DNA from: an uncultured Opitutales bacterium
Lineage (GTDB): Bacteria > Verrucomicrobiota > Verrucomicrobiia > Opitutales > JBHJGM01
Assembly: GCA_964405825.1 (NCBI GenBank)
Contig: CAYOPI010000002.1
Location: forward strand, 32,728 to 96,727
DNA length: 64,000 nucleotides
Direction of reading: 5' to 3'
This document shows, piece after piece, positions 1 through 64,000 of the stretch; position 1 is the stretch's first letter, and each line of letters starts with the position of its first letter. A model generated the notes under the pieces. That model ran no database searches. It had not been told where the DNA came from and saw only the letters and a program-made list of their open reading frames with translations. Both the position numbers and the translations under genes were made by a program.

Positions 1-255
1 CGGGTCGAATTGCTGGGCAAAGGCGCGCACTTGGGGGTGCTGCAGGAGCTGCTGCTGCAGGTGGAAGCGGTGATTGGCCAGACCGGCGGCATCCTCGATG
101 CCCGCCGCGGACAGCCGCTGGGAGAGGGCCGAGAGGGTTTGCGTCGGCGCGGCCGCCTCGGGGCCGCTGGTCGAAAAGGATTCGTTGACCGACTGGATAA
201 CCTTCTGGGCGACCGGGGCCACGACCCCTTCGATCAGACGGTGCCCGGCAGCCAT
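1..255 (-). CDS. hypothetical protein, N-terminal part only (ORF runs off the left edge)
   Basis: Absent from the ORF track because it has no stop in the window. My reverse-complement translation from the ATG at 255..253 gives MAAGHRLIEGVVAPVAQKVIQSVNESFSTSGPEAAAPTQTLSALSQRLSAAGIEDAAGLANHRFHLQQQLLQHPQVRAFAQQFDP with no stop and GC-rich third positions. The overlapping + strand ORFs (10..270, 74..385) are Arg/Gly/Leu-rich shadow-type sequence. No family recognised. Confidence 0.4.
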   Translation of the reverse strand, partial: MAAGHRLIEGVVAPVAQKVIQSVNESFSTSGPEAAAPTQTLSALSQRLSAAGIEDAAGLANHRFHLQQQLLQHPQVRAFAQQFDP

Positions 256-343
256 CAGGCCGGTGGCTAGGATTGGGTACATACGAGAATCAGCGATTGG
301 GCCGGGCGGCAGAAATTGCCGCTGCGGGCGTCACCTCGTATTG

Positions 344-359
344 AGCATTCGCGGTGCCA
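344..359 (-). promoter_or_regulatory. candidate sigma-54 (RpoN) -24/-12 promoter
   Basis: The minus-strand reading of 359..344 is TGGCACCGCGAATGCT. This is TGGCAC-N5-aTGCt, with GG-N10-GC spacing as in the consensus TGGCAC-N5-TTGCW. It lies between the cheW terminator (411..446) and the ATG at 255, in the same orientation, and is almost identical to the site at 24100..24115. Confidence 0.4.
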
Positions 360-410
360 AGGGTCCCCAAGGAGCCCTGGCCTGACTGCGCTAAGCCCTT
401 TTTTACAAAC

Positions 411-446
411 GGGAAACAAAACCCCCGACGCCCGTGGACGCCGGGG
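411..446 (-). terminator. rho-independent terminator downstream of cheW
   Basis: The minus-strand RNA reads CCCCGGCG-loop-CGUCGGGG, an 8-bp GC-rich stem with one G-U pair (423..430 pairs with 439..446). It is followed by UUUUGUUUCCC (421..411) and sits 62 nt after the cheW stop. Confidence 0.55.
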
Positions 447-508
447 ATTTTCTCCCCATCCCACTTCCTGTGGAAGCAAGTCAAAAAGCTGTCAGAAACC
501 GCGCTGGC

Positions 509-1021
509 TCAGAGGGAAAGGTTCTCGCCGAGAATGATCTTCTCGATGTCCAGAAGCGTCTTCACCTTCCCCTCGACCTTGGCGATGCCGAGGATGAACT
601 GGCTGTCGACGCGCCCGCCCAGATCGGGCTTCTCCTCGATTTGCTCGGCCGAGATGTTGAGGACCTCCTCAACGGCGTCGACGATCAGGCCGACGAGCAC
701 CTGGCCGCGGTCGGCACTCTGCACCTGCACAACAATAATGCACGTGCGGTCGTCGACCTGTTCGTGGCCGAGGCAGAACTTCACCCGCATGTCGATGACG
801 GGGATGACCTTTCCGCGCAGATTGAGCACGCCCTTGATGTAGTCGGGCACCTGCGGGACGGTGGTGATCTGCTGGTGCTGGATGATCTCCTTGATACGCA
901 GGACAGCGAGCCCGTAGGTCTCGGCCCCGAGCGTGAAGGTGAGGTATTTTTCGGAGACCGAGACGGTCGTCTTGGCGGTCGCAGGTTTGGCAGCGGTTTC
1001 AGTCACGGAGGGTGCAGTCAT
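509..1021 (-). CDS. cheW: chemotaxis coupling protein CheW
   Basis: 170 aa. CheW-like domain signature: YLTFTLGAETYGLAVLRIKEII...VPQVPDYIKGVLNLRGKVIPVIDMRVKF...IIVVQV...GLIVDAVEEVL. Confidence 0.9.
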   Translation of the reverse strand: MTAPSVTETAAKPATAKTTVSVSEKYLTFTLGAETYGLAVLRIKEIIQHQQITTVPQVPDYIKGVLNLRGKVIPVIDMRVKFCLGHEQVDDRTCIIVVQVQSADRGQVLVGLIVDAVEEVLNISAEQIEEKPDLGGRVDSQFILGIAKVEGKVKTLLDIEKIILGENLSL

Positions 1022-1087
1022 AGCAATCGATGGTCGGGATGCGGGCCGGGTGCAGGCATATACCCGCGGGCGGATTTCCGTGGGGTC

Positions 1088-1114
1088 TCATCGGTCGATG
1101 GAAAGGCGCCTTAA
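1088..1114 (-). promoter_or_regulatory. candidate sigma-28 (FliA) promoter for cheW
   Basis: The minus strand reads TTAAGGCG-N11-ACCGATGA against the consensus TAAAGTTT-N11-GCCGATAA. The -10 matches 6/8 with the CCGAT core intact; the -35 matches 4/8. It lies about 60-90 nt upstream of the cheW ATG (1021). fliA is present in the window. Confidence 0.3.
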
Positions 1115-1192
1115 GCCCTCGGGGAATACGTAACGAACGTTAGTTGATGAAGTTGTTAAAGAAATGTTAGTTTCCGACGATCCATCTCATTG

Positions 1193-1399
1193 ATGAAATC
1201 ACAGCCTCCATCGGCCGGAGCCTCGCCCAAACCATTTCTGGGCGTGTACTTTGCCGATTGCGGGGTCTACGGTCGACTGTACCGCCTGCAGGACGGCAGC
1301 GCCTACCAGGGGAAATGCCCCGCCTGCGGCCACAACTGCCGCGTGCGCGTTGGCCCGAGCGGAAGCACGCAGCGCTTTTTCATCGCCCACTGCCGCTGA
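1193..1399 (+). CDS. small Cys-rich (zinc-ribbon-like) hypothetical protein
   Basis: ORF track 1190..1399 (TTG then ATG; ATG at 1193 preferred). The sequence contains ...FADCG...GKCPACGHNCRV...AHCR (five Cys including a CPxC). Third positions are mostly G/C, and the competing overlapping ORFs look like shadow sequence. No family recognised. Confidence 0.45.
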   Translation: MKSQPPSAGASPKPFLGVYFADCGVYGRLYRLQDGSAYQGKCPACGHNCRVRVGPSGSTQRFFIAHCR

Positions 1400-1414
1400 A
1401 CGCCGGAGGCAGCT

Positions 1415-2347
1415 CTACTGCAGCGTGTCGACCAGCAGGGGCAACTTCCCGACGACGCGCTCCAGGCGCATGCGAGCCCGGTCGCCAACGTCGGCATCCG
1501 GGAAGATCACCTCCCAGGGGGGCGCGGAAACCCAGGCATCGGCGGGCGGGATGTCCAACGGCTCGGCCCCGGCCAAACCGCTGCAGCGTACGAGTGTGTC
1601 GGCCAGTTCCAGACAGGCGGAGAACCTGGGGTGTTCGGTGGCCAGGCTTGAGCCTACGTGAAATTCGACCGCGTCGGCCACGTCGGCGTTGACCTGGTGC
1701 CGCTTGAGGTAGAGAGCGCCGATCTGGGCGTGGTCCCAGCCGAGGCGCTCGCGCTCGGCCGCGGCGAAAGTTCCCGGCGAATCCACGGCAGCCGCGGAAA
1801 GGGACTCCGCAAAGACTTCGGGAAGAATCTGCGCCATCACCAGCAAGCCGATGTTGTGCACCAGACCGCTCACGTAGCCCAGATCCTGTTCATCCGAGAA
1901 TCCGGCCAGGGAGTGAATCTCGCGATTGGCGATGGCGACGGCCAGGCTGTGCTCCCAAAAGGCCTGCCAGGTTGCCTGACTGGAGCTGTTTGCGCTGAGC
2001 GAGGCCGCTTCGTCGATGACCGGCAGGCTCAGGGCCAGCTCGCGGATCTGGCGCAGACCCAGGTAAAAAACGGCGTCCTCGATATACTCCACGCGGCGGG
2101 CCAGGCCAAAGAAGGCCGAGTTGACCATCTTCAGAACGCGGGCGGCGAGGCTGGGGTCGCGCTCGACGACTTCGGCGATCTCGGAGGCGGTGGTGGCCTC
2201 ATCGCTGAGGCGCTCGCGCAGGGACTCGCCGATGCGGCGCAGGGACGGCAGTTCGGGGCAGTCGTCAATGAGCGCGCGCAGCTCGTCCGGGGGCAGGCCT
2301 TTCGGCGTGTCCGAATCGGGCCGAGGCTTTTTGCGCGAAACGAGCAT
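1415..2347 (-). CDS. stand-alone HDOD domain protein
   Basis: 310 aa. HDOD-type pattern: ASEIAEVVERDPSLAARVLKMVNSAFFGLARRVEYIEDAVFYLGLRQIRELALSL...WEHSLAVAIA...GLVHNIGLLVM...ERERLGWDHAQIGALYLKRH. Confidence 0.85.
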   Translation of the reverse strand: MLVSRKKPRPDSDTPKGLPPDELRALIDDCPELPSLRRIGESLRERLSDEATTASEIAEVVERDPSLAARVLKMVNSAFFGLARRVEYIEDAVFYLGLRQIRELALSLPVIDEAASLSANSSSQATWQAFWEHSLAVAIANREIHSLAGFSDEQDLGYVSGLVHNIGLLVMAQILPEVFAESLSAAAVDSPGTFAAAERERLGWDHAQIGALYLKRHQVNADVADAVEFHVGSSLATEHPRFSACLELADTLVRCSGLAGAEPLDIPPADAWVSAPPWEVIFPDADVGDRARMRLERVVGKLPLLVDTLQ

Positions 2348-2364
2348 CGTTGGAAAGCATCCTC

Positions 2365-3219
2365 TTAGGATTGACCCTGGGCCTTGATCAGGCCTTTCAC
2401 GTCGTCGAGTCGATCGACGACCTGGATGACGACCTGCTGAATCGAATCGGACGTTTGCCGGGCACGCTTGAGGGCGCTTTCGTCGAGGTGGAAGGCCCAG
2501 GCGTCGCGCCCGTGGTTGGCGCCGATGAGGGCCGCGGCGTAAACGGCTGCATGTAACACCGATGTCATCCCCTGATGGCCGCTGGCAGAAGCGGGCACGT
2601 ACTGGTGCTCGATCGGCAGGCAGGCTTCCTCGGGAAACTTCCAGTGCTTGAGCAGGGCCGCCGAAGCCGCGGCGTGATCGAAGCCGAGGACTTCACGTTC
2701 GGCCTCGAGCATGGTGAGCCCCTCAGTCTCGATCTTCTCGTACACCGACTCGTAAAGATCCGCACCGAGCTGGTTGATGGCCATCTTTCCGATGCAGTGC
2801 ATCAGGCCCACGGTGTAAGCCAGCGAGGAAGCCTCTCCGGCCATCCCGGCAATGTTTTCAGCCGCCAGGGCGGTTGCCAGGGAGTGCTCCCAGAGCTGTC
2901 CCTCCGCCAGCAGGTAGGCATCGAGGCCCCCGCCGCCGATGAGCTTCTTGCATAGAATAAGGCTGACCAGTTTGTACAGTTCGCGGAAGCCCAGGCGGTT
3001 GACGGCTTCCTCCAGATCGGTGCTGGAGCTGGAAAAGCCGTAGTAGGCGCTGTTGCTGAGGGCGAGCACCTGGGTGGTGAGGGCAGGGTCGAGTTTGACC
3101 AGTTCGACGATGTCCCAGGCGTTGGCGTCGTCGCTTTCGAGGACAGTGAGCAGCCGGGGCAACACCTGCGGACTGGGCAGGAGCCGTTCGGTCTGAGCGA
3201 TGAGTTCGTCGAGCGTCAT
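2365..3219 (-). CDS. stand-alone HDOD domain protein
   Basis: An internal start in ORF 2365..4140 at MTLDELIAQTERLLPSPQVLPRLLTVLESDDANAWDIVELVKLDPALTTQVLALSNSAYYGF... gives 284 aa. The ATG (3219..3217) overlaps the cheD stop (3218..3216) as ATGA. Further motifs: WEHSLATALAAE, GLMHCIGKMAI, REVLGFDHAAASAALLKHW. Confidence 0.85.
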   Translation of the reverse strand: MTLDELIAQTERLLPSPQVLPRLLTVLESDDANAWDIVELVKLDPALTTQVLALSNSAYYGFSSSSTDLEEAVNRLGFRELYKLVSLILCKKLIGGGGLDAYLLAEGQLWEHSLATALAAENIAGMAGEASSLAYTVGLMHCIGKMAINQLGADLYESVYEKIETEGLTMLEAEREVLGFDHAAASAALLKHWKFPEEACLPIEHQYVPASASGHQGMTSVLHAAVYAAALIGANHGRDAWAFHLDESALKRARQTSDSIQQVVIQVVDRLDDVKGLIKAQGQS

Positions 3220-3737
3220 GCCATCTCCAGGTAGCGGCTGCCCGAGGGCTGCTTGATTTCCAGGGTGCCCGTGGACAGCGTCAGGTGCAGCGTACGGTTG
3301 GTGGTGCCACCGACATCCTCGGCGATCGCCCGCAGGCCCGCGCCATTGAGGATCGACCGCACGGCAGCCACGTTGCGTTCGCCAATCTTGAAACTGTCGC
3401 TGCCGCTGAGCACGGCCGCCCCGCCCGCCAGCACAATCTTCTGGTTGCGGGTGTTCGCGCCGAGGCCCTGCAGGTCGCGAAAGAAGACCCGCAGCCCGGT
3501 GTCGGCAAACATGGCTGGCTGGTTGCGGGCCTTTTCGGGCGAGAGTTTGGACTCCGGCAGCATCACGTGGAGGATGCCGCCCACCCCGGTGCCTTTGTCG
3601 AAAGTAGCCACCGCCACGCACGAGCCCAACGCATAGGTGCTGACCGTTGCCGTGGCGTTGTTGGAGACGGCCTGATCGCCCACGCCAACCACTACACGCT
3701 GCGTAAAAATGCCGCCAATCGAAGGTGCGCCGCCCAC
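3216..3737 (-). CDS. cheD: chemoreceptor glutamine deamidase CheD
   Basis: 173 aa. CheD pattern: TYALGSCVAVATFD...GGILHVMLPES...FADTGLRVFFRDLQGLGA...KIVLAGGAAVL...IGERNVAAVRSILNGAGLRAIAEDVGG. Confidence 0.9.
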   Translation of the reverse strand: MGGAPSIGGIFTQRVVVGVGDQAVSNNATATVSTYALGSCVAVATFDKGTGVGGILHVMLPESKLSPEKARNQPAMFADTGLRVFFRDLQGLGANTRNQKIVLAGGAAVLSGSDSFKIGERNVAAVRSILNGAGLRAIAEDVGGTTNRTLHLTLSTGTLEIKQPSGSRYLEMA

Positions 3738-3788
3738 TGACTGCTTTCCCCTGAAGATTCTCCCCTGTGCCAGCCCCGTCGCCCCGCG

Positions 3789-5792
3789 TCAGTCCACGTA
3801 GGGTTCGCAGAGGATGGTATCGAGTTCGGCGAAGCGCTGGCGCTGTCGCGAGAGCGACTCGATGGTCAGGGAGCGTTTGTTCTCGAGGTTGGTCAGCTTC
3901 ATGTTGAGCAAGCGTTGATTGGAGTCGCTGGGTGGCTTGGGTTTGGGCGCAGCCTTGGTCTTGACGGCGGTCATGGTGACCTTGCGCGGCTTGGGCCGTC
4001 GGGTTTGCGGCAGGGTGAGGCCGCCGCCCACGAACATCACTCCCAGCGCACAATACGTCATGGAGAACTGATCGGTAAAAAGGATCCCCATATAAAGAAA
4101 GAATATGCCCAAAACCGTGGCGAAGAAGCCGGCCACGCACAAACCCGTGAAAGCGCCGCCGGATTTGTTGTCGTGGGAGAACTGCACTTTCACCTTGGGC
4201 GCCTGCTCGGCCTTTTCATCGTAGCGGCGGACGCGGTCGTCCTTCTTCATCGTGCCCAGCTCGGTGCTGATCTCATCGAGGGTCTTTTCATCGCGTTTGA
4301 TCTGCTCCTCGACCTCGTGCATTTCACGCAGGACGCAATCGCGGCACTCCTCCCAGGCGGTCCGAATCTTGCGGCTGAGTTCCCGCTCCTGCGGGTGCGG
4401 CACCAGCGCGTTGTATTCGCGGAACTGGCCCCGGAAGCTGTCGGCCACGGCCACGTTGCTGTCGGTCTCAAAGAAGTACTCCGGGTTATCCTGAGTGAAG
4501 GCGCGAATGGTGCGGCTGTCCCCGGGGAGGAGTTTCTCGACAAGCTTGTGGTTGAAAAAGCGAAAGCGTGAGAGCAGCGAAAGGACCTCCAGATCCGAGC
4601 CGCTGCCCACCATCTGGAACAGGTCGGTGCAGATGCGGGCGCGCTGGTGCAGGTGCTCGAAGTCTTCGGGCCGTCGAATCTCATGCCAGGCGCGCAGGGC
4701 CTCGGCCACTTCCACGCTGACCTGAAAGCCGCCATTGATCGGCGACAGCCCCAGTTCGAGGCGAAGCTTGAGGTAGGCAAAGGCGGCGTCGCCCTCGGCC
4801 TTGCCGCTGAAGAAACGCAGGAAGTCCCGGTTGAACCAACGTACGTGGGCAGCCCAGAGCATCCAGCCGATCTCCTCCTCGTTCTTGCCCTTGAAGATGC
4901 CCTCGACGTGGTCGACGTCACTTTCCACCTGCTCGGAGCGGCGTTGATTGAGGATGGCCTGCAGCTTACCGGGGTTACCCTGGGTGTCCTGCCAAAGGCA
5001 GTCAACGTCCAGCCCGGTGATGCTGGCCTCCTCGATGAAGCCGGCGACCTCCTCGCGGGTGAAGGGTTTCAGTTCGATCGTCTCGCCGGACTCGGCCAGG
5101 CCCAGCCAGACGTCGGCGAAGCTGGCCGTCTCCGCCGGGAGCTTCTCCAGGCAGGCGAAAAAGTGAGTCGCGCAGACCTCGTTGAACTCGGCCATGACCG
5201 GGCCCATCCACTCGTTGAGCCAGCGCTCGAGCGGGGAAGTCCAATGCTCGAAATCGTCGACGAACCAGAGCATGCGTACCTGCGAGGGCAGCTCGTCGGT
5301 GTCGGTGTCGGCGTCGTCGCGCTCGGTGATGAAGCGGTGCAGTTCCCGGGTCCACCACTCGGCGATTTCAGCCTCCAGACGGTCGGATGCGAAAGGGATG
5401 TTGGTGCCGTGATCGAGGCGGGCCAAACGCTGGTTGAAGGCGTGGCGAAACTGCGTCAGTCGTGCCTGCAAGGCCGGATGGCTGGCGCGCAGCACGGGAG
5501 TGATACTCTCCAGCCAGGCCCGAACGCCGCCGTCCTCCGCGGGTACCGGCAGCCGCACGCAAACGGCCGGAATCTGCAGGTCGACAAAACGCTGCCAGGC
5601 CGCATCGAGGAAGGTGCTCTTGCCGATGGACCGCGGCCCGACGACACACGTGACCGGCGGGGTCGTGGCCGGCTGCGCGCCGTGCCCGACCTCTTTCATG
5701 AGGCGGTCGAGTTCCGCCTGTCGTCCGATCAGTTTCTGGGGCATGTCGTGGGGGGACTCAACGGATGTAAAATCGTCCGTTGATCCGCCCAA
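3789..5792 (-). CDS. P-loop NTPase (AAA_16/Arch_ATPase/STAND-like N-terminus) with C-terminal coiled coils and a two-helix membrane hairpin
   Basis: 667 aa. LIGRQAELDRL precedes a Walker A, VVGPRSIGKST (aa 52-59, nt 5616..5639). A Walker-B-like MLWFVDDFEHW follows, then a long helical middle region. Two hydrophobic helices lie at aa 545-596 (GGAFTGLCVAGFFATVLGIFFLYMGILF...YCALGVMFVGGGLTL, nt 4005..4160), flanked by charged, coiled-coil-like segments. The start could also be MPQKLIGRQ (aa 17). Confidence 0.8.
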   Translation of the reverse strand: MGGSTDDFTSVESPHDMPQKLIGRQAELDRLMKEVGHGAQPATTPPVTCVVGPRSIGKSTFLDAAWQRFVDLQIPAVCVRLPVPAEDGGVRAWLESITPVLRASHPALQARLTQFRHAFNQRLARLDHGTNIPFASDRLEAEIAEWWTRELHRFITERDDADTDTDELPSQVRMLWFVDDFEHWTSPLERWLNEWMGPVMAEFNEVCATHFFACLEKLPAETASFADVWLGLAESGETIELKPFTREEVAGFIEEASITGLDVDCLWQDTQGNPGKLQAILNQRRSEQVESDVDHVEGIFKGKNEEEIGWMLWAAHVRWFNRDFLRFFSGKAEGDAAFAYLKLRLELGLSPINGGFQVSVEVAEALRAWHEIRRPEDFEHLHQRARICTDLFQMVGSGSDLEVLSLLSRFRFFNHKLVEKLLPGDSRTIRAFTQDNPEYFFETDSNVAVADSFRGQFREYNALVPHPQERELSRKIRTAWEECRDCVLREMHEVEEQIKRDEKTLDEISTELGTMKKDDRVRRYDEKAEQAPKVKVQFSHDNKSGGAFTGLCVAGFFATVLGIFFLYMGILFTDQFSMTYCALGVMFVGGGLTLPQTRRPKPRKVTMTAVKTKAAPKPKPPSDSNQRLLNMKLTNLENKRSLTIESLSRQRQRFAELDTILCEPYVD

Positions 5793-5876
5793 CTGAAGCG
5801 CAACCTACTCGAAACGAAGCGCTTGGAGACGGTGCCACCTATCCTGGCGACCGCTTGACCGGACTTGCCCCGCCGG

Positions 5877-7550
5877 TCAGTTCTTCCAGTCACTGCCCAC
5901 CACAAACTCGTCGTTGGACTGCCGGGGCGAAAGGGAAAGGTCGTTGCTGGACGGTACCGGCGCGCCGGGTTGCAGGCTGAAGCCGGCGGGGTCGCCGCCG
6001 CCGGCAGCGATGACCTTCGGCTCCTGGGCCTGGCCGCCGCCGTTCATGATGCCAACGAGTCCGGTAACCACACCGCGCAGCGACTCGATTTGAGCCTCCA
6101 GTTCGGAACAGGCCGAAGCGGTTTCCTCGGCGTTGGCGGCGTTGGTCTGGGTGGCACCGTCGACCTGGGCAACGGCCTGGACGACCTCGCGCAGACCGTT
6201 GGACTGCTCGTCGCTGGCCTGCGTGACGGAGGTCACGAACTCGTTGACGGTGGCGACGGTTTCCACGATGCGCTCGATCTTCTCGCGCACGTTCGTGCAA
6301 AGGCTCACGCCGTGTTCGCTGCGGGCGCTGGCTTCGGTGAGCAGCGAGGAGGTGTCCTGAGCGGCCTGGGCCGAGCGTTGCGCCAGAGCGCGAACCTCGT
6401 CGGCCACAACCGAGAATCCGGCACCGGCTTCACCGGCCCGGGCGGCTTCAACGGCGGCGTTGAGGGCGAGGATGTTTGTCTGGAAGGCGATCTCGTCGAT
6501 CGTCTTCATGGTCTTGGCGATCTGGTCGCTGAAGTCCTTGATGGCGACCATTGCCTCGCTCATCTCCTCCATGCCGCTGGAGCCTTCGCGGGCGACGTTG
6601 CTGGCCTGTTCGGCCAGTTCAAGGGCCTTGCGCGCGCTCTCGCTATTGCGGCCGGCCAGTCCGGAAATCTCGTCCACCGAGGCGCGGGTTTCTTCCAAAG
6701 CGGCCGCCTGTTCCGAACAGCTGTTGGCGAGCGAGGAACTGGCGCTGGAAATCTCCGAGGTGGCCGCGTGGGATTGATCCGAAGCGCTGTTGAGGTCCTC
6801 GATGGCGCGTCCGAGCGGCAGGGTGACGGCCCTGCGCACGAGCAGGAAGAGCCCACCGCAGATGAGCACCACCACCGGAATGGCCCACAGCAGGACCTTC
6901 CACATGCCGGCCTCGGCCACGGTGTCGATTCGTTCAAGGTCGCTGGTCAGGATGAAAGCACCACGCATGTCGCCGACCTCCCAGTTCTCCATGGCAAAGC
7001 CGAGGATGTCCTTGCCGTCGCCGGTCGGGCTGGTCGCCGGGTCACCGTGGCAGAAAAGGCAGTCCTGAGTGATGAAGACCGGGCGCGCGTAGGTGACGGC
7101 GTTGATGTCGTCGCGTTCGATGAAAATCTCCTTCTCGCCCTGCTCGAAGCGTTGCAGCAGCTCCGCCTCAAAGGCGTCGGGGCGGTTGTCATGATTGCGC
7201 GGGCTCTCGCGGACCACGCGGAAATTGAAGTCCTCCTCTTCGGCGACTTTTTCGAGCCCGCGCCACGCCGCCACCACGGGGACGGTGTTGTAGAAGCTCG
7301 TGGAGCGGTAGTCGCCGTTGGCCTGGTCGAGTTCCTTGGAGAGGTGCTCGATATCGAAAGCCTTGGCCTGGGCCAGTTCGGAGAAAGAATCGCGGACGGA
7401 CTCGGCCTCGATCAGTACCGAGCGCATCTGGTTGTGGAGCTGGTCGACGCCCAGGCCGTGGATGACGTTGCTCTGAACGACGAGGGCAACAGTGGTGGTG
7501 AGGGCGACCGCGCCCACGGCGCTGGCGATAATCTTGGTACCCAGGTTCAT
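5877..7550 (-). CDS. methyl-accepting chemotaxis protein with CxxCH-containing periplasmic domain
   Basis: 557 aa. TM1 is [19 protein letters not shown] and TM2 is [20 protein letters not shown]. The MCP signalling hairpin reads [38 protein letters not shown]. The periplasmic part contains [16 protein letters not shown], with the CLFCH codons at 7047..7061. Confidence 0.9.
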
Positions 7551-7761
7551 AGCAATGCAGTCAGGTCGGATTCAGGGGCCGGGAGAGCACAGAGACAGCC
7601 TCACCGGGCACGCTCTTACATCGACTGAACAAGCACTCGCCTTATCAAAGGCCGGGTAAAAAGTTTGCTAAGCGTCCGCATTAGCCTTACTAATGGGCCA
7701 ATCGGAAGCCAACTACCCTAAAACCTTGGGCCGCAGGCTCTCAGGGCAAATCCGCGAAGGC

Positions 7762-7998
7762 TCAACCCTGACGGCGCGCCCCGACGGCACGACGCGGAAA
7801 GCGTCCCTGGCGGGTGGACTCGACCGCCTCCTCGTTGCTCTGGCGAACCGAGTCGTACAGCTCCTTGCGGTAGACGGAGATCTCGCGAGGGGCCTTGATG
7901 CCGATCTTCACGACGTCGCCCTCCACCTTGGTGATTTGAATCTCGATGCGCCCGTCGATGACGATGGCTTCCTCGACTTTGCGTGAGAGCACGAGCAT
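7762..7998 (-). CDS. csrA: carbon storage regulator CsrA
   Basis: 78 aa. [48 protein letters not shown], followed by a roughly 30-aa C-terminal extension. It lies immediately downstream of fliW. Confidence 0.9.
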
Positions 7999-8057
7999 GT
8001 GCGACCTTCCGTGGATGAGCCTGAAGTGTAGCGGTACTCCGGTGTGCTGACGGCCGG

Positions 8058-8501
8058 TCAGCCTTCCTCCCCATCACTCTCGAAGAGTTTATGGCGGGCG
8101 GAGTAGTTCTGAAAGTTTCCGATGACCACCTGCCGCGCACGGCGGGAGCGGCGGTTGACCACGATGGGGCCGACCAGGTTGAGGGTCACCGCAACGGTGT
8201 CGCGCTCATGGATGGTGGCGATGTTGAGCAGGAGTACGTCCTCGGGCTTGTCGATGCCGAGGAACTCCAGATCGCTGTCGAGGATCTCGGGCTGGTAGCC
8301 CACCACCAGCGGACCGGGCTCGACGATGAGCAGGGTCAATCCGCCCGGGTCGGTGTCGCGCAGTCGTAAAAAGGGCAGCTCGGCCTCACTGAAGATGACC
8401 TCAGCGCGCCTGAGTTCGGGGAAGCCAATGATCCCCTCGGGCAACTCGACGATACTGGTGTCGAGCGCCGCACTGCTTTGTTCGATGTCTGCAGTCGCCA
8501 C
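8058..8501 (-). CDS. fliW: flagellar assembly factor FliW
   Basis: 147 aa with a GTG start. FliW pattern: [19 protein letters not shown]...PFLRLRDTD...LTLLIVEP...YQPEI...NLVGPIVVN...RARQVV. Confidence 0.9.
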
Positions 8502-8554
8502 ACAAACCTACTCGGAAAAGGCCGTATGGCTTTAAGCAGTTTTTTTACGCCGGC

Positions 8555-9454
8555 TCAAATATAGTTGAGCAGCGACAGGTTCATGATCTGCGCGCCGCTC
8601 TGCAAGGCAGCCTCGTAGGCGATGGAGGTGCTGTTGAGTTGCACGAGGGTTTCGGTGAGGTCGGCGTCGACGTGGTCGGAGATGGTCGTTTCGTAATTGT
8701 AGAAGGCCTGCTCGCTGCGCTTGGAGACAATCTCGAGCGTGGTCAGGCGCGAGCCGATCAGCGACATCTCCTCGATCAGAACGTCTTCCTGCACACGAAT
8801 GTCCTGCTGGGCGGCCTGAACACCGGGGATGTCCTCGTCGGTAAGGGCCTGACGCAGCGCCATCAGGTTGTCCATCGCATCGACCAGAGCGGCGTTGGTG
8901 CTGGTGCGCGAGTTGGGCGAAAAGTCCTGGGTCTCAGTGATGCGGAAGGTGGGCAGATTGGTCGTGTGGCCCACATAGGTGGCGGTCTTGATGAGGCCGT
9001 CGGGGTCGGGGCGGGTCACCTCGAAGGGCGCGGTCTGCGTGGCCGTGCCCGCGTGCAGGTACTCGCCGAGGTAGGTGCTGTTGGCCAGGTTGACGAAGTC
9101 CTCCAGCATCTTGTCGACCTCGATGGCGTAGGCCGGGAAGCCGTCCTTGGAGGTCAGCCCGTTGGCTTTGACCGCGATTTCGTCCGCGCGCAGAAGAATT
9201 TCCTGCATACCCTCGATGCTGTTGAAGGAGGCATTGCTGACGGCCTCACCGCGGGAGATGTTGCGGGCAAACTGCTGGATCTGGTCCTTCTCGCCCTGCA
9301 GCTCGAGCGCGCGCCCGACGGCCGCCGGATCCTCGGAGGCGCGGAAGACGCGCTGCCCGGTCGCCGCCTGGTTCTGCAGGGTCAGCTGCTTGTAGTTGAG
9401 ACGCTCCAGCTGCGGCAGGAGCATGTTGTAGTAGCTGCTGTCAGGAACGCGCAT
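8555..9454 (-). CDS. flgL: flagellar hook-associated protein 3 FlgL
   Basis: 299 aa. It has flagellin-type N-terminal (TGQRVFRASEDPAAVGRALEL) and C-terminal (LNSTSIAYEAALQSGAQIMNLSLLNYI) helices and lies directly after flgK. Confidence 0.85.
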   Translation of the reverse strand: MRVPDSSYYNMLLPQLERLNYKQLTLQNQAATGQRVFRASEDPAAVGRALELQGEKDQIQQFARNISRGEAVSNASFNSIEGMQEILLRADEIAVKANGLTSKDGFPAYAIEVDKMLEDFVNLANSTYLGEYLHAGTATQTAPFEVTRPDPDGLIKTATYVGHTTNLPTFRITETQDFSPNSRTSTNAALVDAMDNLMALRQALTDEDIPGVQAAQQDIRVQEDVLIEEMSLIGSRLTTLEIVSKRSEQAFYNYETTISDHVDADLTETLVQLNSTSIAYEAALQSGAQIMNLSLLNYI

Positions 9455-9484
9455 ATCAGAAAATGGTTGCGGTCAAGGGAGAGG

Positions 9485-10909
9485 TTACCGCTTCAGGTTG
9501 ACGACGGTTTCCAGCAGGCTGTCGATGACCGAGATGACGCGGGCGGAGGCCTGGAAAGCCCGCTGGTACTTTACCAGATTGGCAACCTCCTCATCCATCG
9601 AGACGCCCGAAATCGAATCGCGCTGGGTGCGCACTTCGGCGGTAACGAGGCTCTGGGTCTCCAGCTGGTTCTGCGCGCTGAGGGTGGCGGAGCCGACCTC
9701 GGCCGCGATGTGCGAGGCATACTCGCCAAAGCGTCCGGTGAAGGATGGACCGGTGGCGGGCGCAAAGGTGACCTCAAGCTCAGTGAGCCTGGCGGTATCC
9801 AGAATGAGGGTGGCGTCGCTGGCGTCGCCGCTGGTGCTGGTGCGAAAGTTCGTGGCCAGGTCGCTGTCGAGGGCGATGTTCTGGGCGGTCACCCCGGCAA
9901 AGCTGAAGAAGTCGTAGTCCGGGTCGGCCCCCGGGTTGTAGGTGGCGTTGACCCGCGCAACGAGTTCGGCGGCGAGTTCGTCAAGCTGGGCGGCGGTCTC
10001 GGCCGCCTGCCCGTTGATCACGCGACCCGTACCGAGGATGCTGCCACGCGTCAGGGCGACGTTCTGCCCGCCAAGCTGGTAGGTGCCCACGTTGACGAAG
10101 GTGAGCGTGTCGACGACGTCCTGCCCGTCAACCGCCACCAGATCGGCGCCGGTACCGACCTGGGTCAGGACCACCTGCATGTCGCCGTCGCTGCCGACGG
10201 TCTTGAAGTCGACCAGTCCGGCGAGTTCCTCCAGGGCGGCCTGGCGTTTGTCACGCAGGTCCACGGCGGACTCGGGCTGGTGCAGTTCGAAGCGCTTGAT
10301 CTGGCGGTTGAGGTTGGCGATCTCGCCGAAGATCGCGTTGACGCGATTCACGTCGTTCTGGATCACCGTGGTGGCGTCGGCGATGGCCTGGTCGATGCGC
10401 GCGTCGGCCGAGCGGAACTCGTCGACCAGCGCCTGGGACTTCTCAAGCAAGAGGCTCTGCTGCACCGGGTCGGTCGGATTGGCCGCGACCTCGTCCAGGG
10501 CGTTGAAAAAGCGGTTGATCGCACCGGTCAGGCCCGGGCTGAGGGCCGACTCGCTGGTGCCGTCGACGGTGCTGGTGGCGTCGGAGCGATCGATCAGCTC
10601 GCCCAGAGCGGTCTCCAACTGGCGGGCAGTGTCGTACTCGGCCTGCAAGGCGCTTTCCAGGCCGATCTCGCGCAGGAGCGCGGCATCCAGCAGGCGGTCG
10701 CGGCTGTGAGAAAGTCCCTCGACGGTCAGGCCCATGCTCATCGAGCCGAACTCGGTCTGGACTGAGCCCAGGTTGGTGATGTTGGGCCGCTGACGGGCGT
10801 ACTCGGGATTGTTGACGTTGGCCAGGTTCTTGCCCGTCACTTCCGCGCCCAGGCTATGGACCTGCAAGGCGCGGGCGTTGGTGCTTAAGGCTGAAAAGAG
10901 TCCGGACAT
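9485..10909 (-). CDS. flgK: flagellar hook-associated protein 1 FlgK
   Basis: 474 aa. N-terminus: LQVHSLGAEVTGKNLANVNNPEYARQRP. C-terminus: GVSMDEEVANLVKYQRAFQASARVISVIDSLLETVVNL. Confidence 0.9.
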   Translation of the reverse strand: MSGLFSALSTNARALQVHSLGAEVTGKNLANVNNPEYARQRPNITNLGSVQTEFGSMSMGLTVEGLSHSRDRLLDAALLREIGLESALQAEYDTARQLETALGELIDRSDATSTVDGTSESALSPGLTGAINRFFNALDEVAANPTDPVQQSLLLEKSQALVDEFRSADARIDQAIADATTVIQNDVNRVNAIFGEIANLNRQIKRFELHQPESAVDLRDKRQAALEELAGLVDFKTVGSDGDMQVVLTQVGTGADLVAVDGQDVVDTLTFVNVGTYQLGGQNVALTRGSILGTGRVINGQAAETAAQLDELAAELVARVNATYNPGADPDYDFFSFAGVTAQNIALDSDLATNFRTSTSGDASDATLILDTARLTELEVTFAPATGPSFTGRFGEYASHIAAEVGSATLSAQNQLETQSLVTAEVRTQRDSISGVSMDEEVANLVKYQRAFQASARVISVIDSLLETVVNLKR

Positions 10910-10936
10910 GGCAAAGAAGTTTGAGGGAGAGCCGCC

Positions 10937-11455
10937 CTAGACGGTGCCAAGGACACGGCCGCCGCCGTTGACGGGCCCGCGCTGGTTCATCTGACCCTTG
11001 CGGGAGTAGGTGCGCGTGCCGGCATCGGGCTGAATCAGCCGGACGATCTGCTCGATGGTCTGGATCGCCCGGGCGAGCAGAATCTGGTTCTGGCGGGCAC
11101 GTTGCTGCGAGCGCTCCAGGGTGCGGTTGATCTCGTCGACGAGGCCCTCGACCAGAGGGCGGCTGGCGACCGGACAAAACGGCAGCCACTCGTGCACAGA
11201 AGCGTCGTCCTCGAGGCCGGCTTCCAGGACGCATTCGCGAACCCACGCCTCGCGCTGGCTGCGCGTCTGCGCGGCCCGTTCGCCGGCTTCATCCACCGCC
11301 GAAACCTGCTCGGTCAACGCCTCGGGCCGGCGCGCCAGAATCTCGCTTTGCTGGCGGTTGAGCAGGGCAAGCAGTTCGCCGTAGCCCTCGAGTTCGCTGC
11401 GAAGCAAATCGACGAGGTGTTCGGCGCGGTCGTTCTGGGTCAGGGTTTCAATCAT
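10937..11455 (-). CDS. flgN: FlgN-like flagellar chaperone
   Basis: 172 aa, helical. HLVDLLRSELEGYGELLALLNRQQSEILARRPEAL resembles the FlgN family, and the position immediately upstream of flgK-flgL is typical. Confidence 0.55.
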   Translation of the reverse strand: MIETLTQNDRAEHLVDLLRSELEGYGELLALLNRQQSEILARRPEALTEQVSAVDEAGERAAQTRSQREAWVRECVLEAGLEDDASVHEWLPFCPVASRPLVEGLVDEINRTLERSQQRARQNQILLARAIQTIEQIVRLIQPDAGTRTYSRKGQMNQRGPVNGGGRVLGTV

Positions 11456-11799
11456 GGCAAAGGTGGCGTAGTGGATTCCGGGCCCGCGGACGGGCGAGCG
11501 AACTGTTGCTGGATAACCGAAGCGATACCGAGGCCGCCGCCCTGGCTCAGGCCCTGGGCGATGGCATCGGTGAGAAAGTATTCGTAGACGGCACCGCCGC
11601 TGCCCCCACCCATCGCACCCGTGAACAAGGGCTGGAAGGCGTTCTTGCTGATCTGACGCAGCAGGACCGCCTCGAACTGTCGGGCGGCCTCCGCCTGCTG
11701 CTGGGCGATCGAGTGGCTCCCATCCACGGCCATGGACTTGAGCTGGGCGGTGTCCAAGAGCGGCTGGACGGCGGGTAGACTGGCCGGATTGATTTCCAT
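11452..11799 (-). CDS. flgJ: rod-binding protein (FlgJ N-terminal domain only)
   Basis: 115 aa. AARQFEAVLLRQISKNAFQPLF...AVYEYFLTDAIAQGLSQGGGLGIASVIQQQF matches the rod-binding domain pattern. No muramidase or peptidase domain follows. There is an ATGA-type 4-nt overlap with flgN. Confidence 0.7.
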   Translation of the reverse strand: MEINPASLPAVQPLLDTAQLKSMAVDGSHSIAQQQAEAARQFEAVLLRQISKNAFQPLFTGAMGGGSGGAVYEYFLTDAIAQGLSQGGGLGIASVIQQQFARPSAGPESTTPPLP

Positions 11800-11818
11800 G
11801 GCGAGAAACGGTGGCGGA

Positions 11819-12958
11819 TCAGTTCAGGACGAGTTCGGCCTGCAACGCGCCAGCTTTCTTGAGCGACTGCAGGATGGACATCATCTCGCGCGTGGAGACG
11901 CCGAGGGCGTTGAGGGCGGTCGTCAGCCGCTCGATGGTCGGGTAGCTGGGCAGGACCTGGAAGCCGCCCTGCACCTCGGTCACGGTGACGCTGGCCGATT
12001 CGGTGACCTCGGTGGTCCCCTCGCTCAGGGGTGCAGGCTGGGAGACGTTCTCCTGGCGCGCGATGGTGATCGTGAGCGAACCGTGGCTGACGGCGACCGT
12101 CGAGATACGCACGTTGGAAGTAGCGACGATGGTGCCAGTCTTCTCGTTGATCACCACGCGGGCGGTCAGGTCGGGCTCGACGTCGATCTGACCGATGTCG
12201 GAGACGAACTGAGTTACCTGACCGGCGTACTCCAGCGGAATGTTCACGCGCACGATGGCGGAGTCGATCGGATCGGCTGTGCCCGGGAAAGCCGTGTTGA
12301 TGGCGTCGGCCACGCGCACAGCCGAGGTGAAGTCCGGGTTGAGCAACATGAACTCCAAAGCGTTGTCCTGGCCCAGACGCATGGGGACCTCGCGCTCGAC
12401 GATGGCCCCGCCGGGAATCGTGCCGACGGTCGGGTGGTTCTGCTGGACGGTTGCCCCGCCAGGGCCACCCACGCCCTGCAGGAAGCCGCCGATCGCAATG
12501 GGCCCCTGGGCCACCGCGTAGACCTGTCCATCGGCGCCGACGAGCGGGGTCTGCAGGAGGGTGCCGCCTTGAAGCGTTTCGGCATCACCGAGGGCGGACA
12601 CGGTCACATCGATCTGTGCACCGGGCCGGGAGAATGGAGGAATCTTCGCCGTGATCATGACAACCGCCACGTTGTCGGTCTTGATCGAGTCGGGGTCGAC
12701 GGTCAGCCCGTAACGCAGCAGCATGTTGGCCACGGCCTGGTCGCGGAAATCGATCTGGCTGTCGCCCGTGCCGGCGAGGCCGGTGATCAGGCCAAGGCCC
12801 GTCAATTGGTTGGGGCGCACGCCGCTGACCTCGGTCAGGTCCTTGATGCGCGAGCCCTCAACGCGGCTCTGCACGAAGACGAGGCCGCAGAGCAGGACCA
12901 CCAGAAGGAGGACCCCGGGAAAGAAGCGGTAGAGCGTCTGGATGATTGAAGGGGGCAT
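11819..12958 (-). CDS. flgI: flagellar P-ring protein FlgI
   Basis: An internal start in ORF 11819..13342 at MPPSIIQTLYRFFPGVLLLVVLLCGLVFV (signal peptide) gives 379 aa. Motifs: RIKDLTEVSGVRPNQLTGLGLITGLAGTGD, LQGGTLLQTPLVGADGQVYAVAQGPIAIGG, and C-terminal ILQSLKKAGALQAELVLN. Confidence 0.9.
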   Translation of the reverse strand: MPPSIIQTLYRFFPGVLLLVVLLCGLVFVQSRVEGSRIKDLTEVSGVRPNQLTGLGLITGLAGTGDSQIDFRDQAVANMLLRYGLTVDPDSIKTDNVAVVMITAKIPPFSRPGAQIDVTVSALGDAETLQGGTLLQTPLVGADGQVYAVAQGPIAIGGFLQGVGGPGGATVQQNHPTVGTIPGGAIVEREVPMRLGQDNALEFMLLNPDFTSAVRVADAINTAFPGTADPIDSAIVRVNIPLEYAGQVTQFVSDIGQIDVEPDLTARVVINEKTGTIVATSNVRISTVAVSHGSLTITIARQENVSQPAPLSEGTTEVTESASVTVTEVQGGFQVLPSYPTIERLTTALNALGVSTREMMSILQSLKKAGALQAELVLN

Positions 12959-12983
12959 CGTGGAGAGCCTGCGGTACAGGGAA

Positions 12984-13622
12984 TCAGAAGGGATTGACGT
13001 GGTCGTTGAAGCGCAGCAGCCAGCCCTTCTTCTGCGCTTCGGTGAGCGCGCCGGCGTTGAGGAATTCGAGGCGGGCGTCGGCCACTCGATCGGAGTTGAT
13101 CTGGTTGCTGGCGGAAATATCGGCCGGGCGCACGAGGCCGCGAAAGACCGCGTAGATTGTCTCGCCCGAGGTGGAGATGGCGCGGCTGCCTTCGACCACA
13201 AGCACGCCGTTGGGCAACTCGTCGATGACGACAACGGTGATGGTCGCCGTGAGCGTCTGGCTGTTGGACACCTCGCCGCCGCCGCTGTACTGGTTGTCGC
13301 CGTTGATGCTGGTGGCCGGCAGTTCGCCGTTGTGCGTGCCAAAGCCGCTGGCCGCCGTGGAAAAGAGCCACTGCGACACCTGGTTCTGAATCGAGGCGTC
13401 CTTGTCGGTGGTCAGGCGCAGGGTCGTGACCACGTTGCTGGTCTCGCTGACGATGACCGTCAGGATGTCGCCGCGGCCCGCCGCCTTGGGATCGGCGAAC
13501 ATGCTGCGCTCGCTGTTGGAGGCACTCATCCAGAGCGACTGCGCCGGCAAGGTAACCGGCGAGACCAGCGTGAGAGCCAGCAGTCGGCCTGCCTTAGAAA
13601 TGTACGCGCGCTTTCTTGTCAT
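12984..13622 (-). CDS. flgH: flagellar L-ring protein FlgH
   Basis: 212 aa. SMFADPKAAGRGDILTVIVSE...GGGEVSNSQTLTATITVVVIDELPNGVLVVEGSRAI...IYAVFRGLVRPADISASNQINSDRVADARLEF. The whole protein contains no cysteine. Confidence 0.9.
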   Translation of the reverse strand: MTRKRAYISKAGRLLALTLVSPVTLPAQSLWMSASNSERSMFADPKAAGRGDILTVIVSETSNVVTTLRLTTDKDASIQNQVSQWLFSTAASGFGTHNGELPATSINGDNQYSGGGEVSNSQTLTATITVVVIDELPNGVLVVEGSRAISTSGETIYAVFRGLVRPADISASNQINSDRVADARLEFLNAGALTEAQKKGWLLRFNDHVNPF

Positions 13623-14397
13623 CGATGACCTCAGCTTGGATGTCTTTTTTGGTTTGCAGATTGCGGATGCGGATGAACTCGCCGCGGCCTCCGTCTTCCA
13701 GGGCCACCGCCTTCATCGAAATGTGCAGCAGGCCGTCGTCACAGACCGCCTCGATAACTTCGCCTTCACGCACAAGCGGGATCGTCTTGACGTCGCGCCA
13801 GAGCAGGGGACGTCCGGCAGTCACGGTTCGGACCATCTCGAAGTCGCGCATGTCGGCGTCGGCTGCGACCACCGGGTTGTGCATCTCCAGCAGGTCGATC
13901 TCACGGATCATCAACTCGTCCTCCACCACGACGGTGCCGGTGTTGAGGCTGCGCTGGGCAAAGAAGACCTCGCGCCAGAGCTGTGCGCGCACCGGCAGGC
14001 GAAACGTCCCGGCAGGCTGACCGTCGACCTGGAGCTTGAATCCGAGCAGGAAGCTGCTGGTCAGCCCGGCACCGGGGTACTCGGTGATCTCCACGTGCCA
14101 GTCTTCAGTGCGCGGCTGCAGCGGACGCCACGCCTTCAAAAAGCCCAACTTGAGTTTACCGGGCTCGTTGAAGCGCGCCTGCAGCAGCAACGCCAGCCGT
14201 TCGGTGATCGCGCGGGCGTCGATGAGCGGCGGCAGCTCAGGACGCTCGGGCTCAGTCGAAGCCACCCGGGGTGCTTTCGTCACGAGCGGCTCAGGCTTGT
14301 CGATGGGCTCAAGCAGTGAGTTCAGATCGGCTTGCACCGAGGGGCACAAGCCGCAGGCGAGGGCCAGCAAAAGCCAGTTGAGGAAACGGAAGTTCAT
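13594..14397 (-). CDS. flgA: flagellar P-ring formation chaperone FlgA
   Basis: 267 aa with a signal peptide (MNFRFLNWLLLALACGLC). The C-terminal SAF-like region reads VRTVTAGRPLLWRDVKTIPLVREGEVIEAVCDDGLLHISMKAVALEDGGRGEFIRIRNLQTKKDIQAEV. It lies between flgG and flgH. Confidence 0.8.
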   Translation of the reverse strand: MNFRFLNWLLLALACGLCPSVQADLNSLLEPIDKPEPLVTKAPRVASTEPERPELPPLIDARAITERLALLLQARFNEPGKLKLGFLKAWRPLQPRTEDWHVEITEYPGAGLTSSFLLGFKLQVDGQPAGTFRLPVRAQLWREVFFAQRSLNTGTVVVEDELMIREIDLLEMHNPVVAADADMRDFEMVRTVTAGRPLLWRDVKTIPLVREGEVIEAVCDDGLLHISMKAVALEDGGRGEFIRIRNLQTKKDIQAEVIDDKKARVHF

Positions 14398-14415
14398 GAA
14401 AAGTCTGGTGAGGGA

Positions 14416-15195
14416 TCAGCGCTTGAGCTGGGTAACGCGCGAGAGCATGTCGTCGCTGGTCTGGATGGCCTTGGAGTTGATCTCGTAGGCCCGCTGGGCC
14501 ACGATCATGTCCACCATCTCCTGGACGACGTTGACGTTGGACATCTCCAGAAAGCCCTGGCGCAGGTGGCCAAAGCCGTTGTCGCCCGGAGTGCCGGACT
14601 CGGGCGTACCGCTGGCGGGAGTCTCCTGGTAAAGGTTGCCGCCCATCGAGCGCAGCCCGCCCGGATTGGCGAAGCGGACCAGGCCAATGTTGAAGGTCTG
14701 CTGGCCTCCGGGACTGCGCACGGTCACCTGCCCACCCGGCGCGATGGCAAAGTCGAGGTAGTCCGACGGAAGGTTTGACAGGCCGGAAATTGGGTAGCCG
14801 TCGTTGTTGACCATGCGGCCATTGGCATCGACTTTCCAGGCGCCGTCGCGGGTGTAGGCCGTGGAGCCATCAGGCAGGTCGATCTCAAAGAAGCCCACCC
14901 CTTCGATGGCCAGGTCGGACTCCTTGGCGGTCTGCGTCAGCTGGCCCTGGGTGAACACCTTCGTTGTGGAGACAACCTCCACGCCGTTGCCCACAGCCAC
15001 TCCGGACGGGCGCACGTTGCCGTTGCCCACCTCGGTGCCCGGCTGGCGCAGCTGCTGATAGAGCAGGTCCTGGAACTCCAGCTTGCTCTTCTTGAAGCCC
15101 GTCGTGTTGACGTTGGCGATGTTGTTGGAGATCGCGTTGAGGTTGAGCTGCTGGGCCTCCATCCCGGTGGCCGAGGAGTATAGGGAGAGATTCAT
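14416..15195 (-). CDS. flgG: flagellar distal rod protein FlgG
   Basis: 259 aa. ISNNIANVNTTGFKKSKLEFQDLLYQ...DLAIEGVGFFEI...YTRDGAWKVD...GFLEMSNVNVVQEMVDMIVAQRAYEINSKAIQTSDDML. Confidence 0.9.
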   Translation of the reverse strand: MNLSLYSSATGMEAQQLNLNAISNNIANVNTTGFKKSKLEFQDLLYQQLRQPGTEVGNGNVRPSGVAVGNGVEVVSTTKVFTQGQLTQTAKESDLAIEGVGFFEIDLPDGSTAYTRDGAWKVDANGRMVNNDGYPISGLSNLPSDYLDFAIAPGGQVTVRSPGGQQTFNIGLVRFANPGGLRSMGGNLYQETPASGTPESGTPGDNGFGHLRQGFLEMSNVNVVQEMVDMIVAQRAYEINSKAIQTSDDMLSRVTQLKR

Positions 15196-15251
15196 GGAAG
15201 AGTTGCTTGAGCTTTGACGGGACTGTCCGGTGAGGGTGTGTCTTCAGAAAA

Positions 15252-16001
15252 TCAGGACACACCGAGAGCGGAGACGGAGTCCTGATAGCGATCATCGTAG
15301 GACTGAATGACTTTCTGGCTGGCCTCGTAGCTTCGCGAAATCTGGATCATCTTGATCATCTCCTCGACGGGAGAGACGTTGCTTCCCTCGTGCGCGCCGG
15401 GCACAATGCTCGGTTCCAGCAGGGGGGAGGCAACGGCATCGGAGCCTGCCGGGAGCGCGAAGCCGGTCCCGCGCGCCAGCAGCGCCTCCAGGCGATCGAT
15501 GGTGGACACCTTCAGGCTGCCGATCTGCGTGTCGCCCTGAAAGACGTTGCCCTTGTCGTCGAAGTGCAGGTCGCCGTTACCGGGGACAGCCTGAATCGGG
15601 CCGCCCTGCCCCAGCACGGTGAGGCCGCTCTTGGTGACAAGCCGGCCCTCGTTGTTGACCAGAAACTGACCATCGCGCGTGTAAAGCGTGTCGCCGTTGA
15701 CATCCTCAACCTCGAAAAAGCCCGGCCCCTGCACGGCGGCGTGCGTGCGCTGGCCCGAGTGGATGATCGGCCCCTGCGTGTGAATGATCTGGGTGTGGCC
15801 CTCCGGAGTCAGTCCACCCATCATCTGCTCGAAGTTACGGCCCGTCACTGAAGGCACTGCGCCGAGTTCGATGGCGTTGAAGGCCATGCCGGCCTTCTTG
15901 AAACCCGCCGCCGACGCGAACGCCAGGTTGTGCGCGGTGGCGTTCTGCCACTGCTCCAGGCTGTCCAGCGATGCCGCCCCTTGATACAGGCCCACGTTCA
16001 T
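15252..16001 (-). CDS. flgF: flagellar proximal rod protein FlgF
   Basis: The start is moved to MNVGLYQGAASLDS (ATG at 16001) within ORF 15252..16031. Rod-protein N-terminus: HNLAFASAAGFKK. Also GPGFFEV...YTRDGQF. C-terminus: EGSNVSPVEEMIKMIQISRSYEASQKVIQSYDD. Confidence 0.8.
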   Translation of the reverse strand: MNVGLYQGAASLDSLEQWQNATAHNLAFASAAGFKKAGMAFNAIELGAVPSVTGRNFEQMMGGLTPEGHTQIIHTQGPIIHSGQRTHAAVQGPGFFEVEDVNGDTLYTRDGQFLVNNEGRLVTKSGLTVLGQGGPIQAVPGNGDLHFDDKGNVFQGDTQIGSLKVSTIDRLEALLARGTGFALPAGSDAVASPLLEPSIVPGAHEGSNVSPVEEMIKMIQISRSYEASQKVIQSYDDRYQDSVSALGVS

Positions 16002-16170
16002 GCCCCCATCAAAGCAGTGCGGATGCCACAATCTTTAAGTCATTGTTATCCAGTGCTTTAAATTGCCAATAGCAACACCCTCGGAAGGGATTGCCGCCAA
16101 GGGTGCCCGCCGAATGTAAAGAGCGTAAAGGCGGCGCGCGTTCTGCGCATCGGTAAAAGACCCTAGCCTG

Positions 16171-16198
16171 TGACTCAAAACACCGGAGCCCTCCGGTG
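16171..16198 (-). terminator. rho-independent terminator after the motA-motB-orf91 unit
   Basis: The minus-strand RNA reads CACCGGA-GGGC-UCCGGUG, a 7-bp stem with a 4-nt loop (16181..16198), followed by UUUUGAGUCA (16180..16171). It starts 4 nt after the stop at 16203. Confidence 0.55.
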
Positions 16199-16202
16199 CC
16201 GG

Positions 16203-16478
16203 TCAGGAGCCTTCGCAGTCCAGCTCGAGATCGAGTTGCCGGGTGCCCTGAGCGTAGGTGACGCGGATGCGCCGCACGCGATCGCCCTCACTGATGACCT
16301 CCACCACCGGCGCTTCCGGATCGTCGGGATCGGCGTGGATGACCTCGGGTTCGGCCGGCGTCTCCACCCGGGAGCGCGGCTGATTGAGGTGCTGGCCCAT
16401 TGAAGCGAAGACACCCGGCCCTTCGGCGGAACGAAAGGGACCCTTGGTCTTTGAGCAGGCTTTGGCGAGGTCTTCCAT
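16203..16478 (-). CDS. hypothetical small protein downstream of motB
   Basis: 91 aa with host-like GC3-rich codon usage, starting 11 nt after the motB stop. The C-terminal part, PVVEVISEGDRVRRIRVTYAQGTRQLDLELDCEGS, looks like a folded beta-rich module. No family recognised. An alternative start is MGQHLNQ. Confidence 0.5.
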   Translation of the reverse strand: MEDLAKACSKTKGPFRSAEGPGVFASMGQHLNQPRSRVETPAEPEVIHADPDDPEAPVVEVISEGDRVRRIRVTYAQGTRQLDLELDCEGS

Positions 16479-16489
16479 GGCGTGTCTTG

Positions 16490-17242
16490 CTAATAGCTCA
16501 CCTTGTCGGCTTCCATGACCTCAAGGCTCAGCTCGATGCGCTGGTTGGAGGGGTCATCGGGCGGGACACCCGGCAGCGCGTGGCGGTCACCATAGCCGCT
16601 GATCTGAGAGACCTTTTCCGGGTCCAGGGCAAAGTGTTCAAGCAGACGCCGGGTGGCGTTGGCGCGGTCGGTGGTGAGTTCCCAAACGCCATACTCCTCC
16701 GAGATCTTGGGGTAGCCCGCCGGTGTGTAGGCGTCGATGCGCACCCGCAGCTCGTAGCGGTCCATCAGCCAGGAGAGGTTCTGCACGGCAAAGCGGCCCC
16801 AGTGGGTGAACTCGGCAGTGTGCTTGCGAAAGAGCGGCTTACCCGGGCGGTCGTACAGGGTAATGCGCAGGCCTTCCTGGGTGACGTCGATCTGGACGGG
16901 CTTCTCGGACTCGTCCTGGTTGACGTTCATGAGCTTGTAGAACTCGTCGGCGATCTGCTCCAGGGTGGCCAGGTTGATGCGGCTGCGCCCGCCGGGGTCG
17001 GTCTCGGAGATGCTGGCCTGCGCCGGGCTGCCGTTGGTGAAGTCCAGCAGACCTTCGCCGCTGGTCTGGGGGACCTCAAAGGGGTTCTGGAAGTAGCGCG
17101 AGGTGGCCATGACGATCTCCTCATCCTGAGAGCAGATCCACAGCACCATAAACAGCGCCATCATGGCCGTCACGAAGTCGGCGTAGGCGACCTTCCAGGC
17201 TCCGCCGTGGTGCTCACCGTGTTTCTTCTTCTTGCGCGCCAT
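16490..17242 (-). CDS. motB: flagellar stator protein MotB
   Basis: 250 aa. N-terminus: GGAWKVAYADFVTAMMALFMVLW, containing the conserved Asp. The C-terminus is OmpA-like: TDRANATRRLL...GYGDRHAL...NQRIEL. Confidence 0.9.
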   Translation of the reverse strand: MARKKKKHGEHHGGAWKVAYADFVTAMMALFMVLWICSQDEEIVMATSRYFQNPFEVPQTSGEGLLDFTNGSPAQASISETDPGGRSRINLATLEQIADEFYKLMNVNQDESEKPVQIDVTQEGLRITLYDRPGKPLFRKHTAEFTHWGRFAVQNLSWLMDRYELRVRIDAYTPAGYPKISEEYGVWELTTDRANATRRLLEHFALDPEKVSQISGYGDRHALPGVPPDDPSNQRIELSLEVMEADKVSY

Positions 17243-17256
17243 CGCCGTGGAAAGGG

Positions 17257-18120
17257 TTACTTCGCGCCCCCAAGGGACTTGAGGATCTGCTCCAGTTCAT
17301 CGGCTTCGGGCTGCATCTCGGCATCGAGGGTGCGGCGGGCGATCTCGATCGCCATCAGTGGGGCCAGGCCCTTGGCAAAACCCGAGACCGACTTGGACAT
17401 GACACCGAAGTACTGGAAATGGGAGCGGTGGTTGAAGGTGATGCGCTTGCACAACGGGTTGATGAAACCATACGCGCCAAAAACTCCGAGGAACGTTCCG
17501 GTGAGGGCCGCGGCCACCTTGTAGCCGACCATCTCCGGGCCTTCGGCGATGGCGCCCATCGTGTTGATGATACCCAGAACGGCCGCGACAATACCGATGC
17601 CCGGCAGGGAGTCGCCTACGAGATTGAGCACGCCGACAGGGCCGTGCGCCTGCTCTTCCTTGGCGTCGATTTCGGAGTCGAGAATGTCCTCAAGCTGGTC
17701 GGGCTTGATCTTGCCGTCGATGATCGGGCGTAGGGCATTGCAGAGAAACTGGATGCGCTCGGGCTCGTGGCTGATGCTGGGGTAGCGCTGGAAAATGCTG
17801 CTGTTGTTGGGGTCGGAGACGTGCTCGTCGAGAGCGATCAGGCCATTGCGCCGACCGATCATGAAGATCTCGTAGAGCATCTTGAGCAGGTCCATGAAGT
17901 CCTCCTTGCCCGCGCCGTGGCCGGAGAAGCTGCCCTTGATGTCGCCCACGAGCGCCTTCACCACGCTGGGCGGGCTGGCGATCATCAGAACGCCGGCCGA
18001 GATGCCCCCGATCACCACAAACTCCGAGATGTGCAACAACACCACGGGGTTGCCCCCGGCGATCATGAAACCGCCGATGGTAGACAGGAGAACGACCAGA
18101 AATCCGGCAATCAGGAGCAT
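17257..18120 (-). CDS. motA: flagellar stator protein MotA
   Basis: 287 aa, with four TM segments and a MotA/TolQ/ExbB-type C-terminus: LPGIGIVAAVLGIINTMGAI...VAAALTGTFLGVFGAYGFINP. Confidence 0.9.
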   Translation of the reverse strand: MLLIAGFLVVLLSTIGGFMIAGGNPVVLLHISEFVVIGGISAGVLMIASPPSVVKALVGDIKGSFSGHGAGKEDFMDLLKMLYEIFMIGRRNGLIALDEHVSDPNNSSIFQRYPSISHEPERIQFLCNALRPIIDGKIKPDQLEDILDSEIDAKEEQAHGPVGVLNLVGDSLPGIGIVAAVLGIINTMGAIAEGPEMVGYKVAAALTGTFLGVFGAYGFINPLCKRITFNHRSHFQYFGVMSKSVSGFAKGLAPLMAIEIARRTLDAEMQPEADELEQILKSLGGAK

Positions 18121-18174
18121 GGCAAAGGTGGGCGGAGAGCGTGGTCCGCCGTGATGTAAGTCGCCCGCGAAGGC

Positions 18175-18993
18175 CTACTTGTTAATCATCCGCTTCAAAT
18201 AGCCCCGCAGCCCGACGATCGCCTGTGAGTGAATCTGGCAGATGCGCGATTCGGTCAGGTTGAAAACAGCGGCGATTTCGGCCAGGCGCATGCCCTGCAG
18301 GTAGTACATCGTCAGCACGCGGCGGGGCGTGTCGGGAAGCTCCTTGAGGCGCTCGCGCAGCAGCTCCAGCATCTCGTTGTCCTCGGCCACGTCGCGCCCG
18401 TTCATCTGGGTGGCGTCGGAAATGGCGTCGTGCAGCGAGGGCGACTCGGGATCGTCGGAAGCCGGCGCGGAGTCCAGCGGGACCATGTAAATCGACCGGC
18501 GCTGCTCGCGCATGCGCTCGTGCTGCTCCTTGGTCAGGCCCAGCTCCTTGCAGATCTCCTCGTCGCTGGCCTCGCGGTTGAGGCGCTGTTCGAGTTCCTC
18601 GACGGCCTTGCGATACTTCTTGGCGTTGATGCGGTCGATCCGCGGCATCCAGTCGATGCGGCGCAGCTCATCCAGCAAGGCACCTCGCACGCGCAGCGAA
18701 GCGTAGTTGCCGAAGGAGTGCCCCTTCTTCGGATCGAAGTTGCGCGAGGCAGTGATCAGCCCGCTGACGCCGACCGAGTAGATGTCCTCCGGGTCGATGT
18801 GCGAGGGGAAGTAGATGCGCATGCGCGACACGATCGACTTGACCAGCGGCAGGTAGCTTTCGACGAGATCCCAGCGGGGCTCGCGCTTTTCCTTGGCCTG
18901 CTTGTCGTAGGCCTTCGCGGCCTGGCGGCTGCGCCCCGTATCCGGGGACGGCGGCTGCGCCGGGGGCGCCTTTTTTTCGGTAGTCGTAGCCAT
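18175..18993 (-). CDS. fliA: RNA polymerase sigma-28 factor FliA
   Basis: 272 aa. Region 2: DIYSVGVSGLITASRNFDPKKGHSFGNYASLRVRGALLDELRRIDW. Region 4: RRVLTMYYLQGMRLAEIAAVFNLTESRICQIHSQAI. Confidence 0.9.
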   Translation of the reverse strand: MATTTEKKAPPAQPPSPDTGRSRQAAKAYDKQAKEKREPRWDLVESYLPLVKSIVSRMRIYFPSHIDPEDIYSVGVSGLITASRNFDPKKGHSFGNYASLRVRGALLDELRRIDWMPRIDRINAKKYRKAVEELEQRLNREASDEEICKELGLTKEQHERMREQRRSIYMVPLDSAPASDDPESPSLHDAISDATQMNGRDVAEDNEMLELLRERLKELPDTPRRVLTMYYLQGMRLAEIAAVFNLTESRICQIHSQAIVGLRGYLKRMINK

Positions 18994-19042
18994 TGTATAC
19001 CTTCGTTGGGAGTATCAGGAACCAGTAGTTGAAAGGATGGGT

Positions 19043-19459
19043 TCAGGCCTCGGCGGTAGCGGGCTGAGGCTCGTTGGAAGTGGATTTCTCGCCCGGGCCG
19101 GCTTCCGCGTTTTCGTTCGAGCCCTCTCCGGGGCGGAGCCGGCTGGCCACCTGTCCGAGAGCTTCGGCGGCGGCACGTTCGGCCGCGGCGGCTTCTTCCT
19201 CAGCGGCCCGTTCGGCTTCCTCGCGAGCCTGGCGCATGCGCTCACGGTACTTGCGCTCAAGCACGGCCTGCATGTTGTGCAGCACGACAATCATCGCGCC
19301 CTTGCACATGAAAAACCCGATGAGGCAGCCGATGGAGCCGTTGCGCAGCGCCGCGATGGCTTCGCCGCCACCAACCATGGTGCCGAAGAAGCTGACCATG
19401 AATCCGGCGAATCCGCCCATGGCCAAAAGGAACTTGCCTTCGCGTACGACGATTTTCAT
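19043..19459 (-). CDS. hypothetical small membrane protein (two TM helices plus Glu/Ala-rich tail) in the flhF-fliA gap
   Basis: 138 aa. FLLAMGGFAGFMVSFFGTMV and IGCLIGFFMCKGAMIVVL are followed by ERKYRERMRQAREEAERAAEEEAAAAERAAAE and a Pro/Glu/Asn-rich end. It has no P-loop. It starts 18 nt after flhF and ends 49 nt before fliA. Confidence 0.6.
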   Translation of the reverse strand: MKIVVREGKFLLAMGGFAGFMVSFFGTMVGGGEAIAALRNGSIGCLIGFFMCKGAMIVVLHNMQAVLERKYRERMRQAREEAERAAEEEAAAAERAAAEALGQVASRLRPGEGSNENAEAGPGEKSTSNEPQPATAEA

Positions 19460-19477
19460 GGCGCTGGCTCGGTTCGA

Positions 19478-20701
19478 CTATCGGCCTCCGAGAGATGGCA
19501 GGGCGCGCTCCATCATGAAGCCGAAGACATCGCGGGCGCATTCGCCGCTGATGCCCGGACCTTCGCTGAAAAAGAGCGTGGGTAAACCCGAACGCAGCAG
19601 GCAGGGCCACAGGCGGTTGGGTTGGCTGAGTTCGTCCAGGTGAGAAAAGACCAGGTGCGTTGCGCCGATCTGGTGGCCCTGCTGGACGGCCTCCTTCAGC
19701 AGCTGCAGGTCGTAGGCGGCGTTGAGCACCAGCACCCGCGTGTCGACGTACTCGCCGTCCAGACGCTCGCGGGCGGCTTGCCAGCCGGCGGTGTCGCGCA
19801 GGGTCAAACCGGGCAGATCAAAGAAGACGATACCGGCCTCCGAGATGGCTTCCTGCGAATCGGTTTCGCGCATCAGGGGAAGGCCCAGCACATCGCAGTA
19901 CGTACGCAGGGCGTCGTCGGGGTTGGGCTCATCGTGGTCGAGCTTGACCACGCTGACATCCTCGGTCCGGTCGATGAAAACCTCCTGGGCCAGTTGCTTG
20001 CACAACGCCGTCGTCTTGCCCACCCCTGGCGTACCCAAAAAAGCGATACGCCGCCCCAGCGAAGGCACCTCAATCTCGCGAAGCTGCTGACCCAGCCATT
20101 GGAAGACTTCGGCCAGCGCCTGTTCGCGGGGCAAGCTGCAAAGGCGGGGCCACTCGGGCGAATCCTCCAGGCGCGAAAGCAGCCCGTCGTCGAACTGGGC
20201 CTTGCGCAGGAGTTCGGTCAGCGCGTTGACCGGACGCGACTGGGCGATGGGCTCACGCAGAATCGGCGAGGGCGCGGGCTGGGCTTCAGCCTTGTCTCGA
20301 ATCGCTTCATCCATGGGCGGGCGGGCAGATTCCGCAAAGGCGCGCTCGAGCTTCGCGGCGCTGACGGGCTTGCGAGCAAAGGCAACGCCGGAGTCAGGGT
20401 TCTCAGCCGGGACACGGCTCCGCGGCGCCTCGGGCTCTGTTGCCGGGAGACTTTCTTCAGCCCCGGGCTCGGATGGAGCATCCTCAGCTGCCTCCGCCGG
20501 GATGGTGGCGATAACCTCGAGCTTGGGACTGCTCAGGAAGCGCGTCAGACCGCGGCCATCGATCTGCTTGACCGTCAGCACGCGTGCCTTGGGGCCGAGG
20601 TTCTCGCGAATCAGCGTGACGGCTTCCTCAGCCGAGCTGACGATGAAGCGAAACTTGCGGCCGATAAGCGTTTCGGTGGGCTGGTCCTTGAGGGAGGTCA
20701 T
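19478..20701 (-). CDS. flhF: flagellar SRP-type GTPase FlhF
   Basis: 407 aa. The N-terminal B-domain reads RFIVSSAEEAVTLIRENLG. The G1 motif is AFLGTPGVGKTT, followed by DLPG and SHLDE-type G motifs. It lies directly after flhA. Confidence 0.9.
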   Translation of the reverse strand: MTSLKDQPTETLIGRKFRFIVSSAEEAVTLIRENLGPKARVLTVKQIDGRGLTRFLSSPKLEVIATIPAEAAEDAPSEPGAEESLPATEPEAPRSRVPAENPDSGVAFARKPVSAAKLERAFAESARPPMDEAIRDKAEAQPAPSPILREPIAQSRPVNALTELLRKAQFDDGLLSRLEDSPEWPRLCSLPREQALAEVFQWLGQQLREIEVPSLGRRIAFLGTPGVGKTTALCKQLAQEVFIDRTEDVSVVKLDHDEPNPDDALRTYCDVLGLPLMRETDSQEAISEAGIVFFDLPGLTLRDTAGWQAARERLDGEYVDTRVLVLNAAYDLQLLKEAVQQGHQIGATHLVFSHLDELSQPNRLWPCLLRSGLPTLFFSEGPGISGECARDVFGFMMERALPSLGGR

Positions 20702-20725
20702 GGCGTATTCAAAGTTTGGCTACGT

Positions 20726-22930
20726 TCAGGCAGGCACGGCTTGGGCGGCGGGTTGGCCGGCCGGACCTTCGGGAGCGCGGGGCAACGGCGCGGCAATGAC
20801 GCCCAGATTGCGCACCTCCGTCTCACCGGGGATCTCCTGGTAGGCCAGGACGGTCAGGCGCGGAAAGTTCGGCTCGAAAAAACGGCGGAAGGCCAGACGC
20901 ACCTCCGTGGTGGTCACGAGAATCGCCTCCTGCCCTTCGTCGGTGAGCTGCTTCACGCGACTGCCAAGCTGCTCGAGAATCAGGCCGGTCAGGTCCGGGT
21001 CCATCATCAGGCCAACCTCGAACTGCGTGCGCTTGACGCGCGTGGCCAGGGCCTGCTCAAGGCGCGGCTCCAGCGTCAGCGCCGGAAGCTGGCCCTGCTC
21101 GTCGTTCATCTGCTGGATGAAGTACGGGCCCAGGCGCCGGCGGGCCTGTTCGGAGAGTTCATCGGCGCTCTTGGTCAGCGGCGCGTAGTCGGCAATGGTC
21201 TCCAGGATAAGAGTCAGGTTGCGAATCGGCACCTGTTCCTGGAGGAGATTCTGCAGGACCCGCTGTATCAGACCAACGGATACCAGGTCGGGCAGAAGCT
21301 CGTTCACCAGCGTGGCGTTCTTCTCCTTGATGGCGTCGATCAGCTTCTGCACGTCCTCGCGCTCAATCAGCTGATGGGCCTGCACACGGAGGACCTCGGA
21401 CAAGTGCGTGATGAGGACCGAGCCGGCGTCGACCACGGTGAAGCCGTGAATCTCTGCGTTCTTGCGTTCGTCGTCGCTCACCCAGACCGCCTCCAGGCCA
21501 AAGACCGGCTCGACCGTCGGCGTGCCTTTGAGTTCGGTCGGGCTGTCGGAAACGTTCATCGCCAGCCAGCGCTTGGGCTCGAGGCGGGCCCGCGCGAGTT
21601 CCTTGCCGCGCAGGAGGAAGCGGTACTCGTTGCCCTCGAGTTCGAGGTTGTCACGCACGGCCAGCGGCGGGACGATCAAACCGAGTTCGCGGGCGAATTT
21701 CTGGCGCACGCCGGTGATGCGCTGCAGGAGGTCTCCGTTGTCGGCCTCGCTGGCCAGGCTCAGAAGGTTGAAGCCCAACTCGATGGCAAAGCGGTCGGTG
21801 CCGATCATCGTCTGAAGCTCCTCGATGGAGCCCGGATGCGGCTTGTCGGCGTCCGCGGTTTCGGCCGCAACACTGGCGCCACCGGGCAGTGCCGGCTGGT
21901 CGGAATTTGCCAGCTGCAGGCTGCTGCGCGCCTTCTCGGCGATGCCCTTCTTGTCGAGCAGCCACGCCGCGCCGAGACAGCCCGCTCCCAACATCCCGAA
22001 GGGCAAAGTCGGCAGCCCCGGCACGATTGCAAAGATCAGCAGCATCCCGCCGGCAATGGCCAGAGCCCGCGGGTAGATGGCGAGCTGCCGTCCAATCTCC
22101 GAGCCAAGGTTTGAGCCGGTGGCCGTGCGAGTGACGAGCATACCGGCGCCCACACTGACGATCAGCGCCGGAATCTGGGAAACCAGCCCGTCACCGATGG
22201 AAAGCAACGTGTACTTTTGCATGGCATCCATCAGGGGAAGCCCCTTCTGCCATGCGCCGATGGCGATCCCGCCCACGATGTTGATCAGGGTGATCAGGAT
22301 GCCAGCCACGGCGTCCCCGCGCACAAACTTGCTGGCACCGTCCATGGCCCCGTAGAAGTCCGCCTCTTTCTGGATCTTCTGGCGGCGCTGACCCGCGGTG
22401 ACCTCGTCGATCAGGCCGGCGTTCAACTCGGCGTCGATCGCCATCTGCTTGCCCGGCATCGCATCCAGAGTGAAGCGCGCCGTGACCTCGGCGATACGCC
22501 CGGCACCCTTGGTGATCACCACAAAGTTGATCACCACCAGAATACAGAAGACAACGACCCCCACCACGTAGTTGCCCTGCACAACGAAGTCGCCGAAGGA
22601 CTGGATGATGTTGCCGGCGTAACCCTCGACGAGAATGAGGCGCGTGGAGGCGACGTTCAGACCCAGCCGGAACAGGGTCACGGCCAGCAGCATCGTCGGA
22701 AAGATGGAGAACTCGGTGGGGTCGCGCAGGTAGATGACGACCAGCAGCACCAGCAGCGAAAGACCGATGCTGGCGGCGAGGAAGATGTCCAGAAAGACCG
22801 GTGCCACCGGCAGGATCAGCAGCGTGATGATCCCGAACAGGGCAAAGGTGAAGAACAGGTCGGTGTTGCGCAGGAACACCCCCCAACGGTTGCCCCCGGG
22901 CCCTTCTACACTTGTGCTGTCGCTGGCCAT
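20726..22930 (-). CDS. flhA: flagellar export apparatus protein FlhA
   Basis: 734 aa. FPTMLLAVTLFRLGLNVASTRLIL, ITKGAGRIAEVTARFTLDAMPGKQMAIDAEL, FYGAMDGASKFVRGDA, followed by the cytoplasmic FHIPEP C-domain. Confidence 0.95.
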   Translation of the reverse strand: MASDSTSVEGPGGNRWGVFLRNTDLFFTFALFGIITLLILPVAPVFLDIFLAASIGLSLLVLLVVIYLRDPTEFSIFPTMLLAVTLFRLGLNVASTRLILVEGYAGNIIQSFGDFVVQGNYVVGVVVFCILVVINFVVITKGAGRIAEVTARFTLDAMPGKQMAIDAELNAGLIDEVTAGQRRQKIQKEADFYGAMDGASKFVRGDAVAGILITLINIVGGIAIGAWQKGLPLMDAMQKYTLLSIGDGLVSQIPALIVSVGAGMLVTRTATGSNLGSEIGRQLAIYPRALAIAGGMLLIFAIVPGLPTLPFGMLGAGCLGAAWLLDKKGIAEKARSSLQLANSDQPALPGGASVAAETADADKPHPGSIEELQTMIGTDRFAIELGFNLLSLASEADNGDLLQRITGVRQKFARELGLIVPPLAVRDNLELEGNEYRFLLRGKELARARLEPKRWLAMNVSDSPTELKGTPTVEPVFGLEAVWVSDDERKNAEIHGFTVVDAGSVLITHLSEVLRVQAHQLIEREDVQKLIDAIKEKNATLVNELLPDLVSVGLIQRVLQNLLQEQVPIRNLTLILETIADYAPLTKSADELSEQARRRLGPYFIQQMNDEQGQLPALTLEPRLEQALATRVKRTQFEVGLMMDPDLTGLILEQLGSRVKQLTDEGQEAILVTTTEVRLAFRRFFEPNFPRLTVLAYQEIPGETEVRNLGVIAAPLPRAPEGPAGQPAAQAVPA

Positions 22931-22942
22931 CTTCGTGAAATC

Positions 22943-24043
22943 CTAGGCGGTGGCCAGACGGCGCTGGCGCAGCTGGTGGAAGTAGTAGCGGTGGGTGCGG
23001 TAGACGTGGGAGAGGATCTTTGCGATGACCTCGTAAAGCTCGAAGGGCACGGGTTCACCCACCCGGCCAACGCGGAAAAGCAACCGTGCGACCGGCTTGT
23101 TCTCGACCATCGGCACACCGTGCTTGGCGGCGATCTCCTTGATGCGGCGGGCAAAGAGGTTCTCGCCCTTGGCCAGGACGACAGGCGCCAGGTCGCGTCC
23201 ACGCTCGTACTTCAGCGCCACCGCGTAGTGCGTGGGATTGGTCACGACGACATCGGCATTGGGGACTTCGCCCAGCATCTGCCGTTGCAGCACCTGAACG
23301 GCGCGCTTGCGCATCTCGTTGCGAACCTTGGGATCGCCCTCGGCGTTCTTGCGCTCGTCCCGCACTTCCTGGCGGGTCATCTTCAGGTCGCTGGTGGTTT
23401 TGCGCTTTTCGAAGAGGTAGTGGATGAACGCGATGATCGCCAGGACGGCGATCAGGCGGAGCATCAGCAGCGCGGAAGTGTGCACCAGAAACCAGCAGAT
23501 GTGGTCGATGCCCACCGGCGCGTAGAAAATCGGGTCGGACATCACCTCGATGATCGCCCCGTAGATGACCCCGGCCACCAGGAGGAACTTCGAAAGGTCC
23601 ACTCCGAATTGCACCAGGCTGCGAGAGGAGAAAATGCGCTGCAGGCCGGTAACCGGATTGAACTTGTTGAGGTTCACCTTCATGACCTCGGGCGTGAGCC
23701 GGAAGCCCGACTGCAGCCCCCCCGCAAGGATCGCCGCGAGCATGCAGGCCACCAGAACCGGAGCCACCGCCGAACCCGTCACGTAGGCCACCTTGCCGAA
23801 GGTGTAGGCAACCGTCTGCTGCGAGGTGTTGAAGTCGGCCAACCCGCCAAAGCAGTCGCGGGAGAAGGTCAGTGTCTCCTCCACCATGGCCGTGCCGCCA
23901 AAACCCAGAGCCGCCGAACCACCGATCATCAGCGCGGTCACTCCAATCTCGGCGGCCTTGGCAAAGTTGCCCTTACGATGGGCCTCCTTCAGGCGCTTGG
24001 GAGTGGCTTTCTCGGTCTTCGAACTCTTGTCGGTATCGGGCAT
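22943..24043 (-). CDS. flhB: flagellar export apparatus protein FlhB
   Basis: 366 aa. N-terminus: KTEKATPKRLKEAHRKGNFAKAAE. The autocleavage motif VVVTNPTHYAVAL is present. Confidence 0.95.
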   Translation of the reverse strand: MPDTDKSSKTEKATPKRLKEAHRKGNFAKAAEIGVTALMIGGSAALGFGGTAMVEETLTFSRDCFGGLADFNTSQQTVAYTFGKVAYVTGSAVAPVLVACMLAAILAGGLQSGFRLTPEVMKVNLNKFNPVTGLQRIFSSRSLVQFGVDLSKFLLVAGVIYGAIIEVMSDPIFYAPVGIDHICWFLVHTSALLMLRLIAVLAIIAFIHYLFEKRKTTSDLKMTRQEVRDERKNAEGDPKVRNEMRKRAVQVLQRQMLGEVPNADVVVTNPTHYAVALKYERGRDLAPVVLAKGENLFARRIKEIAAKHGVPMVENKPVARLLFRVGRVGEPVPFELYEVIAKILSHVYRTHRYYFHQLRQRRLATA

Positions 24044-24099
24044 ATAAGGGAAGCGTGCGTTGACCGGGCCGGTTTGACGCCACGGTCACGCCTCTACCA

Positions 24100-24115
24100 A
24101 GCAGAGGCGGTGCCA
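24100..24115 (-). promoter_or_regulatory. candidate sigma-54 (RpoN) -24/-12 promoter upstream of flhB
   Basis: The minus-strand reading of 24115..24100 is TGGCACCGCCTCTGCT, i.e. TGGCAC-N5-cTGCt with exact GG-N10-GC spacing. It lies in the 207-bp fliR-flhB gap, with the -12 element about 57 nt upstream of the flhB ATG (24043). It is nearly identical to the site at 344..359. Confidence 0.45.
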
Positions 24116-24250
24116 GTACCCTTAGTTGCTGCGTACCAACACTTTAATTAAAGACTCCGTCCTCCTCGGCAAGAATTGCCGCCCCTGCGTCGCATTCTCG
24201 CCGCAAAACTTTAGGAAAAAGCGGCGGATTTTTCCCATGCGGGCACCGGG

Positions 24251-25012
24251 CTACAGTCCCAGAAAACGCAGCATGCGCATGGGCGTGTCCTGCAGCCCGC
24301 CAACGATGTAGCTGGCGATCAGCCCCACGGTGGCACCCGTCAGCCAGAGGCCCGCCAGCACCCGAACAGCGAAGCTGGTGATGAAGACGTTGATCTTGGG
24401 TGCGGCCTTTCCGAGCACTGCAAAGGTCAGGTTGATCACGAGGTTGATCGCGATCACCGGGCCGGCCATGCGTACGGCGATTTCAAACAGTTCCGAGGTG
24501 GTCCGCACAAACGTCTCGACCCCGGCCACCGACGGCCAGCCCAGCCCGATCGGCACCAGTCGGTAGCTGTGGACAAAGGCCGCGATCATCTCGTGGTGAA
24601 TGCCCAGGCTCATCATCGCCACTGCAGCCATGTTGAAGTACAGGACCGTCAACGCAGTCGATTGCGTCTGGGTGACCGGGTCGAAGGAATCCAGCCGGGC
24701 CAGGCCAGCCTCCTGTGCGATAATCCGCCCGGCCAGATCGATGGCGTAGAAGGTCATCCGGGCCGCCAGGCCCATCAGCACGCCCACTGCGAGTTCCTTG
24801 CCCAGCAGCACCGCGATCACCGGTGCCTGCAACGGAATCGGCCCGGAGGTCTCCACCAGCGGCACGAAGATCAACGCCGTCAGGGCGGCCAGGGCCAGGC
24901 GGACGCGCCGCGGGATGTTGCGCTCACCGATTGCCGGGATGAAGCTCAGCAGCGCACCCAGCCTGGTGAGCAGGAGCATCCACACCATCAGCGAATCCAG
25001 CGGGATCTGCAT
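24251..25012 (-). CDS. fliR: flagellar export apparatus protein FliR
   Basis: 253 aa polytopic membrane protein. MVWMLLLTRLGALLSFIPAIGERNIPRRVRLALAALTALIF is a typical FliR N-terminus. It lies after fliQ. Confidence 0.9.
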   Translation of the reverse strand: MQIPLDSLMVWMLLLTRLGALLSFIPAIGERNIPRRVRLALAALTALIFVPLVETSGPIPLQAPVIAVLLGKELAVGVLMGLAARMTFYAIDLAGRIIAQEAGLARLDSFDPVTQTQSTALTVLYFNMAAVAMMSLGIHHEMIAAFVHSYRLVPIGLGWPSVAGVETFVRTTSELFEIAVRMAGPVIAINLVINLTFAVLGKAAPKINVFITSFAVRVLAGLWLTGATVGLIASYIVGGLQDTPMRMLRFLGL

Positions 25013-25037
25013 CGGCTCGAGGGCGCTTTGACGACGC

Positions 25038-25307
25038 TCAGAGCGACAGCTCCGGAAGGCGTCCGATCAGCCCGGTCGCAAAATCCATCATCGAGTGCAG
25101 CATCCAGTTTGATGACAACACGATGACGACAGAGACACACACGAGCTTGGGCACAAAGGTCAGCGTCTGCTCCTGAATGCTCGTGACTGACTGAAGCAAG
25201 CTGACGAAGACCCCCACGGCGATCGCAGTCACCATGATCGGCGCGACCATCAAAAGCGACTGCCCCAGGGTTTGGCGCACCAGATCCACTGCAAGGTCAA
25301 CGTTCAT
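25038..25307 (-). CDS. fliQ: flagellar export apparatus protein FliQ
   Basis: 89 aa. LVRQTLGQSLLMVAPIMVTAIAVGVFVSLLQSVTSIQEQTLTFVPKL. There is a 4-nt overlap with fliP. Confidence 0.9.
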   Translation of the reverse strand: MNVDLAVDLVRQTLGQSLLMVAPIMVTAIAVGVFVSLLQSVTSIQEQTLTFVPKLVCVSVVIVLSSNWMLHSMMDFATGLIGRLPELSL

Positions 25308-26134
25308 AAGGCAAAGCTCTCCACCAGGGATCGGACAACGAGGTACCAGCCGTCCACCAGGACGAACAACAGAAGCTTGAAGGGCAGCGAAATGATCGCC
25401 GGAGGCATCATCATCATCCCCATGGCCATCAGCGTGGAGGCCACGATGAAATCGATCACGAGGAAGGGAACGAAGATCAGAAAACCCATCTGGAAGGCCG
25501 TGCGCAGCTCACTCAAAACAAACGAAGGCACCACCACCTTCAGCGGCAGTTCTTCGCGCAGGGTCGGCCCCTGCCCCGACATCTCCAGGAAGAACTCCAG
25601 GTCGGAGTCGCGCGCGTGGCGCAGCATGAAGGCCTTCATGTAGTTGCCCCCGATTTCCAGCGCCTCGGACGAAGCGATCTCGTCGTTGAGGTAGGGCGTG
25701 ATCGCTTCGGCGTGAATGCGCTCCCAGACCGGCGCCATGATGAACATCGTCAGAAAGAGCGCCAGGCCGATCACGATCTGGTTCGACGGGGCGCTGTTCA
25801 CGCCGATCGCACTGCGGACAAAGCCCAGCACAATGACGATGCGCGTGAAGCACGTTGTGAGCATCACCATCGTCGGGGCCAGCGTCAGCAGGGTCATGAC
25901 CACAAGCAGCTGGATGCCTACGGTCACGTCGTCGTTACCCTCGCCGCCGTCGATTGAGATGGAGATCCCGCCACCGCCGGATGCACCCGCTTCGTCACCC
26001 TGTTGCAGCGGTTCGGTCGGCTGGACCGGCTCCACTGGCGCCTGTCCGAATGCTTCCGCTCCTCCGAAAAGGCAGAGCAGCAGCACCAGAATTCCGGCGA
26101 GCGTACGCGCGATCCATTGGATTCGGCTGGCCAT
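25304..26134 (-). CDS. fliP: flagellar export apparatus protein FliP
   Basis: 276 aa. LTLAPTMVMLTTCFTRIVIVLGFVRSAIG...PSNQIVIGLALFLTMFIMAPV...FVLSELRTAFQMGFLIFVPFLVIDFIVASTLMAMGMMMMPP. Confidence 0.95.
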   Translation of the reverse strand: MASRIQWIARTLAGILVLLLCLFGGAEAFGQAPVEPVQPTEPLQQGDEAGASGGGGISISIDGGEGNDDVTVGIQLLVVMTLLTLAPTMVMLTTCFTRIVIVLGFVRSAIGVNSAPSNQIVIGLALFLTMFIMAPVWERIHAEAITPYLNDEIASSEALEIGGNYMKAFMLRHARDSDLEFFLEMSGQGPTLREELPLKVVVPSFVLSELRTAFQMGFLIFVPFLVIDFIVASTLMAMGMMMMPPAIISLPFKLLLFVLVDGWYLVVRSLVESFAL

Positions 26135-26136
26135 GG

Positions 26137-26766
26137 TCAGTTGCGCCGATTCAGCGCGGTGGTTGTGGCTACCCCTTCGCTGGCGGCGGGCTCCGAGGTG
26201 GGAAAGCCGGGCTGGGTTGGCGTTGCATCCTCGTCTTCGGCTTCCGCGTCGGAAAAGGCTCCGGCAAAATTGTCGTTGAGGTAGCAGAGGTGATTGATCA
26301 GCCCCGGACCGACGCCGATAAGCATCTTCTTGTCGGCGTAGGACACGACCACCAGGTACTGCTTGTTGCCGAGCATGCGCGTCTCCTCGATCCGCAGGCC
26401 GCTTTCGCCCTGGCCCAGCGCGCGGTTGATGCGCGACTTGATCGGACCCTTGCCCTGCCGCAGCCGCTGTACCAGCAGGAAGCCGCCCGCGCCCATCAAC
26501 GTCACAAAAAGAAACGCCTGAAACAGCCCCAGCCAGAAGCCCGAGCCCTCGTCGTTCTCGCTGTTGGCCGCGGCCCGCACGGCTTCTTCCGAGCGTGCCT
26601 TGCCCGGGAAGATGTAATCGCCCTCGGAAGCGGCTTCATCGGCCGGGACCGCCGCCTCAACAGTGTCGGTGGAGACGTCTTCAGCCTGGACGGGCAGAAC
26701 CAGCAGCAGGCTCCAGCAAGCCAGCATTCGTCCAAGTCCGACTCGCCATCGCCCCGTCCATGCCAT
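26137..26766 (-). CDS. fliO: FliO-like flagellar biosynthesis protein
   Basis: 209 aa. One central TM (LGLFQAFLFVTLMGAGGFLLV) is followed by LRIEETRMLGNKQYLVVVSYADKKMLIGVGPGLINHL, the usual FliO core. The position between fliN and fliP is canonical. Confidence 0.7.
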   Translation of the reverse strand: MAWTGRWRVGLGRMLACWSLLLVLPVQAEDVSTDTVEAAVPADEAASEGDYIFPGKARSEEAVRAAANSENDEGSGFWLGLFQAFLFVTLMGAGGFLLVQRLRQGKGPIKSRINRALGQGESGLRIEETRMLGNKQYLVVVSYADKKMLIGVGPGLINHLCYLNDNFAGAFSDAEAEDEDATPTQPGFPTSEPAASEGVATTTALNRRN

Positions 26767-26769
26767 CGA

Positions 26770-27027
26770 TCAACTCTCTCCCACAAGCTCGGTGATTTTG
26801 ATCCCGAAGTGATCCTCGACCACAACGACTTCACCATAAGCCACCAGCTTGCCGTTAACGAAAAGTCCGACCGGATCCTTGGCCTCCTGGTGCAGCTGCA
26901 CAATGGAACCCGGCGCCAGCTCGACAATCTCGCGCATGGGAAGATCAGCCGTGCCCAATTGCACGGTGACACGGACTTTAACGTCGAGGACGACGTCGAG
27001 ATTCTGTGATTGCAGCGCGCTTTCCAT
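26770..27027 (-). CDS. fliN: flagellar switch protein FliN (short, SpoA domain only)
   Basis: 85 aa. LDVKVRVTVQLGTADLPMREIVELAPGSIVQLHQEAKDPVGLFVNGKLVAYGEVVVVEDHFGIKITE. Confidence 0.9.
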   Translation of the reverse strand: MESALQSQNLDVVLDVKVRVTVQLGTADLPMREIVELAPGSIVQLHQEAKDPVGLFVNGKLVAYGEVVVVEDHFGIKITELVGES

Positions 27028-27033
27028 GGTAAA

Positions 27034-28086
27034 TCACTCCTGTTGTTCTTCCTGGTCGAGTTTCTCGGTCACCTTGACGGCCATGTGCCCGTTCTCGACG
27101 CCAGCCTCGCCCAGATAGCGGGTGGTATTGTGGAAACGCAGGCGCGTCTCCTGGTTGATCGTGTCGGGCAGCTCCAGCACATCACCGGGACGCAGCGAGA
27201 GCAGATCCTGCACGGTTACCTCAAAGGCGTCCCACTCGGCAAAGACCGGAACGTTGATGCCCCGGTAGACCGGCAGCCACTTGGCGTGACGATCCTGATC
27301 GGCACCGCGCCCAAACCGGCGGTTGGCCGCCTGCATGCGCTTGACGATCGGTTCAATCATGTAGAAGGGCACCGCGATCTGCATCATCTCGGAGCAGTCG
27401 CCGATGGCCGCCTCGACATCCAGGACCAGCATGGTCGAATCGCTGGGGGAGGTCTGCAGGAAGCGCCCGTTGTTCTCGCGCCCGAGAATGGAGCCGTTGA
27501 GATCGTCGGCCTCCTCCCACTGGCGGCACCACTCATCCAGCACGATGGCCATGACGTCGTCCATCAGCGCCTGCTCGATCTCGGTCAGGTAACGCTCCTC
27601 GTGAATGGAGTGCCCCTGGCCGCCAAGCATGCGGTTGACGATCGTCAGCGCCAGACGCGGGTTGATGTCCACCACCCCAACGCCCGAGAGCGGATCGATC
27701 TTGAAGAGTGCAATGTGGGTCGGGTTCGGGATCGACTCGATGAACTTCGAGTACGGCGCCGTGCCCAGCTTCGACATCTTCATCGAAAACTCCATGCGCA
27801 GGAACATCGCCAGGCGCGCCGAAAGGTAGTGCACGAAGTTCTCGTGGCGGATACGCACCTGCCGCAGCTCCACCTCCGTCAGAAAGACCGGATTGCGGAA
27901 ATCGTAAACCTCGACGTTGACCTTGTCGTGGCTGCTGAAGAGTTCGCCGTGGCAGTTGTAGATGGCCTCCTTCTGCTCGGCCGAAGCCTCTTCCATGAGC
28001 GCATCGATGTCGCCCTGGCTCAGCAGTTCGCTGAACTCCGGGCCACCTTCGGGCGGCAGCATTGGATTCTCTTCGTCCTGGCTCAT
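27034..28086 (-). CDS. fliM: flagellar switch protein FliM
   Basis: 350 aa. N-terminus: LSQGDIDALM. Middle domain: YDFRNP...RHENFVHYLSARLAMFLR. The C-terminal SpoA-like part reads LRPGDVLEL...RYLGEAG. Confidence 0.9.
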   Translation of the reverse strand: MSQDEENPMLPPEGGPEFSELLSQGDIDALMEEASAEQKEAIYNCHGELFSSHDKVNVEVYDFRNPVFLTEVELRQVRIRHENFVHYLSARLAMFLRMEFSMKMSKLGTAPYSKFIESIPNPTHIALFKIDPLSGVGVVDINPRLALTIVNRMLGGQGHSIHEERYLTEIEQALMDDVMAIVLDEWCRQWEEADDLNGSILGRENNGRFLQTSPSDSTMLVLDVEAAIGDCSEMMQIAVPFYMIEPIVKRMQAANRRFGRGADQDRHAKWLPVYRGINVPVFAEWDAFEVTVQDLLSLRPGDVLELPDTINQETRLRFHNTTRYLGEAGVENGHMAVKVTEKLDQEEQQE

Positions 28087-28106
28087 GGAGTGTAGTGCCG
28101 TCGCCG

Positions 28107-28643
28107 CTACTGGACGACGAACTCGGTGAAGTAGAGCTTCTCGATCACACGGCCCTTCAACGCCGTGGAAAAGGCGTTGAGCAGATCACTGCGCACGACG
28201 TTCTTGATCCCTGGCTGGTCCAGTTCGGTCAGCGTCAGCTCCTGCAGGATGCTGATGGTGGCATCCTGGATCTTGGGCTGATTCTTCTCGACGATCTCGG
28301 TGAACTTCTCGTCGCGCCCTTCGATGGTGAAACTGACCTTGATGTAGCGGCTGCCGACAGTGCCGCGGATGTTCGCGACGATGCCGTTCAGCTCGGCCGT
28401 ATGGACCGGGCCATCGTAGTCTTCCTCCGCCTTGGTGTCTTCACTGTGAGCGTCGCCCTTCGACAGGCCCAGGCGGTCCGCCGCTCGCGGCATCAGGACA
28501 AACTCAAACAGCGCAAAGGTCAGCAGTGGCATCAGAATCAGGACCACGATGACGGGGACGAGCGGACTGCCCCCGCCCTTCGAGGGCTTGGCTTCCTCGA
28601 TCTCTGCGTTTTCGATTTCTTCAATCTGCGGTTCGTCTGCCAT
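28107..28643 (-). CDS. fliL: flagellar basal-body-associated protein FliL
   Basis: 178 aa. It has a single TM (LVPVIVVLILMPLLTFALFEFVL) followed by IVANIRGTVGSRYIKVSFTIEG...KIQDATISILQELTLTEL. Confidence 0.85.
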   Translation of the reverse strand: MADEPQIEEIENAEIEEAKPSKGGGSPLVPVIVVLILMPLLTFALFEFVLMPRAADRLGLSKGDAHSEDTKAEEDYDGPVHTAELNGIVANIRGTVGSRYIKVSFTIEGRDEKFTEIVEKNQPKIQDATISILQELTLTELDQPGIKNVVRSDLLNAFSTALKGRVIEKLYFTEFVVQ

Positions 28644-28679
28644 CGTTCAGCCTCGGTTCACCGAGCGGCACCTAGGCCG

Positions 28680-29702
28680 CTATCGCTTCAGATTAACGAT
28701 TTCCTGGAGAAACTCGTCGGAGGTGGTGATCACCCGTGCGCCTGCCTGGAAGCTGCGCTGCACCGTGATCATGTTCGAGAACTCCTCGGTCAAATCCACG
28801 TTGGAGAGTTCCAGCGCCTGGCTGCGAATGATCCCCAGACCACCCACGCCGGCCGAATTGTCCGCCACGGTCATGGTCATGCTGCCGCTCTTCGGACCGG
28901 CGGCGTCCATCCCCGTAAACAGACCGTTGCCTTCGCGCACCAGCGCCTGCGGGTCGTTGAAATCCTGCAGGAGCAACTGGCCCATCGTCTCAACGTCGCC
29001 GTTGGCAAAGAGCACGTAGAAGTTGCCACTCTCGTCAAAAGAGAATGAGTCCACCAGGAAGGACTCCTTGGCCGCGGCTTCCACGTCCGCATCGGGAATG
29101 TTCTGGTTGCCAGCGGTGACCGCATCCGTGTCGGTGTTGTTGGTGATGCCACCGCCCACGGTCAGGTCAGGCTGGGGAATGCGCATGTCGCCAAAGCTCG
29201 CCGTCGGCACGGTCTTGGCCCAGGCGAGGGTGTCGAGAGAATCACCGGTGGCCGTGTAACTCGGCGCGCCGCTGATCATCCCCTGCAGACGGAAACCGCC
29301 CTGCGTTACGATGTAGCCCTGGTCGTCCACGCGGAAGTTGCCCATGCGGGTCACAAACTGGCGGTCGCTGACCGAATCGCGCACGACGAAGAAGCCGTTG
29401 CCCTCGATCGAAAGGTCGCTCGGAATGCCCGTGGCCTCGACCGGGCCCTGCGTGTAGCTGGAGGTGATGCCCGAAACGCCCACGCCGTTACCCACCTGCG
29501 CGGCAGTCTGGTTCGAACCGCCCGAGGGGTCCGACGCACCCGAGTTGCGCAGTGTGTTGTAAAAAGAATCGGCGTACTCCACGCGCTGCTTCTTGAAGGC
29601 GGTGGTGTTGACGTTGGCGATGTTGTTGCCAATGACCTCGAGGCCCTTGGTGTAAGTCTTGATCGCGCTGACGCCGCTGGTGAGTGAGTTGATCAGTGCC
29701 AT
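28680..29702 (-). CDS. flgE: flagellar hook protein FlgE (short form)
   Basis: 340 aa. N-terminus: GLEVIGNNIANVNTTAFKKQRVEYADSF. DLSIEGNGFFVV is present. C-terminus: QALELSNVDLTEEFSNMITVQRSFQAGARVITTSDEFLQEIVNL. Confidence 0.85.
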   Translation of the reverse strand: MALINSLTSGVSAIKTYTKGLEVIGNNIANVNTTAFKKQRVEYADSFYNTLRNSGASDPSGGSNQTAAQVGNGVGVSGITSSYTQGPVEATGIPSDLSIEGNGFFVVRDSVSDRQFVTRMGNFRVDDQGYIVTQGGFRLQGMISGAPSYTATGDSLDTLAWAKTVPTASFGDMRIPQPDLTVGGGITNNTDTDAVTAGNQNIPDADVEAAAKESFLVDSFSFDESGNFYVLFANGDVETMGQLLLQDFNDPQALVREGNGLFTGMDAAGPKSGSMTMTVADNSAGVGGLGIIRSQALELSNVDLTEEFSNMITVQRSFQAGARVITTSDEFLQEIVNLKR

Positions 29703-29761
29703 GGTTGGATTGGATTAGGGTTCTACTGGGTTCTTGGTTTTATGTGTGTGTAGCGTGCGCC

Positions 29762-30232
29762 TTAGCTGCTGGGCGGGCGGACTTCCTGGATGTAGCGGGT
29801 GTCGTAGCCGATGCCGTCGATGACGGCCTCAACGTAACGCTGACCGGCCCCGTCGGTCACCACGCGCACCTGTTCCACCTGCCCATCTACCACCACATCT
29901 TCCTCAGGCGTTCTGCCGGGCAGCACCCAGGTGACATCCATGCCGATGTAGTTTTGCGACGAGAGCAGTTGCTGGCCGTTGTTGAAGTCCTCGAAGGACT
30001 CCACCAGCGTCTGCATCTGCTCCAGCGAGGTAAAGTTGGCCATTTCCGCGATGAACGAAGTGTCATCCATCGGCTCGAGCGGGTCCTGGTTGACCATCTG
30101 CGTCGTGAGCAGTTGCAGAAAGTCATCAGAACCCAGTTCCTTCTTGATCTCCCGAGTGGTGCCGCCGGGCTGGTAGGCCACCGCCTCAAACGGGTTGGTC
30201 AGGAATTCAGTTGCTGCGGGTACTTCGCTCAT
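29762..30232 (-). CDS. flgD: flagellar hook assembly/capping protein FlgD
   Basis: 156 aa. LGSDDFLQLLTTQMVNQDPLEPMDDTSFIAEMANFTSLEQMQTL, followed by a beta-rich C-terminus. Confidence 0.85.
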   Translation of the reverse strand: MSEVPAATEFLTNPFEAVAYQPGGTTREIKKELGSDDFLQLLTTQMVNQDPLEPMDDTSFIAEMANFTSLEQMQTLVESFEDFNNGQQLLSSQNYIGMDVTWVLPGRTPEEDVVVDGQVEQVRVVTDGAGQRYVEAVIDGIGYDTRYIQEVRPPSS

Positions 30233-30250
30233 AGTCGGATTGTCTTGGGG

Positions 30251-31978
30251 TTAGGCGAAACGAGATGAAGGGTTCGGGCGGCTGTCGCTGCCCCATTGAA
30301 AATCGATCTGGAGGCCCTGGTCGGCGGCTTCGTCCACCAGTTGGCTCCAGCCCTCGCGCAGACTCTGGCGCAAGGACTCCGGCACCTCGCCCACGCGGAC
30401 CTGCACCCGGTCGCCGCCGAGCAAGCGCAGGCGCAGTTCGATGGCTTCGCCGCCTTCGAGCGGGAGGCGCACGTTCAGGCGCTCGGCCCCGCTGCGGCGC
30501 AACCGTTCAATCTGCTGCATCACCGCCGGCACAACCTCGGCAGCGCGCTGCGTGGTCGGATTTTGAAAGGTCTTTTCGCTGCGCCCGGACGCCTCCGCAT
30601 TCGCGCTGGAAACACCGTGAGCGGATTCACGACCTCCGCGATCAAAAGCTGAATTTCGGCCGCCGCCCTGCCCGTTGCCAAAGCCATCCTGACCGAACGC
30701 TGAACCGCCCGTGGCACTGCCAAACCCGGACCAGGCACTGCCGCCTCCGGTTGGGCTGCCACTGCGACCCAGGGTCACGTTGGCGCGGATTTCGGGTTCT
30801 ACGAGGGTCGACTTCATCGATGCTTCAGCCTTCTCAGCAACCGGCATGCCACCGGGGTTTCTTGAATCCGTAAGCGGCTTTCCATCAGCGGATAAGAAAT
30901 CTTTCCCGAACGCTGAACGAATCCCTTCGAACCCAGGTGCGAAGGCTTTGCCCGCTTCCCTTGCGGCAACATTTTCCGGAGCGGCAAGCCTGTCGGCCAA
31001 CGGCAGTCGAGTCGTGTCGGAACCGGTGCGCGAATCCGCCTGATTCAACCGATCGGCCAGCGTCTCGCGCCCGGCCTTCGCCGCCTTGGCGGCAGCCTGA
31101 CGAAGCGTCGGCTCGGTCGCGAATTCGGGCTTTGCAACCGGCGAGACTTCCGGCTTCACCGGAGGTGCCAGCGGCCCTGTTCCGGCACCAGGCCGCGCCG
31201 GCTTTCCATCGACCTGCTCCGTGGCCATGCGACCTTCACGCGGCATGCTTTCCGTGGTCCTGGCAGTGTCGGCTTCAGCTCCGCGTACCACCGGTTTGGC
31301 CTTGGCCAACGGAACTTCCACCTGCGTCTTGGGCGCGGATTGAGTCTGCGCCAGAAGTGCTTTGGGGTTCTCCCCAGACGCCTGCGCCGTCGAAGGACCC
31401 GAGGCCTTTGCTTCCGGAGAAACGGTGGGCTGCGGTAACGGCGTCGCCTTCGGGGCTGCTTCGGTTCGCACCGGCACCAGCGGCTTTCCTCCTTCGATCG
31501 AAGCTTCGGCAGACGGTTGGCCCATCAAAAAAGTTCCCGTCTTGCGAGCACCCTCCGTCGTCACTTCGGGCTCAACCGCTCGGGTCTGACCGACGCTCGA
31601 CTGCAACAGCGGCCTCGCCAAATCCTCGGCCGTCACCGCAGGCTCCGGCGCGGCTTTCGGCTTGGTCACGGGAACCTGCAACGTTTCCGAAGCGGTCAGT
31701 GCTTCCTTACCAAAAGACGCCACAGGCTGACGGCCCTCTTCCGGCGTGCCTGCCTCAGGCATCACCGATTCGGAAGCGGCCTGCCCCTCGTTCTGTCGAT
31801 CAGACAAGGATGGCTCGGCATTTCTGTCCTGAGACGGGCGAGGACGGTCCTCCGGCAGTTCAAAGGCCGGTGCGTCGCTCAAGTCAGGCCTGCTCGAACG
31901 CGAACGCGTCGAAAAAGCATCCGCGATCTGCGGGGCAGGTGCCGGCGGCACCAACGGGGTCTGCATGAAGTCTGCCAT
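30251..31978 (-). CDS. fliK: flagellar hook-length control protein FliK
   Basis: 575 aa. A long Pro/Ala/Glu-rich region is followed by a C-terminal Flg_hook-like core: LNVRLPLEGGEAIELRLRLLGGDRVQVRVGEVPESLRQSLREGWSQLVDEAADQGLQ. It lies between fliJ/ylxF-like and flgD. Confidence 0.75.
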   Translation of the reverse strand: MADFMQTPLVPPAPAPQIADAFSTRSRSSRPDLSDAPAFELPEDRPRPSQDRNAEPSLSDRQNEGQAASESVMPEAGTPEEGRQPVASFGKEALTASETLQVPVTKPKAAPEPAVTAEDLARPLLQSSVGQTRAVEPEVTTEGARKTGTFLMGQPSAEASIEGGKPLVPVRTEAAPKATPLPQPTVSPEAKASGPSTAQASGENPKALLAQTQSAPKTQVEVPLAKAKPVVRGAEADTARTTESMPREGRMATEQVDGKPARPGAGTGPLAPPVKPEVSPVAKPEFATEPTLRQAAAKAAKAGRETLADRLNQADSRTGSDTTRLPLADRLAAPENVAAREAGKAFAPGFEGIRSAFGKDFLSADGKPLTDSRNPGGMPVAEKAEASMKSTLVEPEIRANVTLGRSGSPTGGGSAWSGFGSATGGSAFGQDGFGNGQGGGRNSAFDRGGRESAHGVSSANAEASGRSEKTFQNPTTQRAAEVVPAVMQQIERLRRSGAERLNVRLPLEGGEAIELRLRLLGGDRVQVRVGEVPESLRQSLREGWSQLVDEAADQGLQIDFQWGSDSRPNPSSRFA

Positions 31979-31984
31979 GGAAAC

Positions 31985-32578
31985 TCACTTCTTCTCCGTC
32001 ACCATCATCCGCATCATCTCCGTGAGCTTGGCCACGCGCTGGCGCATCAACTCGGGAGCCTCGGAGTCGTTGGACATCTGCTGAAAGATCGGCCCGATGG
32101 CATCGCTGGGCATGTTACTCAACAGCTTCACGATGAAGTCATCCTCCAACTCGCGGAACACGTTCACCACGTCCTCGGCTTTCATGTCCGCGTAGATTCC
32201 AGCGAGCGTCTTGATGTTCTTCTGCTCGCTCTGCTTGACCTCGATGATGACTTTGGAGAGCTGGTCGCGCACCATCTGCATGTCCGCGCGCAGGCGCTCC
32301 AGCTCGGCGCGTTCAGCCTGCAGGCGCTCTTCAAAGCGCTTCAGGTCAATTTCGCGCGACTCCAGTTTCGAACGCTCGTCCAGCAGATCCTTGGAGGCCA
32401 CGTCGAGGTTGCGGGTATGGAAGTTGAAATGCTCCTGCGTGCCTTCAACCAGACCATAGTCTTCGGCCTTCTCCGGCAACAGCGTATCCATCATCCGAAT
32501 ACTCAAGAAGACCGACGTCGCGAGGTTTACGAGCAGGGCGAAGACCGCCAGGCCCCAGCTTGATTGCAGAAACTTCAT
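31985..32578 (-). CDS. YlxF/MotE-like flagellar protein (N-terminal TM, coiled coil, MgtE_N-type helical C-terminus)
   Basis: The start is set at MKFLQSSWGLAVFALLVNL (ATG 32578..32576), which overlaps the fliJ stop as ATGA; this gives 197 aa. LAGIYADMKAEDVVNVFRELEDDFIVKLLSNMPSDAIGPIFQQM resembles the MgtE_N/MotE fold. It occupies the same slot as ylxF in the Bacillus fla/che operon. Confidence 0.55.
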   Translation of the reverse strand: MKFLQSSWGLAVFALLVNLATSVFLSIRMMDTLLPEKAEDYGLVEGTQEHFNFHTRNLDVASKDLLDERSKLESREIDLKRFEERLQAERAELERLRADMQMVRDQLSKVIIEVKQSEQKNIKTLAGIYADMKAEDVVNVFRELEDDFIVKLLSNMPSDAIGPIFQQMSNDSEAPELMRQRVAKLTEMMRMMVTEKK

Positions 32579-33039
32579 GTCGGCAGTCCTCCAGCCAGCT
32601 GACAACGCCCGTGGCGGGTGTTCACCAGGTCGTCAATCATGAGCATTTCCAGGCGCTCGTTCGCGCGCTCATGGGCAAGCCGGCGACGCTCACGGAGCTT
32701 TTCCAGCATCTGCACCTTGACGCGAGCCGCGCGATACGTTTCCAGCGCGGCGGCCTCCTCCCTGGCCCGGTGCTGTTCCTGGATGCGAGCGTCGCGCAGA
32801 TGCTCCGAAATTCCCGTCTCTGCCTGCAGCAACTGCTGCTGCGCCGATATCGGAAAGGCTCCCTCGCGTCCCTGCTTCATCGACTCGCCCAGAGCGCCCT
32901 TGGCCGCAATCGCCGCGTCCACCAATGCCCGCGCCTGCCGCCGGGCCTGCAGCGCCTGCACAAACAACCCCTGCGCGCGCTCCTTCTCGGATTCACGCAA
33001 ACGCTGAAGTGCTTCCAAATTGAATCGAAACGGCTTCAT
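32575..33039 (-). CDS. fliJ: flagellar export chaperone/stalk protein FliJ
   Basis: 154 aa, all-helical and Arg/Glu/Ala/Gln-rich. MKPFRFNLEALQRLRESEKERAQ is a typical FliJ start. It has 4-nt overlaps with fliI upstream and the ylxF-like gene downstream. Confidence 0.7.
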   Translation of the reverse strand: MKPFRFNLEALQRLRESEKERAQGLFVQALQARRQARALVDAAIAAKGALGESMKQGREGAFPISAQQQLLQAETGISEHLRDARIQEQHRAREEAAALETYRAARVKVQMLEKLRERRRLAHERANERLEMLMIDDLVNTRHGRCQLAGGLPT

Positions 33040-34358
33040 GCGACGATGGCGCCGAGCGCCTGCAGGGTTTCCGTCCGGGGCATCAATTCTCCGGGATGCT
33101 GTTGCAGGAACTGCTGCAGCGGTTCATGACGTGCGATGGCTGTATCCAGTTTCTGGTTACTTCCGTTGGCGTAGGCGCCGATATTGATCAAATCCTCGTT
33201 GCGCTTGTAGAGCGTCAGAAGGTCGCGGGCCCGAGAGACGATCGCCTGTTCTTCGGCCGTCAGCAGCACTGTCTGCAGGCGGCTGATGCTTTCCAGCACG
33301 TCGACCGCCGGGTAGTGGTTGGCCGCAGCCAGCGCGCGGTTGAGCACGATGTGCCCGTCGAGGATACCACGCACGGCGTCCGTCACCGGCTCATTCAGAT
33401 CATCGCCCTCGACCAGCACCGTGTACAGCGCGGTGATTGAACCTCGCTCGCCCATGCCGGAGCGCTCCAGCAACCGCGGCAGTAACGAGAAGACCGATGG
33501 CGTGTAACCACGCGTGGTGGGCGGTTCACCCACGGCCAGGCCAATCTCGCGCTGCGCCATCGCCAGGCGCGTTACAGAGTCCATCAGCAGCAGCACATCC
33601 TGACCTTCGTCACGAAAACTCTCGGCGATCCGCGTCGCCAGTTCAGCCGCCCGCAGGCGAAGCGGCGCGCTCTGGTCGGACGTCGAGACCACCACCACCG
33701 AACGCGCCAGACCTTCCGGCCCCAAATCGTTCTCGATGAACTCGCGCAACTCGCGGCCACGTTCTCCCACCAGCGCGATCACGTTGACGTCGGCCTTGCC
33801 CCCGCGCGCGACCATGCCCAGCAACGTGGACTTCCCCACACCGCTGCCGGCGAAAATCCCCATGCGCTGACCCACCCCCAACGGCGAGAAGCTGTCGATC
33901 GAACGCACCCCGGTGGAGAACGCCGTGTCGATGCGCTGCCGCCGCATCGGATTGGGCAACTGCGCGCGCGCATTCGTTGCCGCCTGCGTCGCAAGCCGTC
34001 CCTTGCCGTCGATCGGACGGCCCAGCCCGTCAAGCACCCGACCCAGCAGGGCCGTGCCTGAAGGCACATCGTTACGGCCGCTCGCGGCCACCGTGCGACA
34101 GCCCGGATGCAGATCGCGCACTTCGCCCAGCGGCATCAGCAGGACGCGATTATCGCGGAAGCCCACCACCTCGGCGGTCGTCGCCGCACCCTTTCGGTCC
34201 GAAACGATCTCGCACAAGTCCCCCAGCGCAACGTCCGGGCCCTCGGACTCGATGATCAGACCGGTCACCTGCACGATACGCCCGACCTTCTCAATCGGGT
34301 GGACCGTGGCCAGGCGTCCGGACAACCAGTCCAGGCTCTCTGTGACTTCGGCAAACAT
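33036..34358 (-). CDS. fliI: flagellum-specific ATPase FliI
   Basis: 440 aa. Walker A: GIFAGSGVGKSTLLGMV. Walker B: VLLLMDSVTR. It has F1-beta-like motifs throughout. Confidence 0.95.
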   Translation of the reverse strand: MFAEVTESLDWLSGRLATVHPIEKVGRIVQVTGLIIESEGPDVALGDLCEIVSDRKGAATTAEVVGFRDNRVLLMPLGEVRDLHPGCRTVAASGRNDVPSGTALLGRVLDGLGRPIDGKGRLATQAATNARAQLPNPMRRQRIDTAFSTGVRSIDSFSPLGVGQRMGIFAGSGVGKSTLLGMVARGGKADVNVIALVGERGRELREFIENDLGPEGLARSVVVVSTSDQSAPLRLRAAELATRIAESFRDEGQDVLLLMDSVTRLAMAQREIGLAVGEPPTTRGYTPSVFSLLPRLLERSGMGERGSITALYTVLVEGDDLNEPVTDAVRGILDGHIVLNRALAAANHYPAVDVLESISRLQTVLLTAEEQAIVSRARDLLTLYKRNEDLINIGAYANGSNQKLDTAIARHEPLQQFLQQHPGELMPRTETLQALGAIVA

Positions 34359-34361
34359 CGT

Positions 34362-34952
34362 CTATCCGGAAATCTGACTGCGAAGGTTGCGGAGTTTGGT
34401 GTCGCGGCGGGCATCGATCAGCCCAAAGCGTGTGCTCACCTGGCAATCGCCCGGCTCAAGGTCGGCGTTCTCGCGAAAGGCAAGCTGCGGGTAACGCGCC
34501 TGCAGTTCGGTATCGAGCCCGGCCATCAACGCGTGGTCCTGCGGGTTGAGCAGCACCTCAACGGGCGCGTCACCGGGGGTGGCCTCCTCCAGTTGCTTCT
34601 CAACGATGCGCCGCATCAGTTCAGCGTCCGAGGGCAAGGCACCCACTACGCGTTCAGCCACCGCCAGGACAAGGTCCGGCAGACGCTGGCTCATCTCGCG
34701 CTTGAGTTCGGCAAAGGCTTCGTTCACCGCCGCGAGCACCTTCTGGTTCAGGTGCAGCATCTCCTCGCGGGTCTGGTGAATCTGGTGCGCGCAGACCTCC
34801 TCGACCGAAGCGCGCCCTTCGGCCCGCGCCGTTTCGCAGAGACGTTCGACCTCGGCCACCTCGATCGGTGTCGGGGCCGCACGCGCCACCCGTACCGCCC
34901 GAACCGGCCGACCCACCCGGACCGTTCGACTATACCTTGTCGCCTTCGGCAT
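34362..34952 (-). CDS. fliH: flagellar assembly protein FliH
   Basis: 196 aa. LAVAERVVGALPSDAELMRRIVEKQLEE...VEVLLNPQDHALM...DCQVSTRFGLIDARRDTKL matches the FliH C-terminal pattern. It lies between fliG and fliI. The start overlaps the fliG end by 23 nt, so the start is uncertain. Confidence 0.75.
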   Translation of the reverse strand: MPKATRYSRTVRVGRPVRAVRVARAAPTPIEVAEVERLCETARAEGRASVEEVCAHQIHQTREEMLHLNQKVLAAVNEAFAELKREMSQRLPDLVLAVAERVVGALPSDAELMRRIVEKQLEEATPGDAPVEVLLNPQDHALMAGLDTELQARYPQLAFRENADLEPGDCQVSTRFGLIDARRDTKLRNLRSQISG

Positions 34953-35955
34953 CGAGCGTGATCTCCTCTTCTTCCTCCAGACGGCGTACGATCTGGATAA
35001 TGCGATCCTGGGCGGCCTCGACCTCCTTGAGTCGCACCGGGCCCATCATGTCGATCTCCTCCTTGAGCGTTTCGGCCGCGCGCTTGGACACGGACTTGAA
35101 AATGGCCTCCTGCAGGATCGGGTGTGCCGACTTCATCGCCACGACCAGGTCCGACATCTCCACCTCGCGCGTCACGCGCTGCAGGTCCGCCGGGCTCAAC
35201 CGCTGCAGGTCGTCGAAGCTGAACATCTTCTTGCGGATGGCCGCGCCCAGGCCGGGGTTGCGCTCTTCCAGCTTGTTCAGGAGCGTCTTGCACATGTCCT
35301 TGTCCAGGTTGTTGAGCAAGTCGGCCACCTGGCGCAGGCCGCCGCTGTGGTGCAAAGTGTAGCGCTCCTTGGTGCTGATGTGCTGCTTGAGCGAGGTCAC
35401 GACCTTGGCCACCATCTCGAGCGAAGTCGTATCCATCGATCCGATACGCTCCACCACATCCTCGCGGATGTCGGGGGTAAGCATCTCCACCACCTGGGTC
35501 GCCTTGTCCATGTTCAGGTGCGAAACCAGGAAGGCGATTGTCTGGCTCTGCTCATCGCGCACCAGATTGAAGATCTGCCGGGGCTCCATCTCGGAGATTT
35601 CGGCGATCAGCTCGGGTGTGTTTCCCACCGGCGAAATGCGCCCCAGAATCGACGCTGCTTTGTAGTCGCCGCGGGCCATCTCCAACGCGCGCTGGGCAAA
35701 CTGATTGCCGCCCAGGATGGCGTTCATGCTCTCGCCAATGATCTTCGAAAACTCGTCGATGACCGCCGCAGCCATCTCATCGTCGATGATCTTGATGTTG
35801 GAGATCTCGCCGCAGACCTGCTCCAGCTCGTAGTCGTCAAAGCCCTCGAGCAAACGCGCCGAGGCCTTCGGACCGATCACGATCAGAAAGATCGCCAGGC
35901 GCTGCGTCTTCGACAGCGTCTCGTATTTTACCGGCTCGTTGTTTATCGCGGCCAT
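34930..35955 (-). CDS. fliG: flagellar motor switch protein FliG
   Basis: 341 aa. LSKTQRLAIFLIVIGPKASARLL, MLTPDIREDVVERIGSM, and FSFDDLQRLSPADLQRVTREVEMSDLVVAMKSA. The C-terminal torque helix region is present. Confidence 0.95.
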   Translation of the reverse strand: MAAINNEPVKYETLSKTQRLAIFLIVIGPKASARLLEGFDDYELEQVCGEISNIKIIDDEMAAAVIDEFSKIIGESMNAILGGNQFAQRALEMARGDYKAASILGRISPVGNTPELIAEISEMEPRQIFNLVRDEQSQTIAFLVSHLNMDKATQVVEMLTPDIREDVVERIGSMDTTSLEMVAKVVTSLKQHISTKERYTLHHSGGLRQVADLLNNLDKDMCKTLLNKLEERNPGLGAAIRKKMFSFDDLQRLSPADLQRVTREVEMSDLVVAMKSAHPILQEAIFKSVSKRAAETLKEEIDMMGPVRLKEVEAAQDRIIQIVRRLEEEEEITLDAEGDKV

Positions 35956-35976
35956 GACCGTACGTCCTGCTCTGGG

Positions 35977-37560
35977 CTAGCGGCTGCTGTTGCTGGTCAT
36001 CCAGTTCTTCAGCGCAATGCTCACGTTGTCGGGCTTCTGCGAGATGAGATCGTTGAGCAGCTGAGGGGTGGGCTTGGCCAGCATGCGCTGGCGCCGGTCG
36101 TCGGCCTGCGCGACGGGCTCGCGGTCCTCGATGATCTCCACGCCAAACTGGTCAAAGCGGTGCCGGCGCAGCATCCGCAGGAATACCATGAACAACAGCA
36201 CGGCCACGCCCACGGCGGCGAAATTCTTGCCCAGGTCCAGCCAGCGATACAAAGGTCCGTTGACCATCCCCCAAAGGCTTTCGTCCTCCTCCACTCCGAT
36301 GAAGGGCATCTCGGTGATGGTGACCTTCGGCTGCACGTTGCTGCCGGTGGGCACGGCCAGGCCGAGCGCGTTGCTGACCATCTCGTGAATCGAGTCCAGT
36401 TCCTCAGGCGTGCGCGGCGCCGGCTCCAACTCGCCGCTCTCCTCGTTGACCTGGGTCTTCGCCGCCACGAAGACGGCCGCGGTCACCTCGCGAATGTCGC
36501 CCGGGCTCTTGCGCGTCTCGCGCGTCTGGCGGTTGACGAGGTACTCCGTCTCGGAGTTCTTGCGCGTGTCCGAAGTGCTGTTGAGCGAACCGGGGCCGCC
36601 GTCGGCCTGCTCTTCGGGAAGGTTGGCCGCGATCCCGGCCGCGACGTTGCCACCGCTGGTCTCGGTGGTTTCGGTGCCCTCTTCCGTCTTGGTCTGGCGC
36701 GCAATCACCTGGCCTTCGGGATCGTAGACTTCCTCGACCAGCGTCGTTGCCTCCGTTTCGAGATCCACGGATACGCGGGCCACCACGTTGCCCGGTCCGA
36801 CAACGGGCAGCAGCAGCGCCTCGATCTTTTCCTGCAGGTAAGACTCGTGCTTTTGCTGCATGCGCAGGTGGCCGTTGGCCAGGCTGTAGGACTCGTCCGA
36901 GCGCACCCGCTCCGACAGGACATTGCCGCGGCTGTCCACCACCGCCACGTCGTTGAGGTCCAGACCTTCCACCGCATTGGCCACCAGGAAGCGCACGGCA
37001 TTGATCGAGCCCTCGTCGAGCATGTGCCCGCCGGTGTCGACAAAGACCGACGCCGTTGCGCGGTTGCGCGCGTTGTCCAGCAGCAGCCGGTTCTCGGGCA
37101 TCACCACCATGACCCGAGCCTGCCGCACGCCCTGCAGCTGAGAGATTGTCCGGCCCAACTCGCCCTGCACCGCGCGCACGTAGTTGATCTGCTGGTGCTT
37201 CTCGCTGTAGCCAAAGTTGCCCTCGTCAAAAATCTCGAAGCCCACACCGCCGGTTGCCGGCATGCCCTTGGCCGCCAAACTCATCCGCACCCCATGCACC
37301 TCGGACGAACGCACCCAGACCCCGCGGCCATTGGAGCGCAGCTCGTAGTCGACCTTCTGCGAGTCCAGCTCCTGCACGACCTCGGCCATTTCCTCGGCTT
37401 CCAGACCGCCGTAAAGCAGCTGCATCGAAGGCCGGCTCGACCAGTACAGCAGCGTCGCCATACCGACAAAAACGCCGAGCACCGAGAGGGTGATACTGAG
37501 CTTCTGAACCGCGCTTAGCTCGGACCAGAAATGCGTGATTTGGTGGACGAAACCTTTCAT
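35977..37560 (-). CDS. fliF: flagellar MS-ring protein FliF
   Basis: 527 aa. N-terminal TM, then LLYGGLEAEEMAEVVQELDSQKVDYEL...GVWVRSSEVHGVRMSLAAKGMP and YVRAVQGELGRTISQLQGVRQARV, followed by a C-terminal TM. Confidence 0.95.
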   Translation of the reverse strand: MKGFVHQITHFWSELSAVQKLSITLSVLGVFVGMATLLYWSSRPSMQLLYGGLEAEEMAEVVQELDSQKVDYELRSNGRGVWVRSSEVHGVRMSLAAKGMPATGGVGFEIFDEGNFGYSEKHQQINYVRAVQGELGRTISQLQGVRQARVMVVMPENRLLLDNARNRATASVFVDTGGHMLDEGSINAVRFLVANAVEGLDLNDVAVVDSRGNVLSERVRSDESYSLANGHLRMQQKHESYLQEKIEALLLPVVGPGNVVARVSVDLETEATTLVEEVYDPEGQVIARQTKTEEGTETTETSGGNVAAGIAANLPEEQADGGPGSLNSTSDTRKNSETEYLVNRQTRETRKSPGDIREVTAAVFVAAKTQVNEESGELEPAPRTPEELDSIHEMVSNALGLAVPTGSNVQPKVTITEMPFIGVEEDESLWGMVNGPLYRWLDLGKNFAAVGVAVLLFMVFLRMLRRHRFDQFGVEIIEDREPVAQADDRRQRMLAKPTPQLLNDLISQKPDNVSIALKNWMTSNSSR

Positions 37561-37594
37561 CGACTAGGGACAGTAGGGTTGGGAAGCACGGTCA

Positions 37595-37975
37595 TTACAC
37601 CTGCATGCGCATGATTTCCTGATAGGACTCCACCAGCTTGTTGCGCGTCTCCACCAGCAGGGTGAAGGCGACGCTGGCTTCCTGCATGGCGATCACACTG
37701 GCATGGAGGTTGTCGCTCTCGCCGGCCATCAGCTTGCGGGCCTCCGCGCGCCCTTCCTTCTGCGTGGCATCCACCTGGCTGATCAGGTCCGTGAGCATCG
37801 TGTCGAAGGAGGCCCGGGAGCTTCCGTCGACCCGCCCGGGATCGCTCACCCCGTCCACGCCCATGCGGCTGAGCGTGCGGTTGATGTCGCCCAGGGAATT
37901 CGGCCCCTGCGTCATGCCCGGGTCGGTGGAACGCAGCAGCTCGCCGAGTCCAGTGATGCCTTCTAAGCCTGCCAT
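37595..37975 (-). CDS. fliE: flagellar hook-basal body complex protein FliE
   Basis: 126 aa. SFDTMLTDLISQVDATQKEGRAEARKLMAGESDNLHASVIAMQEASVAFTLLVETRNKLVESYQEIMRMQV. Confidence 0.85.
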   Translation of the reverse strand: MAGLEGITGLGELLRSTDPGMTQGPNSLGDINRTLSRMGVDGVSDPGRVDGSSRASFDTMLTDLISQVDATQKEGRAEARKLMAGESDNLHASVIAMQEASVAFTLLVETRNKLVESYQEIMRMQV

Positions 37976-38010
37976 GAGGAAAGTCGTTCGGGAGATTCAG
38001 TCAGTGAGCG

Positions 38011-38433
38011 TCAGGAAGAAATCTGCATGGCGTTGCGCGCCATCTCGCGCGAAGCCTTCACCGCTTCCAGGTTGGCCTCGTAGCTGCGCGAGGAGGTGAT
38101 CAAATCCACCATCTCACGCGCCATCTTCACGTTGGGCATCTGCACCATGCCGCTACTGTCAGCGTGCGGGTGGCCCGGGCTGTAGATGCGCTCGCCCGGG
38201 TTCGGATCCTCCACAATGCCCGAGAGACGAACGCCGCGCAGCGCGCGATCCTGGGCCCCGCGGCTGTCCGGATCGAGGAAGCTCTCAAAGACCGCCAGCT
38301 TGCGCTGGTACACCTGGCCATCGGGGCCACGCGTGGTGTTGGCGTTGGCAATGTTCTGCGAGATCAGGTCCATGCGCACGCGCTCGGCGTCGAGGGCCTG
38401 CACACTGGGTTCAATGCCGGAGAGAAGGTTCAT
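38011..38433 (-). CDS. flgC: flagellar proximal rod protein FlgC
   Basis: 140 aa. RMDLISQNIANANTTRGPDG..YQRK...PGHPHADSSGMVQMPNVKMAREMVDLITSSRSYEANL. Confidence 0.9.
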   Translation of the reverse strand: MNLLSGIEPSVQALDAERVRMDLISQNIANANTTRGPDGQVYQRKLAVFESFLDPDSRGAQDRALRGVRLSGIVEDPNPGERIYSPGHPHADSSGMVQMPNVKMAREMVDLITSSRSYEANLEAVKASREMARNAMQISS

Positions 38434-38467
38434 GACGTGATTTGGCAGGAGGGTCGGGTCGGAACGA

Positions 38468-38887
38468 TCAGATGCTGCGACCGGTGATGGCCCGCTTGAG
38501 ACCCTTGAGGCTGTCGCTCACATACTTGCTCAGGTATTCATACTCCATGGTATTGCGATTGATCTGCAGCAGCTCGTTCTCGATGGAGACGTTGTTGCCA
38601 TCCGGGCGCACCGCCGCCGCGCTGGGGTCGCGTTCCACGCTCGGTTTCAACTGCGAAAGCGCTTCGGCTCCCTGCCCCTTGCCCACGGCCCGCTGCAGCT
38701 GCCGCTCAAAGTCCACCGCCAGGTCCACCCGCTGGTAACCGGGCGTCTCGGCGTTGGCCAGGTTGCTGGCCAGGGCCTGATGACGCAGCTCAGCCGCATC
38801 CAGCAGCGTCTTGGCCAGGGTGTAGTTCTCGGTGTTGAAGAGGGTTTCCATGGGAGATGGACCCGTGGTCAGCAACGGCCATGCCAT
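38468..38887 (-). CDS. flgB: flagellar proximal rod protein FlgB
   Basis: 139 aa. HQALASNLANAETPGYQRVDL...RPDGNNVSIENELLQINRNTMEYEYLSKYV. An AAGGAAG lies 12 nt upstream of the 38887 ATG. An alternative start is METLFNT at 38851. Confidence 0.85.
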   Translation of the reverse strand: MAWPLLTTGPSPMETLFNTENYTLAKTLLDAAELRHQALASNLANAETPGYQRVDLAVDFERQLQRAVGKGQGAEALSQLKPSVERDPSAAAVRPDGNNVSIENELLQINRNTMEYEYLSKYVSDSLKGLKRAITGRSI

Positions 38888-39097
38888 CGGGCCGAAGGGC
38901 TTCCTTAACCTCTCTTCATCAATTGCTTAAAAATTTTGACAAGGCCTTTACGACCCACCTTGCCCCTTCGCGGTACATTCTGCCTACAGGATTTCCCCGA
39001 TGGGTGAGTTCACTCTTTGCCGCCCGCCGGCCGGCCCTTTGGTAAAGCCAACTCAATTGCGGACGACCTAACAGTTCCACCCCACTGCGCTCGTTCG

Positions 39098-39943
39098 ATG
39101 ACTACCTTTGCCCAGAACCATCTGCAGACTCAGGCAGAGCTCACCGACCGCGAGTACGAGTACTTCCGCTCGATGATCTACGAGCGCTGCCGTATCAATC
39201 TGGGCTCCAACAAGCGCGAGCTGGTCAAGGCCCGCCTGAACAAGCGCCTGCGCGCGCTGAAGATACCCAGCTTTAGCGGCTACATCGAGCTGCTGCAGAC
39301 CCCCGCCGGCGAGGAGGAATGGACGCACCTGGTCGACTCGATCTCCACCAACTACACCTTCTTCTTCCGCGAGCCGGCGCACTTTGAGTTTCTCTACAAG
39401 CAAGCCCTGCCCGAACTCTCCAGCCCGGGCCGCACCTTCCGCGTCTGGTCGGCCGCCTGCTCCTCCGGCGAGGAGCCCTACTCGGTCGCGATTGTCCTGG
39501 ACGAGTTCTTCAAGAGCGGGGCCGGTGCCTACACCGTGGACTGCACCGATATCTCCACCCGCATCCTGGCCAAGGCCCGCGAAGGCATCTTCGCGCCGCC
39601 GCAGGTTGAGAAGATCCGCCGCGACTGGATGCGCAAACATTTCGAGCAGGGACGCCGCGGCAACGACCAGCTTTACCGGGTCAAGGCCCCGGTGCGCGAG
39701 CGCCTGCGCTTCACCCACCTCAACCTGATGGACCGCAGCTTCCCCTGGCGCGACCCATTCCAGGTCATTTTCTGCCGCAACGTCATGATCTACTTCGACC
39801 GCGGCACCCAGGAGGACCTCGTCCAGCGCATGTCCCAGCATCTGGCCCCTGGCGGTTACCTTTTCATTGGCCACTCGGAAAGTTTGACAGGCGTCAACCA
39901 CGGTCTGAAACTCGTCAAACCATCGATTTACAAAAAAGTGTAA
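39098..39943 (+). CDS. cheR: chemotaxis protein methyltransferase CheR
   Basis: An internal ATG (39098, MTTFAQNHL) in ORF 39017..39943 gives 281 aa. LTDREYEYFRSMIYERCRINLGSNKRELVKARLNKRLR, TNYTFFFREPAHFEFL, RVWSAACSSGEEPYSVAI, IFCRNVMIYFD. Confidence 0.9.
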   Translation: MTTFAQNHLQTQAELTDREYEYFRSMIYERCRINLGSNKRELVKARLNKRLRALKIPSFSGYIELLQTPAGEEEWTHLVDSISTNYTFFFREPAHFEFLYKQALPELSSPGRTFRVWSAACSSGEEPYSVAIVLDEFFKSGAGAYTVDCTDISTRILAKAREGIFAPPQVEKIRRDWMRKHFEQGRRGNDQLYRVKAPVRERLRFTHLNLMDRSFPWRDPFQVIFCRNVMIYFDRGTQEDLVQRMSQHLAPGGYLFIGHSESLTGVNHGLKLVKPSIYKKV

Positions 39944-39969
39944 ATCGCCGATTCGGTACAGGGGAAAGT

Positions 39970-41058
39970 ATGGGGGATAAGGGCCCAGTCCGGGTGCTCG
40001 TCGTGGATGATTCCGCGGTCGTGCGCCGCCAGATTTTGCGGTTTCTGAAGCAGGACCCGGAGATTCAGGTCGTTGGTGACGCGGCCGACCCCTACGAGGC
40101 CCGCGACCTGATCCTCAAGCTCAAGCCCGATGTCCTGACCCTCGACATCGAGATGCCCAAGATGGACGGGCTGACCTTCCTGGGCATCCTGATGAAGCAG
40201 CGGCCGCTGCCCGTGGTGGTGGTCAGCTCGGTCAGCACGCGCGGCTCCAGCGTCGCCCTGGAGGCTCTCAACCGGGGCGCCGTCGAAGTGCTCGGCAAGC
40301 CCAATTCCTCCACCGACATCGGCCACCTCGGCCCGCTCCTGGCCCAGAAGGTGAAGGCGGCCGCCCGCTGCCGTCTGCAGACGCACCTTTCGGCCACCCG
40401 AGCGCCGTTTGTTCGCCGACCCGTTTCGGCGCACCCTTTCCAGCAGCACCCTGGCGGCACGGACCCGCGTGCGCTCGTCCTGCTGGGCGCCTCCACCGGG
40501 GGCACCGAAGCGGTCAAGGCGGTCATGGCCGACCTGCCCGCGACCATGCCCGGCATCCTCATCGTCCAGCACATCCCGGCCTTCTTCAGCAAGGCCTGGG
40601 CCGAGCGCATGGACCAGATGAGCGCCCTTGAGATTCGTGAAGCCGTCGATGGTGATCGCACCCGGCCGGGCCTCGCCCTGGTGGCACCGGGCGACCAGCA
40701 CATGACCGTCTCCTGGGTCGGCGGCGCTTACCGTGTGCAACTCAACCAGGGCCCGCCCGTCTGGCATCAGCGTCCTGCGGTCGACGTCCTCTTCCGCTCG
40801 GCCGTCGCTGCCAAGGCCGCCTCGCACGCCACGGCCGCGGTCTTCACCGGCATGGGCCGCGACGGCGCCGAAGGCCTGTTGGAACTGCGCAAGGGCGGAG
40901 CCCGCACCTTCACCCAGTCGGAGGACTCCTGCGTGGTCTACGGCATGCCCAAAGCCGCCGACGAGCTGGGCGCCTCTCAAAAGTCGGTTCACCTCAGCCA
41001 GATGGCCCGCGTCCTGCGCGACGCCGTCCACCAGCGCCAGCCCGCCCCGACCCCCTGA
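39970..41058 (+). CDS. cheB: chemotaxis response regulator protein-glutamate methylesterase CheB
   Basis: 362 aa. REC domain: VRVLVVDDSAVVRR...PDVLTLDIEMPKMDG. Esterase domain: LLGASTGGTEAV...IVQHIPAFFS...RPAVDVLF...TGMGRDGAEGL. Confidence 0.95.
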   Translation: MGDKGPVRVLVVDDSAVVRRQILRFLKQDPEIQVVGDAADPYEARDLILKLKPDVLTLDIEMPKMDGLTFLGILMKQRPLPVVVVSSVSTRGSSVALEALNRGAVEVLGKPNSSTDIGHLGPLLAQKVKAAARCRLQTHLSATRAPFVRRPVSAHPFQQHPGGTDPRALVLLGASTGGTEAVKAVMADLPATMPGILIVQHIPAFFSKAWAERMDQMSALEIREAVDGDRTRPGLALVAPGDQHMTVSWVGGAYRVQLNQGPPVWHQRPAVDVLFRSAVAAKAASHATAAVFTGMGRDGAEGLLELRKGGARTFTQSEDSCVVYGMPKAADELGASQKSVHLSQMARVLRDAVHQRQPAPTP

Positions 41059-41074
41059 TGCACTTTTCGCTACC

Positions 41075-42994
41075 ATGGATTCGTCTGCTTCCCTGCTGCG
41101 CGAGCGTTCCCACACCTCGCCCGCTTCCCTCGATCCGGCCTGCACCCCGCTGCCGGTTTTTTTATCTTCCGACGGCCTGATACGTCAGGCGCCGAACGGC
41201 CCTCGGGCGCTTCCCTGGTTTGGACGGGAAGCCCCCGTTGCGGGCGTCCACCTGATCGAGGCCCTCAACGCCGCTGGCTGGAAATCCGATCACGCCGCCG
41301 ACGCTCCCTCATCGGGTTTGCTCCAACCCGGCCAGACCCTGCGCCTGCGGCACACCGCGAACACCGACACCGAGGGCACCCTGACCTGTTTCGCCTGTGA
41401 GGACGGACTGCTGGCCACGCTCAACCCGGAGAGCCCCGTCCCGGACGCACCTGCAAACGTCGGGCACCTGCTGGCGATGTGCCCAAGTGTCCATTTCCGC
41501 CAGGACCTCGAACTGCGCTTCCTCTGGCTGGGACCGGGAGCGGAGTCACTCTTTGGCGTGCCCGAAGCCGTACTGAGCAAGACCGCCAACGCCTTCCTTC
41601 AGCAGGTGCTCGAAACCGACCACCGCAGTTACCTCCAGCTCAGCCAGAAATCGCTCTGTCCCGGCAGCATCGAGCGCCTGGACGTGCGCATCCGCCATGG
41701 ACGCAACGGCCAGGTGCGTTACCTCCGCGATGAGCGCCGTCTGAAGGCCGACCCGGTCAACGGCAATCTCTTCTGGGAAGGGGTGCTCTGGGATGTCTCC
41801 CGTCAGACGATCGCTGAAAAGCATCTGCGCCGCACCGCCTGGAAGGAGCACCTGGCCACCCTCACCAGCGGCCTCGTCCACGACTTCTCAAACGTCATGG
41901 CCGGCATCTACGGACTGGCCGACCTCTACCACCAGGACCTCGACGAGAACCACCCCTGGCAGAAAGGCATCGGCCAAATCCGCAAGAGTTCCGCCGAGGC
42001 CCGCAAGCTGGTCCGGCGCATCGTGGACCTCAACCGCGAGCAGGAAACCGCGCCGAACTACCACAACCTCGAGCACCTCATTCAGGAGCAACTCGAACTC
42101 GCACCGGCCATCCTCCCCAAGGGCACGCGCATCGATACCGACTTCACCGGCCAGGAAATCCCCGTTTACCTGGACGCCGTCACCTTCCGGCAGGTCTTCC
42201 TGAACTTCCTCGTCAACTCGCGCGACGCCCTCTCGACCAAGGGTGAGGTGCGCGTCTCGGTGCGACCGGTGCAGGGCGACGCCATCATCCTGGAAGACTG
42301 CTACGGCTGCGGAGGCCTGCGGGCCGAGCGCGAAGGCGTTCAGATCGAGGTTGCCGACAACGGCTGCGGTATTCCCGAAGTGCACCTGGCCCGCATCTTC
42401 GACCCGTACTTTACCACCAAGGACACGACCCAGGGCTCGGGCTTCGGCCTCTACAACGCCCGCCTCTTCGCGGAGGAAAATCAGGGTCATCTGGGTGTGC
42501 GCAGCCGCCCCGGCGAAGGCTGCACAATGGTTCTTTTTCTGCCGCTGGCCACCTTCACCGAGCAAAGCGAGGAACCCCGGGACGAACCACCCGCGCCCCT
42601 GCACGTCAACGGCGACACCCGCCACCGCGTCCTGGTCTTCGCCGCCGACAAGAGCCGCGAGTGCAACCTCATCGACCTGATGCACGCGCGCCAGTGGGAG
42701 GTGCTCACCCTCAGCCGGGCTCAGGCCCTCCGCGACCACCTCTGCGATGACCGCCAGCCCCCGCCCGACCTCGTCGCGCTGATCGACCTGGAGCAGGACG
42801 TGCACGCCAGCGCCCTGACCGAGATGGTCCGCACCCGCTTTCCCGATGTCCCCGTGGCCCTGCGCGTTTTCGGACGCAATCCCGACGAGCTGGCCGCCAA
42901 CCTGCGCGAGCGTGTCACCGCCGTCTTTGACGAAAGCCTGAGGGATACCGAAGTTGTCAAAAAAATGTCATCACTCTTCCAGCCTGTCCGATAA
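41075..42994 (+). CDS. sensor histidine kinase (N-terminal unknown region, PAS, HisKA, HATPase_c) with C-terminal receiver-like domain
   Basis: The start is set at MDSSASLL (41075), after the cheB stop, within ORF 40733..42994; this gives 639 aa. PAS-like: [17 protein letters not shown]...VRYLRDERR...[10 protein letters not shown]-box: [19 protein letters not shown]-binding motifs: [10 protein letters not shown] and VADNGCGIP...[12 protein letters not shown]. The C-terminal roughly 120 aa are REC-like: [11 protein letters not shown]...[11 protein letters not shown]. Confidence 0.85.
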
Positions 42995-43001
42995 CTCAAC
43001 T

Positions 43002-44261
43002 ATGGCCGACGCCGAACCACCGATTCTGGTCGTCGACGACGACGAGATCATCCGCATCGCGCTCCAGGAGACCATCGAGCACGAAGGCTTCGCCGTGGTC
43101 ACCGCCGGCAGCGGCCCCGAAGCGCTCGAATGCCTTCAGAAGGAGCGCTTCGGCGTCATCATCTCCGACCAGCGCATGGCCGAGATGACCGGCCTGGAGT
43201 TCCTCGCCAGAGCCAAGCACATTCAGCCCAACGCCTCGCGCATCCTCATCACCGGCGTGCTCACGCTCAAGACGGTGATCGACGCGGTCAATCAGGGGGA
43301 GATCTTCCGTTTTCTGGCCAAGCCGTGGATCCGCGAGGAACTGCTGGCAACCATCCGCAACGCCATGCAGCGCTTTGAGCTGCTGGAGACCAATGCCCGC
43401 CTGCAGGCCGACACCCTCCACCTCAACGACCAGCTCTCCGAAGCCAACCAGAGCCTGCGCCAGCGCTTCCAGGAACTGGCCGACCAGAAGCAGAGCCTCG
43501 ACGCCGCCCACACCGCCCTGGAGAAAAACTTTCAGCAGAGCCTCGAACTCTGCCACCGCCTCGTCAGTACCTTCTACCCGCTCCTGGGCAAGTTCACCCG
43601 CAACTGCGTCTCGCTGGTCGAGGCGATGGGCCGCGAGGCCGGCCTCAACGAGGAGGACCAGCACGTGCTCGAGGTCAGCGCCTGGCTGCAGAACCTCGGG
43701 TTGCTCGGGGTCAACCGCGAGACGCTGGCCAAGGTCTTCCGACGCGGCGAAGTGCTCAGCCATGAGGATCGCCAGCTGATGTACAACCATCCCATTTACG
43801 GGCAGGCCCTCGCCTTTTTTGTGGCCGACCTGGAGGGCGTTGGCCTGACCATTCGCGCGCACCACGAGCGCTGGGACGGCTGCGGGTACCCCGATGGACT
43901 GTCGCAGGAAGGCATCCCGCGCACCGCCCGGATGCTCGCCGTCGCCGCCGCCTACACCGAGAGCGGCCTGCCCCAGCCTGAAGCCATCGAGGAGCTGCAG
44001 CGCCTCAGCGGTCAGGCCTTTGAACCCGAGGCCGTGCGGCTGTTCATGAAGGTCACCCAGAAGGCCCACCTGCCACGCAAGGTGCGCGAGGTGACCTTCC
44101 AGGAACTGCGCGCGGGCATGGTGCTGGCCTCCGGCATCCACAGCCCCTCCGGCCTCCTGCTCTTTCCCGAAGACAAGCTCCTGACAGAGCCCGTGCTCGA
44201 TAAGATTCGCCAGCACAACATGCTCGATGCCGTCACCGAACGCCTCCTGGTCTACGTCTAG
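43002..44261 (+). CDS. response regulator with coiled-coil linker and HD-GYP domain (HD dyad replaced by QN)
   Basis: The start is at MADAEPPILVVDDDE (43002), giving 419 aa. REC domain: VIISDQRMAEMTG...LAKPW. The HD-GYP C-terminus contains RAHHERWDGCGYPDGL (43860..43892). Where the family has xxHDxGK, this protein reads AWLQNLGLLGV (Q230 N231, nt 43689..43694). Confidence 0.9.
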   Translation: MADAEPPILVVDDDEIIRIALQETIEHEGFAVVTAGSGPEALECLQKERFGVIISDQRMAEMTGLEFLARAKHIQPNASRILITGVLTLKTVIDAVNQGEIFRFLAKPWIREELLATIRNAMQRFELLETNARLQADTLHLNDQLSEANQSLRQRFQELADQKQSLDAAHTALEKNFQQSLELCHRLVSTFYPLLGKFTRNCVSLVEAMGREAGLNEEDQHVLEVSAWLQNLGLLGVNRETLAKVFRRGEVLSHEDRQLMYNHPIYGQALAFFVADLEGVGLTIRAHHERWDGCGYPDGLSQEGIPRTARMLAVAAAYTESGLPQPEAIEELQRLSGQAFEPEAVRLFMKVTQKAHLPRKVREVTFQELRAGMVLASGIHSPSGLLLFPEDKLLTEPVLDKIRQHNMLDAVTERLLVYV

Positions 44262-44270
44262 ACTTTACCC

Positions 44271-46667
44271 ATGCCCGACTCCCTTCCGCCACCCAACCCC
44301 GCCGACACCAAGCTGCTTGTCGTCGAGGATGACACCGCCTCGGCCTTCGTGCTGGAGACCATTCTCCTGCGCGCGGGCTACACCGTGCTGCCGGTGGCCC
44401 ACGGCAGCGAGGACGCCGTCGAGGCCGCCCGTGAGCACCGCCCCGACATCATCCTGATGGACATCAACATCCCCGGTCCCAGCGACGGCGTCGAAACCGC
44501 CGAAGCCATCCGGAAGTTCCATGAGGTCCCGCTGATCTACCTGACCGGGTTCTCCGACGAGCGCACCATCGAGCGCGCCAAGCGCACCGCCCCCTTTGCC
44601 TACATCCTCAAGCCCTTCCGCGAGAAGGAAGTCGCCATCACCATCCAGATGGCCCTCTACAAATCGCGGATGGACCGGCAGATTCGCGCCAGCGAACACC
44701 GCCTGGCCGTCACCCTGGGCAGCCTCAACGACGGGGTCATCTCCACCGATCCCCGCGGCGAGATCTCCTACATGAACCCGGCTGCCGAGACCCTTGCCTC
44801 GACCCGCCTGGAAGCGGCCCGGGGCCTGGCCGTGGACCAGGTGCTGGACCTGCGCGAGGCCGAAACGCGCGCCGCTCTGCCCAACCCCGCCGGCTTCCTC
44901 TTCAGCGACGATTACCTCAGCCAGCGCAACGACCCCGTTCTCATGACCGGGGCCGGGGGCGACCGTCTGGTTCAGGTGCAGACCTCGCCCACGATCGACC
45001 CGGGCGGCACCATCACCAGCTGGGTTATCGTCCTGCGCGATGTGACCGAGCGTTTCCGCGCCGAACGCCAGAACCGCCTCATGGCCACTGCGCTGGAGTC
45101 CCAGGAAGACGCCGTGCTGCTCTTTGAGGCTGGCGGCGACAACGACGCGCTCCAGGTTGTTCACGCCAACGCCGCCTTCGAGCGCATCAGCGGTTTTTCG
45201 AAGGAAGCGGCCCGCACCGAAGGCCTTGGCATCCTCTCCGGAGGACGCGACGAGGTCCCCGGTCAGCAAGCCCTTCAACGCTGCCTGCAACGCGCCCAGC
45301 GCTTCACCGGCGAGGGCATCTATTTCAAACAGGACGGTACCCAGCTCGTGGGTGCCTGGTCGGTCTCACCGGTGCGTGCCGACGGCCGCACGCTCTCACA
45401 CCTGGTCTTCACCCTGCGCGATGTCACGCGCCTGCGCCACCTCGAGGAGAACATCCGCCAGTCCCAGAAAATCGAAGCCGTCGGACGACTGGCCGGGGGT
45501 ATCGCGCACGATTTCAACAACCTGCTCTCGGTCATCAACTCGTATTCGGAACTGCTCAGCCTCAAAATCGAGGCCGAGGGCGACCTCGCCAAGTACGTCG
45601 CCAACATTCGCACCGCAGGCGAACGGGGCGCCGCCCTCGTCAACCAGCTGATGACCTTCAGCCGCCGCGAGGATGCCAGCCCAAGCCTCCTGCACTTAAG
45701 CGAGGTCGCGCACGAGACCCGCCAACTGCTGCGGCCGCTGATTCGCGAGGACATCACCCTGGAGGTGGCCTTCCCGGCCGACCTGCCGGCCATTCACGCC
45801 GACCGCAGCCGTATCGAGCAGGTCCTCGTCAACCTTTGCCTCAACGCCCGCGACGCCATCACCGGCCCCGGCAACATCGCCATCACCGGAACCACCGTGG
45901 ACATCTCCGACGACGACAATGGCGCGGAGTTTCGTCAGACCGGCGAATACGTCCTGCTGGAGGTACGTGATGACGGCTCGGGCATGGATGCCGAGGTCCG
46001 CGACCACCTCTTTGAGCCCTTCTTCACCACCAAGGACGTCGGCCAGGGCACTGGCCTGGGCCTGGCTACCGTCTACGGCATCGTCAAGCAGTCCGGCGGC
46101 CACATCCAGGTCGAGAGCGAGCCCGGCCAGGGCGCCTGCTTCCAGATTTTTCTGCCCGCCCTGCGCGACGACTCCGAGCCGGGTCCGGCCTCCCCCAAGC
46201 GACCGCTGCGCAAGCGCAACCGCACGCCCAGCCATGGCAGCGAAACCATCCTCCTCATCGAGGACGACGACACCTTTGCCGACTGCATCAGCGGACTGCT
46301 CAGCCTACATGGCTATGTGGTCCACTGCGTCAACGACGGCACCGAGGCGATCGAGCGGTTCGGTCAGCGGGCCGGCGAGCTGAAGCTCCTCCTCACCGAC
46401 ATCGTCCTGCCGGGGACCCCGGGTACCGACGTCGCGCGGCACTTCGCCGAGGCCAACACCGACCTCAAGGTCCTCTTCATGACCGGCTACGAGGAGGAGC
46501 CCGAGCCGGTCGCACCCCTGCCGCCGGATACCATCACCCTGCGCAAGCCCTTCTCCCTCAACGTTGTGCTCGAGAGCGTTCGCGAACTTCTCGACGCCCA
46601 GAAGGCAGCCGACACCTCCGGGAACGCCCCGGCTGCTTCGGCCCTTGTGGCCGCCAGCAAGCCCTGA
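44271..46667 (+). CDS. hybrid sensor kinase: REC - PAS - PAS - HisKA - HATPase_c - REC
   Basis: 798 aa. N-terminal REC: KLLVVEDDT...[11 protein letters not shown]...ILKPF. Two PAS-like segments: [19 protein letters not shown] and [19 protein letters not shown]-like. H-box: [17 protein letters not shown]-binding motifs: NLCLNARDA and VRDDGSGMD...[14 protein letters not shown]-terminal REC: ILLIEDDD...[10 protein letters not shown]...LRKPF. Confidence 0.9.
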
Positions 46668-46763
46668 TCACCCTGGGCCGCCGAAAGGCTCCCTCTGTGG
46701 CTTGGGCGGCGAAACCATTTGCTTGCCAAGGCCAATGGTAAGCGCTTTCGTCGAAAAGTTAAC

Positions 46764-46790
46764 GGCGGCCCAACTCCGCCTTTTTTGTTT
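46764..46790 (+). terminator. possible rho-independent terminator after the hybrid kinase gene
   Basis: GGCGG-cccaact-CCGCC (46764..46780), followed by TTTTTTGTTT (46781..46790). The stem is only 5 bp, so this is weak. Confidence 0.4.
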
Positions 46791-46858
46791 CGCAACCCAT
46801 TCCCAAGCAACTGTTTCAGACCCCTGAACACGGTCCTGGTCCCCACGTCCTACCACCC

Positions 46859-47863
46859 GTGATGCCCAACGGCGGCCCCTCCATTGTCATCAGCGGCACC
46901 GGTAGCCACTTCCCGGATTCCATCGTCACCAACGATGATTTGGCCCGGCGCATGGACACTTCCGACGAGTGGATCCAGACCCGCACCGGCATCCGCGAAC
47001 GGCGCATCGCCCTCAACGGCACCGAATGCTCGGACCTGGCCAGCGTGGCCGGTGAGCGTGCCCTGGCCGACGCCGGCCTCAAGCCCGAGGAGATCGATGC
47101 GGTCATCGTCGGCACGCTCTCGCCGGACATGCCCTTCCCGGCCACCGCCTGCCTGACGCAGCGCAAGCTGGGCCTGCGTCACGACATTCCCGCCTTTGAC
47201 GTCAGCGCGGCCTGCTCCGGCTTTCTTTACGCACTCGAAGTGGGCAGCCACCTGCTGCACGGCCCCCAATACAAGAACGCTCTCATCATCGGGGCCGAAA
47301 AGATCTCCAGCATCCTGGACTGGCAGGACCGTGCCACCTGCGTGCTCTTTGGCGATGGCGCCGGGGCCGCCGTCATCTCCCGCCGCGAGGAACCTGGCAT
47401 CGGGGTGCTCGGGTCGATGCTTGGAGCCGACGGCGAGAACGCCACCCTCTTGAACATGCCCGGAGGCGGGTCGGCCCGTCCGGCCAGCGTCGAGTCCCTC
47501 GCCGCCCGTCAGCACTTCCTCAAGATGAACGGGCGCGAACTCTTCAAGATGGCTGTGCGCGTGATGCAGGAGTCCGCCACTGCCATTCTCGAGCGCCACG
47601 GGCTGACCACCGCCGACGTGGCCTGCGTCATCCCGCACCAGGCCAACATTCGCATCATCGAGGCCGTGGCCCAGCGCCTGCACCTGCCCATGGACCGCTT
47701 CTTCATCAACCTCGATCGCTTCGGCAACACCTCGGCCGCCTCCATTCCGCTGGCCCTGGACGAAGCGCTCCACGCCGGCCGCATCCAGTCCGGAGACTAT
47801 GTACTCTTCGTGGCCTTTGGCGCAGGGCTAACCTGGGGCGCCACGCTGGTGAAGTGGCAGTGA
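46859..47863 (+). CDS. fabH: 3-oxoacyl-ACP synthase III FabH
   Basis: 334 aa. NDDLARRMDTSDEWIQTRTGIRERR, the active-site context AFDVSAACSGFLYAL, IPHQANIRII and GNTSAASIPLAL. GTG at 46859 or ATG at 46862. Confidence 0.9.
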   Translation: MMPNGGPSIVISGTGSHFPDSIVTNDDLARRMDTSDEWIQTRTGIRERRIALNGTECSDLASVAGERALADAGLKPEEIDAVIVGTLSPDMPFPATACLTQRKLGLRHDIPAFDVSAACSGFLYALEVGSHLLHGPQYKNALIIGAEKISSILDWQDRATCVLFGDGAGAAVISRREEPGIGVLGSMLGADGENATLLNMPGGGSARPASVESLAARQHFLKMNGRELFKMAVRVMQESATAILERHGLTTADVACVIPHQANIRIIEAVAQRLHLPMDRFFINLDRFGNTSAASIPLALDEALHAGRIQSGDYVLFVAFGAGLTWGATLVKWQ

Positions 47864-48582
47864 AACCAACGGGCACCATACCCCCTGACCTCAACCGCAT
47901 CGAGCGCTACGGCAGCGGCTTGTGGGCCTGCAGCCACCCTTTCCGGCTGATGGGGATTCCGTACGGCCGGCGTATGTGCGGGGTCATCCTCGAGTCCATT
48001 GGAGAACACTGGCTCTTCTCGCCCGCACCCAACTCCGTTGTCCAGGAGGCCCTGGATACCGCCCAACTCCCGCCGGTCACCCGCCTGGTGGCCCCTTCTA
48101 TCTTTCACGACACCTACCTGAAGAACTGCGCGAAGACCTTCCTCCAAACGCGTATCTGGCTGGCCGAGGGCATGCCCGCCTCCCTCGCCGAGCCCTCCCG
48201 CACCCTTCGCATCAACCCCGAAAACCTCGCTGACCTGCCCGACGAACTCGCCGCGGAGACCCTTCAGGGCATGCCGCGGGTCAACGAAACGGTCTTCCTG
48301 CACCGCGCCACCGGAAGCCTGATCGTGTGCGACTGCATCTTCAACTTCGACCAGGACTACCCCTGGCTCACGCGCACCTTCGCCCGCTCCATGGGCATTT
48401 TTGGCAAGCCCTCCACCTCGCCCCTCTTCAGAGCGCTCATCCGCGACCGCCAGGCCTTCTGCGTTAGCCTGGAACGGGTGCTCGCCTGGGACTTCGACCG
48501 CATCCTGCCCGCCCACGGCAAAGTCGTTGAGCAAGGCGGCAAGGCCGTCTTCCAGCGCCTGCTCGAACGCTTCCAAAGCTGA
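47854..48582 (+). CDS. DUF4336-like hypothetical protein
   Basis: 242 aa with a GTG start overlapping the fabH end by 10 nt. LVAPSIFHDTYL...NETVFLHRATGSLIVCDCIFNF...WDFDRILPAHG resembles my recollection of the DUF4336 pattern (E.vFfH..S.tLiv.D...N). Function unknown. Confidence 0.6.
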   Translation: MAVKPTGTIPPDLNRIERYGSGLWACSHPFRLMGIPYGRRMCGVILESIGEHWLFSPAPNSVVQEALDTAQLPPVTRLVAPSIFHDTYLKNCAKTFLQTRIWLAEGMPASLAEPSRTLRINPENLADLPDELAAETLQGMPRVNETVFLHRATGSLIVCDCIFNFDQDYPWLTRTFARSMGIFGKPSTSPLFRALIRDRQAFCVSLERVLAWDFDRILPAHGKVVEQGGKAVFQRLLERFQS

Positions 48583-48662
48583 TCCGAACCGCCTCTCCAC
48601 CCTCGTGGAACCCGCCCCGAAAAGGCTTGGTCCACAGCCTCAGACCACCTACAAACGCGCCC

Positions 48663-49928
48663 ATGGCACATCGATTCTGGATTCGCTTCTGCCTGACTCT
48701 CTTCGCTGCCGCGAGCCTGACCCCGTCGCTTCAGGCCCGCCTGGACTACGACCCCGAAACCGGCTGGTACGACACCGAAGGCCCCATCCGCTCGTACCTC
48801 TCGCCCGAAGACCAGGCCAAGGCCCTCGAGTTGATGAACGATGCCGCGCGCAAGCAGGCCCGAGGCAATCTTGGCGGGGCCATCACCCGTTACCGAAGGG
48901 TCGCCAAGCGCTACCCCGAGTCCATCTTCGCCCCCGAAGCACGCCTGCAGGCCGGCCGCCTCTACCTGCAGCGCAACCAGTTTGAGAAGGGTTTCCGCGA
49001 GTTTGCCGAGATCCTCGGGCGCTATCCCGAATACCCGAAGTTTCAGGAGGTCATCGCCGGCCAGTACGCGATCGCCGAACGCATGGCCCGCGGCGAACGC
49101 CCGCGCCTGTGGGGCGTCATCCCCGGCTTCCGCAACTACCCCGACGCGCTCAACTACTACGAGCGCGTCGTCAACAATGCCCCCTACGCCGAGACCGCGC
49201 CCCGCGCCCTGCTCGAGCAGGCCCGCCTGGCCGAACGCCAGGATGAACCCGGCATCACCATCGACGCCCTCGACCGCATCATCAACCTCTACCCCGAGAG
49301 CGCCGAGGCCCCCGACGCCTACCTCATGCTGGCCGATACCTTCGCCGGACAGGTGAAGGGACCGTGGTACGACCAGGGCCCAACCCGCGAGGCCATCAGC
49401 TACTACCGCGACTTCCTCATTCTTTTTCCGCGCCACCGCGAGGTGCCCGGCGCCGAGTCCAATCTCTCCCAGATGCGCAACGTCAACGCCGGCAGCAAGT
49501 ATCTCCTCGGCGATTTCTACTACCGAAAGCGCGACAACCCGATCGCCGCCCTGACCTTCTACAACGCCGCGATCACCGTCGACCCCGAGTCCGAGTACGC
49601 CGAACGCTCCCGTGAGGCCATCGCCACCATTCGCGAAGGCAAGCTCGCGCGCCGCACGCCGGTGGACTGGCTCTTCCCGGAATTCCGCAACCCCGATCGT
49701 GAGCCCTTCCAGCGGATCATGCAGGGCCTGGAGGAACCCGACCTCTTCGAGCCCGAGAGCCTGCCCGAGGAACCCGCGCGACCGGCCACACCCTCACCGC
49801 TGGCCGAAGGCGTTGAGGTCGACCGCGGCGATGAGGCCGATCCCCAGGACGAGGCAGCCCCGGCCCCGCCCGTGCCGGTCGAGCAGGTACCCGACCGCGA
49901 GCCCGCGCCCATCCGCTACCGTCGTTAG
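48663..49928 (+). CDS. TPR-type BamD/YfiO-like outer-membrane assembly protein
   Basis: The start is at MAHRFWIRFCLTLFAAASLTPSLQA (signal peptide) within ORF 48627..49928. It has repeated helical YP-type TPR units (VAKRYPESIFAPEARLQAGRLYL, ILGRYPEYPKF, VVNNAPYAETAPRALL, INLYPESAEAPDAYL, FLILFPRH) and a Pro/Glu-rich tail. There is no obvious lipobox. Confidence 0.5.
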   Translation: MAHRFWIRFCLTLFAAASLTPSLQARLDYDPETGWYDTEGPIRSYLSPEDQAKALELMNDAARKQARGNLGGAITRYRRVAKRYPESIFAPEARLQAGRLYLQRNQFEKGFREFAEILGRYPEYPKFQEVIAGQYAIAERMARGERPRLWGVIPGFRNYPDALNYYERVVNNAPYAETAPRALLEQARLAERQDEPGITIDALDRIINLYPESAEAPDAYLMLADTFAGQVKGPWYDQGPTREAISYYRDFLILFPRHREVPGAESNLSQMRNVNAGSKYLLGDFYYRKRDNPIAALTFYNAAITVDPESEYAERSREAIATIREGKLARRTPVDWLFPEFRNPDREPFQRIMQGLEEPDLFEPESLPEEPARPATPSPLAEGVEVDRGDEADPQDEAAPAPPVPVEQVPDREPAPIRYRR

Positions 49929-49933
49929 TTCGC

Positions 49934-50455
49934 GTGAGCCTTCGCCGCCTTCGCACCGCCGGCTGGATCTGGCTGACCCTGGGAGCCGCCCTGCTGACTT
50001 CCGGCTGCGCGCACTACGCACTGGACGCCCCAGGCGAGCTGCCCTTCCGCACCGTCTACGTGGAACCGGTGAAGAATCGCACCTACGCCCCGCAAGCGCA
50101 GGAATTGCTCACCCGCCAACTGATCACCGACCTGCGCCAGGCCGGCGTCACGACCGTCGCCTCACCCACCGGAGCCGACGCCACCCTGACCGTCACCCTG
50201 GCCGACTTCCAGCGCCTCGGCACCGCCACACAGGCCGCCGACACCGGTCTGGCCGCCAGTTACCTCCTCGTGCTGGAAGCCGATTGCTCCCTGATCGCCC
50301 GCAACGGCAACGCCTACTTTGAAGATCGCCGGATCCTCGCCCGCGAGCAGATCTTCCTCGACTCCGGCCAGCAGCCCGCCGAGTTCCAGGCCATGCCCGT
50401 GCTCACGCGCACGCTTGCCGGCAACATCGCCGACGCCGTCACCAGCACCTGGTAG
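49934..50455 (+). CDS. LptE-like lipoprotein
   Basis: 173 aa with a GTG start. The lipobox is LLTSGC. FRTVYVEPVKNRTYAPQAQELLTRQLITDLRQAG resembles the LptE N-terminal pattern. The assignment is tentative. Confidence 0.45.
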   Translation: MSLRRLRTAGWIWLTLGAALLTSGCAHYALDAPGELPFRTVYVEPVKNRTYAPQAQELLTRQLITDLRQAGVTTVASPTGADATLTVTLADFQRLGTATQAADTGLAASYLLVLEADCSLIARNGNAYFEDRRILAREQIFLDSGQQPAEFQAMPVLTRTLAGNIADAVTSTW

Positions 50456-50470
50456 ACCGATCCGACCGCC

Positions 50471-51142
50471 ATGCCCCAGCAGCCACCGCGTCTCGCTCCC
50501 TCCATCCTCGCCGGCAACCACGCCGCCCTCGGCGATTCGGCCGCGCTCTGCCAGCAAACCGAAGGCGTAGAGTGGCTGCACCTGGATATCATGGACGGGC
50601 ACTTCGTCCCCAATCTTACCTTCGGTCCGCAGACCCTGCGCGACCTGCGCCCACATGCTCCCGACCTCTTTTTCGACACCCACCTGATGCTGGACAACCC
50701 CGACCGCCACCTCGATGCCTTCATCGACGCCGGTGCCCAGCTCATCACCATCCACGTCGAACCCGCTGCCGTCTACGATGTGCCGACCACGCTGCGTCGC
50801 CTGAAGGAGAAGGGCATTCAGCGTGGCATCGCTCTGAATCCCGGCACACCCATTTCTACGGTCCGGCCTTTCCTCGACCGGGTCGAACTTGTGCTCGTGA
50901 TGACCGTGCAGCCCGGTTTTGGCGGACAGGCCTTCCAGGAGCACTGCATCGAAAAGGTCGCCCAGGTGCACGAGTGGCGCGAGAAAGCCGGCCTGAGCTT
51001 CCGCATCGAAGTTGACGGGGGCGTCGACGCCGAAAACGGCGCTCGCTGCCGCGACGCTGGCGCGGACACCTTCGTCTGCGGCACCGCTTTCTTCAAGGCC
51101 CCCGACAAGGCCGCCTTCACCCGCCAGCTGCAGAGCGACTAG
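50471..51142 (+). CDS. rpe: ribulose-phosphate 3-epimerase
   Basis: 223 aa. LAPSILAGNHAAL...WLHLDIMDGHFVPNLTFGP...DTHLM...ITIHVE...GIALNPGTP...VLVMTVQPGFGGQAF...IEVDGG. Confidence 0.9.
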   Translation: MPQQPPRLAPSILAGNHAALGDSAALCQQTEGVEWLHLDIMDGHFVPNLTFGPQTLRDLRPHAPDLFFDTHLMLDNPDRHLDAFIDAGAQLITIHVEPAAVYDVPTTLRRLKEKGIQRGIALNPGTPISTVRPFLDRVELVLVMTVQPGFGGQAFQEHCIEKVAQVHEWREKAGLSFRIEVDGGVDAENGARCRDAGADTFVCGTAFFKAPDKAAFTRQLQSD

Positions 51143-51170
51143 GCCGAATGCTTCGGCCAGCTGCTTTTGG
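51142..51170 (+). terminator. possible terminator after rpe
   Basis: GGCCGAA-tgc-TTCGGCC, a 7-bp stem (51142..51158) starting at the last base of the stop codon. The T-run (CTTTTGG) begins only 6 nt later, so the geometry is not ideal. Confidence 0.3.
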
Positions 51171-51212
51171 CTTGTCAGACACCACGGCCGACCGGCTCGC
51201 TAGAGGGCGCCG

Positions 51213-52583
51213 ATGAACGTTCTCTACCTGCACATGCATGACATGGGCCGCTACAACAGCGCCTACGGTCACAACCTGCCCACCCCTCGCATTCAGGCTT
51301 TTGCCGAGCAGGGCACGCTCTTTCGCCAGGGCTTCTGCAACGCGCCGACCTGCTCGCCCAGCCGCACGGCCCTGCTCTCGGGCTTCACCGCGCACCAGGC
51401 CGGCATGACGGGCCTGGTCAACCGCGGCTCCTCGATGAAGGCTCAAGACCCGCACCTGGCCCGTTTCCTTCGCAGCCACGGCTACGAGACCGTCCTCGGC
51501 GGCGTCCAGCACGAGTTCAAGCCCGACCAGATGGACGCCTTCTACGACGTGCGCCTCAAGTGGCGCGATGATCGGCCCACCCACGAGGACGAGTACCCCA
51601 ACGCCTCGGAAAAGTGCACCGACATCCGCGTGGCCGAAAGCGTGGCGGCCTACCTGCGCGAGCGCACCGGCGATCAGCCCTTTTTTCTGAGCTACGGACT
51701 CATCATGCCGCACCGCAAACTCTTCGACGCGCGCGGGCTGAAGGAACGCTACAACCCCGACTACGTCACCGTGCCCCCGCCGCTGCCCGACGTGCCCGAG
51801 GTGCGCCAGGATATGGCCGACTACGCCTGCACCATGGCCTACGTCGACCACTGCGTGGGCATTGTCCTGGACGCGCTCCAGGAGACCGGTCTGGCGGAAC
51901 AGACCCTGGTCTTCCTCACCACCGACCACGGCATCGCCTTCCCCTGGATGAAGTGCAACCTGACCGATCACGGCACCGGCGTCACTTACTGCATCCGCTA
52001 CCCGGGCAACCCCACGGCCGGCTCGGCCACCGATGCTCTTGTTTCCCATCTGGATTTTTTTCCGACCGTCTGCGATCTGCTCGGGCTCGACCCGCCCGGA
52101 CATCTCCTGGGCAAGTCCCTGCGGCCCGTCCTCGAAGGCAAGGCCACCGAACACCAGGAAGAGCTCTTTGCGGAAGTCAGCTACCACGCCGCCTACGAAC
52201 CCATGCGTAGTGTGCGCACCCGCCGCTGGAAACTGATCCGGCTCTTTGAGGAGGGCGGCGACTACCGGCGGCCCTTCGCCAACATCGACGCCTCCTACAG
52301 CAAGGACGTGGTCATCGAAGCCGGCCTGCAGGACGTGCCGCGCGACCCCGTCCAGCTCTACGATCTCGTGCTTGACCCGGTGGAACGCAACAACCTGGCC
52401 GACTCACCCGAGCACGCCGCCATCCTCAAGGACATGTCCGCCCGCCTCGATCGTTGGATGCGCGAAACCGACGACCCGCTGCTTCAGGGTCCGGTCAAAA
52501 TGACCCCGACCGCGCGGATCAACAAGCGTCACCACATCGGGCCCAACGTCGAGGACGACTTCGAGCCGCTGGACCTTCGCTGA
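51213..52583 (+). CDS. sulfatase family protein (no signal peptide)
   Basis: 456 aa. The formylglycine motif context is CNAPTCSPSRTALLSGF. The sulfatase core begins at residue 2 (MNVLYLHMHDMGRY). TTDHG and further sulfatase-fold motifs are present. Confidence 0.85.
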   Translation: MNVLYLHMHDMGRYNSAYGHNLPTPRIQAFAEQGTLFRQGFCNAPTCSPSRTALLSGFTAHQAGMTGLVNRGSSMKAQDPHLARFLRSHGYETVLGGVQHEFKPDQMDAFYDVRLKWRDDRPTHEDEYPNASEKCTDIRVAESVAAYLRERTGDQPFFLSYGLIMPHRKLFDARGLKERYNPDYVTVPPPLPDVPEVRQDMADYACTMAYVDHCVGIVLDALQETGLAEQTLVFLTTDHGIAFPWMKCNLTDHGTGVTYCIRYPGNPTAGSATDALVSHLDFFPTVCDLLGLDPPGHLLGKSLRPVLEGKATEHQEELFAEVSYHAAYEPMRSVRTRRWKLIRLFEEGGDYRRPFANIDASYSKDVVIEAGLQDVPRDPVQLYDLVLDPVERNNLADSPEHAAILKDMSARLDRWMRETDDPLLQGPVKMTPTARINKRHHIGPNVEDDFEPLDLR

Positions 52584-52593
52584 GCCGCCCGGC

Positions 52594-53673
52594 CTAGGCC
52601 GATCGCGCCGCCGGTTCGGGCGTGGCCACAGGCTCACGCAGGACGCGGTTGGCCGCCTCGATGTCGCGCTGGCAACGCGCCTCCAGATCGTGCCCGAAGG
52701 CATCGCAGGCGATCCGGATCGCATTCTGGATGTAGGCGCGGTTGCTCGAGCCGTGCGCCTTCACCACCAGCCCGCGCACCCCCAGCAGCGGCGCCCCCGC
52801 GTAGGGCGTGGGATCCAGGCTCTGCTTGAGGCTGTTGAAGGCGCCGCGGGCCAGGAAAGCCCCGGTCATGCGCAACGGGTTGGCCTTCAACTCGTCCTTC
52901 AAAAAGTCCTTCATCATGAAGAAGGCCGACTCGAGCCCCTTCAGCAGCACGTTGCCGGCAAACCCGTCGATCAGGCAGACGTCCACCGTGTCGCGGAAAA
53001 TCTGGAAGCCTTCGATCGGCCCGACGTAATTGACCAGATCGCCGCAGCGCTTGAGCAGTTCGTGCGTGCGGGTGGCCTTGTCGTTGCCCTTGCCTTCCTC
53101 GGTGCCGATCGTCAGCAGGCCCACCCGCGGGCGCTCCAGATTCAGCACGGCTTTCAGGTAGCCCGAACCCAGGATGGCGTGCTGCACCAGTCGCTCGGGG
53201 GTGGGGTCAGGATTGGCTCCGGCGTCGATCAACAGGAACTGATGATTGCGGCTGGGAATGATCGACCCCAGCGCCGCCCGCTCGATGCCCGGCATCCGTC
53301 GTAAAATCAACGTGCCCGCTGCAACCAGAGCACCGGTGTTGCCGCAGCTCAGCGCCACCTGCGCGCGGCCGTCGCGGACCAGCTCCACCGCCCGCACCAT
53401 CGACGAGTCCTTCTTCTGCTTGATCGAGGGAATGGCCTTTTCGTCCATCCCGATCACCTCGCTGGCGTGATGCAGCCCGATGCGCTTGTGACCGTTAAGG
53501 CCCTTCGCCCGCAGCAGATTTTCCAGGCGCGCCTTGTCGCCGACCAAAACCATCTCGCGGGCCTGCGGCACGGCCTCCAGCGCCAGCGAAACCGCCTCGA
53601 TCACTTCCTCGGGACCCCGATCGCCACCCATCGCATCGATCGCCACTGTGGCCCCTGTTTCCATCCCCGCCAT
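52594..53673 (-). CDS. plsX: phosphate acyltransferase PlsX
   Basis: VAIDAMGGDRGPEEVIEA...HASEVIGMDE...ALVSCGNTGALVAAG...IPGIERAAL...GNVLLK...GAPLLGVRGLVVKAHGSS. The start is uncertain: MAGMETG at 53673 or METG at 53664 within ORF 52594..53718. Confidence 0.9.
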   Translation of the reverse strand: MAGMETGATVAIDAMGGDRGPEEVIEAVSLALEAVPQAREMVLVGDKARLENLLRAKGLNGHKRIGLHHASEVIGMDEKAIPSIKQKKDSSMVRAVELVRDGRAQVALSCGNTGALVAAGTLILRRMPGIERAALGSIIPSRNHQFLLIDAGANPDPTPERLVQHAILGSGYLKAVLNLERPRVGLLTIGTEEGKGNDKATRTHELLKRCGDLVNYVGPIEGFQIFRDTVDVCLIDGFAGNVLLKGLESAFFMMKDFLKDELKANPLRMTGAFLARGAFNSLKQSLDPTPYAGAPLLGVRGLVVKAHGSSNRAYIQNAIRIACDAFGHDLEARCQRDIEAANRVLREPVATPEPAARSA

Positions 53674-53771
53674 AGAACACTGACTACTCAAACATCGCCG
53701 CCCGGAAGCGGTCCACACAAAAGCGCCTGATCCCGTTGACCAGCCGCCTTCAACCGACCCGTGCGGGCGAC

Positions 53772-53951
53772 CTAAAGTTCCACGTCCAGCACCTGGCGAC
53801 CGCGGTACATCCCGTTGTTGGGATTGACGCGGTGCGGCACGAAAGCGGTACCGTCGGTCGGGTCCTTGGCCAACTGGGGCGCCTTGAAACGATTCGCGCC
53901 GCGGCGTTTGCGGCTGCGCTGCTTGGACTGTTTACGTTTGGGCTGGGCCAT
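53772..53951 (-). CDS. rpmF: 50S ribosomal protein L32
   Basis: An internal ATG (53951) gives MAQPKRKQSKQRSRKRRGANRFKAPQLAKDPTDGTAFVPHRVNPNNGMYRGRQVLDVEL (59 aa). It lies upstream of plsX, as in many bacteria. Confidence 0.9.
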   Translation of the reverse strand: MAQPKRKQSKQRSRKRRGANRFKAPQLAKDPTDGTAFVPHRVNPNNGMYRGRQVLDVEL

Positions 53952-54106
53952 GGCTCTTTTCGGGGGAAACGAAGAGCAAAACAACTCCCGCCCTGCCTGT
54001 CAAGCCGGCGACAGGTCCTGATTAGTGCCGCAAGATGGCCTCCACGACCATCCCGGTAGCCTCATCGAGGCTGGCAGCGAATCCGGCAATCGCCCAGTCG
54101 ACGGAT

Positions 54107-54658
54107 TCAATAGGTCAGCTCGTCCTTGGAGCGGTGCGCCGCCGCGACCTTGATGTACTTCTCGGCCCAATAGCGCAGGTTGGCTTGGTCCGGTTCGCTC
54201 AGCGTCTTGACCACCTTGGCCGGCACGCCCATCACCACCGAGCCCGGCGGCACCCGCATCCCTTTGGTCACCAGCGAATGCGCGCCGATCACGCTGCGCC
54301 GGCCGATCACCGCCTCGTCCAGCACCGTGGCGTGCATGCCAATGAGGCACTCGTCCTCAATCGTGCAGGCGTGAATCATCGCCAGGTGCCCGATCGTCAC
54401 GTAATTGCCCACCCGCACGCCAAAGTCGTCGGAAAGGTGCATCACGCAACCGTCCTGCACGTTCGACCCCTCACCGATGGAGATGCTGTTGATGTCCGCA
54501 CGCAGCACACTGCCCGGCCAAACACTCGCGTACGCACCCAAGGTCACCGCACCGATCACCGTTGCGTACGGGGACACGTAGGCGGATGGATCAATCCTGG
54601 GCTCCTGACTCAGAAAGCGCTTCAAACGCGCCTCCACGCTTTCCTCGTGATCGATCAT
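54107..54658 (-). CDS. gamma-class carbonic anhydrase-like hexapeptide-repeat protein (YrdA/PaaY family)
   Basis: 183 aa. It has a left-handed beta-helix repeat pattern with IDPSAYVSPYATVIGAVTLG, VWPGSVLRADINSISIGEGSNVQDGCVMH, GHLAMIHACTIEDECLIGMHATV and PAKVVK. Confidence 0.85.
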   Translation of the reverse strand: MIDHEESVEARLKRFLSQEPRIDPSAYVSPYATVIGAVTLGAYASVWPGSVLRADINSISIGEGSNVQDGCVMHLSDDFGVRVGNYVTIGHLAMIHACTIEDECLIGMHATVLDEAVIGRRSVIGAHSLVTKGMRVPPGSVVMGVPAKVVKTLSEPDQANLRYWAEKYIKVAAAHRSKDELTY

Positions 54659-54698
54659 CGACCCCTACTCAATCCCCTCCGCCAGCGCTGGCAAGGTA

Positions 54699-55808
54699 AT
54701 GCGGTCCCCATTTGATCCGGAGCACGGGATTGCCCTGCCCGCCGCGATCGCACAGCCTGCTCCCTCCGTGCTCCCACTCACATTACCTTGCATCTTCTTC
54801 GCGCTGGGCCTGCTCTCCAGCGCCCACGCACGGGACGAGCCCACGACCGACGCCACCGTCCCGGTCGAGCCTTCGCCCGTGGTGGTCAGTCCGGATGCCT
54901 CCGTCGACGCCACGGTTGAGCCGCAACGCAGCGAGTCGGTCTTCGTCCGCGCGGGGGAGGAGGTCTTCGACGGGATTCAGGACGAGGACTACGCCTTCGA
55001 GCAGGGCGAGATCGAGGGCCTGCTGGAGAACGACCTGCCCCCGACCGAGCCCAAGGGCAGCGTCTCCATCGAGGTCGAGCCCAGCTTTCAGGATGCGCTC
55101 GAGGAGGACTTCGTGCGCGTTCCGGTGCGCCTGCGCTACGGCTTCACCGACCACATCGAAGGCTTCATCGGCGTCTCGGCCTTCTTCGCCAACCCCCAGG
55201 GCGATGCCCGGGGCAACGACCTCAGCGCCTTCCTCTTTGGCGCGAAATACCGCTGGCACGACAGCATCAATCCCTTTGACACCGTCGACATCGCCACCGG
55301 CGTGGACGTCTCCATTTCCCTGCGCGACGAGCCGATCGAAGTCGCCGACGGCCTCCACCGCATCGAACCCTTCATCGTCTTCTCCCGGCCCTCCGACCTC
55401 ATTCCCAACCTCACCTATTTCCTCAATCTGGGCTTCGACATCGCCATCGACGACTCCGGCGACGATGCCGCGCCCGCCGGCGACAACACCGACACCTCGG
55501 CCACGCTCAGCCCCGGCATGTACTACAACTGGGGCCGCTTTGTCTTCGCCGTGCGCGTGGACTACGAGAACGACACCTGGGCCGGCGGCAACACCGAGAC
55601 CATCTTCATCGAGCCGGGCCTGCGTTACGCCATTCCGCGCAAGGCCACCTCCTGGCTCTTTCCCGGCGAGTGGATCGCCGGAGCTTCCATCCGCCGCGGT
55701 CTGCTCGATGCCAGTTCCGAAACCGAGTACGCCCTGACCCTCGAGTGGGACGTCGATCTCTCCCAGATCTGGAACCGCCTCTCCGGCAAGCCCGACAAGG
55801 AGGACTGA
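54699..55808 (+). CDS. hypothetical secreted / outer-membrane beta-rich protein
   Basis: 369 aa. It has a signal-peptide-like LPLTLPCIFFALGLLSSAHA, an acidic Pro/Val/Glu linker, then alternating hydrophobic beta-strand-like segments (VRLRYGFTDHIEGFIGVSAFF, FLFGAKYRW, FIVFSR, YFLNLGFDIAI, FVFAVRVDYE, IFIEPGLRYAI). The overlapping frame 54712..55737 is Pro/Arg/Ser shadow sequence. The start is uncertain. Confidence 0.6.
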   Translation: MRSPFDPEHGIALPAAIAQPAPSVLPLTLPCIFFALGLLSSAHARDEPTTDATVPVEPSPVVVSPDASVDATVEPQRSESVFVRAGEEVFDGIQDEDYAFEQGEIEGLLENDLPPTEPKGSVSIEVEPSFQDALEEDFVRVPVRLRYGFTDHIEGFIGVSAFFANPQGDARGNDLSAFLFGAKYRWHDSINPFDTVDIATGVDVSISLRDEPIEVADGLHRIEPFIVFSRPSDLIPNLTYFLNLGFDIAIDDSGDDAAPAGDNTDTSATLSPGMYYNWGRFVFAVRVDYENDTWAGGNTETIFIEPGLRYAIPRKATSWLFPGEWIAGASIRRGLLDASSETEYALTLEWDVDLSQIWNRLSGKPDKED

Positions 55809-55880
55809 AACCTCAATTGAGCCTGGACCCGGCGCCCGTCCCCGAAGAACGAAAGCCGAAGCCCTGCAGTGCCGGCGTGG

Positions 55881-57785
55881 TCAATCGCCCCGCGCTGAAC
55901 GCACCAGTTGCAGGGCGTCCTCGGCCGGCGGGTTCTGCGCCCACATCGCCAGGTAACCGGCCAGGTTCTCGTGGCCCATGTACGCGCCCAACAGCTTCGG
56001 ATCGCTGCGCAGGAAATCCACCACGATCAGCCCGTCGAGCGCGTAGTTGAAATCCGGATCGACGTTGAAGCTGATGATCTGCCCGCGCATGCGCAGGTAA
56101 TGCCGCAGCAGCGTCGGCGCGCCCTTGTGGTCGGTCTCCACCTCCGAGATGACCGCCGACACATCGTCGATGTCGCGCGCACCGGTCAGCAGGGAGTGCT
56201 TCTCGGCCCCGCGCAGACGGCCCTTGGGCGGACGCTTGGCCTTCACCAGCCGGCGCAGCGGCGAGAAAACCGACTCGCCCACCTGCTGCCGCAGAAACTG
56301 CACCATCAAGTCGCGCGATATGCTCTGGTACTCGCTGGTGATGCTGACCGGGCCAAAAAGCACGTGGTATCGAGGATTCTGATACACAAACAGGCAGATG
56401 CCCCGCCACAGCAAAAAGAGCGAGGCGTGCTTTTTCTGGTACTCCGAAACGATGAAGGAACGGCCCAGTTCCACCCCGTTTTGGAGCGCGTCGTAAAAGC
56501 CCGGCTTGAAGCGAAACAAGGTCGAGGAATACAGCCCGCTGCGCCCGTGCGACTTCAGGATCTCGTCCACCGCCCCCATCCGGTACGCGCCCACGATGGC
56601 CTGCGCCTCGCGGTCCCACACAAACAGGTGCCGGTAGTAGGCGTCGAAGCGGTCCAGGTCCTGCGAACGGCCCGTGCCCTCGTATATCTCGCGGAAGGTG
56701 ACCTCGCGCAGCCGGCCGATCTCCTGCAGCACATTCGGAATCTCGTCGGCCTGCACGCAGAACACCTCAAAGCGGTTGTGCTCGACCAGGCGATGCTCAG
56801 GTCCCAGGGCCGCCACGTCAGCCGCCAGCAACGCCTTGTCCACCGGCGGGGCGACCGGCTCAAAGCGCGCCACCGGGTCCCGCGGGCGTCGCTTCAGGGG
56901 AAATCGCCGCCGGGGCTTGCGTGCGTCTTCGGAGCGCTTGCGCAACACGTAGGTCTTCAGCCGCAGAAATTCCGTCAGCGCTTCCTCGGTCGGGAAGTCC
57001 GTCAGCTGCCGGTAGGGAATGGGGTTGCCCACGCGTACCTCAACGGTGCTGTGCTGCATGCGCACCATCTCGCGCGGCAGAAGCGCCGTTCGCAGGCGTT
57101 CGTGCAACAGCCCGGCCAGCTGAAACGACCACGAGTTTTGCCCGGGAAAGTACACCGGCAAGACCGTCGGCTGGGCCAGGCGCACCAGTTTGGCGGTGCG
57201 GTCCAGCCACTGCGGATCGGTCACCTGGCGCGGGCCCAGGTGCAGGTGCGAAACCGTGCCCGAGGGAAAGGTCCCGACCATCCCTCCATCGCGCAGGTGC
57301 CGCACCGCCTGCTTGATCCCGCGCAGGTTCTTCGTCGCCGCAGCGGTCCCGCCGAAGGGATCGACCGAGAAGATCCACGGCTGAATCTCCGGCATGCGCG
57401 CCAGCAGAAAATTCACCAGAAGGCGCACGTCCGGGCGCACCGCCGAAAGAATCGCCCCGAGCACCACCCCGTCGATCGCCCCAAAAGGATGGTTTGAGAC
57501 CACCAGGACACCTCCCGAGGGCGGGATCTTCGCCAGATCCTCGTCGGTGATCTCAAAGGTCAGGTCCAGGCGGTTGAGCGAGTCGTAGAAAAAATTCTTG
57601 GTCCGCCCGGCCTGAGCGTCGGCGTGCAGCGCTCGGTAACCCGTGTTGAGGGTATGGACACCCAGCAGGCGATCCAGCAGCGGCGAGGCCACACGGTAGG
57701 CCAGCCTGCCCGCGGCGGTCGGCACCGCCTGGCTCAGGTCGATTAACTTCGGCTGCTGGCTTCCCTCGCTCATGCGTCTGACCAT
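55881..57785 (-). CDS. bifunctional acyltransferase, OlsF-like (PlsC-type acyltransferase plus OlsB/GNAT-type N-acyltransferase)
   Basis: The N-terminal half contains VLVVSNHPFGAIDGVVL (an acyltransferase H-x-D type motif). The C-terminal half contains LREVTFREIYEGTGRSQDLDRFDAYYRHLFVWDREAQAIVGAYRM, as in N-acyl amino acid synthase/OlsB-like GNATs. The start is uncertain: MVRRMSEG at 57785 or MSEG at 57773; the ORF track gives 57908. Confidence 0.7.
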   Translation of the reverse strand: MVRRMSEGSQQPKLIDLSQAVPTAAGRLAYRVASPLLDRLLGVHTLNTGYRALHADAQAGRTKNFFYDSLNRLDLTFEITDEDLAKIPPSGGVLVVSNHPFGAIDGVVLGAILSAVRPDVRLLVNFLLARMPEIQPWIFSVDPFGGTAAATKNLRGIKQAVRHLRDGGMVGTFPSGTVSHLHLGPRQVTDPQWLDRTAKLVRLAQPTVLPVYFPGQNSWSFQLAGLLHERLRTALLPREMVRMQHSTVEVRVGNPIPYRQLTDFPTEEALTEFLRLKTYVLRKRSEDARKPRRRFPLKRRPRDPVARFEPVAPPVDKALLAADVAALGPEHRLVEHNRFEVFCVQADEIPNVLQEIGRLREVTFREIYEGTGRSQDLDRFDAYYRHLFVWDREAQAIVGAYRMGAVDEILKSHGRSGLYSSTLFRFKPGFYDALQNGVELGRSFIVSEYQKKHASLFLLWRGICLFVYQNPRYHVLFGPVSITSEYQSISRDLMVQFLRQQVGESVFSPLRRLVKAKRPPKGRLRGAEKHSLLTGARDIDDVSAVISEVETDHKGAPTLLRHYLRMRGQIISFNVDPDFNYALDGLIVVDFLRSDPKLLGAYMGHENLAGYLAMWAQNPPAEDALQLVRSARGD

Positions 57786-57975
57786 GGGTCCGCCGGAGCA
57801 ACGCCGGGTTCCCTGACCTCGTGCACCTTCCTCGCGGCACCTTCCTGGCACCGTCGGGCGCGCTCCCACCTTTTCGGCAAGAATCCTTCGTTTACCCCAC
57901 AGGGTCAATGCTATACGGATTTCGCTCCCGAACCGCCGTTGTCAAGTCCAGCGCGAGCCCCTTCACTCCCCGCTC

Positions 57976-59433
<1,458 letters not shown>

Positions 59434-59474
59434 ACGCAGCGACAACGCCTTGCCTCCGCCTCAGGCAGGAATGC

Positions 59475-62708
<3,234 letters not shown>

Positions 62709-62709
<1 letters not shown>

Positions 62710-62765
62710 ACTTGTCTCAAGCTTCCTTACAAGTCTGCCGGACTTGTCTCAGGCTTCGTCACAAG
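62709..62765. repeat. tandem imperfect 25-bp direct repeat, each copy containing a 5-bp inverted repeat
   Basis: GACTTGTCTCAAGCTTCCTTACAAG (62709..62733) and GACTTGTCTCAGGCTTCGTCACAAG (62741..62765) match at 22/25 positions with a period of 32 bp. Each copy carries CTTGT...ACAAG arms. The pair fills the convergent pyrG/marR gap. Confidence 0.6.
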
Positions 62766-62769
62766 GGTG

Positions 62770-63228
62770 TTAATTCAAACGCGAGTCCAAACGTTTGACC
62801 TCAACGAGCATGTCCTTGAAGCCATCGGACCCGAGGCGTTGCTGCATCGCGCTGTTGGCCTGCTGCCAGCCATGCGAAGCCCGCTCGAGGGCTGCGGCAC
62901 CGGCGTCGGTCAGCGTGATTGTGCGGTATCTGCGATCCGTCGCGCTCTGCGCCATTTCCAGCAACCCGTCATCGATCAGGGGACGAACATTGCGGCTCAT
63001 CACGGTACGCTCTACCGAAAGATGCTCGGCCAGGGCCTTTACAGAACAGGCGCCTTCCACCTTCAACACAGCCAGTAACATGAACTGACCGGAGGTGAGA
63101 CCGTAGGGACGTAGTGCGTGGTCATACACCGAGCTGATATGCCGTGCTAGCTTCTTCACATTAAAAGCGACACAGTCCTCAACAGCTTCTCGATAACTCA
63201 CTTCATTTGATAGTGCTTCTTCGCTCAT
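62770..63228 (-). CDS. MarR family transcriptional regulator
   Basis: The start is set at MSEEALSNE (ATG at 63228), which is preceded by AAGGAGG 4 nt upstream; this gives 152 aa. The winged-helix pattern is LTSGQFMLLAVLKVEGACSVKALAEHLSVERTVMSRNVRPLIDDGLLEMAQSATDRRYRTITLTDAG. Confidence 0.85.
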   Translation of the reverse strand: MSEEALSNEVSYREAVEDCVAFNVKKLARHISSVYDHALRPYGLTSGQFMLLAVLKVEGACSVKALAEHLSVERTVMSRNVRPLIDDGLLEMAQSATDRRYRTITLTDAGAAALERASHGWQQANSAMQQRLGSDGFKDMLVEVKRLDSRLN

Positions 63229-63256
63229 GCGACCTCCTTGCTTTAATCGCACACTA

Positions 63257-63277
63257 GTCTTTGGTATGAATAAAGAC
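63257..63277. promoter_or_regulatory. candidate operator (inverted repeat) in the marR divergent promoter region
   Basis: GTCTTT-N9-AAAGAC lies in the AT-rich gap 63229..63392 between marR and the divergent small ORF. MarR-type operators are typically about 20-bp pseudopalindromes. This is purely positional and structural evidence. Confidence 0.2.
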
Positions 63278-63431
63278 AAAACTCCGAACGCTTTTTTTAC
63301 CCCGAGTTCACTCAAGATTGTCCTGTAGGCGGACACGTGTATAGATACTATTTAAGTTCAGAAAACACCTTCCGATTCATCCATGGCGAAGCTTGTGCGG
63401 AAGCGCCCAGTGCGCCTTTCGTCCTGTAACC

Positions 63432-63674
63432 ATGCTGGAGATAAACGCCTACACAAAAACCACTCCGATGCAGAATCCCGCTTACGATGCAGCACTCGCT
63501 GCCCTCGAGCGCATCATCAACGACCCTTCGTTCGGGAGGCTTCACGGCCGCCCGCATGAGTCGCTCAGTCCGGAAGAGCGCAACCTGCTGGCGCGCGCCA
63601 ACGCCCAGGCCGACGAGCTGGCGCGCCTGCGCGCATCCACCCAGCGACAGCGCCTGCCCTACTATCAGGACTGA
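63432..63674 (+). CDS. hypothetical small protein
   Basis: ATG at 63432 (MLEINAYTKTTPMQNPAYDAALAALERIINDPSFGRLHGRPHESLSPEERNLLARANAQADELARLRAS...) within ORF 63393..63674. It is helical with GC3-rich codons. The antisense ORF 63348..63698 looks like shadow sequence. No family recognised. Confidence 0.45.
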   Translation: MLEINAYTKTTPMQNPAYDAALAALERIINDPSFGRLHGRPHESLSPEERNLLARANAQADELARLRASTQRQRLPYYQD

Positions 63675-63739
63675 CAGCCGCTGGCCAGAGCGGCGCAAAA
63701 AGCGTTGCCTGCGCGGGCGATTCCTCCAGAGCCTTGCGC

Positions 63740-63991
63740 ATGCGTGAATGGGAGAAGCGCTCCGTCCTTTCAGTCCGGCTGCTGTCGCTGGCCATCATCC
63801 TCTACGGGGCCATCACCCTGGCGGCCAGCGTGGCCGACTCCATCGGCGAGTTCAACCCGGCCTACCTCCAGCACTACTTCATGACGCAGCTGCTGCGCCC
63901 GCTGCTCTGGCTGCTCTCGGGCATCGTGCTGCGCCTGATTTCGCGCCCGCTTGGCCGACGCCTCGCCCACGGTCTGGACGATCCGGACTAA
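63740..63991 (+). CDS. hypothetical small membrane protein (two TM helices)
   Basis: ATG at 63740 within ORF 63734..63991. LLSLAIILYGAITLAASV and LLRPLLWLLSGIVLRLI are hydrophobic helices. Codons are GC3-rich. No family recognised. Confidence 0.5.
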   Translation: MREWEKRSVLSVRLLSLAIILYGAITLAASVADSIGEFNPAYLQHYFMTQLLRPLLWLLSGIVLRLISRPLGRRLAHGLDDPD

Positions 63992-64000
63992 CCAAGCCCG

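Follow-up and report, generated by a model that had tools for sequence, protein, structure and literature searches.

A recurring NTPase-(CheD)-HDOD gene module and its link to flagellar genes in Opitutales and other Verrucomicrobiota

Which of the genes at the end of a flagellar gene cluster belong together, and what might they do in common? The question is raised by an Opitutales (Verrucomicrobiota) genome, in which a string of five minus-strand genes adjoins flagellar genes. The window, that is, the whole stretch of 64,000 nucleotides analysed here, contains a 30-kb flagellar cluster spanning about 7.7-38.9 kb. The string forms the 3' end of this cluster in the order flgNKL-fliW-csrA-mcp-NTPase-cheD-HDOD_B-HDOD_A, followed by cheW. 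The original prediction treated the five genes from mcp to HDOD_A as one module without a described counterpart. All five open reading frames (ORFs) were found where it had placed them, and the genes that matter here are the following:

mcp, 5877..7550, minus strand: 557-aa methyl-accepting chemotaxis protein (Pfam MCPsignal 8e-42, Tll0287-like 5e-27)
NTPase, 3789..5744, minus strand: 651-aa membrane-anchored STAND/AAA+-like P-loop protein
cheD, 3216..3737, minus strand: 173-aa receptor glutamine deamidase homologue (Pfam CheD, PF03975, 5e-28)
HDOD_B, 2365..3219, minus strand: 284-aa stand-alone HDOD protein (Pfam HDOD, PF08668, 7e-49; more exactly 6.7e-49)
HDOD_A, 1415..2347, minus strand: 310-aa stand-alone HDOD protein (Pfam HDOD 1e-46; more exactly 1.3e-46)
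cheW, 509..1021, minus strand: 170 aa (Pfam CheW 2e-36)
cheR, 39017-39943: Che gene elsewhere in the window

Among the scanned ORFs of the window, the only che genes are cheW, cheR, cheD, and mcp. As had been stated earlier, cheA, cheY, and cheC are absent from these ORFs, and cheB was likewise not found. The combination that marks a core Che operon, cheA and cheY (usually also cheB and cheR) with a receptor, is therefore missing, and no CheA- or CheY-type architecture occurs among the scanned ORFs. The cheW gene adjoins the module only in the window and the related loci L001 and L003 (hereafter the window clade); in L005, L006, and L015 none lies downstream of it, and cheW is counted as a neighbour outside the conserved module.

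The gaps of 84, 51, -4, and 17 nt reported between the five genes were reproduced when the NTPase gene was started at TTG 5792, which gives the 667-aa protein (3789-5792) assumed at first. However, both the NCBI call (P0001) and the N-termini of all orthologs indicate ATG 5744 as the start, so the protein has 651 aa and the gap behind mcp is 132 nt; TTG 5792 falls within a conserved promoter-like motif. A search of the window for intrinsic terminators between the genes of the string found none, in agreement with the original prediction. The GC hairpin that it described behind mcp does exist, but it folds no more stably than shuffled sequence (-12.4 kcal/mol; z = 0.07) and is not conserved in orthologs, L003 having a true terminator at the equivalent place. 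The hairpin is probably non-functional. This hairpin and the promoter motifs of the locus are located as follows:

Sigma-28-like promoter motif of mcp, 7617..7644, minus strand: TAAGG-N15-TCGATGTA, block conserved in the window, L001, and L003
GC hairpin, 5856..5879, minus strand: overlaps the mcp stop codon; 7-bp stem, no U-tract
Promoter-like motif of the NTPase gene, 5770..5797, minus strand: TTCAG-N15-GACGATTT, whose -35 is weak beside those of the mcp and cheW motifs
Sigma-28-like promoter of cheW, 1086-1114: TTAAGG-N14-CCGATGA, block conserved in the window, L001, and L003

A strict sigma-28-type motif (TAA[AG]G-N15-16-NCGAT) has only two matches on both strands of the 64-kb window, one upstream of mcp and one upstream of a small conserved ORF beside cheW; the background is 7 matches in 370 kb. 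Part of the definition of the relaxed motif was set only once the upstream region of the NTPase gene had been seen. Measured against the FliA (sigma-28) consensus TAAAG-N15-GCCGATAA, the motifs are canonical upstream of mcp, the small ORF, and cheW, where the spacing is one base shorter. At the NTPase gene, the window, L001, and L003 share the same spacing and motif with a degenerate -35 (TTCAG), and canonical motifs stand at the equivalent position in L005 (TAAGG-N16-CCGAT) and L007 (TAAAG-N15-ACGAT).

The receptor combines a periplasmic Tll0287-like heme-c sensor with a 36H-like signalling domain. Its predicted CxxCH motif was verified as CLFCH at aa 164 and is conserved in four orthologs, and its methylation-consensus sites at aa 282 and 471 read EE in the window and EQ in L003 and L005. 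In only 2 of 11 lineages does mcp adjoin the NTPase gene, and at L003, a 53%-identical ortholog locus, a strong intrinsic terminator separates the two. Because of this rarity, its own sigma-28-like promoter, and the terminator behind it in one ortholog, the MCP is counted as a peripheral neighbour of the module and not as a core part, and the idea that all five genes form one constant unit has to be given up. The region is instead predicted to consist of two adjacent late-flagellar-type transcription units. The first is the heme-c (Tll0287-like) chemoreceptor gene with its putative sigma-28-like promoter, and the second is a predicted operon, NTPase-cheD-HDOD_B-HDOD_A.

What do the proteins of the second unit look like? 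The parts of the NTPase can be summarized as follows:

Walker A, aa 36-44, nt 5613-5639: GPRSIGKST
Walker B, aa 157-166, nt 5247-5276: WFVDDFEHW (with flanking residues, MLWFVDDFEHW at aa 158-168)
Helical lid and two winged-helix-like domains, to about aa 447
Long helix, aa 453-514
TM hairpin, aa 531-577, nt 4014-4154: from hydropathy and the AF2 model
C-terminal helix, aa 607-645
Terminal EPY motif, nt 3798-3806

The C-terminal membrane hairpin claimed earlier is thus borne out by both hydropathy and model. Of the proposed STAND/AAA_16 type, the AAA_16 half did not stand, as the match to Pfam AAA_16 (PF13191) stays below the gathering threshold (29.9 vs 32.6 bits), whereas STAND/AAA+ is backed by several lines of evidence. 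These are the Walker A (GxxxxGK[ST]) and Walker B (hhhhD[DE]) motifs, the AF2 model (pLDDT 83.6; five parallel strands, helical domains, and beta-hairpin wings) with its NBD, helical lid, and winged-helix core, and a Foldseek search in which all 41 PDB matches at E <= 1e-3 are NLR, ORC/Cdc6, RFC, DnaA, or Avs. The family comprises about 176 clusters at 50% identity, and its named members are all Verrucomicrobiota, bar one mislabelled MAG. Across the family, the P-loop core is STAND/AAA+-like, a membrane hairpin lies near the C-terminus (in 67 of 69 full-length members), and most members end in an L-x-EPY tail. The Ser/Thr after GK is kept in 42 of the 59 members with a recognisable P-loop motif; since 17 (about 30%) do without it, hydrolysis may not extend to the whole family. 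The models of Pfam, NCBIfam, and PADLOC do not cover the NTPase, whose family is previously undescribed, and a literature search found no paper that mentions HDOD together with CheD, which agrees with the predicted lack of a described counterpart.

CheD covers profile positions 1-108 of 108 of its Pfam model (4.8e-28; 97.9 bits, cut-off 25) and matches NCBIfam CheD_Thtga at 3e-37, with NCBIfam models scoring up to 128 bits but below the equivalog cut-offs. Alignment with T. maritima CheD (2F9Z_C) keeps LGSCVAV and HVMLP, with the catalytic Cys and His of the Cys-His (plus Thr) triad intact, and GSC and HVMLP recur in all six CheD orthologs. The protein is 53-66% identical across many Opitutales genomes, and the NTPase is far less conserved. 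In B. subtilis, the binding partners of CheD matter more than its catalysis (PMC3513319).

The start of HDOD_B overlaps the cheD stop by 4 nt (ATGA). Both HDOD proteins cover about 193 of the 196 positions of the HDOD profile, and their PDB relatives (3M1T and 3HC1, which are those of HDOD_B, and 3P3Q, 9QZK, and 1VQR) are all HDOD proteins. The HD dyad of HDOD_B is degenerate (HC in the window, HC or HA across orthologs), and HDOD_A carries the signature GL[VL]HN[VI]G, with HN for HD, in eight lineages. The Pfam HD score is sub-threshold for HDOD_A and marginal for HDOD_B. A catalytic HD phosphohydrolase was rejected, because the intact H...HD...D metal-binding set is absent and both proteins lack the dyad Asp. 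Stand-alone HDOD proteins have swimming phenotypes in Pseudomonas, Campylobacter, and Xanthomonas (PMC11813219, PMC11004494), and SadB, an HDOD protein, is a ligand-free protein adaptor (PMC12075610).

The original prediction had named conserved gene order as the check on itself, and the order does recur: NTPase-cheD-HDOD_B(-HDOD_A) is found with NTPases only 20-27% identical to that of the window, including in unrelated contexts, an outcome that favours a functional unit. Neighbourhoods were compared in 11 lineages, whose NTPases are mutually 15-31% identical (42% in one pair). An HDOD gene lies directly downstream of the NTPase gene in seven of these (in four with cheD between, always with the 4-nt overlap with HDOD_B), and the overlap is kept at all five loci where cheD and HDOD_B are adjacent (L001, L003, L005, L006, L015). 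Flagellar genes adjoin the module in 4 of 11 lineages. The window clade and L005, whose NTPase is 27% identical to the window's, have the order flgNKL to HDOD_A in common, and the genes beyond HDOD_A differ. Two lineages have the trio amid unrelated housekeeping genes: in L006 and L015-L017, NTPase-cheD-HDOD_B stands in such surroundings, with HDOD_A 5-8 kb away; for example, the module adjoins gatCAB and a peptidase gene in L006, and in L015 it lies between a transporter gene and an opposite-strand RNA methyltransferase gene. The module is reduced to NTPase-HDOD_B in L010 and to NTPase-HDOD_A in L011, both without cheD. In L018/L019, flgLKN is divergent from NTPase-HDOD_A, cheD being missing from the L018 module, and on the P0011 contig three flagellin genes are followed by the NTPase gene, without HDOD. 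Three lineages (L007, L013, L014), all on short contigs, have no HDOD, cheD, or flagellar neighbour.

The constant core is therefore NTPase plus HDOD, with CheD present in four lineages. Recurrence across divergent lineages and contexts marks NTPase-(CheD)-HDOD as a portable module tied to flagellar motility, and the core of the second unit is conserved across very divergent Opitutales and other Verrucomicrobiota. It consists of a membrane-hairpin STAND/AAA+-like P-loop protein and one or two non-catalytic HDOD proteins. CheD is usually wedged between them, its gene being predicted from the overlap to be translationally coupled to HDOD_B, and the module is repeatedly found beside late flagellar genes (flgNKL, fliW-csrA, flagellins).

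We consider it likely that these genes form a genuine functional module connected with flagellar motility or chemotaxis. The best explanation overall, to which we give a probability of roughly 0.55, is a flagellar-type module with an NTPase switch over the HDOD proteins and CheD. In Bacillus and Thermotoga, CheC sets the amount of CheD that is free to deamidate and activate chemoreceptors. Here, the NTPase would reside in the inner membrane, with the P-loop/winged-helix head, the conserved C-terminal helix, and the EPY tail all in the cytoplasm, and would serve as a nucleotide-dependent switch or scaffold to which the HDOD proteins bind as adaptors. By way of these adaptors it may hold or release CheD near receptors, so that the free CheD available for chemoreceptor deamidation and activation would be set by the NTPase, as it is by CheC in those bacteria. 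Importantly, the modules of L010, L011, and L018 do without CheD, which means that governing CheD cannot be what the module does everywhere; in these cases the NTPase and HDOD would have some other target in motility. The three lineages without an HDOD, cheD, or flagellar neighbour, the P0011 contig without HDOD, the P-loops without Ser/Thr after GK, and the absence of a CheC-like receptor-mimic motif from the NTPase and HDOD proteins also count against this reading. We thus propose a switch, tethered to the membrane, that governs how much CheD or HDOD is available; the specific mechanism of CheD sequestration within it is doubtful. The role suggested in the original prediction, nucleotide-dependent control of receptor modification or array placement, is likewise conjectural.

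Do the NTPase and HDOD proteins instead act on the flagellum, as an assembly or placement factor, with CheD and the MCP merely co-regulated late genes? Possible targets would be late assembly, filament or flagellin control, and the number or position of flagella. The family's positions next to flgNKL-fliW-csrA in the window clade and L005, in divergent orientation to flgNKL in L018/L019, and behind the three flagellin genes of the P0011 contig are in keeping with such a role, as are the HDOD mutants of other bacteria, which are altered in flagellar synthesis or swimming. Moreover, FlhF is present in the window's flagellar cluster, and no recognisable flhG was found between flhF and fliA. However, the NTPase fold is STAND/AAA+ and not MinD/ParA as in FlhG, and cheD is inserted and coupled to HDOD_B in four lineages, two of them without a flagellar gene within 10 kb. 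We regard this alternative as rather unlikely.

Inherited synteny without shared function, in which the genes are neighbours only through the retained gene order of related genomes, is already disfavoured and very improbable. Throughout the 22 kb compared, the window, L001, and L003 are indeed syntenic, and on their own these three loci are no proof. But the trio or pair is found again between entirely different flanking genes, with NTPase identity down to 20-27%, and the 4-nt cheD/HDOD_B overlap is conserved. As HDOD and CheD genes number a handful or fewer per genome each, adjacencies in 7 of 11 (HDOD) and 4 of 11 (cheD) lineages are far beyond chance.

There is also a slight chance that the NTPase is itself the substrate of CheD, with Gln deamidation locking its nucleotide state and HDOD_B as a specificity or regulatory partner. 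CheD shares the CNF1-like deamidase fold, and of its fold relatives CNF1 targets Rho GTPases and BLF1 targets eIF4A, a RecA-like P-loop protein (PMC8960835). The catalytic residues of CheD are strictly kept, and NTPase-cheD-HDOD_B occurs without a nearby MCP in L006 and L015. Yet CheD, with its 53-66% identity across Opitutales, resembles an ordinary single chemotaxis CheD, the EQ pairs at the methylation sites of neighbouring MCP orthologs are normal CheD/CheB substrates, and no conserved Gln target was identified in the NTPase. Finally, an anti-phage or stress STAND protein, in which an Avs-like sensor would use the membrane hairpin as an abortive-infection effector without any motility link, is hardly credible and already disfavoured: Foldseek matches include Avs3, Avs4, and plant NLR NB-ARC domains, and TM effectors are common in defence systems, but membership in the anti-phage STAND group (Avs and related) was rejected on 0 PADLOC matches, the lack of relatives in viral contigs and of sensor repeats (TPR, WD40, LRR), flagellar, che, and housekeeping neighbours instead of a defence island, and an apparently vertical distribution within a single phylum, alongside sigma-28-like promoters and conserved motility neighbours.

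The preferred reading, an NTPase switch over HDOD proteins and CheD, can be set against known systems. With the STAND/AAA+ initiator clade (NLR NB-ARC, Avs, MalT, ORC/Cdc6, DnaA), the NTPase shares an N-terminal FIGRxxEL helix, Walker A GxxGxGK[ST], Walker B hhhhDD[FY]xxW, and, in the model, the arrangement of NBD, helical lid, and winged helix. The similarity is weak (AAA_16 sub-threshold; Foldseek E about 1e-5, TM-score about 0.2-0.4), and in place of sensor repeats, a DNA-binding domain, or an effector domain the NTPase has a long helix, TM hairpin, helix, and EPY tail. Like the positioning systems FlhF/FlhG and ParC/ParP (Vibrio), it is a membrane-associated P-loop protein encoded with flagellar or chemotaxis genes. 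However, FlhG and ParC belong to the MinD/ParA type of ATPases and FlhF to the SRP type of GTPases, whereas the NTPase is AAA+/STAND-like and integral to the membrane by its hairpin, and no CheW-like ParP partner is present here. Membership in the FlhG/ParC group was rejected, as the Walker A is classical and not the deviant KGGxxGK[ST], and neither MinD nor ParA is among the Foldseek matches. With the CNF1/BLF1 deamidases the likeness lies in the fold of CheD (PMC8960835), which is encoded directly after a P-loop protein; those are secreted toxins with eukaryotic targets, and an action of CheD on the NTPase would be conjecture.

The CheC-CheD pair of B. subtilis and T. maritima is similar in that a cheD with intact catalytic residues is coupled to the gene of a small cytoplasmic partner amid flagellar and chemotaxis genes. 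In contrast to that pair, the window encodes no CheC/CheX/FliY-type protein, and the NTPase and HDOD proteins lack the receptor-mimic motif ([ASTG]2-x2-[EQ]2-x2-[ASTG]2) used by CheC; cheD is coupled to an HDOD gene instead, and the gene before it encodes a membrane-anchored P-loop protein. The HDOD proteins themselves resemble SadB and the stand-alone motility proteins of P. syringae (PSPTO_4229), P. protegens (PFL_0554 and PFL_5871), and C. jejuni (Cj0248) in their domain (PF08668), their length (about 270-310 aa), the degenerate HD dyad, and a connection with swimming motility. None of those has a described NTPase or CheD partner, whereas here two distinct HDOD orthogroups (A with conserved HN, B with HC or HA) are genetically tied to one membrane NTPase. 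HDOD proteins, poorly understood and linked to motility, thereby gain their first candidate partners.

The five minus-strand ORFs of the original prediction, which read the string mcp-NTPase-cheD-HDOD-HDOD as possibly one chemosensory unit, are all present as described (ORF scan and Pfam), and they form the 3' tail of a flagellar cluster whose genes take up the minus strand between ~7.7 and 38.9 kb. Upstream of the string, csrA is followed by fliW, flgL, flgK, flgN, a rod-binding protein gene, flgI, flgH, flgA and rod genes, and farther upstream lie motB, motA, fliA, flhF, flhA, flhB and the remaining genes; these labels derive from Pfam scans of the window and Pfam labels of orthologous loci.

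Features of the gene string and its surroundings
509-1021, cheW, downstream of the string
1415-2347, minus strand, HDOD_A, stand-alone HDOD protein (Pfam)
2365-3219, minus strand, HDOD_B, stand-alone HDOD protein (Pfam)
3216-3737, minus strand, CheD (Pfam)
3789-5792, minus strand, P-loop protein (NTPase), ORF as first read (ORF call)
5877-7550, minus strand, MCP with Pfam MCPsignal and Tll0287-like heme-c sensor domains
7762-7998, minus strand, csrA, directly upstream of the string
18175-18993, minus strand, fliA
19478-20701, minus strand, flhF
39017-39943, plus strand, cheR, at the far end of the flagellar cluster and divergent from it

Within the string, the predicted gaps of 51 and 17 nt and the 4-nt ATGA overlap are right, but the 84 nt between mcp and the NTPase gene become 132 nt with ATG 5744 as the start. 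TTG 5792 was rejected as a start codon: P0001, the NCBI protein with 100% identity to the window NTPase, has 651 aa, its N-terminus MPxKLIGR also begins the three closest orthologs, and the TTG lies inside a conserved promoter-like block. As had been claimed, no terminator-like site was found between the string genes in the window, and cheA, cheY and cheC, and likewise cheB, are absent from the ORFs scanned. The hairpin reported after the mcp stop does exist (5856-5879), but it is unconserved and was rejected as a terminator, its folding energy being no different from that of shuffled controls (z = 0.07). GC content is even across the region (0.61-0.66), and an Rfam scan of the window gave no riboswitch or leader RNA; a sub-threshold mir-9058 match at 847-942 was put down to chance. 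No MinD-type FlhG was found among the window ORFs scanned, and the usual flhG position between flhF and fliA holds just a 138-aa ORF (19043-19459, minus strand) without a Pfam match. At 39017-46667 (plus strand), cheR is followed by a 753-aa kinase (HATPase_c alone recognised), a receiver-HD_5 (HD-GYP-like) protein and a PAS hybrid histidine kinase, a set that may provide c-di-GMP or two-component input to motility.

Phylogenetic footprinting over the window and its two syntenic relatives (L001 and L003, loci of NTPase homologues in other genomes) revealed sigma-28-type blocks, conserved in all three, 5' of cheW (CTAAAG or TTAAGG, N14-15, CCGAT[GT]A), of mcp (TAAGG-N15-[TA]CGATG) and of a small opposite-strand ORF. 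The strict motif TAA[AG]G-N15-16-NCGAT occurs twice in the 64-kb window (both strands), 5' of mcp and of the small ORF, against a background of 7 in 370 kb; in L005 and L007 it stands 23-40 nt upstream of the NTPase start. In front of the NTPase gene, the window, L001 and L003 have TTCAG-N15-GACGAT, spaced identically in 3/3. In L003, whose NTPase is a 53%-identical ortholog, an intrinsic terminator occupies the mcp-NTPase gap (9880-9917, plus strand) 5' of this motif; its GC-rich hairpin has a 12-bp stem with 8 GC pairs, followed by a T-run (TGCTTTTATA; z = -2.8). This strong terminator is missing in the window and in L001. We infer two predicted late-flagellar-class transcription units, mcp and NTPase-cheD-HDOD_B-HDOD_A, with some read-through from the former into the latter possible in the window.

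A 7-bp hairpin (CAACGGA...TCCGTTG), with a similar one in L001, is possible in the NTPase leader (5750-5775, minus strand), where it would overlap the -10-like motif; since csrA lies just upstream, this GGA-containing hairpin could be a candidate CsrA site. The small ORF (1193-1399, plus strand), between HDOD_A and cheW, encodes a Cys-rich protein of 68 aa (CPAC...C...C) with a weak Pfam Cys_rich_CPXG match (0.0027) and is conserved in L001 and L003. Its promoter-like motif (1157-1181, plus strand) is one of the two strict sigma-28-type matches counted above, and the ORF may encode a small protein of the flagellar regulon that has so far gone unrecognised. Another may be encoded by an 80-aa ORF without a Pfam match (63432-63674, plus strand), which has a relaxed sigma-28-like motif, TTAAG-N17-CCGATTC, on its 5' side (63352-63378, plus strand).

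Conservation of gene order, the check proposed with the original prediction, was examined over 11 lineages; between them the NTPases share 15-31% identity (one pair 42%).

Neighbourhoods of the NTPase gene
(a) window, L001, L003: flgNKL-fliW-csrA-mcp-NTPase-cheD-HDOD_B-HDOD_A-(small ORF)-cheW
(b) L005, NTPase 27% identical: as the window clade from flgN through HDOD_A, unrelated genes beyond
(c) L006: gatCAB, peptidase, NTPase-cheD-HDOD_B; HDOD_A another 5 kb on
(d) L015-L017, marine: NTPase-cheD-HDOD_B between opposite-strand housekeeping genes; HDOD_A 8 kb upstream
(e) L010: NTPase-HDOD_B, then contig end
(f) L011: NTPase-HDOD_A
(g) L018/L019: NTPase-HDOD_A, divergent from flgL-flgK-flgN
(h) contig of protein P0011: NTPase after three flagellin genes
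(i-k) L007, L013, L014: short contigs, neighbours uninformative

The conserved unit is NTPase-(CheD)-HDOD, which recurs across divergent lineages. An HDOD gene lies downstream of the NTPase gene, directly or past cheD, in 7/11 lineages, and cheD belongs to the module in 4/11; wherever cheD and HDOD_B both occur in a locus, the stop of the one and the start of the other overlap by 4 nt. HDOD_A, with its conserved signature GL[VL]HN[VI]G, and HDOD_B are distinct orthogroups that are recognisable across lineages. The idea of one unit thus stands for these genes but not for mcp, which accompanies the module in two lineages and is just a neighbour. Flagellar structural genes adjoin in 4/11 lineages, and a role of the NTPase and HDOD proteins in flagellar assembly or placement is a tentative alternative of low probability. 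That the genes are merely syntenic and share no function is very unlikely: a genome has few HDOD or cheD genes, and what flanks the module is wholly different between lineages, so the recurrence is not inherited synteny.

When CheD was aligned to T. maritima CheD (2F9Z), the active site proved intact, with the catalytic Cys and His kept in 6/6 orthologs. CheD is 53-66% identical over many Opitutales, including Pelagicoccus sp. SDUM812005, and is far better conserved than the NTPase. No CheD-HDOD fusion was found among the 120 best CheD relatives. CxxCH is retained in the MCP orthologs, which show two or three sites matching the methylation consensus (EQ in L003 and L005) and are therefore plausible receptor substrates for CheD. 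The MCP C-terminus (5877-5900, minus strand) reads ...FVVGSDWKN; L001 and L003, but not L005, share the tail (G)WKN, which may by analogy with the NWETF pentapeptide be a tethering motif. The CNF1/BLF1 deamidase fold is common to CheD, and the BLF1 target is a P-loop helicase (PMC8960835); that the NTPase itself is the CheD substrate is nevertheless quite improbable in our judgement. Both HDOD proteins resemble the structural-genomics HDOD proteins 3M1T and 3HC1; in both, another residue stands in place of the HD-dyad Asp, which makes catalysis unlikely. A motif search found no CheC-like receptor-mimic motif in the NTPase, HDOD proteins, CheD or CheW.

The NTPase diverges much faster than its CheD/HDOD neighbours (20-27% versus 53-66% identity). 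A word-indexed search found only three close sequences, and a word-index profile search with 28 family members found nothing beyond these homologues. Exact matching of the window NTPase, with either start codon, brought up no recorded contig. When 1.84 billion cluster representatives were searched exhaustively with an HMMER profile, 176 matched at E <= 1e-3, about 70 of them full-length (590-700 aa). A 10-sequence alignment as query gave three loci in GTDB representatives (two with a sub-clade alignment) and none in JGI metagenomes; NCBIfam had no match, and Pfam AAA_16 scored under threshold. Named relatives from the sequence search are Opitutales MAGs, and wherever a source names the organism it belongs to Opitutales or Verrucomicrobiota; one cluster bears both a Paceibacterota and a Verrucomicrobiota label, the former probably a binning error.

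Family members are constant in architecture, with a FIGRxxEL helix at the N-terminus. Among 59 members with a recognisable P-loop, the Walker A motif GxxGxGK is followed by S/T in 42, whereas 17 (~30%) have R, K, H, D or P in that position. The Walker B motif, hhhhD(D)[FY]xxW, leads into a helical middle region; next come a long helix, a two-helix membrane hairpin (in 67/69 members), a linker rich in K, R and P, an amphipathic helix that is conserved, and L-x-EPY at the C-terminus; a sub-group of ~730 aa ends in LNEPWI. Because the hairpin has basic residues on both sides and a short, acidic connecting loop, both ends are predicted to be cytoplasmic (positive-inside rule). The AF2 model, built from an alignment of 28 sequences (mean pLDDT 83.6), comprises a nucleotide-binding domain with five strands, a helical lid and a pair of winged-helix-like units. 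In a Foldseek search of the PDB, every match was a STAND or AAA+ initiator-clade protein (Roq1 and RPP1 NB-ARC, ORC/Cdc6, RFC, DnaA, Avs3, Avs4), with best E-values of ~1e-5 and low TM-scores; on this modelled fold, the NTPase is assigned as a switch-type P-loop protein, STAND/AAA+-like and without a close relative among characterised proteins. Phage defence, to which the Avs3 and Avs4 matches might point, is extremely improbable, as the NTPase, CheD and HDOD_A had no PADLOC match, the one to HDOD_B was a weak Cas3-HD similarity that reflects the common HD fold, and no relatives were found in viral contigs.

No mechanism is known for the effects on swimming that stand-alone HDOD proteins have in P. 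syringae (PSPTO_4229), P. protegens, C. jejuni (Cj0248) and X. campestris (PMC11813219, PMC11004494), and SadB is an HDOD-containing, ligand-independent adaptor for proteolysis (PMC12075610). Our literature search found no paper treating HDOD, CheD and chemotaxis together, or connecting HDOD with STAND or P-loop proteins. The best-supported reading is that the NTPase would be a membrane-tethered, nucleotide-dependent switch or scaffold that binds the HDOD proteins as adaptors and, where CheD is present, sets with them the amount of CheD available to receptors; we infer every protein-protein contact, the nucleotide role and the output. In its full form, a Verrucomicrobiota-specific membrane-tethered STAND-type NTPase, two HDOD proteins and CheD would form a physical complex for CheC-independent, nucleotide-gated receptor deamidation/kinase activation (or CheD would act on the P-loop switch), to which we give a probability of about 0.2.

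Each component of this chemotaxis and flagellar accessory module comes from a superfamily already known; what had not been described is the NTPase family and the combination. To our knowledge, HDOD is among the commonest bacterial signalling domains without a mechanism, its swimming phenotypes recurring with no known partner; CheD, which many bacteria have alone, is understood only together with CheC; and the motility of Verrucomicrobiota is almost unstudied. The conserved putative operon connects CheD and two HDOD orthogroups with a single membrane P-loop switch. It extends the Verrucomicrobiota flagellar/chemotaxis parts list by a new protein family and offers a handle on HDOD function and CheC-less CheD, making both questions concrete in terms of binding partners, nucleotide-state effect and deamidation target. 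If true, the proposal would provide the first biochemical partners and motility mechanism for stand-alone HDOD proteins, and a new CheC-independent way to control receptor deamidation. In B. subtilis, the CheC-CheD interaction outweighs either enzyme activity (PMC3513319), and the control of CheD availability proposed here would be a CheC-like role.
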